Assembly (NCBI GenBank): GCA_040285855.1 | Contig: JAUFOQ010000017.1 | Span: 1,302,001 to 1,366,000 of the forward strand | DNA length: 64,000 bases | Direction: 5' to 3' | Origin: Eukaryota sp. GEM-RC1 | Lineage: Eukaryota | Part shown: positions 1 to 64,000 of the stretch, piece after piece | Position numbering within the stretch: position 1 is the first letter of the stretch | How the letters are laid out: every line of letters begins with the position of its first letter | Notes under the pieces: generated by a model | What the model was told of the DNA's origin: nothing | Database searches by the model: none | The model's input: the letters and a program-made list of their open reading frames with translations, nothing else | Position numbers and translations under genes: made by a program

Positions 1-294
1 CTTGGACTTCTTAATTAATGAACTGATTTTTTTGCTGATTATAATCGGTTTGCCACTGATCTGCAAAAACAGTAATACGAGCTATTGGACTCGTCGACAA
101 TCAGTTGAGACTACTCGTTATCAATTATTTACCCGACATAGCCAACAATACAGTTGCATTTCTTAATAATCGAATTTCGTAACATGTTCAGTGTAGTGAT
201 CAAAAGAATCAATCTGCTGCTGACATTCATGTATTTCAATCTTTCATTGCTATTTGTTCAATCAACCCATTTATTTGAGTTTTTCATATACATT

Positions 295-900
295 TTGGCA
301 GAGTTGGCCTGTTGTGGTAAGATTTCTATCACATGGGAGCTTTCCAGAGCTGTCTAAAATTGCACTCAAAAATTCACAATTGAAAATATTCATAAATAAT
401 CAAAAAATTCAACTCATAAGAATTCAAAATGATTGAGAATCAAATCTCATTGGTGACGTGATAAAATGGGGGTTCTAAGTAATGAGAATTTCTTTCAATA
501 CTAACCTGAACCATTATCAAATTTAAAATATTACAAAAGAAGAGTCAACTACACGGAGATTGACCACCAGCAATACAGGTGACACGTAATCCTTCCCAAA
601 GTCAAGAACCCAATCTTGAAAAGAAGAAGAATAGAGTTGAATCTGATTGATTGGTCTAGTTGAAGCTTTTGAACCCATAGAGTGAGAAGTTGTTGTAAAG
701 TGACCATCATGGTCAGAGGAAAACGTGATCATGATATGAACGGATGATGTAGGATCCAGTTTTCTTTGAAGTGATTGAGAAGTTTGAGTGTCTGAATAGG
801 ACCCCGGGGTGGGGGAGATAGTAGAAGCGCTATCTAACATGAGATCTTCAGGCAAAGCCTGTGGGAAGAACGTAAAATGAGCCATGTTGAAGGAATCAAT
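295..900 (+). repeat. Diverged copy of a dispersed repeat family (other copies at 38.9-39.9, 41.3-41.6, 44.2-45.2, 48.5-49.2 and 53.5-54.3 kb)
   Basis: Reverse-complement similarity to 39720-39870 (ggtcaatctccgtgtagttgac; ttttatcacgtcacca) and to 41330-41580; shares ttgattggtctagttg with the 48.6 kb copy. Boundaries approximate. Confidence 0.7.
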
Positions 901-1794
901 GAAGAAGTAAAACAATATCTTTACAATCCTTCTTAAAGGAAAAGGTCAAAAGCTCGCAAGTCTCTTGTTGACTACTGTAGATAGCCACCGTTTTGAGTTA
1001 TCCTCAAATCGAAGGATATCAATCGTATATGTTTCTTCACCCACATCTTTGATTCTGTTTAACGACTTCAGATCATTCTTCCTTACTCTTACTTCAAGAT
1101 AGGTTAATGGTGGATTTACTAAGGAACTGATCTCGGTCTCTATAACAGCTTTTTTGAAAGATATTTCTCTGGTTGTTTTTGTTCTTTGATGAAATGGTTT
1201 GTCTTTTGAAGCAAAAGTCTCGTACATCTTCTCCTTTCACTTGATCCGTGATCTCAATTATCAGTTACAGGTCCTCTCTTTTGTCTTTTATGTTTGATCC
1301 TTCGCCCTAGTACACCAGCGACAGCATTTGGTCTCACTGCGCCTTTAGTCTCAGTGAGACTATTAATGGTAATCGATTTTCCAAATACGTTCAAAAATGA
1401 TGTACAGTTTAAGTACATTGACATATTTGGGACCAATAAAAGTCGTATATCTATGTGTAAGTAACAGAAACCGACTTTGTACTAATGTTCATTATTTTAT
1501 CCATTTTATTGATCACAAATTTGACAGAAACATGACATTTTCATGAGAATCAACTCTCTGTTGATTTGCAGACAATTATCAACAAGAATTGACTTTACTT
1601 CAATGGATGAGATCATTGGTTAAAATGTGAGGAAAGTGAGGATCCAGATAATGAGGAGGTCTCAACTTGACATCATAAGTGTAGTATCCAGGGGTTTGAA
1701 ATATGACATGTGCCATATTATGTATTGTGTCCAAATCATTTGCCGCCATAATGGCCATAATCAATTACACTTCCCATACTTGGCCATTGTGGAC

Positions 1795-2384
1795 CAGGCT
1801 TCACTAAAGTAGTAAAGTGATAAAGTGACTTTACTTTACTTTACTTTACTTTACTTTAAAATTTCGGAACGGTAAAGTGACAGACCTCAATCTTGTTAAT
1901 TTTGCTTTCTGAGCACAGTAAATAACTCTTTGACACCAAAAGTACACTATTATAGATGTTTTATTGTAGAAACTCACCAAAAACTGGAATGTAAAAATGG
2001 AAAGCGGGCAATGGGTGAGCGCTTAAGAATATATCATTTTCACTATGGATCAACTTGGACCACATCTTCATATGGGTTCACTTCTTCAACTTGGACCACA
2101 TCTTCTTCATTCTCTTCTAGATCTTCATCAGACACTTCTTGGTCATCATCCTCAAATACAAAGACCACTTCCTCTGATGGTTGCCAATCGAAGAACTGAT
2201 TTGAAGGAGCTGTTCGGAAGGAAGGAATGTCATGGAAATCTATTTTCAATTTTCAGGAGAGAATGTATGGGAGAGGAATTGAGATCGGATCCAACTTTAA
2301 TGTCCTTAAAGTAACTTTATTTATCAAAGTAAACTACTTTACTTTACTTTAATTTTGAATTTTCGACTACTTTAGTGAAGCCTG
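1795..2384. mobile_element. Non-autonomous hAT-type element (MITE), 590 bp
   Basis: Perfect 19-bp TIRs caggcttcactaaagtagt (1795-1813) / actactttagtgaagcctg (2366-2384); 8-bp TSD ttgtggac at 1787-1794 and 2385-2392; subterminal (tttac)n repeats. Confidence 0.92.
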
Positions 2385-2397
2385 TTGTGGACCCCAT

Positions 2398-2432
<35 letters not shown>
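2398..2432 (+). repeat. (AAC)n microsatellite
   Basis: About 11 consecutive aac units. Confidence 0.95.
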
Positions 2433-2433
<1 letters not shown>

Positions 2434-3048
2434 ACAGTTTATTTGCAATACAAAATAACAAGGAATCACACCTTAAATAACATACTTCTTACCACTAATT
2501 TATAATAGGGATAAAATTCATTTCTAAAAATGATCCAAAATGTTACCAGATCCACAAATATTCCTCCAAAACATATCGAGATCCACAAGTTGCAGATGTG
2601 GAATTCAGCAGACATGTGCATGTATGTTATCCATTAATAATAATGATAATAGCTAACTTTTTAGAGTTTTCCCTTAATATTTGTATAAATTTATCTTTCC
2701 ATTTCTCATTATGTTTTACTACATGTACATGAGAAATGTTTTCGTGTTCCGAATAAAGATTGCCTGAAGAAGTTAAGCAAGACTAAAATACATTTTTTAT
2801 ACAACAAAGAACATCAGAATTTCATTCTCATCACAGCTGTACACAACTTGATGAGTAAACAGAATATATAGAAGGATTGAATAAAAAACAAAACATAGGA
2901 TTTTTATCAAAAATAAGGAAATGAATTTTATTGTTGTATTGGAGGTGATATTGGGAGATTTCTCAAAATTAAAATATACATTTTTGTTGTTTACTTGTTG
3001 TGTATTTCTCTCCGCACATAAATCTAGATCCGTTGTTTTAAATATACA

Positions 3049-4914
3049 TTACTTCCCAAAGATTCCTTCTCCAACTTGCAAGACAGTCTCCTCAACATCT
3101 ACAAAACTCTCCAATGCTTCCCTCAAAGTTTGCTCAGGGGTAAGATTCTTAACAGTCTCCAAAGTAAAATCCTGAGACAACACTTGCTTCAACAAGGATT
3201 GACTATACCCAGAAACCATTTGAACTCCTTGCTCCTTTCCACTTACAGGGAATCCTGGAGCTGTAGCGTTCAAATTCCAAAAGACAATTCGAGGTAGGGG
3301 ATACCCGGCAGCTTCAAACCTTCCCTTCATTCTCTCATAGAAAGTGGAGTCATCGACAACGAGTTGATCAAACTGGCCGTCAGTAAGGATCAAGATGGTG
3401 AACACGTAATCAGTGGGTACATTAGTGTCAGTCAAAAGCTTCAACAACAACTCACAACAAGCATCAATGTTAGTACTTTCTCCCCAGGAAGATGCCTTGA
3501 CAGCTTTAAAAACGGAGAACACGTCATCATTGGGATCAAATCTAACAACAGAAGGAGTCTCATGGAAAGTAATGAAGTGATTAGGGATGGATGACAACTG
3601 AGAACATAAAACTCCAAGACCAATAGCAATGTCCATGACCTGCGCGGCTGACATTGATCCTGACACATCAATTACTGGAAGAACATGGCGACCATTCTCA
3701 GAGGCAGTGATTACCTTCTCCATTTCATACTTCAAGGTGTTCCACTGGTTGTTGATGAGTTCCTTCTCAGCAGTTGACATTCTAGCTAATCCTAAAGCTC
3801 CTAGGTCCATTTCAGCAAGTTCTTCAGGGGAGAACACGTCTTCAGCATTGAAGGGTATGTCAATATCTTTGAAGATCAGCTTTGCAAGGTTGTGGAGATC
3901 CTGAGCAGCAGCTTTAACACGTTTCGAAGCCATGTACTCCCTGAACTTCTGTCTACAAGTCACACGGTCTTCATCACCAGGATGCCTGTTACCAGTACTA
4001 TCAAACTGATCATCAACTCTTCGTTTGACTAGCTCATTGAGGAAAGCCTTTCGCATCTTAGTCAGAGCTACAGAAGGAACATGTCCAGGGTCAATAGAAC
4101 TGAAGTCCTTCTTACACATCAAGGTTTCCACAGTGTTGAGGTGCTTGTTAAGGCTGGAACACATCACTCTGTACAGCTTCTCGTAGAAGTTCAAGCGCTT
4201 GGAGGTGGCGGGTGGCTGTTTGGAGAAATCGGTACCCCACAGAGCATCAATGATGAAGAATCTGAAGCGATCGTTTGCGTGACCTTGTCTAGGAAGCCAT
4301 TTGCCGGCAAGCGAAAGGCGGATTCCTGCCTTTTGAATCTGTAGCAGTTTCTTCAATTCTTCGAGCAGATCGGAGTGGCTGAGAGTGCTGGGCTCTAAAG
4401 GTTCCAAGAGTGCTTTGAGATCGGATCTTAACTGTGAAGCGTAAACAGAGGCAAGTTGTTCAACGATTTCGGATTTCTTTTCTTCCATATAGATTTGAGC
4501 TAAACGGTTGATGTCGGCGAAAGAACCATATTTAGACACCACAAGTTCAAGAAGCGCAAGACAAGATTTTGGAAAGTGAAAAGAGAGCTTTTGGAAAAGA
4601 AAAGTGAAGCTTAAGCGACATCGTTGTCCAACACCAATAACTGATCGCTGATACATCATGAACTGAAGCAATCTGAGACAAAAGATCTGTTGAGCAGTGT
4701 CTTGGAGAGAGTTTAGATAAGCTACAACATCAGTGAAGGTCTTGTTTATCTGCTCGAGTTGCTGGGCAGGGAAGCTCTTTTTCTTTCTGGCTTCTGGGGA
4801 GAGCATCATGGACTTTTCGAGAGAGAGCAGCAAACAAAACTCTGTCATTTGAGTTGCATCAATGTTGTTGTCTCCATTTTCAGTCTTTCCTTTGGCTTGA
4901 TTGATTTCGTCCAT
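3049..4914 (-). CDS. DUF2828-family protein with C-terminal vWA (MIDAS) domain
   Basis: 621-aa intact ORF with family motifs AGKWLPR, VPSVA, VIDVSGSM (MIDAS DxSxS), FITF, WGESTN, LTDGQFD, PRIVFWNL, SGYS. Confidence 0.85.
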   Translation of the reverse strand: MDEINQAKGKTENGDNNIDATQMTEFCLLLSLEKSMMLSPEARKKKSFPAQQLEQINKTFTDVVAYLNSLQDTAQQIFCLRLLQFMMYQRSVIGVGQRCRLSFTFLFQKLSFHFPKSCLALLELVVSKYGSFADINRLAQIYMEEKKSEIVEQLASVYASQLRSDLKALLEPLEPSTLSHSDLLEELKKLLQIQKAGIRLSLAGKWLPRQGHANDRFRFFIIDALWGTDFSKQPPATSKRLNFYEKLYRVMCSSLNKHLNTVETLMCKKDFSSIDPGHVPSVALTKMRKAFLNELVKRRVDDQFDSTGNRHPGDEDRVTCRQKFREYMASKRVKAAAQDLHNLAKLIFKDIDIPFNAEDVFSPEELAEMDLGALGLARMSTAEKELINNQWNTLKYEMEKVITASENGRHVLPVIDVSGSMSAAQVMDIAIGLGVLCSQLSSIPNHFITFHETPSVVRFDPNDDVFSVFKAVKASSWGESTNIDACCELLLKLLTDTNVPTDYVFTILILTDGQFDQLVVDDSTFYERMKGRFEAAGYPLPRIVFWNLNATAPGFPVSGKEQGVQMVSGYSQSLLKQVLSQDFTLETVKNLTPEQTLREALESFVDVEETVLQVGEGIFGK

Positions 4915-5734
4915 TGTGTTCAGAGATGAAAGTTTTTGAAAAACAATTTTTGAATTGTACTTCCCACGAAATTTGTTTTGGACACGTGTTTATCGTATCT
5001 TTTGCTTTCACTAGTATCCGTCTGAGTTGCTTTGGAGTAATTGTTACTGTTGGGTCTTTCACCTTTACGTTAGCAATACACAGAAACACGAGTCTCTTTA
5101 CGATTACTCCCTTTCTGTATTTTATTGTTCAAAAGACAACTACCAATCAACTGTATTCACAACAAGAGCCAACCAATCACGGACTTCTAATTAGGGTCTT
5201 CTTTTGTTCAGTTGACTACAAATTCATGCACATAATTGATTTACCCACATCAATTTCATGTACATGAAATTGTTTAAAACAGAACCGCCCTCGACATAGT
5301 GTGTACGGAAAGTGGTACACTTTATCTAGGGCAGACTGTATATAAGTGGAGTTGAATTGCCTTCCATACTTTGTATAGAATTCTCACAATTCTAGTTAAC
5401 TGGTTTATTTGAATATTACTCAAATGTGTAAATTTCTGGATTTCATTGTTTGTTTGTTTGTTTTTTCGAACTCATATCTCTGTAAAAAGGTAACATTTTT
5501 GGGTACCGATCTGTAAACTTTTTTCTCTTTCAGACTACTACGAATTTTACTACCACTGTAGATAACAACATTGCTCATCTGTTGGTGGATTGTTGAAAGA
5601 ATGTAATATTTGAATGGTTAAAATTCTGAAGTAAGAGTGTTTTTCCATAAAAACACCAATGTATACGTCGATGTTGGAAACACTAAGTTCTGCTATTCCA
5701 GGTTAAAAACATCAAAGATGACATTTATTGATGG

Positions 5735-6440
5735 CCGTACAATTTGCCATGTGAACTTCAATGTAGCTGTGGAAAACAATTAACGTTTTCTCATTTGTTA
5801 AGTTGTAACCGTTACACAACTTATCGAGCGTGTATGCATGATGCTGTAAGAGATCAAATACATGCTATGTGTAAGTCCTACAAAATCGAATCTATCGTTG
5901 TACCACTGTTGAAATCACTGGAAATCAATAATTCAAAAAATAGTGATTCTGATAACACTTTTGGATGTCATAGTTCCATCAGTCAATAATGAACTAACGG
6001 TTTTAGATGTGATTACTGTGGATGTTTGCAAAAAAAGTGCATTTAAGGATGCTAAAATGAAGTGTCTCCACTTGATTTTTCAGAACACCAAGAGAAACAA
6101 ATATGATGTACCATTGACTGCTCTCAAACATACTGAGTACAAATTATGTCCTTTTGCGAGTTCAATTTATGGTCGACTTGGTAAAGATTCTCTCTGTTTT
6201 TTCTGTGATTTTAAGAAAGTTGTCAAAAGCAGAAAGAAATTTGAATTTAAGTTTTGGTTGAATCGTATTGTCTTTATAATATTTACAACAATTCCCATTA
6301 TGATTTCAAAAGCTGATTTCTTTAGCTCTTAGTGTTTTTATGAAGAAAAAGCTGATGTGAGTTTTAATGGCAATGATTGTTGCTTTAATGATATTGAGTT
6401 CCAGTATTTGTGTTTATCTTACTGTTTTTGTTCCACAAAT
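5735..6440 (+). mobile_element. 5'-truncated 3' end of RLE-type (CRE-like) non-LTR retrotransposon
   Basis: CxC..HLLSC..HDAVRD zinc motif and RLE motifs (DVIVP, DVITVD, KRNKY, PFASSIYGRLG); high similarity to 13865-14600. Confidence 0.85.
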
Positions 6441-7036
6441 ACAATTAAAGATAGGGTTTTTCAAAAAAATAGTTGTATAAGCACTGTGGTACTGTTGACC
6501 AGCACTTTTCTGTCTCTATCGATAGTGTTTCAGAGCTTAATTTATGATATGTACTTTTGCCGCCTTCATCTATAAACAATTTAATGTACTGTATATACTT
6601 TGTTTATCTATCAATTAACACATGAAATTAATACATATATTTCTATCTCGATTTACGATACTTTATTCGTACCTTCTCAACAATACAACATCCTTCTCAC
6701 TGATGTAACAGAAATTGATATGACTGAAGCTTGACTCCAAGTTTTGGAACGTTTCTGCATTGTCACCATATACCATTTCCATTGAAAAAGTTCTCTTTTA
6801 TCATATTTTGAGACTTTACATCAATTTGACGTGAAACAATCTCATGATGCTTCCGCTCGAGCCTGTGATTATTATAACAAGGTTGCTGATCAAATCAAAC
6901 TTAGAGTTATATTCCGCCAACAATTGTATTCCGATAATTTTGGTGAAAATTGACCGGAATGGCTTCCCATTTTTGGAAAAAATGCACTCTTTGTAGTTGA
7001 CAAAGGAGAATTCGAGTGCATGGAACTTCTGTCAAC

Positions 7037-8393
7037 CAGGGCTTTCCATTATTGGTATTGCAATATATTGGTATTAATATTCGACCTTCAATAAATTATT
7101 GGTGTTGATCAATATATTGCAATATATTGATTTGAGATGACGATACGAATTATCAGTGTAATTCACAGTATCATTCTTCTGAGTTCATAGATAGATATGT
7201 TCTGTATTGAAAAACTTAATAACCAACTTCAATAGTTAACAAAATAATACACTAATAACACCCAATAAGGGAACCTTCCTACAAAACTATGAAATTGTAA
7301 AAACAAACCAGTAATAATACACTAATCTATCTCTACTACTTCTTGGTTATCTTCTTTTATACGAGTTTTAATTTTTTCAATCGATCAATGTCCCTGATAG
7401 AGTGTACATTCCATAAATTGTTGTTAATTCGAATGATAAACTCCATATTAAAATCCTTCTTTGAAAGACTGTGTCTAGAAAATCCAATAGCGAGTTTAGC
7501 CAAGTTGCTGCAGTTATGACAGTTTCGTAATCAAGGTGCTTCTACCGCACAAGATTGACACAAGATTGGTCCAGTCATAGCCTTCAGTTTTCGTGTGCTC
7601 AACATCACAACTCATGCAGACACATGTACACTTCCGTTTTTCTGATGGTGGAAGGGAGAGAAAATCATCAACTCTCTCCTTCAGCATGAAGTAGAACATG
7701 GATTTGTTCTTGGTGAAAGTCATTAACAAGATCAGTAGAGTAGACTTAGGAAATTAAAACAAATTGACAACAATGTTATGCGTTTATACAATGGCAAGTA
7801 TCAGTTCCGTTTGCATTTTGTTGATAACCACAGGTCATGTTTTTAGAGTTGTTGCTCAACTGAGAGTAATTCTACTGATGCGCGACCTGCAATCACGCAA
7901 CCAGTCGTATCAATATGTTTCAATATATTGAAATATATTGGTATTGATTTTGGACGATCAATAAATCAGTGATAGAGTATTTATTGCAAGTGTCTAAGTA
8001 CGGACATCAAATTGCTGCATTGAATTCACGAAGACACAATAATATCGTCTTTCAGCCTTTTGCAGTTTCATTGTACGGAAAGTTCGGTTTTTCTACCAAG
8101 GAGTTTTAAAATTATTTTAAAATTTGTGTTCAGAATTTGGCAAGAAGTTTAACAGATCGTACTGGAAGAGTAAATTTGCTTTTTCGATTTTTAGGTCTAT
8201 GTATAGATATGTTGATTCCATTTTGTCCAAGTTGTTTGGAGGCACCTACTTTTCGAAATTAGGTAGTTCGTTTGATAATTTGTTTTAATAGTGTTTATTT
8301 ATTTGTTGTTTTCTTATTATGTGTTTTTCTCCGCATATAAATCCGTTTTTTTATTGCAATATATTTAGATAAAGATATTTATAAAAAACTCTG
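7037..8393. mobile_element. Degenerate hAT-type element containing a nested LINE fragment
   Basis: 8-bp TSD ctgtcaac at 7029-7036 and 8394-8401; imperfect TIRs cagggcttt / aaaactctg; subterminal caatatattg repeats at both ends; SCDVE fragment on minus strand resembles the hAT dimerisation motif. Confidence 0.75.
7990..8349 (+). mobile_element. 3' fragment of a second RLE-type LINE subfamily nested in the hAT element
   Basis: Encodes YRLSAFCS/PFAVSLYGKFG-type RLE C-terminus; tail resembles 2980-3025; flanked by direct repeat tttattgcaa (7980-7989, 8350-8359). Confidence 0.6.
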
Positions 8394-10160
8394 CTGTCAA
8401 CCACTTTAAAAACGGTGAACAAATCTACTAATTTTGTTGAGAAACTTGTACGTGCTAAACACACCGAAGAATTTAATATATTTGAATTTAAACACATGTT
8501 TGGCACAACTGTTTGTGAAGAATCTGTCAACTGTCAATCTGCAATGAATGATCGACGTAAGCTAAACAGCAGTGTGTCATTTTCTACTTCTCACAAATGA
8601 AGAGACAAATGTTTGAAGGTGCTGAATCTGTTCGAGCTGTTTTTAGAGGTTTTGTATTTATTGAACCATCATTTACAAGGACGCATCTGTTCACCGTGGC
8701 AGAACTATTGCTGAATTTGATGGTATTGCTAGAAATTTGGATTTAGATTATGGTAACTCAGAAAAGTATTCAGTTTTAAGAATGATGTTTTTAAAAAGAA
8801 AACTGAAGGAACGTTAATTAATCGACCCCTACCTTCCCTGTCAACATTGACGAAATCGAATCATTGTTGGAGGTTTTTGTGACAGAATCTGATTTTGAAT
8901 GTGCGAGACAATTGATACTCGACGATTGATTGCAGAAGATATGTTGATCCAAAGTTCAAAGTAACCTTTTGTTCAGTGAATTTCATTTGAAATGCATTTT
9001 CACAATCATTCTCACAACTTCAACACAAAACTTTTTCTTACAATATGACGTCTGTCTTTTGACAACTTATCTCTGTCAACAATCCCTGACGCGACGTCGT
9101 AACACTATCATTGTTCTACTGTATGTCCAGTCACAAAACCAACCGGAGGGAATACGTTCCGTCGATTAAACGGACTAGGAAATCTTGTATTCCCCAGACT
9201 TCTGTTGGAATCCTGCAATCTTAAAAGAGTTCTTTATGCTCCACTTTGAAGCTGTAAGTGAAGCTTCGGAAACACTCTCCCACCGAGCAAGTGATTTCCA
9301 GTTCCAGTTTTCCTATGGAGGCGGATGGAACTATGGCAGAATTGAAGCAAGAACTCTCAAGAAATGGATAACTGCTGTCACAGCAAGAAAAGAATCAGCT
9401 TTTTCCATAAAAAGTGAAATTAAAAATTACCACTGTGAAATTCTGAATGGTGAAAAATTGCTTCCCTCCATCGAATAGAACTACACCGTAAACAACATTT
9501 AAAACATCTCTGCACAATTTTAAATTTAAAGATGAACTAAACAAGAAGAGGCCGTTAGTAACAATTAAAGGCAAATATTGGAATTATTAGTATCCAAAAT
9601 TTCAAAAATACATATTCACGAATCGATTGTCCAAAAATCCAGTGATCACATATTCAATAAAATTCGTCAGTGATAACTCCCAGTGTTGGAATTTAGAGTT
9701 CAAACGAGAACGTCAAATCATTACAACATGTGATCAGTCGATTGAAGAAATTTCAAGAAGAAAACGTCAGCAACCAGAAGAGATCACAGACACGACAAAT
9801 GATTCAGAGACAACATATCGCATGATAGTAATATGAACTGATCATCTTGGAAAAAGAGGAAAGAGTGTGATCACGTGACCAAATCAGTCCATGATACTCT
9901 GTTGTAGAGAAAAGCATATCAGAAATGGAGGATGTAAAAGATACCCAGGAAATCCAAACAATACAGTCTTTCTATAAGAGAATTCTTGGAAAGAAGAAGA
10001 ATGAGTACACCAACCAACTTGGTCTTAGTATTCTGTTGTTGATTAGTTTTCTGTTGTTAGAGAAAGAAGATTCTACATGTAGTTGGAATCTAGAATCGTT
10101 GACTTAGAAATGAAGAGGCTGGATGTGGATCTAGATTCTTGAACCACTTCACACACCCTT

Positions 10161-11498
10161 ATGTCACGCACTCCCACTCCGTCCATGTCAATATCTCAAT
10201 CTGCCACGGAGACATTGGCAAACATCAACCGCGACCACTTACTAACAAACCAAACATTGTCTTTTGGAGGACAATCAATTAATGTCAACAAGTCTGTTAT
10301 AGCGGCAAACTCTCGCCACTTCCGCAATCTTTGGTTTGCGAGCCAAAACGTCAAAGCAGAGAACCCACTGGATCTCTCTGATCTCGATATCGATGGAACT
10401 TCCTTCTTCGACTTCGTACGGTCCCTCTGTGGCATCGAGGTTAACGTCACTGACACCAATGCCTACCAACTATATTACCTCGCCTACCGTTTTCAGGTAT
10501 CTAACATGATCAATAAGTTGGAGTCGCTGCTTCCCATCTGCTTCAAAGACTGGACCTTCTTCAAGAAGTTCCTTCTCGAGGTTGATGACAGAAAGGACTT
10601 TGATGCCTTGGAGTTCCTTGGAATACACATTGACAGTGTACGTGACATCTCCCTAGATGACATCCCTCACTTACGCACTCAAACCTTAATGCTGATTGCC
10701 AAACATTGTCGTTCCAATCAAGCTCAGGCATGGTTCATAAAGTGTGTTGTTGAGCTTTATCACGTGGAGGAAATCACTGTGACAAAGTTCTCTGATCTAT
10801 TGGATTTGGCAACTATTAAAGCATTGTCTTTTCAAGAGTGGGAGCTGTATCTTTTCCATCCATTGGAAAAGTTTGCAGAGCTAAAGACGTTTTTAATGGA
10901 ATTTCATTTTAGCAAAATGAAGAAGCATATTTATGATGAGCTGTTATTAGAGAATCAACAGCTTAAATCCATGTTACACACGCAATCACCTCCTCCCGTA
11001 GTAGGAAAGTCACGACGTCATCAAGCAATGTCAGGGTCACTCCCTCCATTGAAACAATCAAAATCAGAGCGATCAAGTTCAGTAGAAGTTCATGATATAT
11101 TGTTCTCAAACGTGTTGATTCACCCAGATCTTCAAGTCAGCGATAACCAAAAGAAAGCTTTCTTCTGCAATAGTTCTGGAAGTAAACACTTACTAGGAGC
11201 TGAGCCCTTATCTCCAGGTTATGTCTACAAATGGAGGATGGCGTCATCAACCCATTTGAGTGGTATAGCTATGGGGGTCATTGAGAGGTCGCTGTTCGAT
11301 GCTGATGATCGTAATTGCTCGAGGGATGCGCATTGCTATGGAGCTGAAGGACATAAGAATGGGTGTTTGAAGGGGAATTGTAGTAAGTGGAAAAGAGGGA
11401 CTGTGATTGGAATCACGGTTGATTTGATTGAGTATACATTAGTGATTAGGTCGGTTAATAACCGAACAATCAGTCTTTTGGTCACTTGCCTAGATTGA
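10161..11498 (+). CDS. BTB/POZ-domain protein with C-terminal SPRY-like beta domain
   Basis: N-terminal VNKSVIAANSRHFRNLW ... TDTNAYQLYYLAYRFQV (BTB); C-terminal YKWR..GIAMGVI..GTVIGITVDL (SPRY-like). The extreme C-terminus may be frameshifted. Confidence 0.8.
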   Translation: MSRTPTPSMSISQSATETLANINRDHLLTNQTLSFGGQSINVNKSVIAANSRHFRNLWFASQNVKAENPLDLSDLDIDGTSFFDFVRSLCGIEVNVTDTNAYQLYYLAYRFQVSNMINKLESLLPICFKDWTFFKKFLLEVDDRKDFDALEFLGIHIDSVRDISLDDIPHLRTQTLMLIAKHCRSNQAQAWFIKCVVELYHVEEITVTKFSDLLDLATIKALSFQEWELYLFHPLEKFAELKTFLMEFHFSKMKKHIYDELLLENQQLKSMLHTQSPPPVVGKSRRHQAMSGSLPPLKQSKSERSSSVEVHDILFSNVLIHPDLQVSDNQKKAFFCNSSGSKHLLGAEPLSPGYVYKWRMASSTHLSGIAMGVIERSLFDADDRNCSRDAHCYGAEGHKNGCLKGNCSKWKRGTVIGITVDLIEYTLVIRSVNNRTISLLVTCLD

Positions 11499-11989
11499 AA
11501 GGCGATGATCTGTATTATCCTTTTTCCGACTTTGTGTTCGAGGGCAATCTTTAGAAATTCAATGATTGTGATGTTTAGTTTTATATGTATTATTGACTAC
11601 TTTCAATAGTTGTCTATAGCAAGAGGATTCTTTCTGTAGATTCTCTTTTAGTGTGTTTAATTCAAATTATTTATATTTAATTATGACGTGCTTTTGTTTA
11701 ATTTAGTACATGCATCTGTAATCTCAGTCTAATCTTTATGTTTTGCGTACGTCATCAATCTTTCATGAGAACAACTGTTTAGCACTATTTGTTCAAAAAT
11801 TATGAAACTTCCTGTCTGCTTTGACATTGACACATGAAATTAAGAATAATTTCCCAGTGTATATCTGTCGGTATAAAGGAACATTCGACCAATAATTACA
11901 GTTTTGAGGTTTCAGTGGAATAAGACAAAGAAGGATGAAAACCGAAAAACTGGTTTTGAAGGAACATGTACAAACATTCAAGAATATTG

Positions 11990-12735
11990 CGAAAAATCAA
12001 TCTCTCTTTGGTAAAAGAAGAGCTGATGTCATAGTTCCATCAGTCAATGATGAACTAACGGTTGTTGATGTGAGTACTGTGGATGTTAAAAATAACGCCT
12101 TTTATTTACTCTTACAAATACAAACTATTATCAATATTAACAAATGAGATACAAATACCTCTATATCATCTCAAATTCATGTCTCAATGTAAAGAGACGG
12201 TTCAAAATCGAATCAAAATACCTAAACAGTGCTTTGAAAAGAAAAACGACAACCTTCTTCTCCAGTAACTTTCATTAAAATTTTTGTGAATGTTTGCAAA
12301 TAAAAGTGCATTCAAGAATGCTAAAAATGAAGTTTCTCCACTGGATTTTTCAGAACAATATAAGAGAAACAAATAAGATGTACCATTGACTGCTCTCTAA
12401 CATGCTAGACGTGTTGAATACAAATGGTGTCCGTTTGCAATTTCAATTTATGGTCGGCTTGATAAAGATGCTGTTTGTTTTCTCTTTGTTTTCTCTCTGA
12501 TTTTGAGAAAGATGTCAAAAAGAATTAACAAGAAATTTGATTTCAAGTTTTGGTTGAATCGGATTGTTTTTACGATATTTAAAACAATTCCTATCATGAT
12601 TTCGAAAGCTCTATTAGCTTCAGTATATTTTATGAAGAAAAAGCTGATGTGAGTTTTAATGGCAATGATTGTTGCTTTTATGATATTGAGTTCTAGTATT
12701 TGTGTCTATTTTAGTGTTTTTGTTCCATAAAGGAT
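11990..12735 (+). mobile_element. Interrupted 3' fragment of RLE-type LINE
   Basis: FGKRRADVIVPSVNDELTVVDV; 12290-12735 is a near reverse complement of 13865-14300. Confidence 0.85.
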
Positions 12736-12905
12736 TTTGAACTGAAAGAATCAATCGTAACTGTCCCACTTTAGAGCAATATATGACAGACATGAATAAC
12801 ATCTTGAGTAAATCCCACCTACTGTAGTAATTGGGACTTTTACAGTGACTTATTTTACAGTGAATACTAGAAATCAATCAAACAGGTCCACTTTTTTGAC
12901 CTAAA

Positions 12906-13799
12906 ATGAACGACTCCGAACCTCCTTCTTGTTCTTTTTGTAAGACTCATTCGATCTCTACAAAACGCCTTACTGTACAAAAACCTGAACCACACGAAAT
13001 TGTTTATCGTCGCTTTGAAAATCATACAAACAATGATGCCACTCCCATCATATGCGTCCCTGGTCTCACTCGTACAGTTCATGACTTTGACTTCATTGCG
13101 CAATCCTTGTCCTATACAAATACGGTGTACAGTCTTGAAATGCCAGGGCGTGGCTCTTCCACGTACTTCTCAGATGCTTCACACTATACCTATCCAACGT
13201 ACATAAACGATTGCCAATCTTTCATCTCCTTCCTGAACTTCTCTTCAGTTTGGTGGCTCGGAACTAGTATGGGGGGCGTCATTGGCATGTTCCTGAGCTC
13301 CCTCCCTAACTCTCCCATCACCAAACTTGTTCTCAACGACATCGGCTACTTCGTTCCATATTCCGCCCTACAGCAGATCAGCCAGTACATCAAACATATT
13401 GGTCCCTTCCCCTCCTTTGAAGATGGAGTTGAATACCTCAAGAATGTATACGCTCAATTCGGCAATCTCTCCTACGAACAATGGCGCCATTTCGCTGAGG
13501 GTTCATTGAAAAAGGTTGATGACCAGTATTTCCTCCACTATGACACCAAGATAGTTGATGCTTTCAACGCCGCTGTCGAGAATGGGCAGAACATTGACTT
13601 GTCATCAGTATGGGAGCTAGTTGAGATTCCAGTGTTACTCTTAAGAGGTAAGGATTCTTCAGTGTTGTTGAAGGACGTGGCGGACAAGATGGGTGAGAAA
13701 TCTAATTGTGAAGTTGTTGAGTTTGATGGATGTGGACATTGTCCAAGTTTAATGGATGAGCGACATATTGAGATTGTTAAGAATTTCTTGTTTCAGTAG
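12906..13799 (+). CDS. Alpha/beta-fold hydrolase (bacterial-like)
   Basis: 297 aa; PGLTR oxyanion region, GRGSS, nucleophile GTSMGG, LVLNDIG, LLLRGKDS, C-terminal GCGHCP catalytic His. Confidence 0.9.
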   Translation: MNDSEPPSCSFCKTHSISTKRLTVQKPEPHEIVYRRFENHTNNDATPIICVPGLTRTVHDFDFIAQSLSYTNTVYSLEMPGRGSSTYFSDASHYTYPTYINDCQSFISFLNFSSVWWLGTSMGGVIGMFLSSLPNSPITKLVLNDIGYFVPYSALQQISQYIKHIGPFPSFEDGVEYLKNVYAQFGNLSYEQWRHFAEGSLKKVDDQYFLHYDTKIVDAFNAAVENGQNIDLSSVWELVEIPVLLLRGKDSSVLLKDVADKMGEKSNCEVVEFDGCGHCPSLMDERHIEIVKNFLFQ

Positions 13800-13864
13800 A
13801 AGTTTTTTCTATAGAATTTGTTAGTTAGTTATACAAAACGCTGATAATTTTTTTTCCTTGTTCA

Positions 13865-15735
13865 CTTTTTATGGAACAAAAACACTAAAATAGACACAAA
13901 TACTAGAACTCAATATCATAAAAGCAACAATCATTGCCATTAAAACTCACATCAGCTTTTTCTTCATAAAATATACTGAAGCTAATAGAGCTTTCGAAAT
14001 CATGATAGGAATTGTTTTAAATATTGTAAAACAAATATGATTCAACCAAAATTTGAAATCAAATTTCTTGTTCATTCTTTTTGACCACTTTCTCAAAATC
14101 AGAGAGAAAACAAAGAGCATCTCTACCAAGTCGACCATAAATTGAAATTGCAAAAGAACATAATTTGTACTCAACATGTCTAATATGTTTGAGAGCAGTC
14201 AGTGGTTCATCATATTTGTTTCTCTTGTACTGTTCTGAAGAATTCAGTGGAGAAACTTCATTTTTAGCATCCTTGAATGCACTTTTTTGCAAACATCCAC
14301 AGTAATCACATCAACAACGGTTAGTTCATCATTAACTGATGGAACTATAACATCAGCTCTTCGTTTACCAAAAGTCTTATCAGAATAACTATTTTTTGAA
14401 TTATTGATTTCCAGTGATCTCAACAGTGGCTCAACGAAAGATTCGATTTTGTAGGACTTACACATTGCATGAATTTGATCTCTAACAGCATCATGAATAC
14501 AAGTTCTATAAGTAATGAAACGATTGCAACTCAAAAGGCGAGAAAAAGTAACTAATTTACCACATTTACATTGAAGATCATTGGGTAAATTAGAGGGCCA
14601 CAAGAAACATCGAAGTCTGAATGTTGTAGTCCATTGATGATCATTCAACAACAAACCATAGATCTGAGGAATTTGGTTAATCAAAGCAACTGAAGAACTG
14701 TCCTTTAAATCGATTAAAAATTTGCAAAAGCTGGATTTTTTTCTTTGGCCGAGCCAAGTCGAATTTTAAAATCCAGACATTCAAAATGTTTTAAAAGGTG
14801 TTTTTGGAGTTTCTTAAGAGCAAATTTTAACGAGGTGACACATCGTTCTGGTATTTCACAAATATCTGCTGGAAACAAGTTTGCCAGAGGTCAGGTGAAA
14901 TTAGTGACAATTCTGATCTCAAATTTACCAAGAAAAAACTACTTGTCGAAACAAGAAGATTTTCTTGACTTGGGTACCGTCTACAGAAGTCAAAGACAAA
15001 ATTCTTACCACCACCAATGAAAGCAGATTTGGTCCACCATTTAGACGAAGTAAAACCAATACCACCAAGATGAGGATCTGAGAAGATGTGATTGTTCAAA
15101 GCAGCAGGATCCACTGATAACAAAAATGCAAGAAAGTCAGTACGAATTTTGTTAAAGCTTCTACAGAAGTTATAAATAAGGACAGGGGGGAGAGATCGAA
15201 GCAGATGGGTAACTTTTCCTGAATAACAAATTTTTAGCATAAAGAATTTGAGATGTTTTTCCAATTGTAGTTCCTTAATTTGATCTAATTCTTTTCGCAT
15301 TGAATCCAAATATACATTCAGATCTTTAACAATGTTGTCATGTGAACCAAGATAACAACCTAGAAATCTAAAGCTTGAAGATAAATAGTTCACAAAGGGA
15401 ACCTCTAAAGAATTAACAATTAAAGTTACAGGTACCTTGGCAATCAAAAAACATTTTTGCACATTTAATTGAAGTCCAATAGCATCGTACAAATCAGCAG
15501 CCTGATTCGCAATAATACGAAGAGTTGACATAGGAGCAATAAAAGAAATGTCATCCATATAAGCTACGATTTCTAAGTCGGCATGTTCTTCTTTGAGTTT
15601 TTTCAGGATTGGATGAATAGCCAAACAAAAAAAGAAGGGACCAAGAGGATCTCCTTGTTTAACACCAGAAACAGAATTAAGAACAAATGAATTAAAAACT
15701 AAGTCATAAGAGTGACCATAAAAACAATGAAAAAC
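13865..15735 (-). mobile_element. 5'-truncated RLE-type (CRE-like) non-LTR retrotransposon: RT, zinc knuckle and RLE, frameshifted
   Basis: GVKQGDPLGPFFF and AYMDDI RT motifs, FLGCYLG, LGGIGF thumb, CxC..SC..HDAVRD, RRADVIVP..DVITVD..KRNKY. Confidence 0.92.
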
Positions 15736-16433
15736 GCTGATAATTAGTATGATTAAGCATGTTCAAAAAATCGATTTAGCGACTGAATCGTTTTTGGTCA
15801 AACTGTATAGGTTTTGTCCCAAATCCTTTAAAGATAGCAAACACAATTGATTTTTTCTACAATCTAAGACCAAAAGTCCTAACTGTTTACAGATTGGCCA
15901 CACTGACATTTCAAATTGTGACGAAAATTTTCAGGCAAAATTTATGAACGCAAACGACTGTGATTTAATGGCCAAGTGAAAATAAACAGCACACTTGAGA
16001 GAGTTGAGTAATCAAACATGAATCAGAATCAGAGCTGTTAGATCCATCAAACTAGAAATTTGCAGCAGTCCAACGTAATGATCCCTTCTTTCGAAAATAC
16101 TTGTTAGTTTCCCTTTGTATTTGTTCAGATAGAGTTGAAGATTAGTTAAATCATCGTTTTGGACACATGCTCTGGGGAACATTGCGACCAAACGTAACAA
16201 ATATAATTTGTTCAATGGTTGGTTTAAGTCAAAAGACCTGCGCACGAATAAAGTCCATCACTATGGAGTTGTACTGTTGTAGTAATACCCGACTATTTTG
16301 CATATTTTACAATGTTTTTCATAGTTGTTTGCCCATCGTTATTCAGTCATGAGATTCATGTTCCAACATCGTATTTATACCCTATCCGATAATATTTACA
16401 AATAAAACATGAATTGAGCGTGAAGAGGGAGAG

Positions 16434-16967
16434 TTAGTGATCATTAGCTTCATCAGCTATCAGCTTCTTGTGGTCTTCCTCGAAAGCAGCCTTTTTCTCA
16501 GGCGATAAGTCGTCAGGTTCACCAAAAAGTTCACGCATTTGCTCCACACTCATTGGTCTAAGGTAATCTGCGAATTTCTTGGCACAAGTGTCCTGCATGT
16601 CTTCCATTCCGAGATAATGGGCTGCCTTTAATAGATCAGCTAGTTCATGGATGTCAACGTCGACAAAATCATCTTTGAATTGCTCCTTGACAGCCATGGG
16701 AATAAACACATCATTTTTCTCCTTTTTTTTGATATCTTGGGACCATTCCATCCATTCGATTGACTTCTTGAGATGTGAACCAGCAACTTCGGGCAAAGAG
16801 ATGGTTTCATTGGGACTGGCAGCGGTAAGACGCTTGATGGTTTCTGATTCCTCCGCGATTTGCCAAGAGATGTTAAATTCCATGTCATCGTTACTGATAA
16901 CCATGAATTCTACTACTACTGGTTGTTGCTCTTCAAAGACTGGCACTTCAGGAACTTCTTCAGACAT
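16434..16967 (-). CDS. Skp1-family protein
   Basis: ISNDDMEF..AEESETIK..ISLPEV..LKKSIEW..LLKAAHYLGM..MSVEQMRELFGEPDDLSPE. Start placed at MSEEV; the ORF track extends to 17012. Confidence 0.88.
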   Translation of the reverse strand: MSEEVPEVPVFEEQQPVVVEFMVISNDDMEFNISWQIAEESETIKRLTAASPNETISLPEVAGSHLKKSIEWMEWSQDIKKKEKNDVFIPMAVKEQFKDDFVDVDIHELADLLKAAHYLGMEDMQDTCAKKFADYLRPMSVEQMRELFGEPDDLSPEKKAAFEEDHKKLIADEANDH

Positions 16968-17776
16968 GTTCGATGTGTGATGAAAGTTTAAATTTATTAG
17001 CTTCATGCACATATGCAGTTCTTTCTTTTAGGACACTGCTAGATCTCTCGTTAACGCTAACTCTAATTCCCATTTCTTAAAGTCTTAGACGGCAATAACT
17101 TCCAAGTTGATGTCCAACAAGGTGGTAAATTTGCCACCCATGGTGTGTACTTCTCTTTGATTGTGCCAAATATCTTCCATCTGCACAAGACCCAGTTATT
17201 GGTTATATTGTTGCTCATCCTGAAAGTTTTAAAGTAGGGACATCAGAATTTGCTGCTTTTCCCTTCTTCGGATCCGAAAGCCACACAAAGAATAACTGAC
17301 CTGGTATTCCCATCAATTCTCCCATGTGATCGTGTGACTTTAGCTGAAAAACACGTGGAGCCGGAACCGTATGTCTTCTGATGGTAAATGAACGGGATTT
17401 GGTCATCTTCATCTTGGGTCAATGTCAGAACTCATTGGAACATGATTTTGGTTGAGGTGGCTTAGGCTGTCTATGGGGTACTTTGGATCAAAGCTGATGA
17501 ATGTGAGCATCAGGGTTTTTGTGCAATATTTTAAAATTTGAAATCAAAGAAGTTGTATAATAGTAAACATCCCCAAGATGTTTTGAAGTGATACAAGCCA
17601 ATGACAATGAGGACGTCGAAAGATATTTTCATTAGATAAATACACATATATATTTGACAGACCGTTAAAGGCACATGTTTGCTAAATAAACAACTTCACT
17701 GATACACTGATATTAGTGACTATCTGATAAGTATTGAAGTTATTGCAATCAATAAGAAAATACAGCTAACCATTTA

Positions 17777-18405
17777 TCGTAGGTGTCCCAATACAAACAA
17801 CTTTATATCTTATTCAAGCAGACACATTTGCTTGCTTGTATTGGGACCTTGCTTGTATTGGGACCCTAGTGTACGATAAAGTGACTATACCTTTGTTTTC
17901 AATATATTACAGGACCACACCCTATTTTGTATTTGTAATGTCAAATGCACATTGTATTGTCACGATTGCAAGATCTTACCAGTTGATTATAACAATACAT
18001 AAATGTGCCACAACGTTTAATAACAGTATTTTAATTTGTTCTACAAATACACAACACTTGTCTGTATAGGAGCAAAGTTCTATTGACAGTGATTCTATTG
18101 CCTATAATTTCATAAATTGAATTTCGATATGCCCTTTTGTCCTTCTGATTTTTAAAATCTCAAACAATACAATAGCACCATCGAGTTCTTCGGGCAAAAA
18201 TACGCAACAATAGTAGGCACCCAAGTGGACACTATGAAGTTCGTCCATAGCTCCATGTGTTGTAAATTCGTTTTAAAACACTTTGTATTGAAGTATAACT
18301 TGGCCAACATCCAGTGTATAGAGAATAATACAAACAAACACTTTTACTTGCTTGTATTGGGGCCTTGTTTGTATTGGAACCTTGCTTGTATTGGGACAAC
18401 TACGA
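17777..18405. mobile_element. Tc1/mariner-type MITE
   Basis: TIRs tcgtaggtgtcccaatacaaaca / tgcttgtattgggacaactacga (2 mismatches), each flanked by TA; internal cttgtattgg(g)acc repeats near both ends. Confidence 0.75.
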
Positions 18406-19571
18406 TATTCTACTGTATTAATTCTTTAAAGCAACTCAAATGATCCCTTTGGATCATTAAATTTGCCTTCATTCTGGTAAGTCATCGTGAGGACCAAACA
18501 AATTCTCAAACTCTGGATTAACAGAAGTGAATAGTTGATTAATTGAATCTAAACTTAGTTTTTTGGTGATGACGAATCCTGAATCTTCAATCAATATTTA
18601 ATTTCAATTTACGGCTGAACAACTTTATCACAACAACTGACAAAATCGATACTACACCAGTATTTTTTGACTGCAGTACTCAAAAGATATTAAATGATCT
18701 ACAATTACTCTTGAATCACTCACAATTGGTCTACCAGAACTATCTCATCTTCTAGTTTACGATTCAAATACTTTCGAAAATTATATAACAGTACAATGAA
18801 AAAAATTGCACGTTGAAGAGTATCATTAAAATTGTACATTGATCACGTCATACTGGTCAAAATTCATACATGAACAATTATGATCACACATCACAATTGT
18901 GATCACAATAATTCGACCATTTCTACACTTTGTGATCACAGTGTGATTTGTGAAGTACAACTATGGTTGAAAGTAATCCGTGAGGATCGAGTGAAAGCAC
19001 TTCATCAGCACTTGTTTTATGTTGATTTGGGATTGTTCTTGAGGAAAAGAATGAAGTCGTCAAGAGAGGAGGATTTAGAGATGATTTGTTTGGGAGGGAG
19101 AGATTGTGATGATTGGTTGAGTGAATGAGAGGGATTGATAGCAGGGATTTTGCGTGGGGGTATAGCAGAAGAGCTTTTCATCTAGAATGAGAAAAAAACG
19201 AAAGAGCATACGGAAGATAAGCGACCATAACGTGTAGAAGATGCTAGAGAACGACCAACAGTAGAAGAAGACTGAAATTGTAAGCGCTGAATCAAGTCAG
19301 ATTCAGATGATTCAGACGCCATATATATAGTAGTTTAAGAACGGACAATTTGGGGATGAAGATTTTTTCATAAAGTGAATTCTTTTGATGCATTGAGTTC
19401 TGATATGGAAGTTGTCAGTTCAGGCGTTCCTTTGTTCTACCTTTGTTGCATGGTTTGTTTACTCACTTTTTGTCATTCAAACACGATCACGTGTTTAAGG
19501 ATATAATATCATAATCATATATATAATTTTATATACTCAGCTATACATGTACTTAAAATTAAATAAAGTAA

Positions 19572-20171
19572 TTAAAGTTTATAATTCCTACGTTTTTTCT
19601 TTACTTGGCTGGCCTTTTTCCCCAATTTTCTTTGGGGCTCTGGCAGTTTCATCTGCTGTTTTTGCCTCCGTTGGAAAATTTGTGTTCTCAACCAAGCAGC
19701 CACCGCATCTGGATTATCAAGCGGATCCAGTTCTGGCGGCATGTTCAGCAACTTCAATTTTGCATCACATTTTTTTACAAGATCATAATAATCCATGATT
19801 GCAAACACCTCAGCTTTGTTGTCAATGGGGTGAAGTTCTGGTGGGATGAGATCACGATGGTCATCAAGGGGATTAGAAATCTCACTAGCTAGACGGTCAT
19901 GTTCACGTTGCAGAACATTGGCTCGAATTCTGAGTGATGATAACTGAGAGTGTACATTGCGAGCTACTTCTCCAAGTTCTTGGTATTCCAAGCCTAATTG
20001 AATTGCTTTAACAGCGTCCTGCTGCAGAGGCCAAGTGACTTTATTGATTTGGTTTAGAAGTTGAAGGAATTCAGGAGAAGATGAATCCGGAAGATTTCCT
20101 GATGGATCGCTCACATTAGAAAGAAGTTCTATAAGTTTGTCGTATTCAGATTCTAAGGACTCGAATGACAT
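19572..20171 (-). CDS. Hypothetical coiled-coil protein (weak resemblance to THOC5 N-terminus)
   Basis: 199-aa ATG-initiated ORF with host-like composition and a basic C-terminus. The family assignment is weak. Confidence 0.6.
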   Translation of the reverse strand: MSFESLESEYDKLIELLSNVSDPSGNLPDSSSPEFLQLLNQINKVTWPLQQDAVKAIQLGLEYQELGEVARNVHSQLSSLRIRANVLQREHDRLASEISNPLDDHRDLIPPELHPIDNKAEVFAIMDYYDLVKKCDAKLKLLNMPPELDPLDNPDAVAAWLRTQIFQRRQKQQMKLPEPQRKLGKKASQVKKKRRNYKL

Positions 20172-20248
20172 TAAAGAAGTGGGTGATTAAGAACTCAAAA
20201 TAAGTGTTTCCACACTCTATATGGAACTCTATAGGTTAGAAGAGCTCC

Positions 20249-20825
20249 CTTTCACCTTTCTATCCCCCAATAGCCATAAGGCTATTAAGAGCATACAAAC
20301 AGGATTGAGTTACTCGCTGTATGTTCTTTTGTCTTTTCTTCCTCTTTCTTTCACCTTTCTATCCCCCAATAGCCATAAGGCTATTAAGAGCATACAAACA
20401 GGATTGAGTTACTCGCTGTATGTTCTTTTGTCTTTTCTTCCTCTTTCTTTCACCTTTCTATCCCCCAATAGCCATAAGGCTATTAAGAGCATACAAACAG
20501 GATTGAGTTACTCGCTGTATGTTCTTTTGTCTTTTCTTCCTCTTTCTTTCACCTTTCTATCCCCCAATAGCCATAAGGCTATTAAGAGCATACAAACAGG
20601 ATTGAGTTACTCGCTGTATGTTCTTTTGTCTTTTCTTCCTCTTTCTTTCACCTTTCTATCCCCCAATAGCCATAAGGCTATTAAGAGCGTACAAACAGGA
20701 TTGAGTTACTCGCTGTATGTTCTTTTGTCTTTTCTTCCTCTTTCTTTCACCTTTCTATCCCCCAATAGCCATAAGGCTATTAAGAGCATACAAACAGGAT
20801 TGAGTTACTCGCTGTATGTTCTTTT
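20249..20825 (+). repeat. 99-bp tandem array (~5.8 copies) of a structured RNA-like motif
   Basis: Units start at 20249, 20348, 20447, 20546, 20645 and 20744. Each has a pyrimidine tract, hairpin aatagcc-ataa-ggctatt, and stem aagagcataca/tgtatgttctt enclosing aacaggattgagttactcgc. Confidence 0.95.
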
Positions 20826-20832
20826 CAAGATT

Positions 20833-20874
20833 GATCTTACGCTTTGTGGAGACATTGAATCTAATCGAGGTCCA
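20833..20874 (+). other. 2A (StopGo) peptide, degenerate
   Basis: DLTLCGDIESNRGP; one substitution (CCA>CGA) away from the D(V/I)ExNPGP consensus. Confidence 0.8.
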
Positions 20875-23756
20875 CGGAACAAGACAAAAAGAAGAATCCG
20901 ACCCAACCAGAAAGCGGGATACCATGCATTTGTATCCATCGACAAGGAAGAACCATACTATTGGATCAAGTATGATGAACCGTTACACTTCCAGTCTCAA
21001 TGGCTTGGGATTTTACAAACTACCACAGCCAGATGTAACACCCATGAAGAAGCTGTACAGTTTGCAAAACAAACTATCAAGACAATGACTGAACACGATC
21101 CTGAAGATCCTGAATTAGAAAGATCCCCACCAGACGACCAGCTGTCTCTGAGTAATTGCTACACTGTTCTCGCCACTGGTATTGATCCTCTTCCCAAATC
21201 AGATAGGTTCATTCAAAGACAGGTTGTTCCATTTTGGTCTGAAGATGAAGAGCAACAATTTTCTTCGTCAACTCAAAAAGAACTACTATTTTTGTTTAAT
21301 TTGAAAGATAAAGTCGAGCCTAATACTTCATCGTTTCTTTTTGGTAAGAAATTTTTCAGAAAAAAACCTCAGACGACAAATCAAACGTCCCAGATCCAAC
21401 GACCTAGAAAAACTCCGGTCAGTAGTCTTTTGTACCACTAATGTTCATGTGGTGGAGTTCCAAAAAACAAGCAATCGAAGATACAGAATCAGCTGAAGAC
21501 AAAGAAATAGCTCAAGATGATTCTAGATTCAAGAATGCCAGATGAAATGAAAATTAATTTCAGAGCAAATTTGAATTTACAAACCAAATATTCGGCTGAC
21601 TGGATTGATTTAATTCTGGACGAAGTAACATCTTCATGCTGTCTCGGATTCAAAAATTTCAGCAAACAAGATCTCTTGATGGTTTATTCTTTACAACAAT
21701 CAGTCGAACAAGAAGTGGGATTTGTGACCAATATTCGAATATTATTAGCTGATAGAACGAAGAATCCCACCAGTAGGCCAAATATTAATGGTTGTAAAAC
21801 ATATTTGAATAGAGGTATTTCTAAGGATCTACCAATGTGTGAAGTCAAAGTTCATCAGGCTTTTCAAGAATTTTTGTCTTATGTTCGACAATGTGAGCAT
21901 GTTGGTGAATCAGATATTTTTATGATTGGATCTCTGGCTGACGTGATGGCTGCAAGTCTCAATGTTCATTTTGCAATAGTCAGTAAATATCATCGACTAT
22001 CAAAGACAACTCCCTGGTCAAAGATGTCTGTAATTACCCAAGACCCTATTTGCCCACTTACTGTACTGTTTGCAGTCAAAATCAGTTCTGGTAGTCACTT
22101 TTTGCGCCAAATTTCTGCCATGGTGGATTTAGAAATTCCTTTACGTGTTCAATACCAATTAGGAATTATTCCTAGAGCACCACAACTACCAAGTTGTTTA
22201 AGTTTTAAAACTGATTCAGAACTCTGTCAAAATTTAAATGACTCTCAAAAAAAGACAATTGAAGAAATTGGAAAATTGCATGTAACCTCACCTGGTCTAT
22301 ATGTCATTCATGGAGCACCTGGTACAGGGAAAACAACGACAATTGTCAAATTGATTATGTCTTTTTGTCTAACAAATGCAAGGTTTGGGTAGCTGCTCCA
22401 TCGAATAATGCAGTTGACGTAATATTAGCCAAGCTAGTTGATGAACAGTCAGTTGATGAACAAAAATTGATGCGAATAAGTTCTCAATTACATCCTTTAC
22501 CAGAAGTTCAACCGTTCTTGTTAAGTACAAAGTTAGAACAAAAACAAGCAAAAGAAGAAGCGAAAAAACAAGATGAACAAGATGCTCAAGATTTATTAGA
22601 TCAACAAGCTGTCAGACTTCCTCCACTTAAACAACCAAGAAGGAATATTAAACATGGTCAGCCACATACCACTACACCTGCTGCTCAAGATGAGGAAGAA
22701 GAAAAGGATGATCTTTCGTGGATTTCTGAAGAATATGATGTTCTCTTCACAACATTAGCAGGAGCGAGCAGTTACAGAAATCAAGGTATTTTTAAACCGC
22801 AACTATTAATTATTGATGAGGCCTGCCAGTCAACTGAGCCTGAACTAGTGGCTCCATTACGAATTTGTAATGAATTTACATCCATTGTAATTGTTGGAGA
22901 TCACAAACAATTACCCCCTGTAGTATTCAGTCAAAACTCAGGGTTGTCCAAGTCTTTGATGGAAAGATTGATTGATCAATCTGATTTGACACATCACTTT
23001 GATAGAGAACGCTACACACTACTGAATCCACAATATCGTCAATTCTCAGAATTGTGGGCATTTTCTAATTCAATGTTTTACAGTGATCAAATTGACATTG
23101 TCGAACCAATCACTGGTGAACAATTGACATGTGCCTAAAGACATTTTGTAAATACATGGGGGTCAATTCAAGATTATTCTGAAGAATTGGCAGGTAGTTT
23201 ATTCAACAAACACGAAGCCATTGCTGTTATTAAAGGAGTTTGTGATTTTTTGAAGGATCACAAAGATGCATTGGAAAAAGTTCTCAAGCGTTCATTTAGT
23301 GTGGCAGTGTTGACACCTTACATGGCACAGGTTGATCAACTCAGACAATTGTTTGACTCTATTGAACCACCTTTAGACAATGTACAAATATCAACAACTG
23401 ACGCATTTCAGGGAAAAGAAGTAGATTTTGTATTTGTCAGTACAGTGAGATCCTATCAAGAAGGCAACATTACTCAAAGTCTAGGTTTTTTGACAGATGA
23501 GCGAAGAATGAATGTTATGCTGACAAGAAGCAGGTTTAGTAATTTTATATATGGGCATGAAAAACTTTTACGAACAAATCTGCTTTGGGAGAGTTTAGTG
23601 GATTACTATTCAGCTTCTACTAACGATTACGAATCTGAATTAGACCAAATTCAACGTCGTCGGCAGACTGCACATGCATCTCAAGTATCAGATGAGATTG
23701 TTGATGTCAATGCTGAAGGTTTAGGGAAGTGTTCCCCAAATTTGGGGAAAATGTAG
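20872..23756 (+). pseudogene. Frameshifted Upf1/DNA2/NAM7-like SF1 helicase (~950 aa reconstructed); possible N-terminal RNase H1-N/Cauli_VI-like domain
   Basis: LNDSQ (Q motif), GAPGTGKT, AAPSNNAVD, IIDEACQ, VGDHKQLPP, SLMERL, QYR, LTPYMAQV, TDAFQGKE, RRMNVMLTRSR across ORFs 21517-22392, 22365-23138 and 23187-23756. YHAFV...CNTHEEAVQF follows the 2A. Confidence 0.88.
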
Positions 23757-23896
23757 CAGATCAGTACAAGTGTAGTTCTTGTTGTGTTTTAATTTTTTGT
23801 TTTATAAATGGATTTAATCTTTGTATTGTTTGTTTGTTTTTGCACTTTCATCGTTTTTTTTCAATGACCTGTACCCTAGATCAAGATTTTAGTGAG

Positions 23897-23973
23897 TGTC
23901 ATTACAAATGTTGTATCTACAAATATTGTCATTACAAATGTTGTATCTACAAATATTGTCATTACAAATGTTG
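23897..23973 (+). repeat. 30-bp tandem repeat (~2.5 copies)
   Basis: tgtcattacaaatgttgtatctacaaatat at 23897 and 23927, partial copy at 23957. Confidence 0.9.
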
Positions 23974-24309
23974 AACAAAATCAACATCTATGTTTTGAAA
24001 ATGTAGCAGTAGTTCTTATGTTTTGTTTTATTTATATGAATGTCATTGCGGTGCTCAACAAAAGTAAATGTAAAGATTTTCAACTATAACTCAGTTCAAA
24101 TGAGAAGAGTTTTGACAGAGTGCATATGATGGTGGAGTTAGCTGTAGTGGTTCGTAACACTGGGAAGAAGCTAAATAAACACAGTGAAAGATCACGATTG
24201 AAAGGATCTTCACCTTTTAAGATCATAGGGAGGTGTGCTCATGAAGAGAAGACCAGTACAACATATGATGAAGATGCCATAATGTCAAGTTGTCAGTGTC
24301 AACATCAGC

Positions 24310-24317
24310 TATAAATA
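24310..24317 (+). promoter_or_regulatory. Candidate TATA box for the Fanzor-polyprotein unit
   Basis: tataaata about 50 nt upstream of the first structured motif copy; weak evidence in AT-rich DNA. Confidence 0.3.
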
Positions 24318-24361
24318 GTGGAAATCTTTTTGACCTGTATCATTTTTGTTCCCTTTGTCGC

Positions 24362-24505
24362 TTCCAAACACTGCAAAGTGTTTCGGGTGATAGTAACAGG
24401 ATTAAGTTACTCGCACTATCACCTTTTTCTTCTTATTTGATGCTTTCCAAACACCACAAGGTGTTTCGGGTGATAGTAACAGGATTAAGTTACTCGCACT
24501 ATCAC
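24362..24505 (+). promoter_or_regulatory. Two tandem copies (83-bp period) of the structured RNA-like motif
   Basis: Hairpins aaacact-gcaa-agtgttt and aaacacc-acaa-ggtgttt; stem gtgatagt/actatcac enclosing aacaggattaagttactcgc. Confidence 0.75.
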
Positions 24506-24556
24506 TCGTCATTTCTCAATAGTCATTTGAACCAACCGTCATCACAGTTTGTTCGT

Positions 24557-24598
24557 GATTTAACCACGGATGGAGACATAGAGTCAAACCCTGGTCCT
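24557..24598 (+). other. 2A (StopGo) peptide, intact consensus
   Basis: DLTTDGDIESNPGP matches D(V/I)ExNPG/P. Confidence 0.93.
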
Positions 24599-25230
24599 TT
24601 TGTCACTGAGGAAGAAATCACCACATTGAAACCCTCCGTATGGCTCGATGATTCTGTTGTTGACTTTTATGGTGAGTACATCACCGAGAATAGTGAGTTA
24701 TGCCAGTTTTTCCGTATCGGGAATCTTCATGCTGCAGTGAGTTATGGCAATTTTGACACATTAGCTCTTGAATTTCTAAATGTTCAGAATTCAATGCGAG
24801 AGACTGGGAAAAGGTTTTTATTTATTCCAATAAACGATGGTGTCTTTCGTGATACAGCAACTCATTGGACTCTACTTGTTTGTGACATTGATAGTACGTC
24901 ATTTTTTTCACTTGATCCAATGTACACTGACAGTTCAACTCAACTTTCATTTGACGTTTTAACTCAAAATGATCAAGTTGTAAGTACATTACAGGAATAT
25001 TTGCGTCATTTTGGAAATTTTTCAAATTTAGGAAAGCTCCCAGTTATTAAACATCAAACTCCCAACGACTGTGGACCATATATCTTAATGTATATGCAAC
25101 GATTTGTTCATTTGGCATCAACATCAGACAATTTCCAGGAAATTTTGTCTCAAGTCCAAGGTTATGTCGATTATGATGCTTTTAACATGAGAAAACAAGT
25201 TCTAAATCTGATAGCAACCACGCATCCTAT
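24596..25230 (+). pseudogene. Ulp1/SENP-like C48 cysteine protease domain 1 of the polyprotein
   Basis: WLDDSVVDFY, FLFIPIND, THWTLL (His), SLDPM (Asp), QTPNDCGPYI (Cys). Confidence 0.88.
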
Positions 25231-25571
25231 TCCTTTTGCTATACTTGCTGTAAGTATTGTACATGAGTACTTTTCAAACAACATTCAAGCACATGTTCAA
25301 GAACACAGTGCCATAGTTCATTCTTCACCTGGTACTTCTGAAATAGCCGAACATCCAACAGCAATTTTATCTCCTGATGAAACTCGACAAGTGCCATTGA
25401 CTATACCCAATCAACTTATGGACTCAAATCTTACAAGGAAAACTCGTCAATCTAGAAAATATCCTCCAAAAAAGAAGAAGTTTTCTCAAAAATATCAAAT
25501 TATACAACATCAACATCGTGGAATTCTAACACAATCTCGTCCTAGACCACTTTTACTAAGATCTGATTAAA

Positions 25572-26210
25572 TTGACACACTGGAAACCCAATGTACTGCT
25601 TCATGATTCTGTCATTGACTTTTTTGGTCAGTACATTGCTCAAAAGAGTAATCGATGTGAATTCTTTGAAGTAGCGAACATTCAAGATGCAATCAATCTT
25701 TCACAATATAACATAATGTTTGAACAATTTAGAGAAGTTCAATTATCAATGGAAAAGTCCAGTAAAAGACACACTAAAAAGTGTAAGAAACGTTTCTTGT
25801 TTATTCCAATAAATGACGGTCTCTTTGGTACAACAGCCACTCACTGGTCACTGTTAATCTGTGATATTGAAAACAAACAGTACTTCTCTATTGACTCAAT
25901 GTGTACAGAAGATCAACAATCTCAGTTTTCTAACACTTTATCACGTATTGACAATATCATTTCACAATTACAGCAATTCCTGTTTGATATGGCAAATTTC
26001 AGCTATATAGCTAGAGTACCAGTTCAACAAGTCCAAACTCTTAATGACTGTGGTCCATTTATTCTAATGTATATGAATAAATTTGTCGAGTGTGAATCAA
26101 CATCAACAAATCTTTTCGAAATTCTGTCTAAAGTCTCTAATTGTGTTGTTTATAATGCCTTAGAAATGAGAAAACAAATATTGTCTCAAATCGTTACTAC
26201 TCACCCTGAT
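25572..26210 (+). pseudogene. Ulp1/SENP-like C48 cysteine protease domain 2 (internal duplication)
   Basis: LHDSVIDFF, FLFIPIND, THWSLL, SIDSM, QTLNDCGPFI; colinear paralogue of domain 1. Confidence 0.88.
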
Positions 26211-26599
26211 GAAGATCACCCTGATGAATACCGACAATATGTATGTACTCATGCCCAAGGTATTTTAAATGAGTTTTATTCTGATGAGATTGAATCACCT
26301 GTTAATCAACCTGTACAGTGTCAATCTGAAAGTTTAACTCCTGAAACAATGGTAGATGATAGTAGTTACAAGGAAACGGTATCAAAGCTCACTTATCAAA
26401 ACTTTCTCAAAAGTTTACCTGGCAATTTGTCTAATCGGAAAAGAAGCGTCTTTTGAAGTTAAAAATGATTGAACAAGCGCTGGAAGAAGCTGAAGATTTA
26501 TTTCAAGAAAGTTATCATAACTTTAGTCGTCCAGAGTTGACAGATCTTCCAGAAATACATTTACCAACTCCAAAAATAAATGTTGCTGCTTGTGAGAAA

Positions 26600-26755
26600 C
26601 CTGATACAACAGAAACAGCAGAAACAATTGAGTCATCTGAAACCACTGAAACAACAGAAGCAACAGAAACAATTGAGTCATCTGAAACCACTGAAACAAC
26701 AGAAGCAACAGAAGCAATTGAATCATCTGACACAGCAGAAACAACAGCAGCAACA
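26600..26755 (+). repeat. Thr/Glu-rich tandem linker repeat
   Basis: gaaacaattgagtcatctgaaaccactgaaacaacagaagcaaca repeated; encodes (ETIESSETTETTEAT)n. Confidence 0.85.
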
Positions 26756-26904
26756 GGTAATAGAAAGACAACAGTTGCCAAAAGGAAAACCACCAAACCA
26801 AAAGCAAGTGGAGTATCAAATGCGACAAAGAGTTTGAAACCTCCTAAAAAGCCAATTATTGAGTTTCTGAAACATTCCCAATTACCAAATAACTCTAATC
26901 ATTG

Positions 26905-27640
26905 TTCAATATTGTCTTTTGATATTGAAACTAGAGAAATTGATCAAATTCCTGCAGAAACACTTACAGAGTAGTTGGATGATCAAAGAAGGAACGAGAA
27001 TGAATCTCTCAAAATGAACAGTGACGCAGAAAAAGAAGTGTGGATTCAAAACCAACAAGTTTTTATGATTTCTGGAGTGTTTGATCATTTTATAAAAGAT
27101 CAATTTTACCTTCAAGACAATTTTGTTGCAACTTTAGAGTTGACTCATGAATCTGATGTTGAACTGCCACCTGATTGTAGAAACCTTCGATTTTTTGAAA
27201 ACGAAAAACAGTTACTAGAGTTTTTTGTCAACTATTTGAATGATAAAAATCCCTCAGTTTTAACTGGATTTAACATAACTGATTTCGATAATGTTATTTT
27301 AGGCAACAGGATTGTTACACTTGGAGTCGACTTTCCAGAACCAATGCTAGATGAAACAACAAAATCTCATTTATCATCTCTATGGCAAAATGTTTGTTCT
27401 GAATGGGCTGGTAGAATTGTCTGTGATTCATACGTTTATGCTAAGCAATTTATTGTTTCCAAAATGTTCAAAGTCTTTAAGATCATTAAGTTGGTTTTTA
27501 TTAAACGAATCTAAAGGACGTCTTCATGACGAATTTCACCACTTATTGCCTATTGATTGTGTTGTTGAAAGACCTCAAGAAGTTGTGAACTATTGCTTCA
27601 AAGATAGTGTACTAGCATTGAAGTTGTTTTTATTATTTCA
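26905..27640 (+). pseudogene. PolB-type DEDDy 3'-5' exonuclease domain of the polyprotein
   Basis: ExoI LSFDIET, FENEKQLLEFF, ExoII LTGFNITDFD, DSYVYAK, SLRSLS, ExoIII NYCFKDS; in-frame TAG at 26972-26974 and one frameshift. No polymerase domain follows. Confidence 0.85.
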
Positions 27641-27649
27641 ATCAAATAA

Positions 27650-29775
27650 AATCGTTCGTCCAACTTTTGTAACACATAAGACTACTCTAAAGTCTATTGT
27701 CAAACATTTTGGATTAACGTTATTACTCGATTATTATGCTCAATTGGTTCACAAACTTAGAATGCATACTTCCTATTTTTTGAAGTTGTTTTTATTACAC
27801 ATGGATAAGATTGGTGAAAAATTACCTTTAATTACAAGGAAAGAAGTAGAACATATTCAAACTCTGTTAAGAAACATCTCTGCTGAACATCATGAGATTG
27901 AATTATGTAATCAAGGACGACCTCCTACATTTAATGAACACTTGAAAAACTTTGTTTCAGAAGAATACAAACAAGTGATGCTCAACAATGGAGGAATTCC
28001 ACTCTTCCAGCTGCTCATTCCTCACGGCTTATGGCAATGGTTGGTGAAACTATTGAATCGAACTTGGACACAAACATTAAAATGCGATATGCTCAATACA
28101 TTGACAAATTTATTAATGTTTATTTTCAAAAGACTGATCAAGAAGAAACAATGTCAAAAAAAGAACAGTCTGTTTTTCGTTGGAGACTAAGACAAGTTAA
28201 AAATGTCTTTCTTGAAGGTAACAGAAATGACATTCCAAAAACCCCTGCAGAAATAAAACAATTTATTCAAAGACGTAATACAGAAATTCTTCAAGACGAC
28301 AGTAATGGAAGTTTGAACATTGCAGGTAAAATTAAACTTCTATGGGCAACTAACGACTATGTTGAAGGATTGTTTAGAGATAAATATTTTATTGATGTTC
28401 TCTTCCCACCATCAATTGATGTTCAAAATGCTAATGGTGTTTATAAAAAGAAAGTCGTTAAATCTCTACTAAAATCAGTTCGTGAACATCCCCAGTCCTT
28501 TATTAAATCTGCGATTCAAATAAATAACTATCTTGAAAGTGAAGGAGCAAGTGCTTACAATGTAATTCCTATTGTTCGTCACGTCACACCAGGTTTCTTT
28601 GAAATAGACACACAAGGTCTTTGGGGAATATTACGTTCCACTTTGTCAACAAAACAAGTGAATGTCAAGAAGAAAATGTCTGAGTGGAACACAAAAGTTG
28701 AAATTGAACACATGTCTCCTGTTGAACAAAAATCAATTCTGGTCCTACTTTTTCAACTTTAATCGTCCATTTATAAAGAAAGGTTATAAGTTTAACAATA
28801 CCATTAAAACTGATGGTTTCTCTGCCTGTGTTGAACTTACCAGAGAGGACTGTGTGGGAATGTCCTTTAAACCAGACAGTGCAAAGTTCTCCAGTAAAGA
28901 AGAATATGTTCAAGACTATGATATTGAAGAGTTTTCATTGAAAACAAAAGTGTTTATTGACCCTGGAAAACAGATTTACTCTATTTTTGTTCAGAGAAAG
29001 TAAATAGGCCATTTCCTGAACAAAAAGCCCGTGAAATGAGAAACAAAGAATACGAGTGGCGGAGATTGACAGAGACAGAATGGTCCAGATGGTCAAGGGT
29101 CCATCAAAAGTTTAGAAGGGGAAAGAAAAAAGAATTCATTCTCCGAGATGGAAAGACAGTTGAAGAAGAAGAGTCAACATTGTCCAAAGAAAATTCGAAA
29201 TCCACTCTTTATGACACATTCTATGACTATGTGAGTTCCAAACTAACAGTTATTGAATCAACATTTGATTACTACTGTTTGATGATATGGCGCATTCAAA
29301 AATGCAAAGATACGTCCATATTCAAAAAACAGAAAGTAAGTTGTTGAAAAATATGACTGCAAAAGGATGGAATAAAAATGACTGTGTATTGATGTTTGGT
29401 GACAATGGTAATAAGAGGCAGAACCTAAAACACCTCCGATCAAGTAGAGGTGTGGGTTGGAGAAACTTCTTTAAGAGAAATGGTTTTAACATCGTTCTTG
29501 TAGACGAGAGTTACACGTCTTCAAAGTGTCCTACTTGTTGGAAGCCAGTTAAAGTGTTCAAAGAAATCAGTAATCCAAAACCATGGAAAAGAGAGAAGAA
29601 ACCTCTGGTAAAGTGTCACGCTTTGTTGAGATGTAAGTCCCAAGAATGTAGAGAAGAATGTCATGGTAGCGCCAAGGTTTGGAATCGTAACAAGTTGGCA
29701 TGTATCAACATCAAAACCATTGTGGAGCATCATTTGGAGCGGGGTCTAGGAGTTAGACCCAGTTATTTGTCATAG
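27650..29775 (+). pseudogene. Fanzor (eukaryotic TnpB-like, Fanzor1-type) RNA-guided nuclease domain, frameshifted
   Basis: KTTLKSIVK, FLKLFLL, EIDTQGL, IKTDGFSACV, RuvC-I FIDPG (D at 28959), FGDNG, RuvC-II VDESYTSSKCPTC (E at 29506), zinc finger HALLRC..EC, RuvC-III WNRN (normally NRD; 29689) ..ACINI. Confidence 0.88.
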
Positions 29776-29945
29776 TCATAGTCATAGCCTTTATTTACTA
29801 CAGTGAATCTGTAGCATTATTGAATCTTCATACATTAAAGCCTCAGTACTTCCAACCTTTTCAAGAACTGATGTAGCAAAAGGAATGAGGATTCACATTG
29901 TAGTAAATGATTTACATTATAAGGCATAATTCTACCTCTCTGGAT
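29776..29945 (+). ncRNA. Putative Fanzor omegaRNA (scaffold ~29787-29925, followed by flank-derived guide)
   Basis: Nested stems directly after the Fanzor stop: gcctt/aaggc; atttactacagtgaatc (29793-29809) / gattcac-at-tgtagtaaat (29890-29908); inner cctca/tgagg and cctttt/aaaagg. Confidence 0.65.
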
Positions 29946-29955
29946 TAGACCAGTG

Positions 29956-32253
29956 ATGTCCAAAATCGACAACGTTTCCTCAAATCAATGTCTTGATGAC
30001 TGCAGTTCCTCTTTATCTACCCTGTCGTCTTGTTCTTCCTCTGTGGGGACGATCCTTGATTCCTCTTCAGTTTCTTCCTGTGTGACAGACACATCTTCTG
30101 GGTCGATTCATTTTCAGTCTTCTCTACTACTATTGATCAATACCCACTTGCATTACGATCTTCGTTTTCCCTCTCAGTTGATGGAGTGGATTCATCAGTA
30201 TTCAAAAGAAATTGGTTATGTTAGCCGTCGCTTCTTTGAATTGTACTTGTCGTCAGTCAAAGTGGTTCTTGAAACAAATGCTATTGAAGTCCGTTCCAGT
30301 CACCTCCCCCTCCTTCTTTCGTTTGCTTCTTTCTTTTCAGCAAATGTACAATCTGTTTTGTTAGACACCCACCAGTATGAACTTTGCGAATCACTCATTC
30401 TTAATCATAATACAATTATTTCTGGTGTCACAATGGTGCTTAATCATGATTTAGATTATACATCTGACTCATTTTTCAAGTTTTGTGATGGATTGTTCGA
30501 TTCTTCTTCTACCATGTCCCTCCCTAGTCTTAAACGTTTAAAAATCATTAATAATGGATCCGGTTTGTTGAATGGTATTGTTTCTGGACTAATAAGTAAT
30601 AATACTTTGCTAGAATTGTCTGTTTCTGAAGTTTCCACGATGTATGAAATTTGGACCCTTGAAAAGATCTTTTCCTCAAACAAAACACTCAAAATAGTTA
30701 CTCTAGCTGATTTGTGGGGTTTAGACATTATGTCATCTTTTTATATGTCCATTTTTAATAGTTCGAGTATTAGAGTCCTTACTGTGTCAGCTACATGTCT
30801 TGATTTTGATGTATGTAATGCTCTGAAAACCAATTTGGTACTGAAAGAACTCACTGTTATTTGTAATTACCTGAAAGAAGAAGCTAAAGGTCTCTCGGAG
30901 GTGATCAAAGGGAACTCATGTTTGAAAAAACTAGAGCTAAGGGATTATAACTATGATTTAACATCAATTATTAGGTCCTTTGAAACAAATTCTTCTTTAT
31001 CAGAATTGGTAATTTCCAAATGTGAGTCATCGCATCATGTAAGTTTTACTGACATGGAGGTTCAGTCGTTAGAAGAAATGGTGCAAAAGAATACTGGTTT
31101 ACTTGTTTTAGGTATTAGTACTCAATGTTTCAATTCTTTTCAGCTTAAAAATGTACTTTTAGCAACGGAACATAATCAAATACTTAAGAAAGTGATCCTT
31201 GGTTTTTCTAATTTTTTCTTAGACCCTTGCTCTGATTTATGCTGTTTAATTGCAGTTTATGAATCAATGGTTATTAAACCACTGTCTTGTCATGTTGATG
31301 TTGATCCTCACTTTGTTGACGTTGAAAATAGTGTGTTTTGTTTTTCACCAAAACGATGCACTCAAATTACAGACGAAGAAGTCTCATCTCTTAAATATTT
31401 TGTGAAGAGTTTTTGCATCAAAGAGCTTACTCTCAGTGGTTGTAGTTTTACCGATGAAGCGATTACTGCTTTGTGTGATTTAATCAAGGATACTGAGTCA
31501 TTGACCTCTATTGACTTAAGTTCTCTCACTGTTGTGAAGCGAGATTCTCATCATGACTCTGATCACGATAACTCTGTTGTTAACAACTCCTTTTCTTGCA
31601 CTGAATATTCAGATGATGAAAGATCTTCCACTCAATTCTTTCTTCCCGATTGGTCTGACAAGGAACTTTCTGATGATCATTTTTGCAAAATAGTTAAGGC
31701 ACTGCAGTTCAATTCTGGTTTAAATAATGTTGATCTTAGTAATAGTATTAGTGGTTTCAATACTCTTTTGACTGTTTTTGAACTAATCTCATTGAGCAAA
31801 TTACCACCCACTATTGATGTTTCCCCCCATTATATATGTAGTGAAGATGGTGTGCTTGACTTTTCTCCCAAAGGTCGTTCCAAAATAACTTGCCAGGAAA
31901 TCTCGTACATGCGGTCTCTTATGGATTGTTTTAGTATTGAGTCGCTTGTCCTTTGTGGTTGTAGCATTTTTGACGAAACTTTTTCTCATTTGTGTGATTT
32001 AATCAAAGGCAATAATTCTTTGACTCTTATTGACCTGAAATCCTGTTGTTTTGATGATGATACGTTTAGTTATGATCCATTGGAAAGCATTTTCGAAAAA
32101 TATATGGATTCTGAGACTGTCGTGGCATTAGTAAATGCACTGGAAGACAATTACACTATTTCTTTGATACTGCTTCACAGTGATTCCATCGATTCTGAAA
32201 CTGTTGAGTACGTGAATGAAGTCCGTGAGGATAGGATAATATGTTATTTATGA
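29956..32253 (+). CDS. RNI-like leucine-rich repeat protein
   Basis: Long intact ORF with repeated NxxLxxLxL / LTSIDLS / LTLSGCSFTDE motifs and a Ser-rich N-terminus. Confidence 0.82.
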   Translation: MSKIDNVSSNQCLDDCSSSLSTLSSCSSSVGTILDSSSVSSCVTDTSSGSIHFQSSLLLLINTHLHYDLRFPSQLMEWIHQYSKEIGYVSRRFFELYLSSVKVVLETNAIEVRSSHLPLLLSFASFFSANVQSVLLDTHQYELCESLILNHNTIISGVTMVLNHDLDYTSDSFFKFCDGLFDSSSTMSLPSLKRLKIINNGSGLLNGIVSGLISNNTLLELSVSEVSTMYEIWTLEKIFSSNKTLKIVTLADLWGLDIMSSFYMSIFNSSSIRVLTVSATCLDFDVCNALKTNLVLKELTVICNYLKEEAKGLSEVIKGNSCLKKLELRDYNYDLTSIIRSFETNSSLSELVISKCESSHHVSFTDMEVQSLEEMVQKNTGLLVLGISTQCFNSFQLKNVLLATEHNQILKKVILGFSNFFLDPCSDLCCLIAVYESMVIKPLSCHVDVDPHFVDVENSVFCFSPKRCTQITDEEVSSLKYFVKSFCIKELTLSGCSFTDEAITALCDLIKDTESLTSIDLSSLTVVKRDSHHDSDHDNSVVNNSFSCTEYSDDERSSTQFFLPDWSDKELSDDHFCKIVKALQFNSGLNNVDLSNSISGFNTLLTVFELISLSKLPPTIDVSPHYICSEDGVLDFSPKGRSKITCQEISYMRSLMDCFSIESLVLCGCSIFDETFSHLCDLIKGNNSLTLIDLKSCCFDDDTFSYDPLESIFEKYMDSETVVALVNALEDNYTISLILLHSDSIDSETVEYVNEVREDRIICYL

Positions 32254-32454
32254 TTTTTTGCTCTTCATCAGTACTTCTCATATTGTTGTTTATACATATA
32301 TATTGCTTGTAGAAAATACCACTTTTGTAACATAGTTTTGGATACCTAAATTCTAGGTACATGTAGGTTATAGGTATTAGGTATTTAGTTATATATGGTT
32401 TATTTTGTTTACTATATACCTATACAATAGTCTTTCTCCTAAGTTATGGTCATC

Positions 32455-32830
32455 TCGCTTTCCTGTTGATATCAAAGAAATTCCATATCAAAAAATTCTG
32501 TCTTTAAAATTTGCTTTAAAGAAGCTACAAAATCATTTATCAAAATATTTTGACGCTCAGATTTTATAGTTCGTCCTTGCTCGGTTAAGGACAAAAATCC
32601 AGTTTTCCCTAATTTTTTAATTGATTTAAAGGAGAGTTCTGCTGTGGCATTAATTAATCAAATTCCACAAGTATATGGTTTATTATTAAATGATCATCAA
32701 TGGACCACTACAATGACTAGGAGACTTCGTTGTATTTTATGCCATACAATTTGCCAAATGATCTTCAATGTAGCTGTGGAAAAGAATTAACGTTTTCTCA
32801 TTTGTTTCAATCTATGGCCGTTTAGGAAAC
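32455..32830 (+). mobile_element. Degraded RLE-type LINE fragment
   Basis: LKFALKKLQ..LINQIPQVYGLLLNDHQWTT, homologous to 14560-14880. Confidence 0.75.
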
Positions 32831-32885
32831 AATGCATAGAATTTGTTAAACGATTTCGGGAAAATCGAAAAAAAATAAGATGATC

Positions 32886-32945
32886 CATACTTGTGGATCA
32901 CACTACTTTTCCAGTGTGATCACAATCACAGCCACAATTTGTGAT
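32886..32945 (-). mobile_element. Isolated right end of the catacttgtggatcaca hAT family
   Basis: Reverse-complement match to 56085-56138. Confidence 0.7.
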
Positions 32946-33274
32946 AACAAAAAAACCAAGAATAATTCTTATATGAATATCTTTTTCTTTCTCTTAGTAC
33001 CTGAATGTATCAATTTGATTCAACTGCGAATAAAGATCTTTACCAACGGGAAACAACTTAGAGAGACATTTGATTGAAGAGAATTTGGATAAGACATTAA
33101 TCTAATTCAATTAAATCCATGATTGGTTACAAATAAACAGAGTTCTCAAAGAGATTTATTTTCACAATAATACAAAAAGAAATTCAATTCAAAGAAGCAA
33201 AGAATTGCATAAATAAAAAAGAGAGTTATAAACTCAGATTAAAATAGAAATAACAACACACTGTCAAATCATCA

Positions 33275-34444
33275 TCATAGTTTAGGATACAGCTCTGATT
33301 TTGAACCATCAAAACTAGCAGTCTTGGCAACCTGTCGACGTGGCAACTGAGCACGTGACGATCGGTCAATATCAATCGAATCAAACTGCCAACACTTTCT
33401 TTTAATACCTTTAAACATTGATTGAGAAACAGCAATCAAAGGAGACCGGTCAACAATCACTTCAATCTTCTTCCACCTTCTCTTAATCAATTTCTCATCA
33501 TCACGATTCTTATCAATCAAAAACTCCATCAAATGGGAAGGAGGTAAGGGTGGAACATTTTCAGATGAAATCTTTTTAAGTTCATTAATAACAGATTTAG
33601 CAAATGCATGCGACTGCTCATTTGCCTGAGTTACTCTACTGTAGATATAGAAACAGACCATGAATAGAATTAAGAGAGGAACAAGAACAACCAGAACAGT
33701 AGTTAGATAGGAGAAGATGGAAACCCAAAAGTTGAGAGAGATCAAGACAGTAATTCCACTGAAGAGGCTGAAAAAGGAGGAGAGAAGCTCGGAATGAACC
33801 GCTGTAGAGAATGTGGTAGTAATGAAAGAGGATGATTGGGAGAGGAAGGTAAGGGAAGAAGTTCGATAGTAGAAAACTACAAACAAGATGGGGATGATGC
33901 ATAGGAAATAAATGTACTTGGAAATAGTGTGGAAAACCGAAGTAGAAACAGGTAACGAGTCAGTTGGTCCATAAGTTGGGGCTGGATCCACTGGGGGATA
34001 TGAAGAGCTTTTTTTTGAGAAACGTCTGGGTTCAGTTGGAGTGGGAGCTTTATAGGATGGCGTTGGTTTGAGGGAGGATCTTTCAGTGGGAGTGGGAGGT
34101 TTCTGAGGAGTTCGATCACCCATCATTGGGAAACCAGTGGTTGGACTGAATCCATATCCTTGGTCTTGAGATATTTCACCTCTAGGAGTTCTGGATGGTT
34201 GAGATTTCGGTGTAAGAGTATGTTTTGGTTTAGGTGTTGAGGTTGTTTTAGGTTTTGGAAGAAAAACTGGACTTGATGGAGGGGAATCAGCTTGAGGTTC
34301 AGGTTTGTTTAACTCGGATAGAGCAAACTTAATAAGTTGTGCTTTTTTAAGAACCTTATTAGGCGGGATAATGTTGTTTTCCACAAGTAGTTGCTTCAAG
34401 CCAACAATTGTGAGTGTTGACAGAGACTCCTCAGTGTACGTCAT
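33275..34444 (-). CDS. Inner nuclear membrane HEH/LEM-MSC protein (MAN1/Src1/Heh1-like)
   Basis: N-terminal LTIVGLKQLLVENNI..KKAQLI (HEH), Pro/Ser-rich linker, hydrophobic TM segments, C-terminal SHLMEFL..RWKKIE..GIKRKCWQF (MSC-like). Confidence 0.75.
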   Translation of the reverse strand: MTYTEESLSTLTIVGLKQLLVENNIIPPNKVLKKAQLIKFALSELNKPEPQADSPPSSPVFLPKPKTTSTPKPKHTLTPKSQPSRTPRGEISQDQGYGFSPTTGFPMMGDRTPQKPPTPTERSSLKPTPSYKAPTPTEPRRFSKKSSSYPPVDPAPTYGPTDSLPVSTSVFHTISKYIYFLCIIPILFVVFYYRTSSLTFLSQSSSFITTTFSTAVHSELLSSFFSLFSGITVLISLNFWVSIFSYLTTVLVVLVPLLILFMVCFYIYSRVTQANEQSHAFAKSVINELKKISSENVPPLPPSHLMEFLIDKNRDDEKLIKRRWKKIEVIVDRSPLIAVSQSMFKGIKRKCWQFDSIDIDRSSRAQLPRRQVAKTASFDGSKSELYPKL

Positions 34445-34461
34445 TTTTTCAAGAAACGAAA

Positions 34462-34794
34462 ATGTTTACTGTCCTTCACCTTAATTCTGGATTCTTTCTG
34501 CCCTTGCATTGGGAGGTTGAAGGTAAACGTAAGTGGTGGACTGACGTACTTGATGCTGAATTCAGAGCCTTTGTTCCTAGAATAGTGGATCACTATCAAG
34601 ACTATCTTCAGACTCCTTCTCATGTCTTCTCAGGACATGTTATCAGTTCTCATGTGTTCAAAACCAAGTGTCTAAAGCTGCAGACTGCTCTTGAACATCA
34701 CCGTGCTCCAATGTTTATCTATGATAGTCTTCTTGATGAGAAACAATCTCCTCCTCTACGTCTCTTCATCCACATCACTCCCTTGCGTAGGTAA
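34462..34794 (+). CDS. Small hypothetical protein, divergent from the HEH/LEM gene
   Basis: ATG 17 bp from the neighbouring start; 110 codons, host-like composition. Confidence 0.45.
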   Translation: MFTVLHLNSGFFLPLHWEVEGKRKWWTDVLDAEFRAFVPRIVDHYQDYLQTPSHVFSGHVISSHVFKTKCLKLQTALEHHRAPMFIYDSLLDEKQSPPLRLFIHITPLRR

Positions 34795-35609
34795 CTCCTT
34801 CTTCTTCAACTACTTGTTACTAGTTAATGGAGTGAGGACTGATACCATTACTCAATCTTTGGAAATTGATTGATTGATTAAGTGTGCTTCGTCGACATTA
34901 TTCCTGTCAATTTTTTACTAAACAACAATTTTTGATTGATTGGCAGACATTGCAATTTTTTAAAATTCTTCTTTTCTTGGGAATCTAATGCACTCTGAAG
35001 AAGTCATGAATGATTAATGTCTCATCCAGTGAATCGGAAAAGAAAAGATAGTAGAATGTAGCTCTTGTTAAAACTACCTCTATTCATTTCAAGATTGGTT
35101 GTTAGAATCCCAAATCTAAATTACATCAGTTTTTTGTCAGTTTTATTATAAGTTTTAATTTATGATCTGCTGTATTGGATTGATTTCCATCAACACATTC
35201 TTATTTGGTTTCATACATTTCAGCTCCTTTTAAGATTAGATCTGATAATTCGCATAAATACAAGTATAAAACATTAATTTGAGTGGTACATGTATCATTA
35301 GTCTATAAAAAATTGGGTTTATGGTCAATCAGTGAAATTAATGCTTTTGCAGAAAATAATTACTAACAGACACTAACTAAAGTATCTAAACTGTGATCCT
35401 TCTGTCCACCCCAAACAACTTACCTAAAATGGAACTAAAATATCTGTGCATTGAACGAAACAACGCAAACGTTAACCTACTCAACCAAAAATTTTCATCT
35501 AAAGCTTTACCGTACTCAGAACACAATTTACCAAAGGAAGTTAAAAACCTTGTGCAGCTGGTCCAATATTGCCATATATCGACAACGCAAAAGGTTGAAA
35601 CACAAAAGA

Positions 35610-36130
35610 ATTGTACCTGTCAACATTCAATTGGTTAATTAAGTGGCAGTACTTTGTATTTTTCCTTTTTCAGCCACAAGAGCAGAAAAATCATCATCAA
35701 ATTTTTGGAAATTGATCTTGAATAACAAGGATCAACAAGAGGGAAATCCATGATAATTTCCTGACAAGACAACCAAGGACCAATCAAATCACCTCGACTT
35801 CTAACAACTTTTGGCTGATCAGAAAGATTAGCAAGTAAGGGTTTAATTTTCCCATGAAAACCATTAGCTTTAAACATATCCAAACATGTATCCCGGATAC
35901 TGTTGTGGATTATTGATCGAAAATGAATAAATTGAAGACAGTTAACTAAATGATGAAAATTTGAAGCCTTTGATCGACCACAAAGACATGAAGAAAGTTT
36001 CAAAAGACCTGAAGGCCATAAACCAAACCTAAGTCTCATGTTTATAAGCCATTCATGATCCTTAAGATTAAAACAAAATCTTCTTGGCAAATGAGAAACA
36101 AATGAAGACGCAGAGCTTGAAGAAATACCA
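35610..36130 (-). mobile_element. 3' fragment of RLE-type LINE (third subfamily)
   Basis: MRLRFGL..CLCG..HHLVNC..HNSIRD..RSRGDLI; near-identical to 57180-57670. Confidence 0.85.
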
Positions 36131-36789
36131 TTTAAAATTAGTCTATCATCAGTATATTGTTTCAATGTAATCAACAAACTGTGTTACAAAACCAGGAAGA
36201 GGCTATTCATGTATTGGGTTGACTATGGACGAGAACATACATATGGATTATTCCAAGACCATACCAGATATATATTTTCTCTGCAATACAAGTTATGGGT
36301 GGTGTCAGAAATTATTATGAAGTGACACGCTGAACAGGAAGGAAAATTTTAGTGTGTGTTGTTCAGTTCCTATTTTTCCTAATATACAACCATTCAAAGA
36401 AACTTAGACGCAAAATTTGACTCTATCAGTGCTATGCACTTGTGTGGAGATTGATAACTGCTTGCTGATGTTGTTTCTGACTAATCACTCGTTGGGTGAG
36501 GGTTATGAACGGAACCGCTGTTCTCATGTTTCTTGATTAATACCTCAATAACGATTGGAACAACTCTATCTTAACAATGGTTCTTTTTTTTTCCTTTAGA
36601 GGTTTCATCTGACATGTCATTTACTACGTCTTCTTTGCCGTTTACTGAGTCTGAATTTTTTTGCGAATGATTAAACCATCAGTCTGGAAGAATTTCATAC
36701 CTGTAATTCAACCATAAATAACTCTAAAGTGGTTGACTCCCAACTTAATTTTTGTGTAATTGGGTACTGTTTATAAATGTCAAGACCAA

Positions 36790-37758
36790 ATGCTTCAACA
36801 ATCCATGAACTTTGGGGCGATTTTTGAAAACAATTCAATGTCTTCTTTTCTTCCATCAAGAGACATCTGTCTCTTTACTGACTTTGGCGTATTCATTCTC
36901 AGCTCTCACAACACAATTATTGTATTTGGTGACATTATAAAGTCTTCTTTAGCCAGAACATTCTCCTTGAATCAAAGCGTTTCTAAGATCTTTGACTCGG
37001 TTTTTCAACCATTGTATCAACTCACTGATAGATCTTATCGATCCTCACCTTCCACTGGTACATTTGATCTTTCAGGGGATCCCATAGGACCTGACTATGA
37101 TATCTCACAGTTTGCAGAGTACATCTTTCTTACTTCCACTGGTAAGCTATTTCAACTAACAGAAGACGGATTCCTTCAACTCGAGTTTCCTGGCTTAGAA
37201 AATGTCAAGTTCCTCACTCATAATAATGTTTCAGCCACAATGGCTTTCATCAATTCACCTGACCAATTCTATATTTGGTACATCAATCACTCAGCCATTC
37301 CCACACATGTTCCTCTTCTCAAAGATGTAAAAGATGTTTCTCTAGGAGCTTATCATGGAGTTGTACTTCATTACGATGGGTCAGTGACAGTGTTTGGAAG
37401 CAACAAACATCTACAATTGGGAATTCCAGAAGTTCAGACAGTTGATGTAGCATCGGCAATACAGATTCCACATCTTCCTCCAATGAAAATGGTGTCTGCT
37501 GGGAAGTTTCACACAATAGCACTATCTGTTGATGGAATTCCTTGGATCTGGGGCAGTGATGAGGAACAACAAGGATTTCTTGGACTCGGAGAAGTCTACG
37601 CAACTGGACCACGGCAATTGCCTTTTACTGATGTTACTTTTGTTGCAGCTACTGCTAAAAACTCCTTCTTTTCAAAGGGAATTGGTTGTTTTCTACTGGT
37701 TCGTCTGTACTTCTTGGTGATGGTCAAGAAGATCGAAATGTTCTTCAAAAATCTGTGA
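36790..37758 (+). CDS. RCC1-repeat protein
   Basis: VSLGAYHGVVL..GSVTVFGSNKHLQLG; VSAGKFHTIAL..GIPWIWG..GFLGLG. Start codon uncertain. Confidence 0.8.
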   Translation: MLQQSMNFGAIFENNSMSSFLPSRDICLFTDFGVFILSSHNTIIVFGDIIKSSLARTFSLNQSVSKIFDSVFQPLYQLTDRSYRSSPSTGTFDLSGDPIGPDYDISQFAEYIFLTSTGKLFQLTEDGFLQLEFPGLENVKFLTHNNVSATMAFINSPDQFYIWYINHSAIPTHVPLLKDVKDVSLGAYHGVVLHYDGSVTVFGSNKHLQLGIPEVQTVDVASAIQIPHLPPMKMVSAGKFHTIALSVDGIPWIWGSDEEQQGFLGLGEVYATGPRQLPFTDVTFVAATAKNSFFSKGIGCFLLVRLYFLVMVKKIEMFFKNL

Positions 37759-38063
37759 ATATTTTGAATTCCAGTGATTGATTCGAGTACTGTATATTTA
37801 TCTTGTTTTATCTCAATCACTTGTTACAATTTGTGAATGTATTCGATTGTAAACAATTCTTTATATTGAACAATGTGTCTCTTAAAATTGTACATAAATA
37901 TTTAAAATCACAACATGAGTTCCATTTTAAAATATCACGAATACAAAAATGTTAAAAAACAAACCAAAACATCAAAAAAGAGGTATAATACAAACTCAAA
38001 AAAAAAGAAACAATAATAAATAACAAACAAAACTGCAAAACCAAATGATACAAAACACGTGTT

Positions 38064-38966
38064 TCACTCATGACCAACCTTAATATCTAACATGGTTTTG
38101 GTAAATCCTTTCAACAACGACAGTTTCTCAAGAAGTGACTCATCACCGGCATCAAGTCGCTGCAAATGAGATTCAGAGAGATTAAAAAAAGACGAAACTC
38201 TAGTAAATAAATCAGTTAGAGCCAGATTCGCACTACTAATTGTAGCTAAATGATGTTGAACATTTCTAGTTCTAGCAAACAATGAATGCTCAAGTTGATC
38301 ATTCTCAGCGATCAAAGTATCTAACCTCTGCCTTATCTTATGCGTCTTATTATCATTAACAAGCTGAGTACTAAGCAAAGCGTCATCATCAAACACGGAG
38401 CTAGAAAAGTGTTCAGCGGACTGACTTTCCAGTTTCTCTTGTTGTTGCTGGAGCTGTTCGTTGGTGCGTTGAAGGGCGGTGTATCGGTTCATTACGTCCT
38501 TGGTAGAGGAAAAGTCCGAGGATATCATAATAACAGACTCTATGTAGTTCTTGTAGGGATCAAGGGCACTGAGAGAAGCTTGGAGGGAGTGAACTTCTGC
38601 ATTTAAGTCGGATAAGGTCTGTTTAGCTTCTTTAATTTCGGTTTCTAGTAGAGCAATGGCATGTCTCTCTGCATCAAAACGTTTGTGAGCACGGTGTAGT
38701 TTTGCAAGAGCTTCTTTTGGGTTTGAGGATTTTTTGGTGTTGGCAAAAGATTGTTGTTTGGCTATGAGTTCAGATTCCAGAACATCTAGAGCAGCTGACT
38801 GTTCTCTGTAGATTGCCCTCACTCGTTCAAGTTCCTGATGAGCATCACGTTCTCGTTGTCGAGTTTCAAGAAGTTTTGTTATTGTTGATTCGACATTGAG
38901 AGGTTGTAGTAAGTTGTGACAATTAGTTTCTTCATAACCAGTAGTTGTGATGAAGGATGAAGGCAT
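38064..38966 (-). CDS. CCDC42/CFAP73-like (DUF4200) coiled-coil ciliary protein
   Basis: TKLLE..E..L..R; YKNYIESV..DFSSTKDVMNRYTAL..TNEQL; coiled-coil throughout. Confidence 0.7.
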   Translation of the reverse strand: MPSSFITTTGYEETNCHNLLQPLNVESTITKLLETRQRERDAHQELERVRAIYREQSAALDVLESELIAKQQSFANTKKSSNPKEALAKLHRAHKRFDAERHAIALLETEIKEAKQTLSDLNAEVHSLQASLSALDPYKNYIESVIMISSDFSSTKDVMNRYTALQRTNEQLQQQQEKLESQSAEHFSSSVFDDDALLSTQLVNDNKTHKIRQRLDTLIAENDQLEHSLFARTRNVQHHLATISSANLALTDLFTRVSSFFNLSESHLQRLDAGDESLLEKLSLLKGFTKTMLDIKVGHE

Positions 38967-39915
38967 TGATTAGATTGTTCAAGAGAAATATGCTTTCACT
39001 TTGAACCTCTTCACATACGCTCTCTTCTTCTGCGCTACCTCCTCCATGAGATAACGTGAACCTCATCAAACATAACATGAAGTATCTTTGCTAGTGTTCA
39101 AGTCTAACACCGAAGACTTCTTCTCCGATTACCATCTCTACTTGGTCTCGCGATGCTGCGATGTCTCGCGACCGCTCTTGCATCCCAACAGGACCTTCGA
39201 TCTTGCTTCTTGAAGGTTTGCCCACTTCCTCTCGTTATTCCGAACGTGTTACAGTTTTCTGTGGAGCTCCTTGCAGCCGGTTGCCTTCTCGAAGTCTAGA
39301 ACTCCTCTCCCCGCCTCACTGTCCGATCTAGCTAAGTCGAGAATCGTTTTCTCGTAGTTTCTATTCCAACTCTCTCTTTGTCAAAGTACCTACTCTTCAT
39401 TGTTGTTGTTGCTATTTGATCTTCTCTTCTCCAGCTAAAACATGTGTGTGGGTGAAAGACATTGGTTGATCCTCACCAGCAATCTTCAAAAGAATCAAGC
39501 AGCTATTGAAGTCTCTATTCCAGAGATTTTTGTATCCTTCTCAACTCACTAAACCCCTACAATTGACCTTCTTCTGTCTCTTTCTACCACATCAGTTTGT
39601 GGTCATTTTCTCTCCAACTAGACCAATCAATCAGCTCAAAAATTTGATTGAACTTCGGTTGAACTCTTCTTCTACTGGAAGTTTGAATTCTTGACCTTGA
39701 GGAAGTTTTACGTGTCATTCTTCTTCTTGGTGGTCAATCTCCGTGTAGTTGACTTTTCTTTTGTAATGTTTTAAATTTGTTAATGGTTCTGGTCAGTCTT
39801 GAAAGCAATTTTCATTACTCAGAACCCCTCCTCCCGTTTTATCACGTCACCATTCAGTTTTGATTCTTAAACGCATTACATAGTGTTCAATTGTGGCATT
39901 ATTTTCAAATTTAAA
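38905..39915 (-). repeat. Dispersed repeat family copy overlapping the CCDC42-like 5' end
   Basis: Colinear with 44225-45245; inverted copies at 48520-49220 and 53505-54260. Confidence 0.85.
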
Positions 39916-40010
39916 TATTTAAGTGGAATTTTGAACTACAATTTGAAGACTATGGTATCTTCGACAAGTTTAACTGACGAACGTAATCAAACAATTAATT
40001 TATCTGTGGA

Positions 40011-40952
40011 TCAGCAACTTTGGTATTCATGAATATTTATAAATAAAAAGACATTCAAGCTAGTGTCACCATTATTGTCGGAATACAATTGTTGGCGGAA
40101 TATAACTCTAAGTTTGATTTGATCAGCAACCTTGTTATAATAATCACAGGCTCGAGCGGAAGCATCATGAGATTGTTTCACGTCAAATTGATGTAAAGTC
40201 ATATTCCTCATAACAGTAATAAAGTGTATAATACATCCCAAACTTCACTCGTATAACACTTTCGTGAGGATGAGGTGTTGATGTGGGAGGTCAAGAATTT
40301 CGTTAGGGAGGTCACCAGTTGCTAATAAAGGGATCTGCTCTAGTATACGGATAGAATCTGCAACTAGCGCCAGGATTTGATCGTTGTCAGGTATACAGTT
40401 TCGAATACAAGAAAGAAGACTATCAGAGGAAATGATATGCCATATAGCTTGCAGATGATGATGACGAAATTTGAGGTCACTTATATGTAAACGTGACATA
40501 ATACTGGTTGCTTCCAGATATCAGGACTGGTTTTTGCCTCAAACGAATCGCCAAACACCAGGGATGCACTATCAGCAGCGACTTCGTCTCCGGCCTTATA
40601 TGCAATTCTGTATACTGTTTCTAATGTAAGTCACATAAGAACAAACGTTCATCAGCCAGTTCTATAGCCAAGTACACAGTTTCATTGGTAAGCAAAGAGG
40701 AAACGTATGCAGCCAACTGAAATAGACGTCTCCGTTGACGGGAAGCGTTGGTTGCAACACGTACGTGTTCCGGTTCATGAGACATTTTTTTAAGATTCTT
40801 CCTCTGAAATTGTTTGATCAACAAGTGTTTGGAGTACTCGAAAATCACGTCATCATCTGCCCACTGGCCAGGATTGAGGTATTCTAGATAGTTTTAGACA
40901 ATGGTCCTGGATTTGATTCGACATCTCCATCCATGGTGAGCTCTCTTTGAAA
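40011..40952 (-). pseudogene. Degraded 2A-led ORF with Ulp1-like start
   Basis: FQRELTMDGDVESNPGP (40902-40952), then after a lesion PGQWADDDVIFEYSKHL; 40076-40200 is near-identical in reverse complement to 6812-6937. Confidence 0.65.
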
Positions 40953-43900
40953 CGGTGTAGAAAATCAATGAAGGCAACTTTTTACATCATTACCTTTTCA
41001 AATAAGGATGCTTTCGGAAAGGTTTGTTATTGAGGTTTGGAGAGAAAACTCGTAGAAATACAGTCTTTGCCAGTCATTAGTCCAATATCCGTATAGATTA
41101 CACATAACAGATATCTTAATACAATGTGATTCAAATAAATATCAGTTTTTACTTTTTTTAGAAACATAGCGAATGCCTAACTTGTTGAGTAGATAATGTT
41201 CTTCAGAATTAAAATTCAATTTTGCGTTTTTCCAATCAACGTGTGTGTAACACATGTTGAATACGAATTATGCCCTTTGCTGATTCAATCTATGGCCATT
41301 TAAAAACAGTGTACTAAATCCTGTCAATGACTCTTCTTTGGTAATTTTAAAAATTTTTTAATGGTTCTGGTCAGTCTTGAAACTCATTACTCAGAACCCC
41401 TAATTTTATCACATCAGATTTGATTCTCAATCATATTGAATTATTATAAGTTTCAATATTAATCAAAACTTTGGTGATTTAAGAATAATTTGACTCATGA
41501 ATTTTTCAGTCAAACTTTCGACAGCTCTTGAAAACTCCATTGTATTAGAAATCTTACCACAATAGGCCAACTCTACCAACGTAAATGTAAAACATACAAT
41601 TAAAAGGGTAAATTAAACAATTACCAATTCATGAGAAACTGATCTCGCATATGTCTAACGAATTCCTAACGTACTATTGAATATTGTAACAATATGAAAG
41701 TATCTGTGACACATAATCATCAAAATTGTACGTCATTGGCATTTCAGAAATGGCACACGTCTTGAATTACTTCTTCAAGGATCGCACAGATAGATAAGAA
41801 CGAAGACATACGCTTGATTCCACAATCCGTATTGATGGGGAAAGCGCTTTAGATGTACTTGGTTTATTGTAAAAAGAATAAAGAAAACTACAGAGGAGAT
41901 TTGTCATGACACTTTGACACGTGTAACAACAACAGAAGTGAAGAACATTGAAGATAAGTATGTGTCATGTAGGTAATTTTAGGAGGAATTGCGGTAGAAC
42001 AGAAATGACAGGGCCAATCGATTGGCGGTAACATAAATACTACCTTGTTTGACAATGTATCGCATAGTATTGGTAAGTTTTGAAGTGGACAATAAGATCA
42101 TTTCGTACTCATGTTGAGTCACTGTTGAACAGCTCTTTTCCTTAGGTTCTGGAACTTCGCGATCGAGAGATCTCACTTCTATGTCTCTTTCTTTGAAATC
42201 GGGTCTTAAATTGGAAAGCCTTGAAACTGGTGAACGATATGGCTTGGCGACTTTCGAAGAAGTCTTGTATTTCGTGCTCAGCGGACTTTCATTAAAGTGA
42301 CGTTGGCAAATGGATTCATTCAAAAATTTGCCTCTAATAAGGTCTTGTCATTTCCGAAAAAATGATTTCTTATTGAAAGCGAATCGTCATTTTTCATGAC
42401 AATTTTAAAGGCGTCTAGATTTTGTAGGATAATTTTGTATAACATAATCTGAAGTTAATTCCTTGAGAATGAGAATGGCTCCGTGGCCTTTCATGGCAGT
42501 GATTACCGTTGTTTCTATGTATAAAATGGGAGTAATTGATGATTGATGATTGTCTCTTGATACTCTTGGTCGAAGTCTTAAGAGTTTACTGATGGTGTAT
42601 GTAACTTGGTCACAAAGTTTCTGACCAAACCAATTGCATCAAATTAAGCAGATGAGTTCCAATTAACAGATTTTATCTAAGCCAATACCACAGTCTCCTA
42701 ATGAATTATTCCTAAATTTTTACCTGGCTCCCACGTACAAATTGTATAAAAAACATGAGCACAACAGCCCAGCAGACAGACAGATAAACTAAATTTTCAA
42801 TAAACGTAATGAACAGTACGGGTGCACCATCTCTACATTAGGCCCATTATCAGTAGTTATATTCATAACTTTAGTGGTTAACTCATGTTGAGAAATAACA
42901 ACCATAAAATATTTTAAATATTCTGCTAATCATCTACATTATGTGGATTATGTAGCGTTTCTAAGGGACGAAAATCTAGTGAATATTAAAATATTATCAC
43001 GAATAAGTAACTTACACGGCAATTCAGACATTCTACAAGTGATTGCATCTTTAGTTTGGTTGATAAAAATGAGTCCTTGATACGGATCAAAGAGAAACGG
43101 GAATAGCTGCAATTTCGCCAATCGAGTACGGCGGGCCATGTGTCACTATAATGTGGGCAATTGCTTTGTCCACTCATCAATCTGGGTTGTATTTCACATC
43201 GTACCAATCATTTTTCTGAATTAGTAATGATTGATTCGGAAATCTACTAACTAATTTAGCAAATACAAATACAATATTTTTGCCATTCTTTTGGATTATT
43301 TAATAACTAGGACTTGAAAGCTAGAGCATCCAGCTGGAAATGACACGTGATTGTTTTAGTACATCCTTGTCGCAACCAATAGTGTGGTGGCGGGTCATAA
43401 GTTAATAGCCAATGCTTGGATGATGGTGCAGCCGCCTTACACCAATAGTTGCAGGAAACATTAGCCCATGTGTATAAAACACAAATGGATTATCCCTGTG
43501 GTATATGCAGAAGGTATAACTATTACAACTTCTCAATTTACCCACCTCGGTCTCATCTTGCACTTTGGGGTCATCTTCAAAATCATGTACGAAATTCTAT
43601 TACGAAACTTCTTGGTAGCTTTGAGATTGTTGGCGTTACGGAATCTTTCATCAGAAAGCTTGTTTTACAATTTGAGGTTGAATATATTATGAAATTTCAG
43701 GACAAACCATTGGGAGCATCAATGGACTAATCGAGTTCAAATTATCCAAAATGGGTTTTTATCATAATGCCGTTTATAAATTTAATTTACTATGAAAACT
43801 AAAATTTGATATCATTAAACAAGACCGATCACTCCCAAATCTTCTAAAGTGTTCATAACAGGACCTCACAGCTACTAGTATTGAGGTCTTAATAGAGTGG

Positions 43901-44224
43901 TGACGTGGGAAAAATTAATGTCAACTGTATTTACTAGTATTTCAACAGAAATCAAATTGACTCTAGAACTCAAAATTAGTGTTCACTGGGCAGTGATTTG
44001 TTCATTGAAACAGTAGTCAATGCTGGATATCCAATTAACGACATTTCCCAGACCGATGAATATGACCACTGATTATATTAATGGCAAATATATGAGCAAT
44101 TGGTCAATTGTGGTTTGTTAATAAAATACGGAACTAGTTTCAACAATCATTGATTGGAGTGACAAAACTTTTGAAATGGTTGAAGATTACACGAGCTATA
44201 CACTGAAGAATAGTTTCAAATCCA

Positions 44225-45245
44225 ATGTAGTAAGTTGTGACAATAAGTTTCTTCATATCCAGTAGTTGTAATGAAGGATGAAGGCATTTGATTAGATCCC
44301 AAAATTGACGTCTCATTGCTTTACTGGTGAACCTCTTCACATACGCTCTTCTTCCGTGCTACCTCCTCCACGAGATAACGTGATCCGCATCAAATGTTAC
44401 ATGAAATATCTTTGCTAGTGTTCAAGTCTAACACCGAAGACTTCTTCGCCGATTGCTATTTCTGTTTGGTCTCGCGACCGTTCTTGTACATCAGCAGAAC
44501 CTTCGAAGTTGCTTCTTGAAGGTTTGCCCACTTCATCTCGTTATTCCCAACGTGTTACAGCTTTCTGTGGAGATCCTTGTGTATGTAGATGGCAGGCGGT
44601 TGCCTTCTTGATTTCCAGAACTCCTCTCCCCGCCTCACTTTACGATCTTCGTTGCTCTGTCGAGAATCGTTTTCTCGGAGCTCTACCTTCTGTCTTAGTT
44701 TTATCTCTCTCTCCTCCTCTGAGAGAGGTAACTGAATGCCTACTCTTCATTGTCTTTGATCTTTGATCTTCCCTTCTCCAGCTAAAACACGCGTGTGGAT
44801 GAACTACATTGGTCGATCCTCACCAGCAAGATTACACTCAACAATCTTTAGAAGAATCAAGCAGCTGTTGAAGTCTCGATTCCAGAGTTTCTGAACTCAT
44901 CATCACTTGACTTCATCTGCCTGTTCTTACCACATTAGTTTGTGGTCATTTTCCATCCAACTAGACCAATCAATCAGCTCAAAAAGTTGATTGAACTTCT
45001 GTTGAACTATATTCCTCTTCTTTTGGAAGTCTGAATCCTCAAAGTTAGGCTTCCGTGTGTCGTTTAGCCAATCTGCCTGTAGTTGATTCTTCTTTTGTAA
45101 TATTTCAAATTTGTTAATGGTTCTGGTCAGTCTTGAAAGCAATTTTCAACACCAAGAATGCTTGTTCTATCCCGTAACCATTCAATTTTGATTCTTAAAC
45201 GCATTATATAGTGCTAAATTGTGCTATTAATTTGAAATTTAATAT
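44225..45245 (-). repeat. Dispersed repeat family copy carrying a duplicate of the CCDC42-like 5' end
   Basis: Colinear with 38905-39915, including gaaggatgaaggcat (start-codon region). Confidence 0.85.
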
Positions 45246-45949
45246 TCTTGATATTGTTTAAGGAAATTACCTAGCCCTCCCCTAATATTAAGTACTGTCA
45301 GGCGCCAAATAGTACCCCGGGTCACTAAATTATAGCAAAAATGTTGAAAACCTGTGTTGGTGAAAAATTTGTCATTGATTCATGAGTTAGTCTGCAGCTA
45401 TGCGGAAGATTGCTTATTCAAACAACATTACAGATAAAGTCTCGAGAAATTCGGGTCCTTATTATATGATGTACCAGTCAACTCCGGAGTCGATCAAACT
45501 CACCAATAGCTCACTGATCCTCACTCGTATGAGGATGAATTGAAACCAAAACATAAACTAGTATGTTAGTGAGCGGTATATAATGATATTGTTTATGTTT
45601 TTGCACAGAAATGGACTAATGAATTGATAATCTTGCTGTTCGATAAGAAATTGTGCATCAAAGTCTTACTCCTAAATTTAGAATCTAAATAGATTTTTGG
45701 TGTCTACACCGCTTTAGTCTCTTTGCCAAAATTAATCATCACGTGATTAATTGTCGAATTGGTATTGTTCATTTATCCTGGATGATGAACATTCTTTACA
45801 AAGCATACAGCAAACACAAACTATCTTTTGTATCGACTACAGATGGACAACGGACTTTTCTTACATTACTTGACCATTGCATTACTTTCCTTTTAAAACC
45901 CTACTTTCCTGTTATGAAAACCAAGCACAATCATCGGATTTTCCCTACG

Positions 45950-48003
45950 TAATCAGTGGCTCAACTAGCGCAGGAAAATCAACAATTTTCATAATCATTT
46001 TTACACTGTCAGTTTTCTCAAATGTTATCGTGTCACAACCAACTCGGATGTTTTAAATAATAGATCATCTGGTTCACGAGTAGGTAGTCAATTCACGGCT
46101 GATCTACCGATTGCCGCTTTCTTTCTTGGTGGGGGTCACCAACAATATCACTGCCAGTACACTTGCGTTGTAAGTGGAATTGACTCAGCTACATTGGGTT
46201 CAAAATCAGGTGAAGTGAATCCAATATTCTCTCATTTTGATTCAAATAATTCATGTGACTTTGAAATGATTGATCATTTGATACAGTTTTTCTTCACAAG
46301 AACACTAGATGTTCTTGACTTTATTAATTTTGATCCGTGTCATTGGACTACCAAGCTGACACTTGTGTTTCCATCCGAATTTGGTCAAGCTGTTTTGATT
46401 CATCAAAATGATTTACGTGAAGCTGTACGGGCATATTTAAAGTGATATTTTAAATAAGCGATATTTAAATAGTTTCGAGCAAGTTGTAAAAATGTGCTCG
46501 AAATTTGTAAAACCTTCAATCATTAATACTCGAGCACTGACATAAATACTTTGTTCAATTTTTGATATTATCATTTATTATTGGAACTTTGCAATCGATA
46601 TGAGAGGTGTAACAGTCATTGTATTTTTACCTGGAGCTTTTGAGGTTGATGCTCTAGTGAAATCGTGCAATTACAGTAAATTTTTGCCTCCAAATTGTAC
46701 ATTCCCCTTATATTCTTTGTTTCTTGTTCCAGGTAATATTGAAGAAACATGTACAATAACAGAAATAACTAATTTCACCTTCGACTTAATCTCCCAGGTC
46801 AGCACTGTTGAAACAGAATCTCTCGATGACTTGTATTTGTCAGCTCTACTGAACGAAATTCGTCACTATGCTAGGCGCAAAGGCTTAGTTTCCGAAAAGA
46901 CTTCAATTGAATCTAAAAATGATGATGACTTTAATAACGATTACTTAGGTATGGACAAACGAATTGATAATTTTGCTAAACTTTAATTTTGCTTTTAGTT
47001 TGGAAAGTGTGAATCAAAATCTTCATTCAACATGGATTTTTCGTTCCCTGTACCGCTTTGTTGTCTTTGCCAAAATCTATGTTGAGTCAGATTCGGATGT
47101 CCAAACAAAGTACAGGAAAAGTCATTTGGATTCTCTGTATTTGTTCATTTTTATGCTAGGATATCAAAGTTATATTACCTCTCTAGATTCATCTGAAATT
47201 TATGAGTTTTCAGGTTTAATTAAATTCCCCTTTGACTTCTTTAAGTATATGTTCAATGAACAGGACGATGAATCCACTATTTTAGAGGCTATCGATAATG
47301 CTTTAAGATACCAGAGAAAAACAAAAACCACAAAGTGTTGTTCAATTGGACCAAGTTTCATCTCTTATGGAAGAAGATCGTATGGAAGAAGTATGTATGT
47401 CATGTAACTTCGGGGAGTAGTTTCCCCCGAAATATTTCATCCAACTCCACACTCTGAATATAATGATCTGAAGAAAGAGTTTACCGAATTGGACGATATA
47501 TTTAATTCAAAAGGTTGCGATTCAATTTTTCCGCACTGGATAGAAAATGTCAACAACCATGAGCGAATCAGTACTGTTCATTTATCCTGGATTGGAAAGA
47601 ATTCCAAATTACAAGAAAAAATTGATTCTGCATCATATTTCAAAGTCGTCTGCAATTGAATGTGCTGGCAGAGTTGCTAGAACAAGGCCTGGTATATGTA
47701 TCAGATTATATTGGTACTACAACTAGACACGTGACCAAAAATCCTGAAGTTCTAGAATCTCCATTGGATGATTTCATTTTAAGAGTTAAACATATTTCTG
47801 TAACTCACAGGATATTTATTCGTTCAATGCTCGACAGTCCTCCTAACGAAAAACTAAATGAAACAATGCGTTCATTGTATGTCCGTAACATCATGGATAT
47901 TATTTATATCGTTGACAGGTTAACTCAATTGTGTAGGATCAGATCATCTCTTTGTGATTCAGATAAGCAGTATAATTACATTCTTAATTGCTTTGTTCTG
48001 TAA
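45950..48003 (+). pseudogene. Fragmented DEAH-box RNA helicase pseudogene
   Basis: VISGSTSAGKST (motif I), VIVSQPTR (Ia), IVFLPGAFEV (IV), AGRVARTRPGICIR (VI), scattered over frames. Confidence 0.65.
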
Positions 48004-49220
48004 CAATCAGTTCCAGGAATTATCCTTTTGGGTGATATTCAAAAAAAGACAATAATAAGTGGTTTCGTGAGGAAATTAATGTACCTAATGAAATCAAATT
48101 TTTAATGAATTGATTGATACGACTTTCGTTGATTAAAAACTTTGGCCCGTAAGAATGAAAAGTTTGTTATCAATCTACAACTTCTGTATACTTGAGGCTC
48201 AATATGTATCTATAAAATAATTAACAAATGACGATACTGTTTTCTAAATACAGCAACATCACATCATTAGGTCTATTTAAAATAGTCTAAAGTTCCACAT
48301 AAAATCTGAAATTATTCTAAATTTGTGCAACTTTTTAATATGTTTAGAAGCAAAAGTTAGGGATAAACCCTTGGTAACGCGATCAAACAAGGATTCTGAG
48401 TATTGAAAATTTCTTCCAACGCTGAATAGAACCATAAAAAAAATAATTGAAATAATTGAAAAATGAACGATCACACAGATTGAGCAATGAAGGTGACACA
48501 TAAAATTTTCTCAAAGTGAAGAATGTAAACTTCCTAAAAAAGAAGCATAGAGTTCAACAGAAATTCAATCAACTTTTTGAGCTGATTGATTGGTCTAGTT
48601 GGATGTAAAATGACCACAAACTGATGTGGCAATAAGAGGCAGAAGAAGGTCAATTGGTTGGGGAAAAGTAAGTCATAATCTCTGGAATTGAGACTTCATA
48701 GACTTGTAGCTGATTCTTCTAAAGATTGTTGAGTGTACTCTTGCTGGTGAGGATTCGACCAAAGTACTTCATCCACATGCGTGTTGTAGCTGTAGAAGAA
48801 AAGACCAAAGACAATGAAGAGTAGGCATTCAGTTTGGCAGGGAGAGAGAGGTAAGACCAGAAGGTAGAAGCTTCGAGAAAACGATTTTCGACAGAGCAAC
48901 AAAGATCGGACAGTGAGGCGGGGAGAGGAGTTCTGGACTTCAAGAGGGCAACCGCCTGCCATCTACACATAAGGAGCTCCACAGAAAGCTGTAACACGTT
49001 GGGAATAACGAGAGGGAAGTGGGCAAACCTTCAAGAAGCAAGTTCGAAGGTTCTGTTGGGATGCAAGAGCAGTCGCGAGACCAAGGACAGACGGTAATCG
49101 GAGAAGAAGTCTTCGGTGTTAGACTTGAACACTAGCAAAGATACTTCATGTTGTGGTTGATGAGGTTCACGTTATCTCGTGGAGGAGGTAGAAGAAGAGA
49201 GCGCATGTGAAGAGGTTGAC
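47588..49220 (+). repeat. ~1.65-kb direct segmental duplication, copy 1 (copy 2 at ~52579-54230)
   Basis: Near-identical DNA; both encode ...HVTKNPEVLESPLDDFILRVKH...NCFVL, followed by the dispersed repeat. Confidence 0.9.
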
Positions 49221-49299
49221 CAAGCAGTGAACCAATGAAAGTTCATATTATATGAAACATATTTCTCAGCAATAAAGACAGTTTATTGATGGAGGGTAC

Positions 49300-50790
49300 A
49301 AAAAATACATAATAAAAGCTATGAAACACTAGACACCGACAATTCCTGGTCAATAGTACCACAGTTTTTATACAACTTTGTGAAAATTGATTTAAAGAAC
49401 TTAGGCACCGAACGGAACACAGAAAAAATCAAACGGTTATGCCAAATTGATAAGTTAAATCTCTTATTCTGAGACTTACACATAGATCCAAATTCAGTTA
49501 AAAACTTGGAAGCCATTTCACCAATACTACTGAAAATAGAAATAGCAAATGGAACAAATACAAATTTTGAATATAAATTTTGATTGAGTTTAGCAACATC
49601 TTTGGAATCCAAATCAATTTTACGTTTTTCATCTGTTTCTAGGTGATTAAAACCTTTTGAATTCAAGCCATTAACATAAGTTTGAGCACATGGATCTACT
49701 GTTGTAACATCAAGGATAATTTGACTAGAATCAACAAAAGGACCATGTAAGTCACCTCGACGAGAATTATTAATTAAATCAAGACCCAACTTACTACATA
49801 AAGGTTCAACTTTGGCATGAAATCTATGAGCCTTAAACATTTCAAATGTAACATCTCTTACAGCATTATGAAGAACTGAGCGAAATTGAATAAATTTGGG
49901 GCAATTAATTACATGTCTAAAAGTTGCAATGCGACGATGACTACAAATGCACTCAGAACTGTCCAACAATTCTGCAGGAAACAAACCTAAACGCAATCGC
50001 ATATTTAATTTCCAAGCCTCATCAGACAAATGCAAACCAAAACGACGTGGTTGTTGAGTGATCAAACAAGTTGAATTCTTAATATCATTTAAGAAAGCAG
50101 CAAAAACGGGATTATTAATTTTAGTAATACTAAAACGATTTTCAAAATCCAGGTTTTCAAATGCCTTCAAATGCTTATTCTGAAGTTTGACCACACATAA
50201 AGGGAGAGACAATGGAGATTTTTCTGGAATACTGGGTAAATGAGAAGGAAAACAGCTATTCCAAATATCCAAATCCAAATCGTCAATAACTGAGACTAAC
50301 GAAACTAACCTAGGAGTAGTTTAAATGAGATTTTCATTAAACAAAAAGCCGTATCTGGATTTAAATTCAAATAGAAAATTCTTCATTCCACCAATAAACG
50401 CACATTTGGTTAAGTATGAAGCTCGTGAAAAACCCACACCGCCAACATTAGCTGATGAAAACGCGTGATAAGGCAATTTCGAGTCATTAACCTCTACAAG
50501 ATCGCTTAAGAACTTAGTTCTCAAAGAGTTAAATTTTCTGGCTAAATCAATAGTAACTTCAGGATTGATTGAGCGCAAAAGTGATTGATTTTGGACGCAA
50601 AACAAGTCGTCAAAAGGGAAAAAGAAATATGCTTACCAATTTTTAGCTCACCAATCTGTTTAAGCTTTACAGAAATTTTTTCCAATGAATTATCCACCTT
50701 CAAACGTATTTGATCGCCATTACCAATGAAAGTACCCAAAAACTTAATAGCATCGACACTATAATTGGAAAACGGAATAGTATGATTTCT
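49300..50790 (-). mobile_element. 5'-truncated RLE-type LINE (fourth subfamily)
   Basis: KFLGTFIG, GGVGF, MRLRLGL, CICSH..HVINC..HNAVRD, RRGDLH..DVTTVD, PFAISIF. Confidence 0.88.
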
Positions 50791-52357
50791 CAGCAATGTC
50801 TTGGAGTCTTCTCAACACTTTGGAGGCTGTTTTTCGGAACTTCAACACGTGTTGGTTATTTTGGTATACCTTCATCCAACATGCATCTACGTTAGTAACT
50901 TCTCTTATTGATTAAACTTTATTGAATACAGACAATACCACTAATATCCAAAGACTCTGGGTAAATGCACCACATTAGGCACCACATATTCAATTGATTT
51001 TGTAAAAATAATAGCTGAAAGACAATAACTAAAGTATCTGGAATATGATAATTCTGTCCTTCACCAAACAACTTACCTACAGTCGAATCATGGTATATGT
51101 GCATAAAACGAAACAAAGCAAATGGTAGTGATTTACAAAACACTATTACAGGACTTTTGTTGTAACGTTCTTGTAAATCTTCATCTCCACAAGAACGTGA
51201 ACAGTAGTCAGCTAACTGACAATTTGGGATCTTCAAGCATTGTTGACAACAAAAGGGTGGTAAAGTGCACTACCGATCTTCCTCGGAAAATCTTCCCATT
51301 TATCAGTAATTATCATTCCACTTTTGGGAGTTACGAATCAATACTCGCTACCGTGTTCATTTCGATTGAGGAACAAAGGACAAAAATTCCTGTTTTAATT
51401 ATTGGTATTCTTTTGTGTGTTGTTTAGATCTCCGTCGCAGCTTTGTGCTGTCATTTTCCCGATCTCACTTCGTTTTTTTATGTTCTCTATTATCTGCAAT
51501 ATTGTGTTCTCCATTACATATTTTATGTTAGCTGACGCTTTCTTTCACTTCAAGATGCCACATTTTTTCTTTTTTTATTTCTCCTTTTTTGTATTTGCAC
51601 AAATTTACTCCAGTTTGGTTGGACTGTTATCAAACAAGTGCCCCCGTATTTTGGGATAAAATACTGGCAAAGTACTCTCATGTTTCAGATATTTCTCTTC
51701 TATCTCCAATGTTGGCTTACGGTTACCGCATGGAATGCCACATATTTCACGATTGAGATTGAACCCAACACTGCCAAGTTCTTTTTGATTGTTTTAAGTT
51801 TACCGTTCTTTTGCCTAATTACTTCTTGTAATTGTTCGTTTAACTGTGTAACTATTCGTAAAAGGAGATTCCACAGATTTTTCTTGCAATTTGTATGGTT
51901 GACGGCCTTTGAAAATCCTTTGTACTTGAGTATTGACCATGGTATGTCGTTTACATTGTGTGTTAGGGCAATTAATATATCGTAGATGAACTGACACCAT
52001 TGGGTCGAATGGGAAGTTTGTTTTGTGACTCTCATGAACATTTTCATTTTGTTTTTAATTGTTTTGTTGGAAAACAAGTGATTCCGGGATTGGTCCTATT
52101 ATGTGCATTTGATACACAATTGTTCAACTTCAAGTTTCATACAGACAGTGTAAATCAAGTTGCTACTACCGAGTATCACAAAAATGGTCTACTTGCCGCC
52201 ATAAAAACTTATAAGAAAAGCTTCAAAATTGGTCTTAATTAATTAAATTTAAACACATTGAGACAGTCCATCATTAATACTTCATCACTCACTCAACTAC
52301 TTGCTGTGATTTCCAAAATTTTCTCACATTATTGGAAATTTTCAAAAGATAAGGAAA

Positions 52358-53010
52358 GTGTCACAATCATTGTCTGGAGCTAACGAGGTCGATGCTTTGG
52401 TTAAATCTTGCAATAGAAACAATCTACTACGGCAATCTGCGTTCCCTCTTTATTCAGAATTGAGCCAGGATGATCAACACACTACCACGATGAGAGCACA
52501 ATCACAAAAAGTTAAACTTGTTGCTTGTACAAATAATGTCGATTCTTCAATTACAATTGAATCTGCTGTAATTGGAGTACTGGATTGGAAAGAATTCCAA
52601 ATTTCAAGAAGGAATTGATTCTGCATCATATTTCAATGTCGTCTGCAATTGAATGTGCTGGGAGAGTTGCTAGAACCAGGCCTGGTATATGTATCAGATT
52701 ATTTCAATTTGATTATATTGGAAATACGACTAGACACGTGACCAAAAATCCTGAAGTTCTAGAATCTCCATTGGATGATTTCATTTTAAGAGTTAAACAT
52801 ATTTCTGTAACTCACAGGATATTTATTCGTTCAATGCTCGACAGTCCTCCTAACGAAAAACTAAATGAAACAATGCGTTCATTGTATGTCCGTAACATCA
52901 TGGATATTATTTATATCGTTGACAGGTTAACTCAATTGTGTAGGATCAGATCATCTCTTTGTGATTCAGATAAGCAGTATAATTACATTCTTAATTGCTT
53001 TGTTCTGTAA
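52358..53010 (+). pseudogene. DEAH-box helicase C-terminal fragment
   Basis: PLYSELSQDDQ, KLVACTNNVDSSITI (V), AGRVARTRPGICIRLF (VI). Confidence 0.7.
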
Positions 53011-54230
53011 CAATCAGTTCCAGGAATTATCCTTTTGGGTGATATTCCAAAAAAAACAATAATAAGTGGTTTTGTGAGGAAATTAATGTACCTAATGAAA
53101 TCAAATTTTTAATGGATTGATTGATACGACTTTCTTTGATTAAAAACTTTGGCCCGTAAGAATGAAAAGTTTGTTATCAATCTACAACTTCTGTATACTT
53201 GAGGCTCAATATGTATCTATAAAATAATTAACAAATGACGATACTGTTTTCTAAATACAGCAACATCACATCATTAGGTCTATTTAAAATAGTCTAAAGT
53301 TCCACATAAAATCTGAAATTATTCTAAATTTGTGCAACTTTTTAATATGTTTAGAAGCAAAAGTGAGGGTTAAACCCTTGGTAACGCGATCAAACAAAGA
53401 TTCTGAGTATTGAAAATTTCTTCCAACACCGAATAGAACCATAAAAAATTGAAGAATAAACAGTCACGCAAATTGAGCAATGAAGGTGACACGTAAAGTT
53501 TCCTCAAAGTCAAGAATCCAGACTTCCTAAAAAAGAAGCATAGACATCAACAGAAGTTCAATCAACTTTTTGAGCTGATTGATTGGTCTAGTTGGATGTA
53601 AAATGAACACAAACTGATGTGGTAAGAAGAGGAAGAAAACGTCAAGTGATGGGGTTTAGTTCAGAATCTCTGGAATTGAGACTTCATAGACTTGTAGCTG
53701 ATTCTTCTAAAGATTGTTGAGTGTACTCTTGCTGGTGAGGATTCGACCAAAGTACTTCATCCACATGCGTGTTTTAGCTGGAGAAGAAAAGATCAAAGAC
53801 AATGAAGAGTAGGCATTCAGTTTGGGGAGGAGAGAGTTGAAAGACCAGAAGGTAGAAGCTTCGAGAAAACGATTCTCGACTTAGCCGCAAAGATCGGACA
53901 GTGAGGCGGGGAGAGGAGTTCTTTTTCTTTCAATAGGGCAACCGCCTGCCATCTATATACACAAGGAGCTCACAGAAAGCTGTAACACGTTGGGAATAAC
54001 GAGAGGAAGTGAGCAAACCTTCAAGAAGCAAGTTCGAAGGCCCTGTTGGGATGCAAGAGCAATCGCGAGACATCGCACCATCGCGAGACCAAGGAGAGAC
54101 GGTAATCGGAGAAGAAGTCTTCGGTGTTAGACTTGAACACTAGCAAAGATACTTCATGTTGTGGTTGATGAGGTTCACGTTATCTCGTGGAGGAGCGCGA
54201 TGCTTCGGAAGAAGAGATCGTATGTGAAGA
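52579..54230 (+). repeat. Segmental duplication, copy 2
   Basis: Colinear with 47588-49220. Confidence 0.9.
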
Positions 54231-54269
54231 GGTTCCAAGTGAAATCATATTTCTCTTGACACTTTGGAG

Positions 54270-54978
54270 CATACCTGGAAAATACACTTTTCTGTATTTT
54301 CTGTATTTTTGTATTTAGTGTATTTTTGTATTTAGTGTATTTTTGTATTTGTATTTTATATTTTTCAGTATTAAAATACTGTATTTTTTTTAGTAATAGG
54401 ATTCTGAACTTACTTGCCTGTAAAGTACCTATTTTGGATGTACATGTAGTTCTCTTATCTCCAATTTGTCTTCATGTGATGCACAGAAGTAAATTATAAC
54501 ATTATACAAATCAAGATACAAGACGAAGTAGTTGTCGTAGTTTATCAGCAACCATAACAGAAGTCAGATCAGCAAACTACAGTAGTCTACTGGACCACGT
54601 CTAGGAATAATTGGAGAAAGAATTGCTCTTTGATTGTGCTTCTCCGAAAACAGGACACAAAATAGGTGCCAAAACCGGACCAACAAGAAAGAAAAACAGA
54701 ATTGAGTCTGACTTGGAGTGAGAGACAATTGATAGGTCTCTATATACTGAAGGAATTATAGTTTAACCGGAGTAAGAAGAAAGTATATAAGAAACACTTA
54801 TAGACACGAATCTAAATACACGTACATGTAGGCGATAATTTAACATCATTGTTGTCGATGTACACTACTATAAATAATACAACATCATTGAATTTGTATT
54901 TTTGTATTTTTAATCTGTATCTGTATTTTTGTATTTTTGTATTTGTATTTTGTTCAACCCTTGTATTTTCCAGGTATG
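54270..54978. mobile_element. hAT-type MITE, 709 bp
   Basis: Perfect 17-bp TIRs catacctggaaaataca / tgtattttccaggtatg; 8-bp TSD ctttggag at 54262-54269 and 54979-54986; (tgtattt)n subterminal repeats. Confidence 0.93.
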
Positions 54979-54986
54979 CTTTGGAG

Positions 54987-56138
54987 CATACTTGTGGATC
55001 ACAAACACATGTGATTACATTGTGATTGTGATCACATGTGATCACACTGGCCTTTTATTTGTGATCACATCACTTGTGATTCTAATGTGATCCATACTGA
55101 AGTGACGTCATTAATATAATACATGTATGTGATAAACCTAGACCAGTTTTAATTGTTCAACAACAATCTACAGTATAGAGCACAAGTTTAGAGTCTAATC
55201 TGGTGCTCGAAAACTACATTTACCCTTTCCGAACAATGGCATCACTTCCTTTTCTCCAATCCGATTGTAACAAGGACAATCCGCTTTACCAGCTCGTGAA
55301 AGTTAATGAAAACACATCAGGTAAGGAAGACTTTCAATGTCAAGGGTGCTATAAGATATCAAACAATACTATATCATACAATAGATTTTACCACAAAACT
55401 TACTACTTCTGAAGTCATTGATTTCGCTATCCATCAATGGTGGTACTCTGTTGGTAGACAGCTTTATCCACAGTTGAGTCAATTAGCTCAAAGAATAACA
55501 GGCCATACTGGTTCAGCATCTACAACAGAAAGGAATTGGTCTTCATTTGACTTCCAGGTGTCCAAAAGAAGGTTGAAAGTGACCAACGATGATTTGGATG
55601 ACATGATGATTATTCATTTCAATACTCCTCTTCTAAAACAAGAACCCAAAAATTTGAATCTCGGTATTCTCAACTAAATACTTGAGACCAAATCTAGAGT
55701 GGGGGATGTTCTTTTGGATGTGGAAATATGGGTCTTTAGTGTTGTTGGCAGAAGAAGAACAACCGGCAGATACAATTCGATGTTGTAGCAAATGTTGATT
55801 TGAGAGATGTTTTTGACGACATCACAGTTGACGATGAGGATGATAAAGAGGATATTGAAGAAGCTTTTGTGATCGAAGGAGCAGATATGGAGGAGCACAT
55901 TGATGTAGATTGGTCTCAGGTCAGTGAAATAGATCGTGTTCGCAAAAGAAAGCTGTAGGGTTATGTAAGTTCGATATGTATAAATATTATAATACATTAT
56001 TATCAACTTGATTTTTCCCAATAAACAGTATTTGTGATCATTATTTGTGATTGTGATCACATGTGATCGTGTGATGTGGTTGTGATTGTGGTTGTGATTG
56101 TGATCACACTGACAAAACGAGTGTGATCAACAAGTATG
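54987..56138 (+). mobile_element. Internally deleted hAT element
   Basis: TIRs catacttgtggatcaca / tgtgatcaacaagtatg (1 mismatch); gtgatcac subterminal repeats; BED-like start (FQCQGC) joined to dimerisation domain WW..YPQLSQLA..SASTTERNWSSF. Confidence 0.9.
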
Positions 56139-56146
56139 ATCAGAAC

Positions 56147-56733
56147 ACTAAAGGCTCGAAAACAGGAAATTCCATGCAGACTCATATCAACCCTGATTTT
56201 ATTGAATTTGTTTCCTCTCTTTCAGATTCATTCAAAATTCCAAAACGAACCACGATGAGAATTGATATTTTGAATGTTTATGAGTTATTTAAAGGATACT
56301 TGATAGATAAATTCAAAAATGTGTGCAATTCTTCTAAAGTTTCTATTACGATTGATGGGTGGACATCAAATACCAACACACATTTTATTGGGATAACAGT
56401 TCACTGTACTGAAGACTGGAATTTAAACACTTACGTCCTCGGTTTTAAGCATTTAAAAGAAAACCACTCTGCCATCAACATTGCCGATGCTGTGGAAGAA
56501 ATTATCACTGAATTTGGTTTGAAAGAAAATGTGTTCTGTTTAACTACTGATAATGAAAACACAATGACCAGTGTTAAAACTTTACTGCAACAGAGAGGTA
56601 TTATTGACTTTCATAGAGGTTGTGCTCCTCATACTCTAAATTTAATTGTTAAAGCAGGATTGAAGGTTTTAAATTCAAGAAATGACTCAATTCCAAAAAT
56701 TCGGACTTTTGCGAAGAAGCTTCACACCTATAC
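56147..56733 (+). pseudogene. hAT transposase catalytic-core fragment
   Basis: NPDFIEFV..IPKRTT, ITIDGWTS, FIGITVH, HSAINIA, TTDNENTM, CAPHTLNLIVK. Confidence 0.9.
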
Positions 56734-56759
56734 ATTGTACCTGTCAACATTCAATTGGT

Positions 56760-57165
56760 ACTGAATTCTTCAGAACAATACAAGAGAAACAAATATGATG
56801 AACCACTGACTGCTCTCAAACATATTAGATATGTTGAGTACAAATTATGTCCTTTTGCAATTTCAATTTATGGTCGACTTGGTAGAGATGCTCTTTGTTT
56901 TCTCTTTGTTTTCTCTCTGATTTTGAGAAATGGTTAAAAAAGATTGAACAAGAAATTTGATTTCAAATTTTGGTTGAATCGTATTGTTTTTACAATATTT
57001 AAAACAATTCCTATCATGATTTCAAAAGCTCTATTAGCTCTCAGTGTTTTTTATGAAGAAAAAGCGGATGTGAGTTTTAATGGCAATGATTGTTGCTTTA
57101 ATGATATTGAGTTCTAGTATTTGTGTTTATTCTAGTGTTTTTATTCCATAAAAGACTAAAATCAA
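56760..57165 (+). mobile_element. 5'-truncated LINE with 14-bp TSD
   Basis: Matches the 13865-14245 family; TSD aacattcaattggt at 56746-56759 and 57166-57179. Confidence 0.88.
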
Positions 57166-57179
57166 AACATTCAATTGGT

Positions 57180-57750
57180 TAATTAAATGACAATACTTTC
57201 TATTTTTCCTTTTTCCTTTTTCAGCCACTTCAAGAGCAGAAAAATTTTGGAAATTGATCTTGAATTACAAGGATCAACAGTCGTGAAAACCATGATAATT
57301 TCTGACAAGCTAACCAATGACCAATCAAATCACCACGACTTCTATCAACTTTTGGCTGATCAGAAAGATTAGCAAGTAAAGGTTCAATTTTTCCATGAAA
57401 GACATTAGCCTTAAACATATCCAAACATGTACCCCGGATACTGTTGTGAATAATTGATCGAAAATGAATAGATTGATGACAGTTAACTAAATGATGAAAA
57501 TTTGAAGCCTTTGAACGACCACAAAGACATGGAGAATGCTTCAAAAGACCTGAAGGCCATAAACCTAATCTAAGTCTCATGTTTATAAGCCATTCATGAT
57601 CCTTAAGATTAAAACAAAATTTTCTTGGCAAACGAGAAACAAATGAAGACGCAGCGCTTGAAGAATTATCATTCAAAAATGCACAAAAAGCGGGACTCTT
57701 AGTCTTATCCAAGCTAATACGGTTTTTAAAGTCCAAGCTTTCGTGAAACA
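57180..57750 (-). mobile_element. 3' fragment of RLE-type LINE (third subfamily)
   Basis: Near-identical to 35635-36130. Confidence 0.85.
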
Positions 57751-57788
57751 AAACAAACTTCTTATTTGATGAAAATCATATTATATCA

Positions 57789-58466
57789 ATGTTCAATCCT
57801 CGAATTTTAGCGACATTATATATTCAGGAAAAGGATTATCCTCGATATGTAATGTGTAATGTATATATTCCGAATTTAATAATAGAAACGGCATTTAATA
57901 TGTCAAAATTTATAGATAAAAAAATCATTGAATTAACGATATATCATCCAATTTTGAATAATCGGGCATTAATTAGACATCGAAAAGAAGATGTTCTACA
58001 ACGAATGATTGGAAATATTAATGGAATGACTCTAGTAAATGCAGTAGTATATGATGAGTTTTTAAAAATTATAAAGCACTTTAATATTACTACATTAAAT
58101 TTTACTGTTATCTGGAATAGAAATTATATTAAATTACCTGATATACCCATTATAAATTTGCATATTAAAGGACATACTGATGAAGTAAGTAAAAACCGGG
58201 ATAAAACGATAAAGATAATCAACAAATATGAAATTGTAGAATTTGAATTATTAGATAATCTAAGAGTTAAAATTAAAAATGGACGTATAGAATATTTTAT
58301 CGTTGATGATATATTTGATATTATTGAAATAGTTGATGTTTGGGGAATGTCAAATGATTATCAAGAGATGTCTGAGTTAGAGCGTTTACATTATTTAACC
58401 GAAGATTTTATCAAACAAAAAAACGACAGATATCAAATTGTATCAAGAATACCGGGTATTTGTTAA
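57789..58466 (+). CDS. Hypothetical protein in AT-rich virus-like island
   Basis: 225-aa intact ORF, Ile/Asn-rich; no recognised domain. Confidence 0.65.
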   Translation: MFNPRILATLYIQEKDYPRYVMCNVYIPNLIIETAFNMSKFIDKKIIELTIYHPILNNRALIRHRKEDVLQRMIGNINGMTLVNAVVYDEFLKIIKHFNITTLNFTVIWNRNYIKLPDIPIINLHIKGHTDEVSKNRDKTIKIINKYEIVEFELLDNLRVKIKNGRIEYFIVDDIFDIIEIVDVWGMSNDYQEMSELERLHYLTEDFIKQKNDRYQIVSRIPGIC

Positions 58467-58514
58467 CACGACATATTAATAATAAATAGACCAAGAAATA
58501 AATTTATCGATGCT

Positions 58515-59570
58515 ATGATCCAACAGGGATATTTTGATATAGAACACACAAATTATTTATATTTTAGTGATCAAGATTTCGTTGCATACAAATTAAGTAA
58601 TGGTATGATGTATAATAATGGACGATCATATCATCGTTGGACGATGTATATGCCATATTATCCAGGTGAGATAAATAATGCAATATTAATACAAAATTCA
58701 TTAAAAGATCCAATAAAATTTACTGATATGGAAAAATGGAAGGAATTTCCAATAATTAATAAGGATGTATGGTATGATCCCATTGAACCAGGAGAAATTC
58801 CTGATATAATTTTAGAAGATTTTAATGACTTTTCTATTATTACTTTAATATCAAATGAAGGGACAAAACATTATTCACCAATTTATATATTTGAACGTTC
58901 AGAATCTATCATGCGATTTATAAATAATAAAGGTGTAACTGAAATCAATTTAGAGTTAATCGCTGATAATGAATTACAATTATGTTTAATATGGTTAGAA
59001 AAAATGCATAAGCTTAATCGTAAAGTACATAGTATCCACAAAACAGAGAATTTAAAAAAGCATTTTTTGAAAAATAAAAATGGATATGAGTTATATAATT
59101 TATTAACAGGATCATATTATTTAGGTATTGCAGATTTGACTGATATATTGGCAAAGGAACTTGCTGAAATGATTAATAATAGTGACCCTTTACATGAGAG
59201 ATATTCTTTTGGATTTATGTTTGGTCAAACTCCAGATTTACCTCAAGAATTTATGGATATAATTATTGATTCTTATAATGAATGTAGAAAGTATACATAC
59301 ATAGAAGAAACACCAAAACATAAAATAGGTCATGAAACACCATCTAATCAAATTAATAGACACTATATAAAAGAGAATCCAGCAATCTTTACAATCATTA
59401 ATCCAGAATATACAAGAAGAAGTCCATTTTATAAAATATATAGGAAAAATTTTAATGAATATCCATATGTAGCTGAATTCAATGATTTAGATGATATAGA
59501 TAACATAGATTTCGATGATATTGATGATGTAGATTTCGATGATTTGGATTTTATAGATTTCAATTTTTAA
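58515..59570 (+). CDS. Protein with divergent Skp1-like domain and acidic tail
   Basis: LISNEG..FERSESI..LQLCLIWLE..LYNLLTGSYYLGIADLTDILAKELAEMI. Confidence 0.7.
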   Translation: MIQQGYFDIEHTNYLYFSDQDFVAYKLSNGMMYNNGRSYHRWTMYMPYYPGEINNAILIQNSLKDPIKFTDMEKWKEFPIINKDVWYDPIEPGEIPDIILEDFNDFSIITLISNEGTKHYSPIYIFERSESIMRFINNKGVTEINLELIADNELQLCLIWLEKMHKLNRKVHSIHKTENLKKHFLKNKNGYELYNLLTGSYYLGIADLTDILAKELAEMINNSDPLHERYSFGFMFGQTPDLPQEFMDIIIDSYNECRKYTYIEETPKHKIGHETPSNQINRHYIKENPAIFTIINPEYTRRSPFYKIYRKNFNEYPYVAEFNDLDDIDNIDFDDIDDVDFDDLDFIDFNF

Positions 59571-59585
59571 AAAATAAAATCATTT

Positions 59586-60245
59586 TTATACAATCCTATT
59601 AGACATAGATTCAATACAAACTACTCCATGTTTTTCTAATTCATTTAAAGTTTGTTCATTGTTTTCAGGATAAACAGCACCACAAGCTCTTTTAAGAACA
59701 TAGGTAGAATATCCAAGAGAAGCACAGTCAATTGCTGTGTATTTGACACAGACATCCAATGCAAGACCACAGATATAAACTGTTCTAATATCGTTATCTT
59801 TTAAAAGTTTATCTAATCCAGTATCTTCTCTATTTGCATCGAAAAATGCACTATAAGAATCAACATCAATCTTTGTTCCTTTATAGACAAAGTGAGCATC
59901 TCTGGGAATTCCTATTCCTTTGTGCAATTTAGAACCTTCTGTGTTTTGTACACAATGGTCTGGCCACATTATTTGCTTTCCATAAGGAACATCAATCTCT
60001 TCAAAAGGTTGTTTTCCATGAGTGGATGCAAATGACACATGATTTGGAGGATGCCAATCAAGAGTGAATGCAATCATATCAAAATCTTCTTCTTCAGATG
60101 CATTGCCAAATGTTTGAATGAATTTGAATGATAATGCACGATTGACTTCGTATGTTATTTTTTGTCCAACACCAGTTCCCTTGATTGCAAGAGGACCTCC
60201 TTGGCAAAAATCATTTTGAAAATCAACAACAAGTAAACAGCTCAT
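59586..60245 (-). CDS. pncA: Nicotinamidase/pyrazinamidase
   Basis: LLVVDFQNDFCQGGPL, DWHPPNHVSF, WPDHCVQNTEG, KG..VDSYSAF, CGLALDVCVKYTA. Confidence 0.93.
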   Translation of the reverse strand: MSCLLVVDFQNDFCQGGPLAIKGTGVGQKITYEVNRALSFKFIQTFGNASEEEDFDMIAFTLDWHPPNHVSFASTHGKQPFEEIDVPYGKQIMWPDHCVQNTEGSKLHKGIGIPRDAHFVYKGTKIDVDSYSAFFDANREDTGLDKLLKDNDIRTVYICGLALDVCVKYTAIDCASLGYSTYVLKRACGAVYPENNEQTLNELEKHGVVCIESMSNRIV

Positions 60246-60325
60246 TTTTCAAAAATATAATCATTTTTATACTCTAATAATCTTTGCTCTATTTCTGTAA
60301 ACATCATTAATTCCCCTCGATCCAA

Positions 60326-61222
60326 TTATGTACAAGCAATGTGTTCTTCCATTGCATAATCTCCTTCTTTCCAATATTGCCCAATGTCACGAACTCCCCA
60401 CACCACATCAACATCTGATGGATTAACTAATGCTGTTTTTTCTGATTTAGAAAGTTTCATTGCTAAGAATATTACATCACAATCTACTTTTATCCTTTCT
60501 TCAACCAAATGATTAAAATTACCCGCATTGAAATATATCCTAAGATTGTGTCTTTTTATGGTTGCTCTTAAAGTGTGAATATACATTAAAGCTATTTCTT
60601 CTGAATTATTTGAAAATATTCCCATACCAATTGGAGGAATACATAGACTAACACATCTATGATATATTGCACCCTTGAAAATTAATTTCCACATTAATAA
60701 CATTCTGGATTCAAGTTCGAATTTTGATAATTTTCTATTCTTTTCAGATATTTCTCCATATCCAAGATTGAATCCGGGAATTGAAAGCAGTGTGACTGAA
60801 TCTTTTAAAACTCCATTTCTAATTTTATTCAAAGCAAGACCATCTTTTAAATGTTGTTCTACGAAAAATGTCACCTCTTGTGAATGTAAGACCGCTGATC
60901 CTAATGTTCCTAAATTAATATTCAATTCTGGAACGTATCTTGTGTCTTGTTCTTGTACGTTGCTCTTTATTAATCTAATATATAAATTTTTATCAAATCC
61001 CACAAATATCCTTGCTGAATCATATAATTTTTGTAAATGCTTTCTTTTCAATGTAATTTTATCGATATTAACGTCTCTTGCTATGAATTCTCCATGAGTC
61101 AAGATTCCACTGAAATCTGTTATCCCAACTCCATTTAAAAATGGGATTACAAGATTAGTTCGATATTGAGAAAAGCTCTTTCCATCTATTGTTTTGTATA
61201 ATGAAAACTTTCCAACCTTCAT
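60326..61222 (-). CDS. Hypothetical protein, possibly macrodomain/PARG-like
   Basis: Long ORF, probable start MKVGK (the track extends to 61408); PPIGMGIFSN resembles the Gly-rich GxGxF loop of macro-like folds. Confidence 0.55.
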   Translation of the reverse strand: MKVGKFSLYKTIDGKSFSQYRTNLVIPFLNGVGITDFSGILTHGEFIARDVNIDKITLKRKHLQKLYDSARIFVGFDKNLYIRLIKSNVQEQDTRYVPELNINLGTLGSAVLHSQEVTFFVEQHLKDGLALNKIRNGVLKDSVTLLSIPGFNLGYGEISEKNRKLSKFELESRMLLMWKLIFKGAIYHRCVSLCIPPIGMGIFSNNSEEIALMYIHTLRATIKRHNLRIYFNAGNFNHLVEERIKVDCDVIFLAMKLSKSEKTALVNPSDVDVVWGVRDIGQYWKEGDYAMEEHIACT

Positions 61223-61418
61223 TTCACAGACAAAAAAAATCAGATTAATAAATAAACTATATTTATTTCCAATAAATGGTAGATTCTGATAATGATTCGA
61301 TATATGATTTTGTAGATAATCTGACGCCAATAGATTTTTATCCTCCACCTTTATATGACATATTGACAAATGCAATTGGTGATGATTATTGGAAAATTCT
61401 TCCATCAAAAAAGTAAAT

Positions 61419-61862
61419 TTAATTCATTGTAATGATTTCAGTGTAATTCTTTTCAAATTCATCCAATACTGGTTCTTGGAAATATTTTTTGTAACTTGAT
61501 AGGGCAATAGGTGGAACTTTTACTTCTTTTGGTCGTTGACTATTTCTATATTTACAAATCTCAATTGGAACATTCAAATAGAAAATTCTAACCGGAACAT
61601 CACCACTGACTTTCATTATTTCTTCTCTATTTTTCTTGTTTAAATTGGTTCGGTCTACAATGATGGATTTTCCTTCTTCTAAATACTTTTTAATATTTTT
61701 CTTGATTCTTCCAGATGTTTTATTCTCTTCATCATCTCCATGTAAACAAACATAGTTATCAATCATTTTGGATAGAGTTGTCTTTCCACTTGCTTGTGGT
61801 CCAACTAATAATATCAAACTTCTCCCATCGAAGTCTGAATGTTGTAGTACATTAATGATCAT
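61419..61862 (-). CDS. Polynucleotide kinase-like P-loop domain (PNKP kinase/AAA_33 type), possibly 5'-truncated by the adjacent LINE
   Basis: LLVGPQASGKTT, SIIVDRTNL..R, CKYRN..R..VPPIAL..Y.K.FQEP.LDE. Confidence 0.82.
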   Translation of the reverse strand: MIINVLQHSDFDGRSLILLVGPQASGKTTLSKMIDNYVCLHGDDEENKTSGRIKKNIKKYLEEGKSIIVDRTNLNKKNREEIMKVSGDVPVRIFYLNVPIEICKYRNSQRPKEVKVPPIALSSYKKYFQEPVLDEFEKNYTEIITMN

Positions 61863-61869
61863 TCATCAA

Positions 61870-62745
61870 CAAACCATAAATCTGTGGAATTTGGTTAAGC
61901 AAAGCAACTGAAGAACGGTCCTTCAAATCGATTAAAAAATTTGAACGCTGGATTTTTCCTTTTGCCATGCCAAGTCGAATTTTTAAATTCCAGACATTCA
62001 AAATGTTTCAAAAGGTGTTTTTGGAGTTTCTTAAGAGCAAATTTTAACGCGGTGACACATCGTTCTGGTATTTCACAAATATCTGCTGGAAAACAAGTTT
62101 GCCAGAGGTCAGGTAAAATTAGCGACAATTCTGATCTCAAATTTACCAAGAAAAAACTACTTGTCGAAACAAGAAGATTTTCTTGACTCGGGTAACCTCT
62201 ACAGAACTCAAAGACAAAATTCTTACCACCACTAATGAAAGCAGATTTGGTCCACCATTTAGACGAAGTGAAACCAATACCACCAAGATGAGGATCTGAG
62301 AAGATGTGATTGTTCAAAGCAGCAGGATCCACTGATAACAAAAATGCAAGAAAGTCGGTACTAATTTTGTTAATGCTTCTACAGAAGTTATAGGTAAGCA
62401 CAGGGGTAGAGAGTGAAGCAGATGAGTAACTTTTCCTGAACAACAAATTTTTAGCATGAAGAATTTTGAGATGTTTTTCCAATTGCAATTCCTTTATTTG
62501 ATCTAATTCTTTTCGCATTGAATCCAAATATACATTCAGATCTTTAACTTGTCATGTGAACCAAGATAGCAACGTAGAAATATAAAGCTTGAAGATAAGT
62601 AGTTCACAAAGGGAACCTCTAAAGAATTAACAATTAAAGTTACAGGTATTTTGACAATCAAAAAACATATTTGCACATTTAATTGAAGTTTAATTGCATC
62701 GTACAAATCAGCAGCCTGATTCGCAATAATACGAAGAGTTGACAT
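61870..62745 (-). mobile_element. Internal fragment of RLE-type LINE
   Basis: Near-identical to 14650-15530. Confidence 0.9.
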
Positions 62746-62751
62746 AGAAGT

Positions 62752-63265
62752 ACAGTCAGGTTCCTATAATTTCAACCCCATCTGGACCTTGAAATTACAG
62801 GAACCTTGAAATTATAGGATCTCTCTGTCTTCTCAACTACTTTCACTCATGGTACACTCTGTAGTCTCTGTATAACCTAATAAAACACCAATTCTTCATT
62901 GTATTGCTTAGTCCTTCACATGAATCGCACTGATTCGATAAGTGTTGATTTCTCGTTGATCGTGTCGTCTGTAAGGGTGTCAATGATGTCCTTTTCCGTC
63001 GACTTCATCAACGCAACGTGTAGAGCTGTGTTTTGCACGTTTCAGACCACGTTCAGCAAGATTTGCGGAAATGAGTAACAACAGTACTTCCACAACAACG
63101 AAGAAGACGTTGGAGTTTCATAGTTATGTATTTTGGGCTGTAAGTGAGTGGAAGAATCCACTAGTTGAAACGCAGGCAAACGCAAAAACACGATTTATGA
63201 CACACATAGTAACATCAAACTGACTCTATCAATCATCAGCATAGCTAGAATGTACTTAGATAGCT
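62752..63265 (+). mobile_element. Probable left end and degraded N-terminal (BED-like) region of a DNA transposon
   Basis: Starts cagtcaggttcctataatttca with inverted subterminal copies tgaaattacaggaac / tgaaattataggatc; contains RVVCKGCQ CxxC fragment. Confidence 0.45.
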
Positions 63266-63273
63266 ATCAGAAC

Positions 63274-63325
63274 CATACTTGTGGATCACAAACACATGTG
63301 ATCACACTGGCCTTTTATTTGTGAT
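63274..63325 (+). mobile_element. Left end of a second copy of the 54987-56138 hAT element, interrupted
   Basis: catacttgtggatcacaaacacatgtgatcacactggccttttatttgtgat; preceded by atcagaac. Confidence 0.85.
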
Positions 63326-63430
63326 TGTTAGCCACAGGTGTTAGTGAAGTGTTACTAGTACGTATAATTTGATTTATAAACACCCTTTACCTTCCCCTTT
63401 GCACCTTTAGGTATTAATAATTATTATCCT

Positions 63431-64000
63431 CATGGTAAAAAGAGGAATCTTACTACAGCTGCTCCTAAGAAAGGAGTTACTAACCGCAGACAGCCAAGTA
63501 GGTCTGTCAAAAAGACCAGAGTATCGAAGAGCTCTGCCACCCCGATCGAAGTGCCTACTGAATCCTCAGTAGATGAAGAGGACTTTGTGTCCGAACTCTC
63601 CTCACCCGAGAGTCTCTCCTCACACGAGAGCCCATCTTCAAACGTTGATGGAAGTTCCTTGGCTTCTTCGGAAGCCGGCGAAACGACTGGTATAAGACCC
63701 TTGGGCTCTTCGGAGTCTGGCGGCAACCCTGGTCCTTTGGAGTCATCCATTGGACCAGAACAGGAAGATCCTCTTGGAATCAAGAAGGTTCTGGAGAAAT
63801 ACGGAGTCCCCGTTATCTCTTCAGATACCACTAGTACTCCGGGAGACAATGTTGTGGGTAATGCTACTTCGTCTGTAGTTCCACCAACATCATTGCCCTC
63901 TCATCGTGTTTCTGATTCTTCCTTGTTAGTTAGTAGTTTATTAAATAAAGATAACGTTGATCCTTCAGTTCCTCTGTCTAGAGAGGTTGAAGAGAGCCTT
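63431..64000 (+). CDS. Partial Ser/Glu/Pro-rich reading frame running off the window end, likely part of an element inserted at ~63326
   Basis: Frame HGKKRNLTTAAPKKG...SSVDEEDFVSEL... appears open to 64000; start unclear. Confidence 0.4.

Follow-up and report, generated by a model that had tools for sequence, protein, structure and literature searches.

Two genes, each headed by a structured tandem leader and a 2A-like sequence, lie side by side on the + strand of a 64,000-nucleotide stretch from Eukaryota sp. GEM-RC1, here called the window. The first encodes a helicase, the second a pair of proteases, an exonuclease and a Fanzor-like nuclease. A preliminary description had taken both for one insertion with a helicase-assisted, RNA-guided effector. 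We asked what the helicase unit is and whether it travels with the Fanzor unit. Judged from its sequence, it represents a repeated Upf1-like helicase gene, broken in this copy, that is headed by a folded leader and a 2A-like motif, and the evidence leans against joint travel with Fanzor.

The helicase unit

Pfam and PDB matches identify a broken Upf1-like SF1 helicase core at 22234..23756 on the + strand, with a stop at 23754-23756. All core motifs occur in order on this strand: LNDSQ (22234), GAPGTGKT (22312), APSNNAVD (22395), IIDEACQ (22809), VGDHKQLPP (22893), TDAFQGKE (23397) and RMNVMLTRSR (23505). AAA_11 (E 6.6e-30) and AAA_12 (E 9.9e-30) were detected as well, split over the broken frames, and the full SF1 motif set reported before is thus confirmed. 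From what is known of the family, the protein is presumably a 5'-to-3' ATP-driven nucleic-acid translocase.

The earlier label Upf1/DNA2-like holds for Upf1, but DNA2 fits poorly: in PDB comparisons, which place the protein by bit scores and not by a tree, the C-terminal copy P0017 scored 66.5 bits with Upf1 and 31.8 with DNA2, and a second comparison gave 42 and 29. A nuclease domain, the hallmark of DNA2, was not found by Pfam in the ORF pieces of the unit, and CH and R3H domains were not detected in the same way. The closest PDB subfamily differs with the part of the helicase, being Upf1 for two parts and SMUBP-2 for a third.

The stretch 20221-23756, previously read as one gene, is not one ORF but is interrupted by three 1-nt frameshifts and one nonsense codon. 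Comparison with the copy P0043 revealed compensating 1-nt shifts near 21428, within a linker at 21101..21516 (+), and near 21533. The third shift lies near 22362, where P0039 reads through, and a TAA stands at 23136-23138 where P0017 has Lys. Since all three shifts fall in short base runs, they could be assembly errors; the assembly of the named relatives combines Nanopore and Illumina data (PMC11316075).

The region before Walker A (21517..22233, +) is kept in six named paralogues at 36-96% identity. It has no Pfam match, and Foldseek with its AF2 model (pLDDT 41) returned nothing significant. Atlas leads are DUF6469, SMUBP-2 1B, UPF1 1B and ZNFX1 clusters (0.88-0.91, 97-120 shared features, TM 0.53), and on these modelled resemblances the region is likely the stalk/1B of an Upf1-like helicase.

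Directly after the 2A, a small segment of three predicted strands plus a helix (20875..21100, +) had been compared with the Cauli_VI/RNase H1 N-terminal domain. Searches did not support this resemblance: there was no Pfam match at E<=5, no PDB sequence match at E<=10 and no PHROG match. Its AF2 model (pLDDT 41) gave no significant fold match (best Z 2.8, Atlas 0.75), and integrase arm-binding-like rows appear below the bar. No Rep, nuclease or transposase was found in 20875-22230 with Pfam, PHROGs, PDB sequences, Foldseek and VIA-align, the fold searches being uninformative here because both AF2 models have a pLDDT of 41. A Pfam scan of 16 ORF pieces likewise showed no RT, Rep or transposase domain, in agreement with the preliminary description.

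Three units in the window are headed by the same type of 2A. The 2A of the Fanzor unit (GDIESNPGP) and a relic at 40928 both satisfy the motif GD[V/I]ExNPG-P, in which substitutions lead to loss of activity (PMC3708506). The 2A-like (StopGo) motif of the helicase unit (20830..20874, +) reads GDIESNRGP at 20848-20874, one codon off and outside the motif, and is predicted to be inactive or impaired in this copy. The observation that the helicase is preceded by the same RNA motif as the Fanzor unit and by a 2A holds for the leader loop common to both units, but the 2A is of the NRGP and not the NPGP form.

The leader of the helicase unit (20249..20825, +) was characterized by TRF, folding z and pair counts. 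It consists of 5.8 tandem copies of a 99-nt unit with 99% matches (TRF), is stop-free and is in frame with the 2A (ORF 20191-21441). Each unit holds a 7-bp hairpin and an 11-bp stem around a conserved 20-nt loop, and the monomer, 66 nt long, is a short, co-varying predicted RNA structure. The 20-nt core of the motif occurs eight times in the window, against a chance expectation of 0.01; six of the copies precede the helicase and two the Fanzor unit. The Fanzor-unit leader (24362..24510, +) has two monomers spaced by 83 nt with the same loop and re-paired stems: 11 of the 18 stem pairs are changed on both sides, a comparison of two independent lineages only. With so many pairs differing, the two leaders must have diverged long ago. 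Folding z is -3.5 to -3.7 on the + strand and -3.6 and -3.8 on the minus strand, so that folding energy favours neither, while G-U pairs at four positions on the + strand fit an RNA structure. A different type of tandem leader is carried by four of six named 2A-Ulp1 proteins, and, from these sequences, leaders appear exchangeable between units.

The leader matched no Rfam family; two chance-level matches lie elsewhere in 19500-30500, and the Fanzor-unit leader region (24300-24600) had no match at E<=10. By-eye fits to the consensus of hammerhead, twister, pistol and HDV-like folds failed. Because Rfam gave no match and the HDV-like fold did not fit by eye, the leader is not the L1Tc element. 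Motif scans found it in no viral contig and no prokaryotic genome, and two metagenome matches were taken as chance since only the loop matched and the stems were absent. A monomer outside the Rfam families is a candidate for self-cleavage or promoter activity.

Downstream of the helicase, a 30-nt tandem repeat of 2.6 copies (23897..23973, +) is a possible 3' tail of the unit. Unusual structure was not found in the spacer between the units (23750-24360, folding z +0.8).

Dispersed copies of the helicase

The helicase family comprises eight other named fragments on four contigs, all from records named Eukaryota sp. GEM-RC1, which are 38-96% identical and never full length. These copies are known as proteins, and none of the eight covers the leader or 2A region. 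Three near-identical fragments are scattered 56-640 locus tags apart, and the 2015 candidates included no full-length member (441-2000 aa). The unit thus behaves like mobile DNA, as had been proposed, and not like a conserved single-copy host gene. When the region before Walker A was searched against a library of 1.84 billion proteins, eight matches were obtained, seven of them in GEM-RC1-named records; the eighth, P0042, was dropped as a low-complexity artefact, and relatives from other organisms were not found in this library.

The old paralogues, at 41-65% identity, retain 193-258 aligned residues per predicted protein. In simulated neutral point mutation to 44-51% identity, an open stretch of at least 190 codons survived in 5 and 20 of 2000 runs. 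The divergence was therefore likely under selection, as in replicating subfamilies, an argument weakened by possible splicing in the predicted gene models.

The Fanzor unit and the flanks of the block

The helicase unit lies, as described before, on the same strand and about 0.6 kb upstream of the Fanzor unit (helicase stop 23756, first Fanzor-unit monomer 24362), and both are indeed built on one plan of structured tandem leader, in-frame 2A-like motif and cargo. In the Fanzor unit, a 2A with intact motif (24572-24598) is followed by two Ulp1/C48 protease domains (24572..26456, +; Pfam C48, E 2.9e-9 and 1.8e-12). The pair is frameshifted near 25585 in this copy and forms one 764-aa ORF in P0026. 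Next, spread over several broken pieces, come a PolB-type exonuclease domain (DNA_pol_B_exo1, E 2.6e-13) and the Fanzor-like nuclease to which it is joined (26465..29775, +). The Fanzor-like part matches Cas12f1-like_TNB below its cut-off (E 8e-4) and has RuvC-like motifs, and in P0033 the exonuclease and the region after it form one protein. The Fanzor-unit copies seen are mostly 85-97% identical. A long imperfect stem after the Fanzor stop (29786..29925, +; whole-region z only -1.8) is a candidate for the guide-RNA scaffold and the right end of the unit.

The two units had been described as filling the gap between divergent host ATGs. The ATGs at 20171 (-) and 29956 (+) do face apart, and a second divergent pair in the window is indeed 17 bp apart (34444/34462), but the left gene is repeated and its status as an ordinary single-copy host gene is unsupported. 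It is a 199-aa ORF (19572..20171, -), divergent from the helicase unit, with 130/133 identity (98%) to the truncated copy P0014 and a weak coiled-coil (E 0.02) as its sole Pfam match; it is possibly cargo or a duplicated host gene. To its left lies a leader remnant of the second type of 2A-Ulp1 elements (19409..19506, +). Leaders of P0019, P0025 and P0026 match 19422-19505 at 89% (tblastn, E 1e-10 to 3e-10), model R1 matches 19475-19532 (E 0.0055), and an 11-mer at 19409 recurs at 24287, which was equalled in 6 of 400 controls.

Does the helicase travel with Fanzor?

The boundary argument for one insertion fails, since the left gene is repeated and beyond it lies what remains of a leader of the other type. 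Neither TIR nor TSD brackets the block; the longest match between left and right is 9 nt and is not at the ends.

Copy numbers point the same way. In matched look-ups, the Fanzor-unit ORFs had 15 other cluster members over five ORFs and the helicase two over four, so there are too few young helicase copies to partner most copies of the Fanzor unit. Synteny was measured from the locus tags of named proteins: none of the eight helicase fragments lies within 100 tags of the 20 Ulp1/exonuclease fragments, a count of low power, and the nearest is 112 tags away. This is weak evidence owing to sparse sampling, since the 20 Ulp1/exonuclease fragments themselves rarely share a locus (gaps of 6, then at least 50 tags). 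From the linkage counts and the copy imbalance, a Cas3- or DinG-like effector is not supported, and the helicase likely works independently of the adjoining Fanzor unit.

A passenger cassette and its alternatives

We slightly favour the view that the helicase unit is a passenger cassette, now decayed, from a lineage-specific mobile family of leader-2A-cargo design. It would be mobilised in trans and, although it adjoins the Fanzor unit, is likely independent of it. In an intact copy, the leader monomers would act as the element's own promoter and/or 5' RNA element, ribosomes could start anywhere in the stop-free leader frame, and the 2A skip would free the helicase, about 960 residues long, with a clean N-terminus. 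The helicase would then remodel or protect the element's RNA rather than act as a Cas3-like partner. Having no transposase of its own, the cassette would borrow one. By analogy with L1Tc/NARTc, the preferred donor would be the RT-bearing non-LTR elements common in the window, where an RT domain was found at 14830-15762 (E 9e-11). LINE trans-mobilisation usually needs 3' similarity between partner and LINE; no clear similarity was seen between the helicase 3' region and the RT elements of the window. TSD, TIR and poly(A) tail were not found at the locus, which is one copy whose ends are not fixed.

Other transposon classes were considered. A TIR DNA transposon was rejected as there is no TIR or TSD around the block, and an autonomous non-LTR retrotransposon as the Pfam scan found neither RT nor endonuclease in 20221-29775. 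On the Helitron/Helitron2 test, there is no Rep domain and the helicase is Upf1-like; termini are not fixable from one copy.

At roughly half that standing, the helicase unit may be the variable 5' module of one Fanzor-element subfamily, so that helicase, proteases, exonuclease and RNA-guided nuclease move together, with functional coupling optional. The units share a strand with no terminus found in the 0.6 kb between them, their leaders are both of the rarer type and identical in the 20-nt loop, and known Fanzor1 elements such as MCi-2 combine constant 3' with variable 1-3 kb 5' parts and lack TIRs (PMC3627910). Against this, leader array and 2A are separate in the two units, the leader stems diverged long ago, no helicase fragment was found near a Fanzor-unit fragment, the block is without TSD or TIR, and helicase subfamilies reach down to 38% identity, well beyond the Fanzor-unit copies. 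A bolder version is improbable: the leader-2A would be a portable expression adapter (a structured, possibly self-cleaving RNA monomer plus StopGo) for any cargo of a transposase-free family, one subfamily of which co-delivers the Upf1-like helicase with the protease pair and the exonuclease-Fanzor fusion, together forming an RNA-guided nuclease assisted by a helicase. Joint travel of helicase and Fanzor, if true, would give eukaryotes a counterpart of the helicase-assisted CRISPR effectors.

It is also improbable that the copies belong to an expanded lineage-specific host Upf1-like family, serving RNA surveillance or anti-transposon defence and rich in pseudogenes, and that an insertion merely gave this copy its transposon leader-2A. 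Upf1-like helicases are host-type proteins, the old paralogues show selection, the adjoining 199-aa gene is likewise duplicated, and no other copy has been seen with a leader or 2A, as the fragments do not cover that region. However, the 2A is in frame with the helicase N-terminal segment, the leader is a distinct re-paired version rather than a fresh copy of that in the Fanzor unit, and the missing full-length member and the dispersal of near-identical fragments also speak against a host family.

It is very unlikely that both units are left over from an endogenous large DNA virus, or from a Polinton-like element, using 2A-led genes: the 2A motifs are virus-like (PMC3708506), Fanzor1 occurs in large dsDNA viruses (PMC3627910) and the exonuclease matches phage DNA-polymerase PHROGs, but in IMG/VR neither the helicase middle nor the Fanzor C-terminus has a relative and only two distant generic helicase loci were found (24-34% identity), the leader motif is absent from viral contigs, the block has no capsid, packaging or polymerase-core gene, the copies are dispersed singly, and this one appears to sit among ordinary host genes and to lack viral hallmark genes.

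Comparison with known systems

In the literature searched, no prior description of a 2A-led Upf1-like helicase cassette was found, nor of one leader-2A design heading different cargoes. The word helicase never occurs in the main texts of PMC10530073 and PMC10711439, and this 2A and organism do not appear in the accessible supplements of two 2A surveys.

The closest parallels are L1Tc/NARTc and Ingi, 2A-bearing APE-type non-LTR LINEs of trypanosomatids, in which a structured 5' element is followed by an in-frame N-terminal 2A-like sequence, 2As are decayed in old copies, and non-autonomous partners have a common 5' element (PMC5814959, PMC3708506). Their cargo is APE-RT, whereas here it is a Upf1-like helicase or Ulp1 proteases; the leader here is tandem, exchangeable and, by Rfam, not HDV-like, and RT, poly(A) and TSD were not found at this locus.

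The unclassified Fanzor1 elements MCi-2, MCi-5 and CMe-1A and the non-autonomous Helitron2 families CRe-1/2/3 resemble the block in their 3' Fanzor, lack of TIRs and of a working transposase, variable 5' regions and many copies (PMC3627910). The accessible part of that paper mentions for them neither a 2A or Ulp1 nor an exonuclease fusion or a Upf1-like helicase ('Ulp1' and 'exonuclease' each occur 0 times in its main text), and MCi-2 has 11-12-bp TSDs, whereas none was found at the helicase/Fanzor block.

From host Upf1 (NAM7), Sen1 and IGHMBP2/SMUBP-2, with which it has in common all core motifs, the best PDB sequence matches and likely the 1B/stalk, the helicase differs in being multi-copy, broken and without a clear nearest subfamily. 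Helicases and other enzymes are known as non-essential passengers of mobile elements: a viral SF1 helicase in TRAS/Jockey LINEs (PMC6338049), SNF2 in Inton/Enton, RecQ in Academ and DEDDh in P/piggyBac (cited in PMC3627910). Here, by comparison, the helicase belongs with Upf1, Sen1 and IGHMBP2 and has a leader-2A unit to itself instead of being built into a transposase or RT polyprotein. Each part of the cassette has its precedent, in 2A-led LINE ORFs, passenger helicases and transposase-less Fanzor1 elements.

The helicase unit

The helicase unit (20221-23756, + strand) consists of a tandem leader, a 2A-like motif and a helicase. The 2A-like motif, which ends at 20874 with the residues GDIESNRGP, lies in the frame that passes through the leader copies, a frame free of stops. 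The SF1 motif set named in the preliminary description was recovered as ordered motifs from 22234 to 23534, and AAA_11 and AAA_12 scored well over the Pfam cut-offs. Among solved structures, the middle part of the helicase matched Upf1/NAM7 best (42 bits; DNA2 29). The relative P0017, a C-terminal copy, scored 66.5 bits with Upf1, 57.2 with Sen1, 50.1 with SMUBP-2 and 31.8 with DNA2, and the best match of a second relative, P0039, was SMUBP-2. Judged by these comparisons, the helicase is Upf1-like without a distinct subfamily; its earlier designation as DNA2-like was not borne out, DNA2 scoring below Upf1 both times. The segment 21517-22233, previously a candidate for a hidden Rep or nuclease, had no Pfam match; its Atlas leads, to be taken as leads only, were 1B/DUF6469 regions of Upf1-like helicases (0.88-0.91, TM 0.53), and its AF2 model was poor (pLDDT 41). 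For the Cauli_VI domain suggested at 20875-21100, support was lacking throughout (Pfam, PDB sequences, PHROGs, Foldseek, VIA-align and Atlas); three strands and one helix are predicted there with low confidence.

As read from its sequence, the helicase gene is broken, not intact. Comparison with the relative P0043 showed that the apparent stops at 21439 and 21508 are the product of a pair of 1-nt shifts, near 21428 and near 21533, that compensate each other. A third frameshift lies near 22362, a site across which P0039 is open, and a TAA at 23136 corresponds to Lys in P0017. Once these breaks are allowed for, about 960 codons extend from the 2A to the stop at 23756. All three frameshifts lie in short base runs and may have arisen in the assembly; decay is suggested by the two substitutions, namely the nonsense codon and NRGP.

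The leader RNA

In the leader of the helicase unit (20249-20825), a 99-nt unit occurs 5.8 times head to tail, its copies being 99% alike. The same RNA motif indeed precedes both the helicase unit and the Fanzor unit (24362-29775, + strand): a 20-nt core occurs eight times in the window (expected 0.01), six times with the helicase and twice with Fanzor. Each monomer forms a hairpin of 7 bp and, closing the conserved loop, a stem of 11 bp (z -3.5 to -4.6). In the stems of four monomers, which represent two independent lineages only and from which the structure itself was derived, 71 of 72 cells are paired and both sides have changed in 11 of 18 pairs; the covariation score was reached by none of 500 shuffles, and pairing in slid controls was 31-49%. 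G-U pairs at four positions of the + strand fit a sense-strand RNA. The leader had no Rfam match, and its core was absent from the viral and prokaryotic collections; two metagenome matches to the core lack the leader stems and were rejected. TATA-like words, read without a control, are located 50-60 nt upstream of the first leader hairpin of each unit (20217-20224 and 24309-24316).

Copies of the helicase and linkage to the Fanzor unit

The region of the helicase preceding Walker A was scored against 1.84 billion representatives, resulting in eight matches, one of them an artefact and seven in records named Eukaryota sp. GEM-RC1 (38-96% identity). With cluster look-ups included, eight named helicase fragments on four contigs were found. 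None of 2015 candidates was a helicase relative of 441-2000 aa closer than 28%, and 394 shorter ones yielded no further relative except one 40% partial match. Old paralogues align over 193-258 residues with 41-65% identity. When neutral change to 44-51% identity was simulated, 190 open codons were kept in 5 and 20 of 2000 runs, an argument for selection that has to be read with possibly spliced gene models and an annotation limited to long models. We infer that the helicase forms several subfamilies, whose divergence took place under selection and which have left broken copies behind; the copy pattern would be that of a mobile passenger or of a fast-turnover gene family.

The Fanzor unit consists of two ORFs, 2A-Ulp1-Ulp1 (intact in the relative P0026) and exonuclease-Fanzor. 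They are spaced by 8 nt (26456-26465) and named copies start or end at those points, suggesting a two-ORF transcript. The third RuvC-like motif (29680-29694) reads WNRNK, its Asn being one base from the usual Asp; this reflects either decay or a nuclease-dead family. Within 29764-29925, (TCATAG)x3 at the Fanzor stop is followed by a long imperfect stem, a candidate guide-RNA scaffold.

Twenty named Ulp1 or exonuclease fragments were found on eight contigs. Matched cluster look-ups gave 15 other members for five Fanzor-unit ORFs and 2 for four helicase ORFs, with 5 of 10 sequences of one query set, all Fanzor-part pieces or alternative starts, absent from the collection. Four of the six named proteins showing sequence before the 2A carry a different tandem leader, and two the type of the window. 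Thus, a young helicase partner is impossible for most Fanzor-unit copies, and these copies exchange leaders. None of the eight helicase fragments has one of the 20 Ulp1/exonuclease fragments closer than 100 locus tags (nearest 112), a weak test because these 20 are almost never at a common locus, so that many copies are unseen. Three helicase fragments, plus a fourth, have no such fragment on their own contig. The main rival explanation, a Fanzor subfamily whose variable 5' module is the helicase, has a precedent in MCi-2 (PMC3627910) and is favored by the rarer leader type being common to both units; we regard it as rather unlikely. The proposed Cas3- or DinG-like coupling of helicase and nuclease gained no support as a functional coupling in this analysis.

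Boundaries and neighboring elements

Both units had been taken as one insertion filling the gap between two divergent ATGs. These ATGs and the 17-bp divergent pair are real; however, that a gap is filled does not imply a single insertion, since other divergent gaps in the window measure 2.3-6.2 kb and several contain mobile relics. The supposed host gene on the left (19572-20171, - strand) has a truncated, 98% identical copy elsewhere. Farther out, a fragment of the other leader type is found (19409-19506), and the 11-mer preceding this fragment recurs upstream of the Fanzor-unit leader (6/400 controls). No TIR or TSD brackets the helicase and Fanzor block, and the locus gives the appearance of related elements piled upon one another. 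The same type of 2A occurs a third time (GDVESNPGP), at 40928 within 39900-41000 (- strand), without leader motif. The start after it, past a frameshift, is marginally Ulp1-like (4/300 shuffles), and short repeats flank the region (39750-39829 and 41328-41401).

Non-LTR-like relics are present at 14608-15762, 49319-50632 and 61826-62750 (- strand). RVT_1 was detected at 14830-15762 (E 9e-11), 14608-15536 and 61826-62750 are 93% alike, and the C-terminal endonuclease type was judged by eye only. Repeats of one family, sharing a common end, occupy 38905-39919, 44226-45246, 47587-49224, 52580-54239 and 246-630; the copy at 44226 includes the first part of the gene at 38966 (- strand), a part that looks like captured flank, and a decayed DEAH-like helicase motif was seen by eye near 47700. 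The window also contains hAT-like transposase pieces (55300-56764, + strand; Dimer_Tnp_hAT E 1e-6, DUF659 E 9e-13), a small MITE-like element (17775-18407) with 26-nt inverted ends (92%) and internal 17-nt repeats, and a possibly foreign or viral run of low GC (25-32%) at 57789-61862 with ORFs 15-80 nt apart, most without Pfam match.

A possible mode of mobilization

In the helicase unit leader, 2A-like motif and cargo share one frame; copies are dispersed and leaders exchangeable. No mobilizing enzyme was found in the cassette. We somewhat favor the explanation that it is a passenger of a leader-2A-cargo mobile family: the leader would supply promoter and/or RNA functions, the 2A would trim off any leader peptide produced, and the cassette would be mobilized in trans. 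Within this explanation, a LINE would be the preferred donor of the machinery, with about an even chance, because of the RT domain of the non-LTR-like relic, but at the locus neither a TSD nor a tail or shared 3' end speaks for it. The helicase may be an accessory RNA remodeler, as has been argued for viral helicases of insect LINEs (PMC6338049).

Literature searches returned nothing relevant on the leader-2A-helicase/Fanzor combination. Searched by term, the main text of two Fanzor papers (PMC10530073 and PMC10711439), whose supplements could list this Fanzor, and the main text and supplements of two 2A surveys (PMC13405545 and PMC12338488) showed no such element. The locus is of value chiefly for its leader RNA, still unclassified, and for its modular plan of leader, 2A and cargo. 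The design nearest to this plan is L1Tc/NARTc: there, a 77-nt stretch that serves both as promoter and as ribozyme precedes an in-frame 2A, and tandem copies are kept apart by the ribozyme (PMC5814959, PMC3708506). The helicase cassette is genuine, though decayed, and represents a lineage-specific variant of mobile designs already known.

Follow-up and report, generated by a model that had tools for sequence, protein, structure and literature searches.

Layout of the locus

The window, i.e. the whole stretch of 64,000 nt of contig JAUFOQ010000017.1 from Eukaryota sp. GEM-RC1 which was analysed, contains a decayed Fanzor-carrying mobile element of this protist. The following features were located (positions refer to the window):

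19422..19505, + strand: variant-3 remnant, consisting of the 3' arm of one module, a linker, a perfect 7-bp hairpin and the start of the next 5' arm
19572..20171, - strand: divergent ORF of 199 aa between the variant-3 remnant and the array, with one other copy on record (P0030)
20221..20223, + strand: in-frame ATG upstream of the array, opening a 217-aa leader which ends at the 2A Gly
20249..20825, + strand: variant 1 array of six 60-nt modules, hairpins starting at 20269, 20368, 20467, 20566, 20665 and 20764
20845..20874, + strand: 2A-like motif GDIESNRGP, off consensus (NRGP for NPGP), 16 codons past the last module
20875..23756, + strand: ORF in four broken pieces with a C-terminal SF1 helicase of Upf1/DNA2 type (AAA_11, AAA_12; Pfam)
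24366..24425, + strand: variant 2, copy a, with 7/7 pairs in the hairpin and 10/11 in the long stem
24449..24508, + strand: variant 2, copy b, with 18/18 pairs, in frame with the 2A
24569..24598, + strand: 2A motif matching the consensus GD(V/I)ExNPGP
24599..26456, + strand: two Ulp1 (Peptidase_C48) domains, broken apart by a frameshift here and continuous in P0018
26435..29775, + strand: low-complexity linker, polB-type 3'-5' exonuclease and Fanzor1, with stops and frameshifts, continuous in P0037 and P0067
40899..40961, - strand: third 2A motif, ahead of the start of a decayed Ulp1, with no module found upstream

Both module arrays are situated in pyrimidine-rich leaders of 2A-led, frameshift-broken ORFs. 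The named relatives stem from GEM-RC1, TZLM3-RCL and TZLM1-RC (Eukaryota sp.), described as skoliomonad metamonads (PMC11316075). According to these relatives, Ulp1-Ulp1-exonuclease-Fanzor1 is one protein: the Ulp1 domains are united in P0018, exonuclease and Fanzor in P0037, and the layout of P0067 is leader-2A-Ulp1-exonuclease-Fanzor. Over residues 1-500, the AlphaFold prediction for P0067 proved unreliable, and it was left out of the analysis. The element is multicopy in the lineage of the relatives; for the helicase ORF, no relative that is both long and close was found. Using Pfam, no transposase, DDE or HUH domain was detected in the ORFs of the element. No terminal repeats were found near the modules or the element, and the modules are not placed at a detectable element end.

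The end of the exonuclease ORF resembles Cas12f/TnpB in a domain search, and the profile of the relatives matched SpuFz1 when compared to Fanzor1 structures (E 6e-71). The RuvC-I Asp and the RuvC-II Glu are present. In the window and in every skoliomonad relative covering the site, the RuvC-III motif is NRN, compared to NRD in SpuFz1 and PpFz1, so that the D-E-D triad of RuvC is not intact (Asp to Asn in RuvC-III). As to an omega-RNA at a defined right end, a 10-bp stem was predicted at about 29820-29900 with a z of only -0.57; a terminal repeat was not found.

Geometry of the repeated module

The 99-nt tandem array was delineated with Tandem Repeats Finder (20249-20825, + strand, 5.8 units, 99% identity), in agreement with the approximately six copies reported by the first-pass annotation. 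Including two copies at an 83-nt period, the window contains eight modules, and one gap-free geometry is common to all of them: CC, a 7-bp hairpin with a 4-nt loop (ATAA, GCAA or ACAA) and an abutting 11-bp stem which closes 20 nt. The pyrimidine tract (C+T 80-92%), the CC and the hairpin with these loops had been described correctly; the linkers between the variant-1 modules are also pyrimidine and span 38-39 nt. The long stem had been given as 8-11 bp and actually has 11 bp in both variants (10/11 paired in the copy at 24366). Likewise, the stems are not wholly exchanged as claimed; variants 1 and 2 align without gaps and are therefore homologous.

When ≤ 3 mismatches were allowed, the 20-mer in the long-stem loop was found eight times in the window, all occurrences being exact (0.01 expected). 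A geometry scan of both strands of the window, which was blind to sequence, returned 27 sites, namely the eight copies with 0-1 mismatches and 19 others with 2-3. The sole variant within the 99-nt array, A>G at 20689, gives a G-U pair, and the two 83-nt copies differ by a compensatory T-A to C-G change, both as noted before. The 60-nt double-hairpin motif is confirmed as real.

Covariation and strand

Between variant 1 and variant 2 (copy b), 23 differences were counted, of which 21 fall in the 36 paired positions, one in the 20-nt loop and one in the tetraloop (Fisher p 6e-5). In ten pairs both sides are altered, in one pair a single side, and none is broken; random changes at the same sites left all 18 pairs intact in 22 of 200000 trials (chance about 1e-4). 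In a five-row alignment, 98.9% of the cells are paired, compared to 30-50% in controls with slid partners, whereby the covariation is drawn from two DNA lineages and is not an R-scape result.

The assignment to the + strand as RNA had been based on G-U pairs. Each copy indeed has 1-2 G-U and no A-C pairs on the + strand, and in the folding model the pair probability of the variant-1 long stem within the whole array is 0.22-0.41 on the + strand and 0.00-0.08 on the minus strand. For variant 2, the folding model gives no strand preference. An action at the RNA level is well supported, and the data speak for a new RNA structure which covaries and is linked to 2A-led ORFs.

Within the 20-nt loop, an inner helix (4-17, 5-16, 7-14) is possible in all variants. 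No conserved pseudoknot was found, i.e. no loop-to-flank pairing beyond trivial purine-pyrimidine matches is common to all copies. Pairing of CC with GG (TC with GA in the variant-3 remnant) hints at a pseudoknot, yet comprises only 2 bp whose partners are apparently too far apart within one copy.

Copies in related proteins and a third variant

Other copies were read through predicted proteins (n=75). A 2A-like motif is present in 11 of them, namely the two of the window itself, eight other GEM-RC1 proteins and P0067. In each of the eight other GEM-RC1 proteins, a 20-residue segment of the leader can be encoded with the module fold in the same codon register. The peptide-compatible fold corresponds to variant 2 with 18/18 pairs in P0004 and P0009, to a changed variant 2 with 16/18 pairs in P0003 and to variant 3 with 17/18 pairs in P0007, P0008, P0010, P0017 and P0018, the latter five being close paralogues and not independent events. 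Among the control windows, 6 of 6023 reached 17 pairs. The variant-3 peptide differs from those of variants 1 and 2; variant 3 was retrieved via Ulp1 similarity.

Variant 3 is deduced from these peptides and one DNA remnant, 19422-19505, which matches the variant-3 peptide at 89% and whose two arms, stemming from neighbouring copies, pair imperfectly. A covariance model built from variants 1 and 2 only found this remnant as the single new match below E 0.3 in the window (E 0.003). The variant-3 loop departs from the others at many of the 20 positions. Thus, the 20-mer, which had been called nearly invariant and is exact in 8/8 window copies, differs in variant 3; once this variant is counted, none of 20-mer, RYAA loop and CC is invariant. 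P0067, which belongs to another species, has a leader of 163 residues with a short duplication and no in-frame module (best 16/18 at a non-repeated site). So far, the motif is confined to one protist lineage.

2A motifs and reading frame

The core GD(V/I)ExNPGP was found at 24569-24598, at 40899-40961 and in nine relatives, and is departed from at 20845-20874 (NRGP). The first-pass annotation had placed the module directly upstream of both 2A peptides. However, the window has three 2A-like motifs, and upstream of the third (40899-40961, minus strand) neither the covariance model nor the geometry scan found a module, this copy being heavily decayed. The modules precede two unrelated ORFs, helicase and Ulp1-Fanzor. 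As judged from their sequence, the 2A motifs of the window are putative sites of ribosome skipping. Activity of 2A requires upstream context, the motif alone being insufficient (PMC3708506), and P2A tolerated the loss of ≤ 9 of its 26 N-terminal residues (bioRxiv 2026.09.24.754024).

The 99-nt unit is free of stops in the 2A frame only, counted from the ATG at 20221 (chance 0.20 for a given frame). In-frame AUGs are found upstream of variants 1-3; an ATG at 24440 lies 9 nt before the hairpin of variant 2 copy b. In all cases observed, including both arrays of the window, the module closest to the 2A shares its frame. Variant 2 copy a is out of frame with the 2A, because its own register runs into a stop, and the first copy in P0003 is out of frame as well. 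It had been claimed that the 83-nt period breaks the frame and that conservation is not at the peptide level. The period is out of frame, and variant 3 keeps the fold with an unrelated peptide; nevertheless, the frame matters, since the copy next to the 2A is read in the same frame as the 2A and no stop interrupts the 99-nt array in this frame. In the proteins, periods of 33, 35, 31 and 30 codons were obtained, which are biased to multiples of three, as predicted proteins include in-frame copies only; in addition, gene callers may have invented introns in these proteins.

Due to the open frame and the upstream AUGs, translation of the leader probably runs across the array. Since the last variant-1 module is only 16 codons away from the skip site and 2A depends on upstream context, we infer that one module or more is usually traversed by the ribosomes.

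Searches against known RNA families

In Rfam 15, which the first-pass annotation had proposed to search, no family matches: nothing came near a gathering threshold, the best hit was a miRNA model on the minus strand (E 0.2), and no hit covered the 83-nt pair. Sequence patterns for the cores of the hammerhead, twister, pistol and hairpin ribozymes gave no match on either strand, and the respective Rfam models were silent too. An HDV-like ribozyme is a nested double pseudoknot, P1-P2-P3-L3-P1.1-P4, with a catalytic C in J4/2. A loose descriptor of this fold (background of about 10 matches/kb) matched the + strand of each array, no match having the same elements in both, and did not match the minus strand. 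Hence, the module differs from the known ribozyme cores as stated before, with no hammerhead, twister or pistol match and no HDV-like fold common to both variants. In the dicistrovirus IGR IRES, pseudoknot I is located directly 5' of a non-AUG start. A pseudoknot I of this type was not found, as there is no shared loop-to-flank pairing.

Exact matches of the 20-mer in metagenomes (2) and of a 16-mer in viral contigs (53) were rejected as chance, since inspection of the flanks by eye revealed no enclosing stems and, in L001 and L002, the covariance model matched nothing but the loop. Patterns of hairpin plus loop were matched neither in viral contigs nor in prokaryote genomes (0 each), and three viral Fanzor loci are without the module. 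Of further known elements, patterns for BTE and the Giardia processing motif did not match, and for SECIS, IRE and attC the cores are absent by inspection. Among the matches listed for literature on 2A, Fanzor, tandem IRES, ribozymes and DNA transposons, no description of the module was found. Apparently, the module is a structured RNA that has not been catalogued before, and it is associated with the 2A-led ORFs of an element carrying Fanzor1.

Proposed function

Tentatively, the module is read as a cis-acting translation-initiation element (IRES-like or a cap-independent enhancer) with the 2A trimming the leader peptide, which we regard as quite possible. This reading builds on the observed fold, covariation, position before the 2A and open frame, and supposes ribosome recruitment and skipping. 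Each module together with its pyrimidine tract would recruit ribosomes or an initiation factor, and ribosomes starting at the upstream AUG or at any copy would traverse the copies that follow without a change of frame. The 2A would then free a disposable leader peptide, whereupon the enzyme would begin at a fixed Pro, and copy number and sequence of the leader could vary with the protein unaltered. A 2A fixing the N-terminus fits the open, in-frame leaders. As a precedent, a structured RNA in the 5' part of L1Tc precedes an in-frame 2A (PMC5814959), and Giardiavirus uses an IRES in a host without ribosome scanning (PMC8230311, PMC3066225). Against initiation, it counts that one of the three 2As in the window is without a module, that P0067 lacks an in-frame module, that no IRES of Rfam matches and that 60 nt is small for an IRES. 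Ordinary initiation could suffice because of the in-frame AUGs upstream of variants 1-3, and since the locus is decayed, the six near-identical copies might reflect an expansion that is recent and neutral.

Instead of starting translation, the module might cut each ORF's message from a longer transcript, either as a new small self-cleaving ribozyme or as a nuclease-processing site, like L1TcRz upstream of the L1Tc 2A. The size fits, variable stems surround a conserved loop, and the copies are in tandem; nevertheless, we consider cleavage unlikely, as the pattern searches, with a loose descriptor for HDV, revealed neither a core of the hammerhead, twister, pistol or hairpin type nor an HDV-like fold common to both variants, the loop of variant 3 differs at many positions, and cutting every copy would make the open frame through the array needless. 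An operator-like hairpin, bound by a protein of element or host, for instance the helicase, is similarly improbable; it could serve translational autoregulation, RNA stability or RNP assembly in cis, with tandem copies raising avidity. The fixed helix lengths, the few conserved loop bases, the recurrence of one module ahead of different ORFs in the element and the adjacent SF1 helicase gene would suit such a binding site, whereas three loop variants before near-identical Ulp1 genes in one organism would all have to be tolerated by a single sequence-specific protein.

For an element acting as DNA, i.e. an array of internal promoter monomers as in mouse L1 or an ssDNA hairpin for a transposase, one may point to the tandem amplification in a 5' leader, the divergent ORF starting 78 nt upstream of the array and the equal folding of variant 2 on both strands. 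However, the stems keep pairing and not sequence, all G-U-type pairs are on one strand, the copies hold codon register with the 2A, and terminal repeats were not found nearby, which makes this very unlikely. Finally, a conserved leader peptide or neutral slippage products are largely refuted and would be highly surprising: TGLSYS is encoded by variants 1 and 2 in the 2A frame with one synonymous change between them there, but variant 3 encodes an unrelated peptide and keeps the fold, and ten pairs are compensatory.

The module could be the first of a new class of stackable 60-nt RNA devices, a mini-IRES or else a new self-cleaving ribozyme, multiplied in tandem by a DNA-type mobile element to tune the output of 2A-released enzymes, including a Fanzor with impaired nuclease function which is joined to a SUMO protease and an exonuclease; this proposal is speculative and rather doubtful. 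In eukaryotes, small RNA folds that are new and show real covariation are seldom encountered. Should the module initiate translation, it would be a compact element tunable by copy number, from a lineage next to Giardia, whose initiation lacks scanning; should it cleave, it would represent a new ribozyme class. 2A recoding is also placed in a Fanzor-type element, while the cited literature puts 2A in RNA viruses and retroelements.

Comparison with known systems

The omega-RNA of Fanzor is located at the 3' end, whereas the module lies 5' of the ORF, and neither a transposase nor terminal repeats were found here. Fanzor1 (SpuFz1, PpFz1, GtFz1), known as transposon cargo, has a homologue in this element. 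The homologue differs in being fused behind 2A, Ulp1 and a polB-type exonuclease, and its RuvC-III Asp is Asn. A natural fusion of Fanzor to a protease or exonuclease was not found by term in the main text of PMC3627910, PMC10711439 and PMC10530073, whose supplements may bear on this point. DNA transposons carrying Ulp1 or OTU (Ginger1, Mutator, Helitron) share the SUMO-protease cargo in a mobile element (PMC2836005), but no DDE or HUH domain was found with Pfam in the ORFs of the element described here.

Pr77 of L1Tc/ingi, an HDV-like ribozyme and promoter, is likewise a small structured 5' RNA of a protist mobile element, followed by a 2A before the enzymes (PMC5814959, PMC3708506). In contrast to Pr77, the module has no HDV topology, occurs in tandem and lies in an open frame, and the ORFs encode helicase, Ulp1, exonuclease and Fanzor and no reverse transcriptase or APE domain. 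The IRES of Giardiavirus and the IGR IRES of dicistroviruses resemble the module as structured RNAs by an ORF start in or near metamonads, with the mature protein starting at Pro (PMC8230311). The GLV IRES is about 500 nt long, contains pseudoknots and is single-copy, whereas the module has no conserved pseudoknot and no IRES match in Rfam. By analogy, the module would work most like the L1Tc arrangement or the Giardiavirus IRES, being a member of neither.

Fanzor1 fusion proteins

In the window ORF (26435-29775, +), Fanzor1 lies C-terminal to a DEDDy/polB-type exonuclease, as it does in its relatives P0037 and P0067 and in the retrieved proteins P0064 and P0065. The acidic motifs of the exonuclease are retained, 2A-Ulp1 is placed ahead of some Fanzor1-exonuclease copies, and in P0064 a DEAH helicase precedes the fusion. 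The RuvC-III Asp is replaced by Asn in the window Fanzor1 and in every skoliomonad copy covering RuvC-III, and likewise in the retrieved proteins P0046 and P0054. This clade of RNA-guided effectors may thus be impaired as a nuclease.

Immediately past the Fanzor stop codon, a small hairpin and a 10-bp stem were observed (29780-29920, +). This is a candidate omega-RNA region, for which folding gave no improvement over shuffles.

Surroundings of the helicase and the third 2A

The region ahead of the helicase (21511-22250, +) had no Pfam matches; it may resemble an OTU-like protease. At the stop of the helicase there is a perfect 18-nt palindrome (23732-23749). The spacer 5' of the 83-nt pair holds a 30-nt tandem repeat (23897-23973). 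At the third 2A locus (40245-40961, -), the 2A is followed by a decayed Ulp1-like start, and the 60-nt module is absent.

Other mobile-element remnants and AT-rich block

Features attributed to further mobile elements were:

14244-15762, 35635-36183, 49319-50811, 57230-57775 and 61826-62763, several decayed non-LTR retrotransposon pieces
55300-56764, +, remnant of a DUF659 (hAT-like) transposase, accompanied by short palindromic repeats

The non-LTR pieces show 89-96% identity among repeats, and the first contains a Pfam RVT_1 match (14830-15762). Repeats similar to the palindromic ones of the DUF659 remnant occur near 18900 (18860-18960). Direct repeats of 17 nt (17775-17865 and 18328-18407) occur together with inverted repeats of 26 nt at 17775-17800 and 18382-18407, and the set resembles a MITE of 630 nt.

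The block 57747-61862 is AT-rich (25-31% GC) with densely packed ORFs, which include an isochorismatase and a Skp1-like piece and mostly lack a Pfam match. It is possibly viral or laterally acquired.

Follow-up and report, generated by a model that had tools for sequence, protein, structure and literature searches.

A 2A-led chain of two C48 proteases, a PolB-type 3'-5' exonuclease and a Fanzor1 nuclease in Skoliomonas

The stretch of DNA analysed here (the window, 64,000 nucleotides from Eukaryota sp. GEM-RC1) carries two broken coding units on its forward strand, each with a 2A motif at its start and structured RNA repeats ahead of it (Table 1). The second of these is almost certainly a broken member of a multicopy Skoliomonas family in which 2A, two C48 proteases, a DNA-polymerase-B (PolB)-type 3'-5' exonuclease and a Fanzor1 make up one chain; Skoliomonas are free-living anaerobic protists. 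Profile and motif checks located every domain and motif that had been predicted (the 2A, both C48 domains, a T/E linker, the exonuclease and the Fanzor) at the position claimed. The predicted end at 29945 was set too far downstream: coding stops at 29775, and 29776-29945 is strongly folding non-coding DNA.

Table 1. Features of the two 2A units and their structured RNAs in the window
Feature	Position	Strand	Evidence or remark
5.8 x 99-bp units, same RNA motif as the 83-bp units, different compensating stems	20249..20825	+	fold and motif comparison
Upstream broken ORF, 2A and Upf1-like SF1 helicase	20851..23756	+	AAA_11 6.6e-30, AAA_12 9.9e-30
Two 83-bp units with structured RNA motif	24362..24527	+	z -3.3, -5.3
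ATG leader ending in 2A motif DGDIESNPGP	24440..24598	+	in-frame; motif itself 24575-24598
C48 (Ulp1/SENP8-like) protease domain 1, intact triad	24608..25200	+	Peptidase_C48 E 2.9e-9
C48 protease domain 2, intact triad	25571..26200	+	Peptidase_C48 E 1.8e-12; after stop 25568, frameshift ~25584
Linker: conserved helical stretch, T/E repeat, Lys-rich segment	26201..26900	+	frameshift ~26440
Family-B polymerase-type 3'-5' exonuclease, without polymerase domain	26900..27641	+	stop 26972, frameshift ~27462
Fanzor1 (WED/REC, RuvC D-E-N triad, C4 zinc finger)	27642..29775	+	4 frameshifts
Candidate omega-RNA scaffold, a long stem (29790-29910) followed by short hairpins	29776..29957	+	single copy

The window copy is damaged by two in-frame stops (25568 and 26972) and by seven frameshifts (around 25584, 26440, 27462, 28007, 28735, 28966 and 29300), and all nine breaks are read through in other gene models. 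Together with the full chain in P0002 and P0007, this bears out the original prediction of a single polyprotein rather than nested or separate genes. A variant genetic code was rejected as the origin of the stops, since genes of the host (646 and 776 aa) are open in table 1 and paralogues carry sense codons at these positions. An intron origin of the breaks was likewise rejected, as the flanking pieces abut in the read-through paralogues.

The relatives are predicted gene models, which may have been spliced over breaks. The full 2A-protease-protease-exonuclease-Fanzor1 chain is complete in only two of them, both from Eukaryota sp. TZLM3-RCL: P0002 (RCL1_003749, 1846 aa) and P0007 (RCL1_005395, 1905 aa), the former without two short stretches present in the latter. 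The exonuclease with a complete Fanzor also occurs in P0003, P0009, P0010 and P0040; in P0009 and P0040 a DEAH-type helicase is joined where the proteases would stand, and P0017 has a single protease. The exonuclease-Fanzor junction is found in 17 of the 40 proteins collected (11 from TZLM3-RCL, 5 from GEM-RC1 and 1 from TZLM1-RC), that is, in three Skoliomonas isolates and six subfamilies. Copy number suggests that the family is mobile. Outside Skoliomonas, no exonuclease-Fanzor fusion was found: viral contigs scanned with P0010 and with a RuvC alignment gave no related loci, nor did metagenome contigs, the phage collection gave one weak polymerase match and nothing else, and the Atlas search gave no usable match. 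The claim that the protease-protease-exonuclease-Fanzor chain has no described equivalent also held, in that a literature search found no natural fusion in print.

The 2A (StopGo) consensus is D(V/I)ExNPGP. It is matched by DIESNPGP in the window, where ribosomal skipping is putative; P0002 and P0007 read DVEANPGP and P0017 reads DIHPNPGP. Both protease domains that follow score above the PF02902 cut-off, with the H/D/C triad at 24863/~24914/~25070 in the first and 25842/~25893/~26049 in the second; C48 proteases combine this triad with an oxyanion Gln, and H, D and C are invariant in five of five aligned rows. The second domain is a tandem duplicate of the first (66% at the nucleotide level over 401 nt). 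The best PDB match of the proteases is SENP8 (E 1.4e-7 for P0002 and 0.02 for the second window domain). The prediction of de-SUMO/de-NEDD proteases can therefore be kept in an altered balance: since SENP8, the closest match, is a NEDD8 protease, deNEDDylation would be at least as likely as deSUMOylation. The T/E repeat of the linker (26601-26756, with periods of 9 bp and 45 bp) is present as predicted in the window copy but is not conserved, the RCL copies having an unrelated K/S-rich linker.

The exonuclease matches DNA_pol_B_exo1 (PF03104) with an E-value of 2.6e-13 in the window and has the motifs ExoI (DIE, 26921), ExoII (FD, ~27284) and ExoIII (YCFKD, 27591). Its catalytic acids D, E, D and D are invariant in all 14 sequences from six groups, which are only 17-50% identical to each other, and its spacing to the Fanzor junction is fixed. 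In the P0010 model, the domain superimposes on Pol II and Pol alpha with a Z-score of 16.9 (rmsd 2.8-2.9 Å, 171-185 residues aligned). No palm, fingers or thumb domain follows in the 17 models with the junction, in which the Fanzor starts ~10 residues past ExoIII. In the window, ExoIII and the first Fanzor strand, THKTTL (27672), do share one frame as predicted for 27351-28190, although only ~27465-28006 of it is coding. Trees of 14 exonucleases and of 16 REC segments separate the subfamilies on long branches and reveal neither a deeper order nor an exonuclease donor. PolB-type exonucleases act on DNA. Recombination needs 5'-3' resection, which a 3'-5' exonuclease does not perform, and the proposed end-resecting role thus has the wrong polarity; an enzyme that shortens 3' ends fits tail trimming or deletion instead.

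The C-terminal region was confirmed as a Fanzor1. In a phmmer search of the PDB with P0002, SpuFz1 was the best match (E 7e-30; PpFz1 4.8e-24), and Foldseek ranks 1-7 for the P0010 model were all Fanzor1s; the Fanzor pieces of the window are 38-60% identical to P0002. The motifs are KTDG (28806), DPG (28959), DESYTSSKCPTC (29503), the second Cys pair CKSQEC (29632) and WNRN (29680). The RuvC-I D and the relocated RuvC-II E, followed by the TS-xx-C4 zinc finger, are the same in P0002, P0007 and P0040. The Fanzor part of the P0010 model gives a Z-score of 18.2 against SpuFz1 but an rmsd of 15.5 Å over 365 residues, in a weak model (mean pLDDT 54, pTM 0.44, the RuvC half mostly below 50). The VTHKTT motif just behind the exonuclease aligns with H21-T22-K25 of SpuFz1, residues in contact with the first guide:target pair (PMC10432273). 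RuvC-III reads RN rather than RD in the window, as it does in the complete relatives checked, and so differs from the 2013 motif of Bao and Jurka. This D>N change does not by itself make the Fanzor nuclease-dead, since GtFz1 has the same N in a D-E-N triad and is active (PMC11423790). RNA-guided, TAM-dependent cleavage of dsDNA would be the expected activity of a Fanzor1.

Each 83-bp unit ahead of the Fanzor unit can form a 7-bp hairpin and a stem of 10-11 bp around a conserved 20-nt loop, and this unclassified RNA hairpin motif also stands ahead of the upstream 2A-helicase unit, where the 99-bp units probably belong to the same element as the Fanzor unit. An Rfam search with the motif gave chance matches only, and the patterns of hammerhead, HDV-like, twister and pistol ribozymes, compared by eye, did not fit. 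The motif model matched none of the reverse transcriptase (RT) fragments of the window and nothing in viral contigs. A third 2A-protease start lies at 40925, and the DNA upstream of it folds no better than shuffles (z -0.2). After the Fanzor stop codon, 121 nt (29790-29910) fold more stably than any of 200 shuffles (z -4.5) in the one copy examined; this candidate omega-RNA scaffold has no Rfam match.

The upstream ORF contains, in order, a degenerate 2A (DIESNRGP), ~450 residues without an assigned domain and the SF1 helicase, with its P-loop at 22312 and DEACQ at 22815. No long relative of the ~450-residue region was found among 1916 candidates, the Atlas, PHROGs and NCBIfam gave no usable match, and the single-sequence fold has a pLDDT of 29. 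Likenesses seen by eye to an RNase H1 hybrid-binding domain and to an OTU protease found no support in the searches and play no part in the interpretation. As for the type of element, the Fanzor locus yielded no transposase, no terminal repeat and no target duplication, and no poly(A) tail was seen at the Fanzor unit. Inverted repeats between the candidate ends, judged from one copy, are of 8-10 nt only, which is chance level. An RLE non-LTR element does not fit, since Pfam scans of the window unit and of P0002 and P0040 detected no RT domain. The window as a whole holds many retroelement fragments, including RT, as well as a hAT-like transposase and a virus-like AT-rich block.

How might such a chain work? 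Published studies of Fanzor1 place the SpuFz1 cuts past the TAM, at 16-17 nt on the non-target strand and at 20-21 nt on the target strand. Our preferred reading, held tentatively, is that the family acts as a self-trimming homing nuclease, whose exonuclease would trim the cut end and thereby allow the element to be copied in. The Fanzor would cut the empty insertion site 16-21 nt beyond it. If the TAM marks the insertion point, the TAM-side fragment would therefore have, beside the left end of the element, a 16-17-nt 3' tail unmatched to the donor. The exonuclease, which would sit ~10 residues from the WED strand at the TAM/R-loop junction, could chew this tail back to the TAM junction and leave a primer, after which host repair would copy the element into the break. 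The 2A would split off the leader from the polyprotein, and NEDD8/SUMO-type marks might be stripped, or the chain processed, by the SENP8-like proteases. Homing of TnpB into vacant sites has been reported (10.1101/2023.11.20.567912). Homing does not require the fusion, as this bacterial TnpB has no fused exonuclease and as host Pol delta is able to trim: in yeast, its proofreading activity chews up to 40 nt off an invading 3' end (PMC10868807).

Another explanation is that the exonuclease degrades the cut ends to produce deletions, by which the element would erase viral DNA, elements that compete with it or sites of its own that could be cut again. The conserved catalytic residues, the retroelement, hAT-like and virus-like sequences of the window and the larger and more frequent deletions made by engineered exonuclease fusions to Cas and IscB (PMC13599430) would all be consistent with this, but it is unlikely: MmeFz2 editing was impaired by TREX1, TREX2 and T5 fusions alike (PMC12923547), and a flank-derived guide would be directed to the empty allele rather than to foreign DNA (PMC10432273, Yoon preprint). 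The substrate might also be RNA. Fanzor guides run ~15-20 nt past the element end and require 3' trimming (PMC10432273, Yoon preprint), so the exonuclease could trim the 3' end of a read-through transcript to a 15-20-nt omega-RNA guide, much as 3'-end processing, of structured RNA or of ssDNA, has been proposed for the DEDDy exonucleases of Terminons (PMC6431247). That the domain is of DNA-polymerase-B type by profile and fold, that it would be anchored near the TAM and far from the guide 3' end, and that other Fanzors achieve RNA maturation in yeast without such a domain (PMC10432273) make this role quite doubtful.

A use of the trimmed end other than homing is also conceivable, in which cutting and trimming would leave a 3'-OH at the TAM for an RT or other enzyme supplied in trans, for insertion at new sites. 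NeSL and Utopia non-LTR elements are known with an N-terminal Ulp1-like protease (PMC4640811), both 2A units are preceded by structured repeats, the gene models are constant in their 3' part and variable at their 5' end, and RT fragments and the third 2A-protease start lie in the window. It is nevertheless improbable, given a unit without RT in which neither a poly(A) tail nor a target duplication was seen, RT fragments that do not match the RNA motif model, and a guide that would match an existing flank rather than new sites. The chain could finally be an accident, in which a Fanzor inserted downstream of protease genes and the dead remnant of a polymerase, or an artefact of gene prediction joining separate genes; the relatives are indeed all computed models, two of which do join a neighbouring helicase, and the window copy is broken. 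However, the window DNA itself has ExoIII and the Fanzor start ~10 codons apart in one frame, and across the six groups, which are 17-50% identical and come from three isolates, spacing and catalytic residues are the same. Such an origin is thus highly improbable and largely refuted already.

A broader and rather speculative proposal is that mobile elements of a new, transposase-free class occur in Skoliomonas, built of modular units of repeated structured RNA, 2A and polyprotein. The exonuclease-Fanzor would cut, trim exactly to the insertion point and make the copying primer, the deNEDDylase-type proteases and the helicases would counter host silencing, and the RNA motif before each 2A would act as a ribozyme or translation signal of a new kind. 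On the question of what Fanzors do for eukaryotic elements, a conserved exonuclease fusion makes a sharp prediction of the break repair intended. The family extends Fanzors to metamonads (the literature search found no paper naming both), and its six subfamilies would supply several apparently intact, divergent effectors with the D-E-N triad.

The Fanzor1 nucleases SpuFz1, PpFz1 and GtFz1 (PDB 8gkh, 9cf0, 9cer; PMC10432273, PMC11423790) share with the Skoliomonas protein the WED/REC-RuvC-zinc-finger order, the DPG, the relocated E and, if the candidate scaffold is counted, a structured 3' RNA, the RuvC-III N being as in GtFz1. SpuFz1 is a 633-aa stand-alone protein of a TIR element with TA duplications (PMC3627910); the Skoliomonas Fanzor, in contrast, is preceded by ~1,100 residues (proteases, linker and exonuclease), and no TIRs were found. 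The same source places Fanzor1 in Mariner, Helitron2, IS4, Sola2 and MuDR transposons and in the unclassified MCi-2 and MCi-5, and in the sections consulted describes it as a separate ORF beside the transposase, with no enzyme fusion. At the Skoliomonas locus no transposase was found, and the upstream helicase is Upf1-like. The family resembles MCi-2 and CRe-1,2,3, as presented there, in being multicopy, with a 3'-terminal Fanzor and 5' parts that vary.

NeSL and Utopia-1_TSP (PMC4640811) likewise have an N-terminal Ulp1-like protease on their main ORF, followed by RT and a restriction-like endonuclease, whose place is taken here by the exonuclease-Fanzor, without RT. Terminons and LTR elements with DEDD exonucleases (PMC6431247, PMC6338049) share the accessory 3'-5' exonuclease, co-oriented ORFs and repeated RNA motifs, but are retroelements whose enzymes are of DEDDy/DnaQ type and which carry hammerhead ribozymes, whereas the Skoliomonas enzyme is PolB-type and fused to a Fanzor nuclease, and its RNA motif has no Rfam family. 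The engineered Cas9-TREX2, IscB-T5E and MmeFz2-TREX/T5 (PMC13599430, PMC12923547) also tether an exonuclease to an RNA-guided cutter. These man-made fusions lowered Fanzor2 editing and in that respect failed (PMC12923547); the Skoliomonas fusion, almost linker-free and conserved, is their natural counterpart.

The features of the original prediction are all present, in the order it gave and on the + strand, as judged from six-frame translation and Pfam scans, and a single frame does hold both the ExoIII motif and the first Fanzor strand (see the table). The two C48 protease domains are tandem duplicates with a DNA identity of 66%, and the window copy is interrupted by seven frameshifts and two stops. 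That these domains nevertheless make up one gene rather than several, as had been proposed, is borne out by gene models from Eukaryota sp. GEM-RC1 and TZLM3-RCL (RCL), which are Skoliomonas, free-living metamonads (PMC11316075). Two of these predicted proteins, P0002 (1846 aa) and P0007 (1905 aa), have the whole chain in a single model, from the 2A through two proteases and the exonuclease to a complete Fanzor, while the exonuclease plus a complete Fanzor is also found in P0003, P0009, P0010 and P0040. Each of the nine breaks in the window copy is read through either by GEM-RC1 models (~85–96% identical to the window) or by RCL models, the last frameshift being read through in RCL models only.

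With the junction peptide as query, five of 557 candidates among longer proteins matched, all from GEM-RC1 or TZLM3-RCL. HMMER, run against 1.84 billion representatives, produced 10 matches: seven Skoliomonas models or fragments, two unnamed Fanzor-like proteins aligned over the Fanzor part only, and an apparently spurious one, P0020. Among proteins of 1494–4265 aa (3019 candidates), a profile picked out P0002 and P0040 alone, which is weak evidence for absence outside Skoliomonas. PF03104 and PF26935 are already annotated on these proteins in the database.

The C-terminal part aligns with Fanzor1, as predicted: it matches SpuFz1 (E 7e-30) and PpFz1, and in a structure search with the AlphaFold2 model of P0010, which is weak overall (mean pLDDT 54), the top-ranked likenesses outside the exonuclease are Fanzor1s. 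When the putative exonuclease of this model is superposed on PolB proofreading domains, Z is 16.9 and the rmsd 2.8–2.9 Å. The nearest match of the proteases is SENP8.

Features of the window, with coordinates and strand
Feature	Coordinates	Strand	Remarks
Non-LTR retroelement fragments (many) and broken hAT-like transposase (DUF659)	55300-56764 (+), 61895-62551 (+), 14244-15762, 35635-36183, 49319-50320, 57230-57775 (-)		RVT_1 match at 14830-15762
MITE-like element	17775-18407		~630 bp; 26-nt terminal inverted repeats, 17-bp repeats inside
Divergent ORF	19572-20171	-	199 aa, coiled-coil, basic tail
Upstream unit, repeats	20249-20825	+	5.8 x 99-bp repeats; RNA motif
Upstream unit, ORF	20851-23756	+	Degenerate 2A, ~450 residues without family match, Upf1-like helicase
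Fanzor unit, tandem repeats	24362-24527	+	RNA motif
2A motif	24575	+	Six-frame translation
Two C48 protease domains		+	Pfam, E 2.9e-9 and 1.8e-12
Repeat-rich linker	Between second protease and exonuclease	+
PolB exonuclease	ExoIII at 27591	+	Pfam, E 2.6e-13
Fanzor	First strand at 27672, end at 29775	+
Folded RNA	29790-29910		121 nt, directly 3' of the stop
Dispersed repeat family	39022-39830, 44346-45160, 48450-49190, 53443-54195	Both	85-99% alike
Third 2A (DVESNPGP)	40925-40800	-	Followed by apparent C48 protease start (by eye), then decayed
AT-rich block	57747-61862		25-31% GC, densely packed; isochorismatase-family gene, AAA_33 kinase-like gene, three ORFs without family match

The exonuclease–Fanzor junction is present in 17 of the 40 proteins collected (11 from RCL, five from GEM-RC1 and one from a third isolate, TZLM1-RC), the remaining 23 being fragments or unrelated. 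The 14 exonuclease domains fall into six groups with between-group identities of 17–50%, yet none of the 14 departs from the four catalytic acids or from a fixed spacing between exonuclease and Fanzor; to judge from these comparisons, the fusion is old and has been maintained. The protease part varies more: there are two domains in the window, P0002 and P0007, one in P0017 and none in the models of P0009 and P0040, which start instead with a DEAH-type helicase (apparently active-type in P0009; in P0040, by eye, a degenerate one with CCHC knuckles). This helicase was possibly joined on by gene prediction. Its position before the exonuclease–Fanzor in these TZLM3-RCL models recalls the helicase upstream in the window. 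P0005 is ~65% identical to the window over the whole Fanzor part, its RuvC half being, by eye, near-identical and its REC part diverged, and P0040 and P0017 have a 58-residue stretch in common (91%). These observations suggest that modules have been exchanged between subfamilies.

In the window copy, A-runs of at least four occur at five of the seven frameshifts versus 26% of random positions, and two of the frameshifts are also met where other GEM-RC1 models (P0013 and P0005) end. Since the assemblies were made from Nanopore reads corrected with Illumina (PMC11316075), errors in assembling repeats may account for some of the breaks. Both stops are substitutions, which suggests genuine decay.

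The upstream unit has the same build and is also broken; its paralogues elsewhere in GEM-RC1 are 95–96% identical. The divergent ORF starts ~80 bp from the 99-bp repeats and may belong to the element, since a 98% identical paralogue exists. The locus tags of the paralogues of both do not adjoin the Fanzor-unit tags with which they were compared; it is plausible that the upstream and Fanzor units are one element. The same 63-nt RNA motif opens both units, in tandem repeats ahead of different 2A polyproteins. It consists of a hairpin with an RYAA loop and a stem closing a 20-nt loop; the latter is identical at 19 of 20 positions, while the stems differ, with 10 of the 20 pairs altered on both sides and pairing kept in every cell of a comparison between what are essentially two independent sequences. 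G-U pairs favour the + strand. The strong matches to a model of the motif are these eight copies only, Rfam gave no match to it, and the motif is absent upstream of the third 2A. The locus yielded no transposase, terminal repeat or target duplication. Directly after the stop codon of the Fanzor, the RNA folds far above shuffles (z -4.5); Fanzor omega-RNAs, the guide RNAs, are reported to occupy the corresponding place (PMC10432273; 10.1101/2023.08.09.552727). Among the other features of the window, the AT-rich block may be integrated viral DNA.

What might the exonuclease do? SpuFz1 is reported to cleave 16–17 and 20–21 nt past the target-adjacent motif (TAM), and to touch the first guide:target pair through H21, T22 and K25 in its WED strand (PMC10432273); the strand aligned with this WED strand begins ~10 residues past the exonuclease. 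In TnpB relatives, cutting of the empty site provokes recombination, which maintains the elements (10.1101/2023.11.20.567912). After such a cut, the TAM-side end would bear a 3' tail mismatched to the donor at the left end of the element. As many as 40 nt of an invading end can be taken off by the proofreading activity of yeast Pol delta (PMC10868807), and the captured proofreading domain would be in place to remove the mismatched tail. We infer that tail trimming may be the job of the fused exonuclease. Against this proposal, bacterial homing, as described for the TnpB relatives, works without a fused exonuclease (10.1101/2023.11.20.567912). An alternative in which the exonuclease serves to destroy the target is weakened because exonuclease fusions on the Fanzor2 MmeFz2 led to a loss of editing (PMC12923547). 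Rivals to tail trimming are that the exonuclease trims the guide, or that the cut and the trimming provide priming for an enzyme acting in trans.

The architecture is real and conserved and, in keeping with the original prediction, apparently new to the literature. No natural Fanzor–exonuclease or Fanzor–protease fusion was found in the literature searched, outside which lie most subscription papers, and supplementary tables of Fanzor surveys might list one; parts 1–4 of the 7 of PMC3627910 contain none, nor did term searches of PMC10530073, PMC10432273, PMC10691335 and the Yoon preprint retrieve any. No paper in the literature searched brings together Fanzor and metamonad. Single parts do have precedents, with Ulp1-like proteases known from NeSL/Utopia (PMC4640811) and DEDD exonucleases from Terminons and LTR elements (PMC6431247, PMC6338049). 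The protein represents a new multi-enzyme form of Fanzor1, with a predicted activity. The RuvC triad of the window copy and of the complete relatives checked is D-E-N, the same as that of GtFz1, a Fanzor1 reported to be active, and in SpuFz1 the D606N substitution is reported to give higher activity (PMC11423790).

Follow-up and report, generated by a model that had tools for sequence, protein, structure and literature searches.

In the accessible portions of the published accounts (PMC11423790, PMC10432273, PMC10711439, PMC10530073), Fanzor1 RNAs begin with a 7-bp hairpin, SL1, and end in a terminal stem that closes at the guide, with no pseudoknot. The GtFz1 RNA overlaps the last 17 codons of its gene (available text of PMC11423790 and PMC10432273). 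GtFz1 is also active with an N-type RuvC triad, D/E/N, according to the available part of PMC11423790. We analyzed a stretch of 64,000 nt from Eukaryota sp. GEM-RC1 (contig JAUFOQ010000017.1, positions 1,302,001 to 1,366,000), called the window, in which a preliminary description had placed an omegaRNA-like nested stem-loop behind the stop codon of a Fanzor gene. Our reading is that this 3' fold is probably the omegaRNA scaffold of a multi-copy element with an exonuclease-fused Fanzor1. The features of the locus are collected in Table 1.

Table 1. Features of the Fanzor1 locus, with positions counted from the first nucleotide of the window.
Feature	Position	Strand	Remarks
Leader array 1: six 99-nt units, then a 2A-like motif at 20848	20249..20826	+	
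2A-led cistron ending in a broken Upf1-like SF1 helicase	20848..23756	+	PF13086/PF13087
Leader array 2: two 83-nt units of the structured motif	24357..24511	+	
2A-like motif, then two Ulp1/C48 protease domains	24572..26456	+	in relatives, N-terminal in the same polyprotein
PolB-type 3'-5' exonuclease domain with intact DEDDy motifs	26900..27640	+	PF03104, E 2.6e-13; limits approximate
Fanzor1 coding region (TDG motif, RuvC D/E/N, zinc finger)	27650..29775	+	start approximate; four frame changes in the window copy
Perfect 7-bp hairpin, candidate SL1 of the omegaRNA	29742..29760	+	in the last Fanzor codons; absent from the preliminary description
(GTCATA)x3 microsatellite containing the TAG stop (29773-29775)	29769..29786	+	read from the sequence
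Main nested fold, candidate omegaRNA scaffold	29787..29925	+	predicted folding
Candidate guide B	29909..29923	+	inferred; end at the base of the long helix, as in viral Fanzor1 elements
Candidate guide A (preliminary description)	29926..29940	+	inferred; scaffold ending at the GC-rich closing helix
Flanking LRR-like ORF	29956..32253	+	ATG 30 nt past 29925

The gene upstream of the fold had been called a Fanzor, and its motifs and relatives agree. The TDG motif of the WED domain reads IKTDGF in the window. A RuvC triad with a shifted Glu, the E lying before the zinc finger, reads FIDPGK, LVDESYTS, and WNRNK in the window copy and its relatives. Pfam returned a weak TNB match in the broken gene (~26900-29775). 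One relative, P0003, matched SpuFz1 and PpFz1 in the PDB with an E of about 1e-22. The AF2 model of another, P0004 (pLDDT 77.7), matched SpuFz1, PpFz1, and GtFz1 (E 5e-27 to 2e-17) with a TM to SpuFz1 of 0.78-0.80 by target length; weaker structural matches of the model were to Pol epsilon/delta and Cas12 chains. The view that a D-to-N change means a dead nuclease is ruled out by GtFz1, active with N in the portion of PMC11423790 available. FastTree analysis of 23 C-terminal pieces, from which seven proteins lacking the end motif were omitted, grouped the 10 N-type pieces in a single clade with a support of 1.0, separate from the WNRD proteins. Between the exonuclease and the Fanzor C-terminus the window copy carries five frame changes and one stop, and its reading frame is not intact. 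A run of at least 4 lies within 8 nt of four of the five frame changes (background 31%). As the changes are mostly near runs, assembly error and decay are not separable in this copy.

The Fanzor follows a PolB-type exonuclease in one gene. Exo I (D-x-E), Exo II (D), and Exo III (Y-x3-D) are all present in the window, where the exonuclease domain has one in-frame stop and one frame change. All three motifs were found in 14 of the 17 relatives scanned, with three models giving no match to one or two of them. The ORF pieces from ~26900 to 29775 make up one broken gene, and the frame 27351-28190 runs from Exo III to the Fanzor N-terminus with no stop between, so the fusion is not a gene-model artefact. 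Its homologs are NCBI hypothetical proteins of Eukaryota sp. TZLM3-RCL, TZLM1-RC, and GEM-RC1. Intact exonuclease-Fanzor fusions are found in three subfamilies (P0004, of 940 aa, P0008, and P0058). In P0037 and P0044 a 2A-like motif and a Ulp1-like domain are added upstream of the exonuclease-Fanzor, and in P0058 and P0061 a 2A-like motif lies between the Ulp1-like end and the exonuclease. The close gene models P0005, P0007, P0010, P0051, and P0052 (75-94% identical) are spread over four contigs of differing length in the GEM-RC1-named set, and TZLM3-RCL has two homolog clusters, of 10 and 6 members: the element is dispersed. The exonuclease-Fanzor fusion is multi-copy and retained in several subfamilies across three named protist strains. 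In the P0049 gene model a DEAH-type helicase is joined upstream of the exonuclease-Fanzor; a helicase of another class may accompany this subfamily.

In the window the fusion ends a longer cistron, 2A-Ulp1-Ulp1-exonuclease-Fanzor, spanning 24572-29775 (+). Leader arrays built from one structured motif precede both this cistron and the helicase cistron, and from the shared motif we infer that the helicase cistron probably belongs to the Fanzor element. From 20869 to 22230 (+), after the first 2A motif, the sequence looks by eye like an RNase H1 hybrid-binding domain followed, ahead of the helicase, by an OTU-like stretch; neither label has a supporting match in Pfam, PHROG, or homologs, and a homolog search with the region preceding the helicase returned none. 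Elsewhere in the window, decayed non-LTR fragments with RT and a downstream domain lie at 13867-15762, 35622-36183, 49322-50320, 56760-57775, and 61826-62750, and 56075-56761 looks by eye like a piece of a hAT-like transposase. A further 2A-like motif, the third and decayed, lies at about 40928 (-), with the start of a Ulp1-like domain after it. This motif lies upstream of a repeat family also present at 38905-39919, 44226-45246, 48372-49238, and 53379-54259.

In its 2A motifs and tandem structured leaders the element is reminiscent of non-LTR retrotransposons, and RT-bearing non-LTR fragments occur in the window. No transposase was found in the 17 ORFs scanned within the window, and no reverse transcriptase except in a separate non-LTR fragment (14827-15762); the relatives scanned gave neither. 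The 3' fold might then be a cis signal of the element's 3' end and not a guide scaffold, whether as a 3' UTR structure, as a hairpin read in trans by an RT or HUH protein, or as a subterminal DNA inverted repeat. Helitron2 ends carry hairpins (PMC3627910), and only 4 of the 41 pairs of the fold are G-U, which leaves room for a DNA inverted repeat. We regard a cis signal as unlikely, as no poly(A) or tandem tail follows 29925, no RVT domain was found in the Fanzor relatives scanned, and a Fanzor with an intact triad needs an RNA, for which the usual place is the 3' end of the gene.

With a GtFz1-type triad and this usual position, an RNA is expected behind the Fanzor stop, and a structured sense RNA is indeed predicted there. 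The ~140-nt segment after the stop folds back on itself as first described. RNA folding of the originally described span, 29776-29955, gave -40.2 kcal/mol and a z of -2.28, with 1 of 200 shuffles equally good. For 29786-29926, limits that were picked after the fold was known, z was about -4.0 on the (+) strand and -2.6 on the (-) strand, and none of 300 shuffles was as stable. This span is within the top 1% of the window, with 6 of 639 141-nt tiles folding equally well or better after GC correction. Wider spans, whose limits were not fitted to the fold, had a z of only -2.0 to -2.5. Such values, the six comparable tiles, and the five frame changes and stop from the exonuclease to RuvC are consistent with an incidental fold, arising from chance pairing in AT-rich DNA or from a small foldback insertion in a decayed copy. 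However, the location was set beforehand by the Fanzor stop, the long stem has no flanking TSD, and no second copy of the 3' segment is found within the window, making an incidental origin improbable.

The motifs quoted in the preliminary description all lie where it put them: GTCATA at 29769, 29775, and 29781, GCCTT at 29787, AAGGC at 29921-25, and the pairs CCTCA/TGAGG, CCTTTT/AAAAGG, and TCAGT/ACTGA. The GCCTT/AAGGC closing helix is retained for 4 bp (29787-90/29922-25, P 0.63-0.97), while its fifth pair is weak (P 0.22-0.33). The proposed 17-bp stem, 29793-29809 with 29890-29908, is complementary with a 2-nt bulge, but its upper half (29802-09/29890-97) has a P of 0.00, as do the inner stems CCTCA/TGAGG and CCTTTT/AAAAGG, in all four sequence contexts folded. 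The best fold containing the earlier stem register was rejected at -33.2 versus -40.2 kcal/mol. In the predicted ensemble the basal helix is instead 29793-29805/29896-29908, separated by a 15-nt bulge on the 5' side from a second helix, 29821-31/29885-95. Inside the latter is the TCAGT/ACTGA hairpin (29843-47/29867-71), the one inner stem of the original proposal that the ensemble contains. The pairs checked in the ensemble helices have a P of 0.91-1.0. An Rfam search of 19000-33000 of the window gave nothing at E up to 1 and chance-level matches only at E up to 10; no match reached the gathering score for the fold region. In the viral contigs and metagenomes searched, no DNA loci related to the close Fanzor family were found.

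Ahead of this fold is the candidate SL1. Its pairs have a P of 0.84-1.0 in four contexts, and it ranks third in stability among the 68 perfect hairpins of at least 7 bp in the window. The loop is 5 nt long and without CG. No CG dinucleotide occurs in 29761-29960, so the hexaloop ending in CG that SL1 has in fungal and viral Fanzor1 RNAs is missing. The (GTCATA)x3 repeat would be the linker between SL1 and the stem. A GC-rich 7-bp hairpin of similar strength also lies at the end of the helicase ORF, at 23732-23749 (+); after it, a U-rich tract at 23750-23850 (+) folds back, with 15/30-nt tandem repeats following at 23897-23971. As had been proposed, the fold behind the Fanzor stop occupies the usual position of Fanzor1 omegaRNAs, and in the accessible published descriptions, too, a helix closes just ahead of a guide taken from the flank. 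This fit of position and topology is what points to an omegaRNA.

If the fold is an omegaRNA, we lean, at slightly better than even confidence, to a scaffold ending at 29925-29929, as first suggested. An end at about 29908, by analogy with the viral elements, is possible but less likely and would shift the guide by about 17 nt; an end elsewhere would be quite unlikely. A closing helix like that before guide A arises in 14 of 300 random flanks. From the RP codon to 29907 is 153 nt, and viral ends fall at 140-155 nt in 42 of 52. Neither guide A nor guide B has a significant target in the window. Three candidate left ends yielded only matches of 7-8 nt and no convincing TIR or TSD that would link the fold to ~20200. 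The gene model P0005 has 51 residues identical to the C-terminus in the window, beyond which it runs on into a protein that the window lacks. This suggests a copy with a different right flank; being a gene model, P0005 does not fix the end. The flanking ORF had been labeled an LRR gene. By eye it has 13 L-x-x-L-x-L-type motifs, consistent with that label, but neither a Pfam LRR match nor a PDB match, and we call it LRR-like. On the other side, 19572-20170 (-) holds a 199-aa helical ORF of unassigned family oriented away from the element. At the empty site, this ORF and the LRR-like one would lie head to head.

For calibration we used 71 distant viral Fanzor1 loci from giant viruses (L001-L071), 62 with the end motif. 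Their scaffolds covary strongly, with 17 of 26 pairs changing on both sides among 37 aligned sequences and a structure partly drawn by hand. The right end is sharp: columns carry 0.5-2.0 bits before it and 0.1-0.5 after, the last seven columns of the alignment being fixed by the anchoring pattern. Like the window, the viral Fanzor1 genes have the RP-x-YL end motif. By eye, the window fold has the same order as the viral scaffolds, in which a basal helix of the TTTAC/GTAAA type is followed by an insertion on the 5' side and then by a stacked second helix. The viral ends read WNRD in 62 of 62, in a search keyed on WNRD, and belong to a separate clade from the N-type proteins. R1, a covariance model of 37 viral ends, did not match the window fold; its best score in 29700-30000 was -0.1 bits on the wrong strand. 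R1 also misses or barely finds much closer viral relatives (17.9 bits in L067, none in L059 and L066), so this test of the window fold is weak. The viral omegaRNA shared by loci L001-L065 is well defined: its 7-bp SL1 bears a hexaloop ending in CG, a GAAA hairpin belongs to a three-way junction, and the right end is sharp. A second, gene-distant copy was picked up by R1 in L046, at 5876-6000.

In the leader motif, which is about 61 nt long, a 7-bp hairpin precedes an 11-bp stem whose 20-nt loop is almost invariant; pyrimidine-rich spacers follow the units. A 20-nt core is common to 8 leader units, against 0.01 expected by chance. Both sides are changed in 11 of 18 pairs and 98% of cells are paired, as counted on three distinct units from which the structure was also derived. 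The motif has no match in Rfam or in the 71 viral Fanzor loci, and its core has no exact match in the viral and prokaryote collections. Hammerhead, HDV, twister, and pistol ribozymes were rejected for want of an Rfam match and after a failed by-eye comparison with the motifs of these classes. The motif is a candidate ribozyme or translation leader. The P0051 gene model, from another copy, seems to run through three variant leader units. At 19470-19533 (+) a weak match to the leader model (22.7 bits, E 0.0014), mostly to the hairpin, may be a decayed leader unit. That the arrays are the true guide RNAs, a CRISPR-like array for Fanzor with the 3' fold secondary, could be argued from the paired changes and from a by-eye likeness to SpuFz1/PpFz1 (CC before the 7-bp stem, and a loop word one base off the fungal SL1 loop), but is very improbable as the SL1-like word is in the second stem instead of the first, the spacers do not vary among the six nearly identical 99-nt units, an array also precedes the helicase cistron, and the viral Fanzor loci lack the motif.

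Taking the 3' fold as an omegaRNA scaffold, a sense transcript through the right end would be trimmed to an RNA of ~185-200 nt spanning the 7-bp hairpin at 29742, the long stem, and ~15 nt of host DNA. This RNA would load Fanzor, here probably supplied in trans since the window copy reads as broken. The loaded Fanzor might then cut the empty allele alongside a left-junction TAM, with repair from the filled allele keeping or spreading the element; such a role for Fanzors is discussed in the available part of PMC10432273. The exonuclease would most likely trim 3' DNA ends at the cut, which we propose would block simple re-ligation. Alternatively, it may trim the guide at its 3' end.

An omegaRNA behind a Fanzor is expected; the new part is the exonuclease fusion in a 2A-Ulp1 polyprotein. 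In the literature listings and openly accessible texts searched, no natural fusion of a Fanzor with an exonuclease was described. Four Fanzor papers (PMC10432273, PMC10530073, PMC10711439, and PMC3627910) do not use the word "exonuclease" in their main texts, and the accessible portions of bioRxiv 10.64898/2026.06.03.729735 and PMC11316075 (the latter without mention of Fanzor) hold nothing on a fusion. A broader and still speculative idea is that some protist mobile elements without a transposase of their own spread by an RNA-guided endonuclease-exonuclease. We only tentatively assign to that family a 2A-released Ulp1-exonuclease-Fanzor1 polyprotein, a helicase cistron, the 3' fold as guide RNA, and leader arrays that would represent a new class of structured RNA. 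If true, nature would here have an OMEGA nuclease able to process the ends that it cuts. The fusion is relevant to the question which function Fanzors serve for the elements that carry them, and a guide-directed nuclease that also trims the ends it makes would be directly useful in editing. As a related strain has intact copies, reconstruction and testing of the system are within immediate reach. Separately, the leader motif is an RNA with strong covariation and no Rfam match.

Tandem structured leaders occur in non-LTR retrotransposons, among which L1Tc/Ingi are of the APE type, and NeSL elements carry a Ulp1-type protease. A 2A motif is N-terminal in L1Tc/Ingi (available part of PMC3708506). 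The window element is similar to these in its N-terminal 2A-like motif, tandem structured leader, and Ulp1-type protease. Unlike L1Tc/Ingi and NeSL, it has no reverse transcriptase, APE, or tail that we could find, and its polyprotein ends in exonuclease-Fanzor. SpuFz1 and PpFz1 (PDB 8gkh, 9cf0) are the best sequence and fold matches of the window's protein family, and their RNAs have a hairpin and then a stem closing at the guide, a layout that the candidate RNA of the window would share. Their scaffolds are only 60-75 nt with a TT(A/G)TCG loop not found in the window, their triad is D/E/D and not D/E/N, and Spu-1 has 30-nt inverted repeats where none were found in the window. The linker from the candidate SL1 to the stem is 26 nt in the window versus 6 nt in SpuFz1. 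GtFz1, in the accessible parts of PMC10432273 and PMC11423790, shares with the window a D/E/N triad; its RNA has a 7-bp SL1, a long multi-stem scaffold, and an overlap with the last codons, as the candidate RNA of the window would. The GtFz1 scaffold is 150 nt and the window candidate 140-185 nt, with no likeness in sequence seen against the GtFz1 RNA as given there. Compared to GtFz1, the window protein has an N-terminal exonuclease and sits behind 2A and Ulp1.
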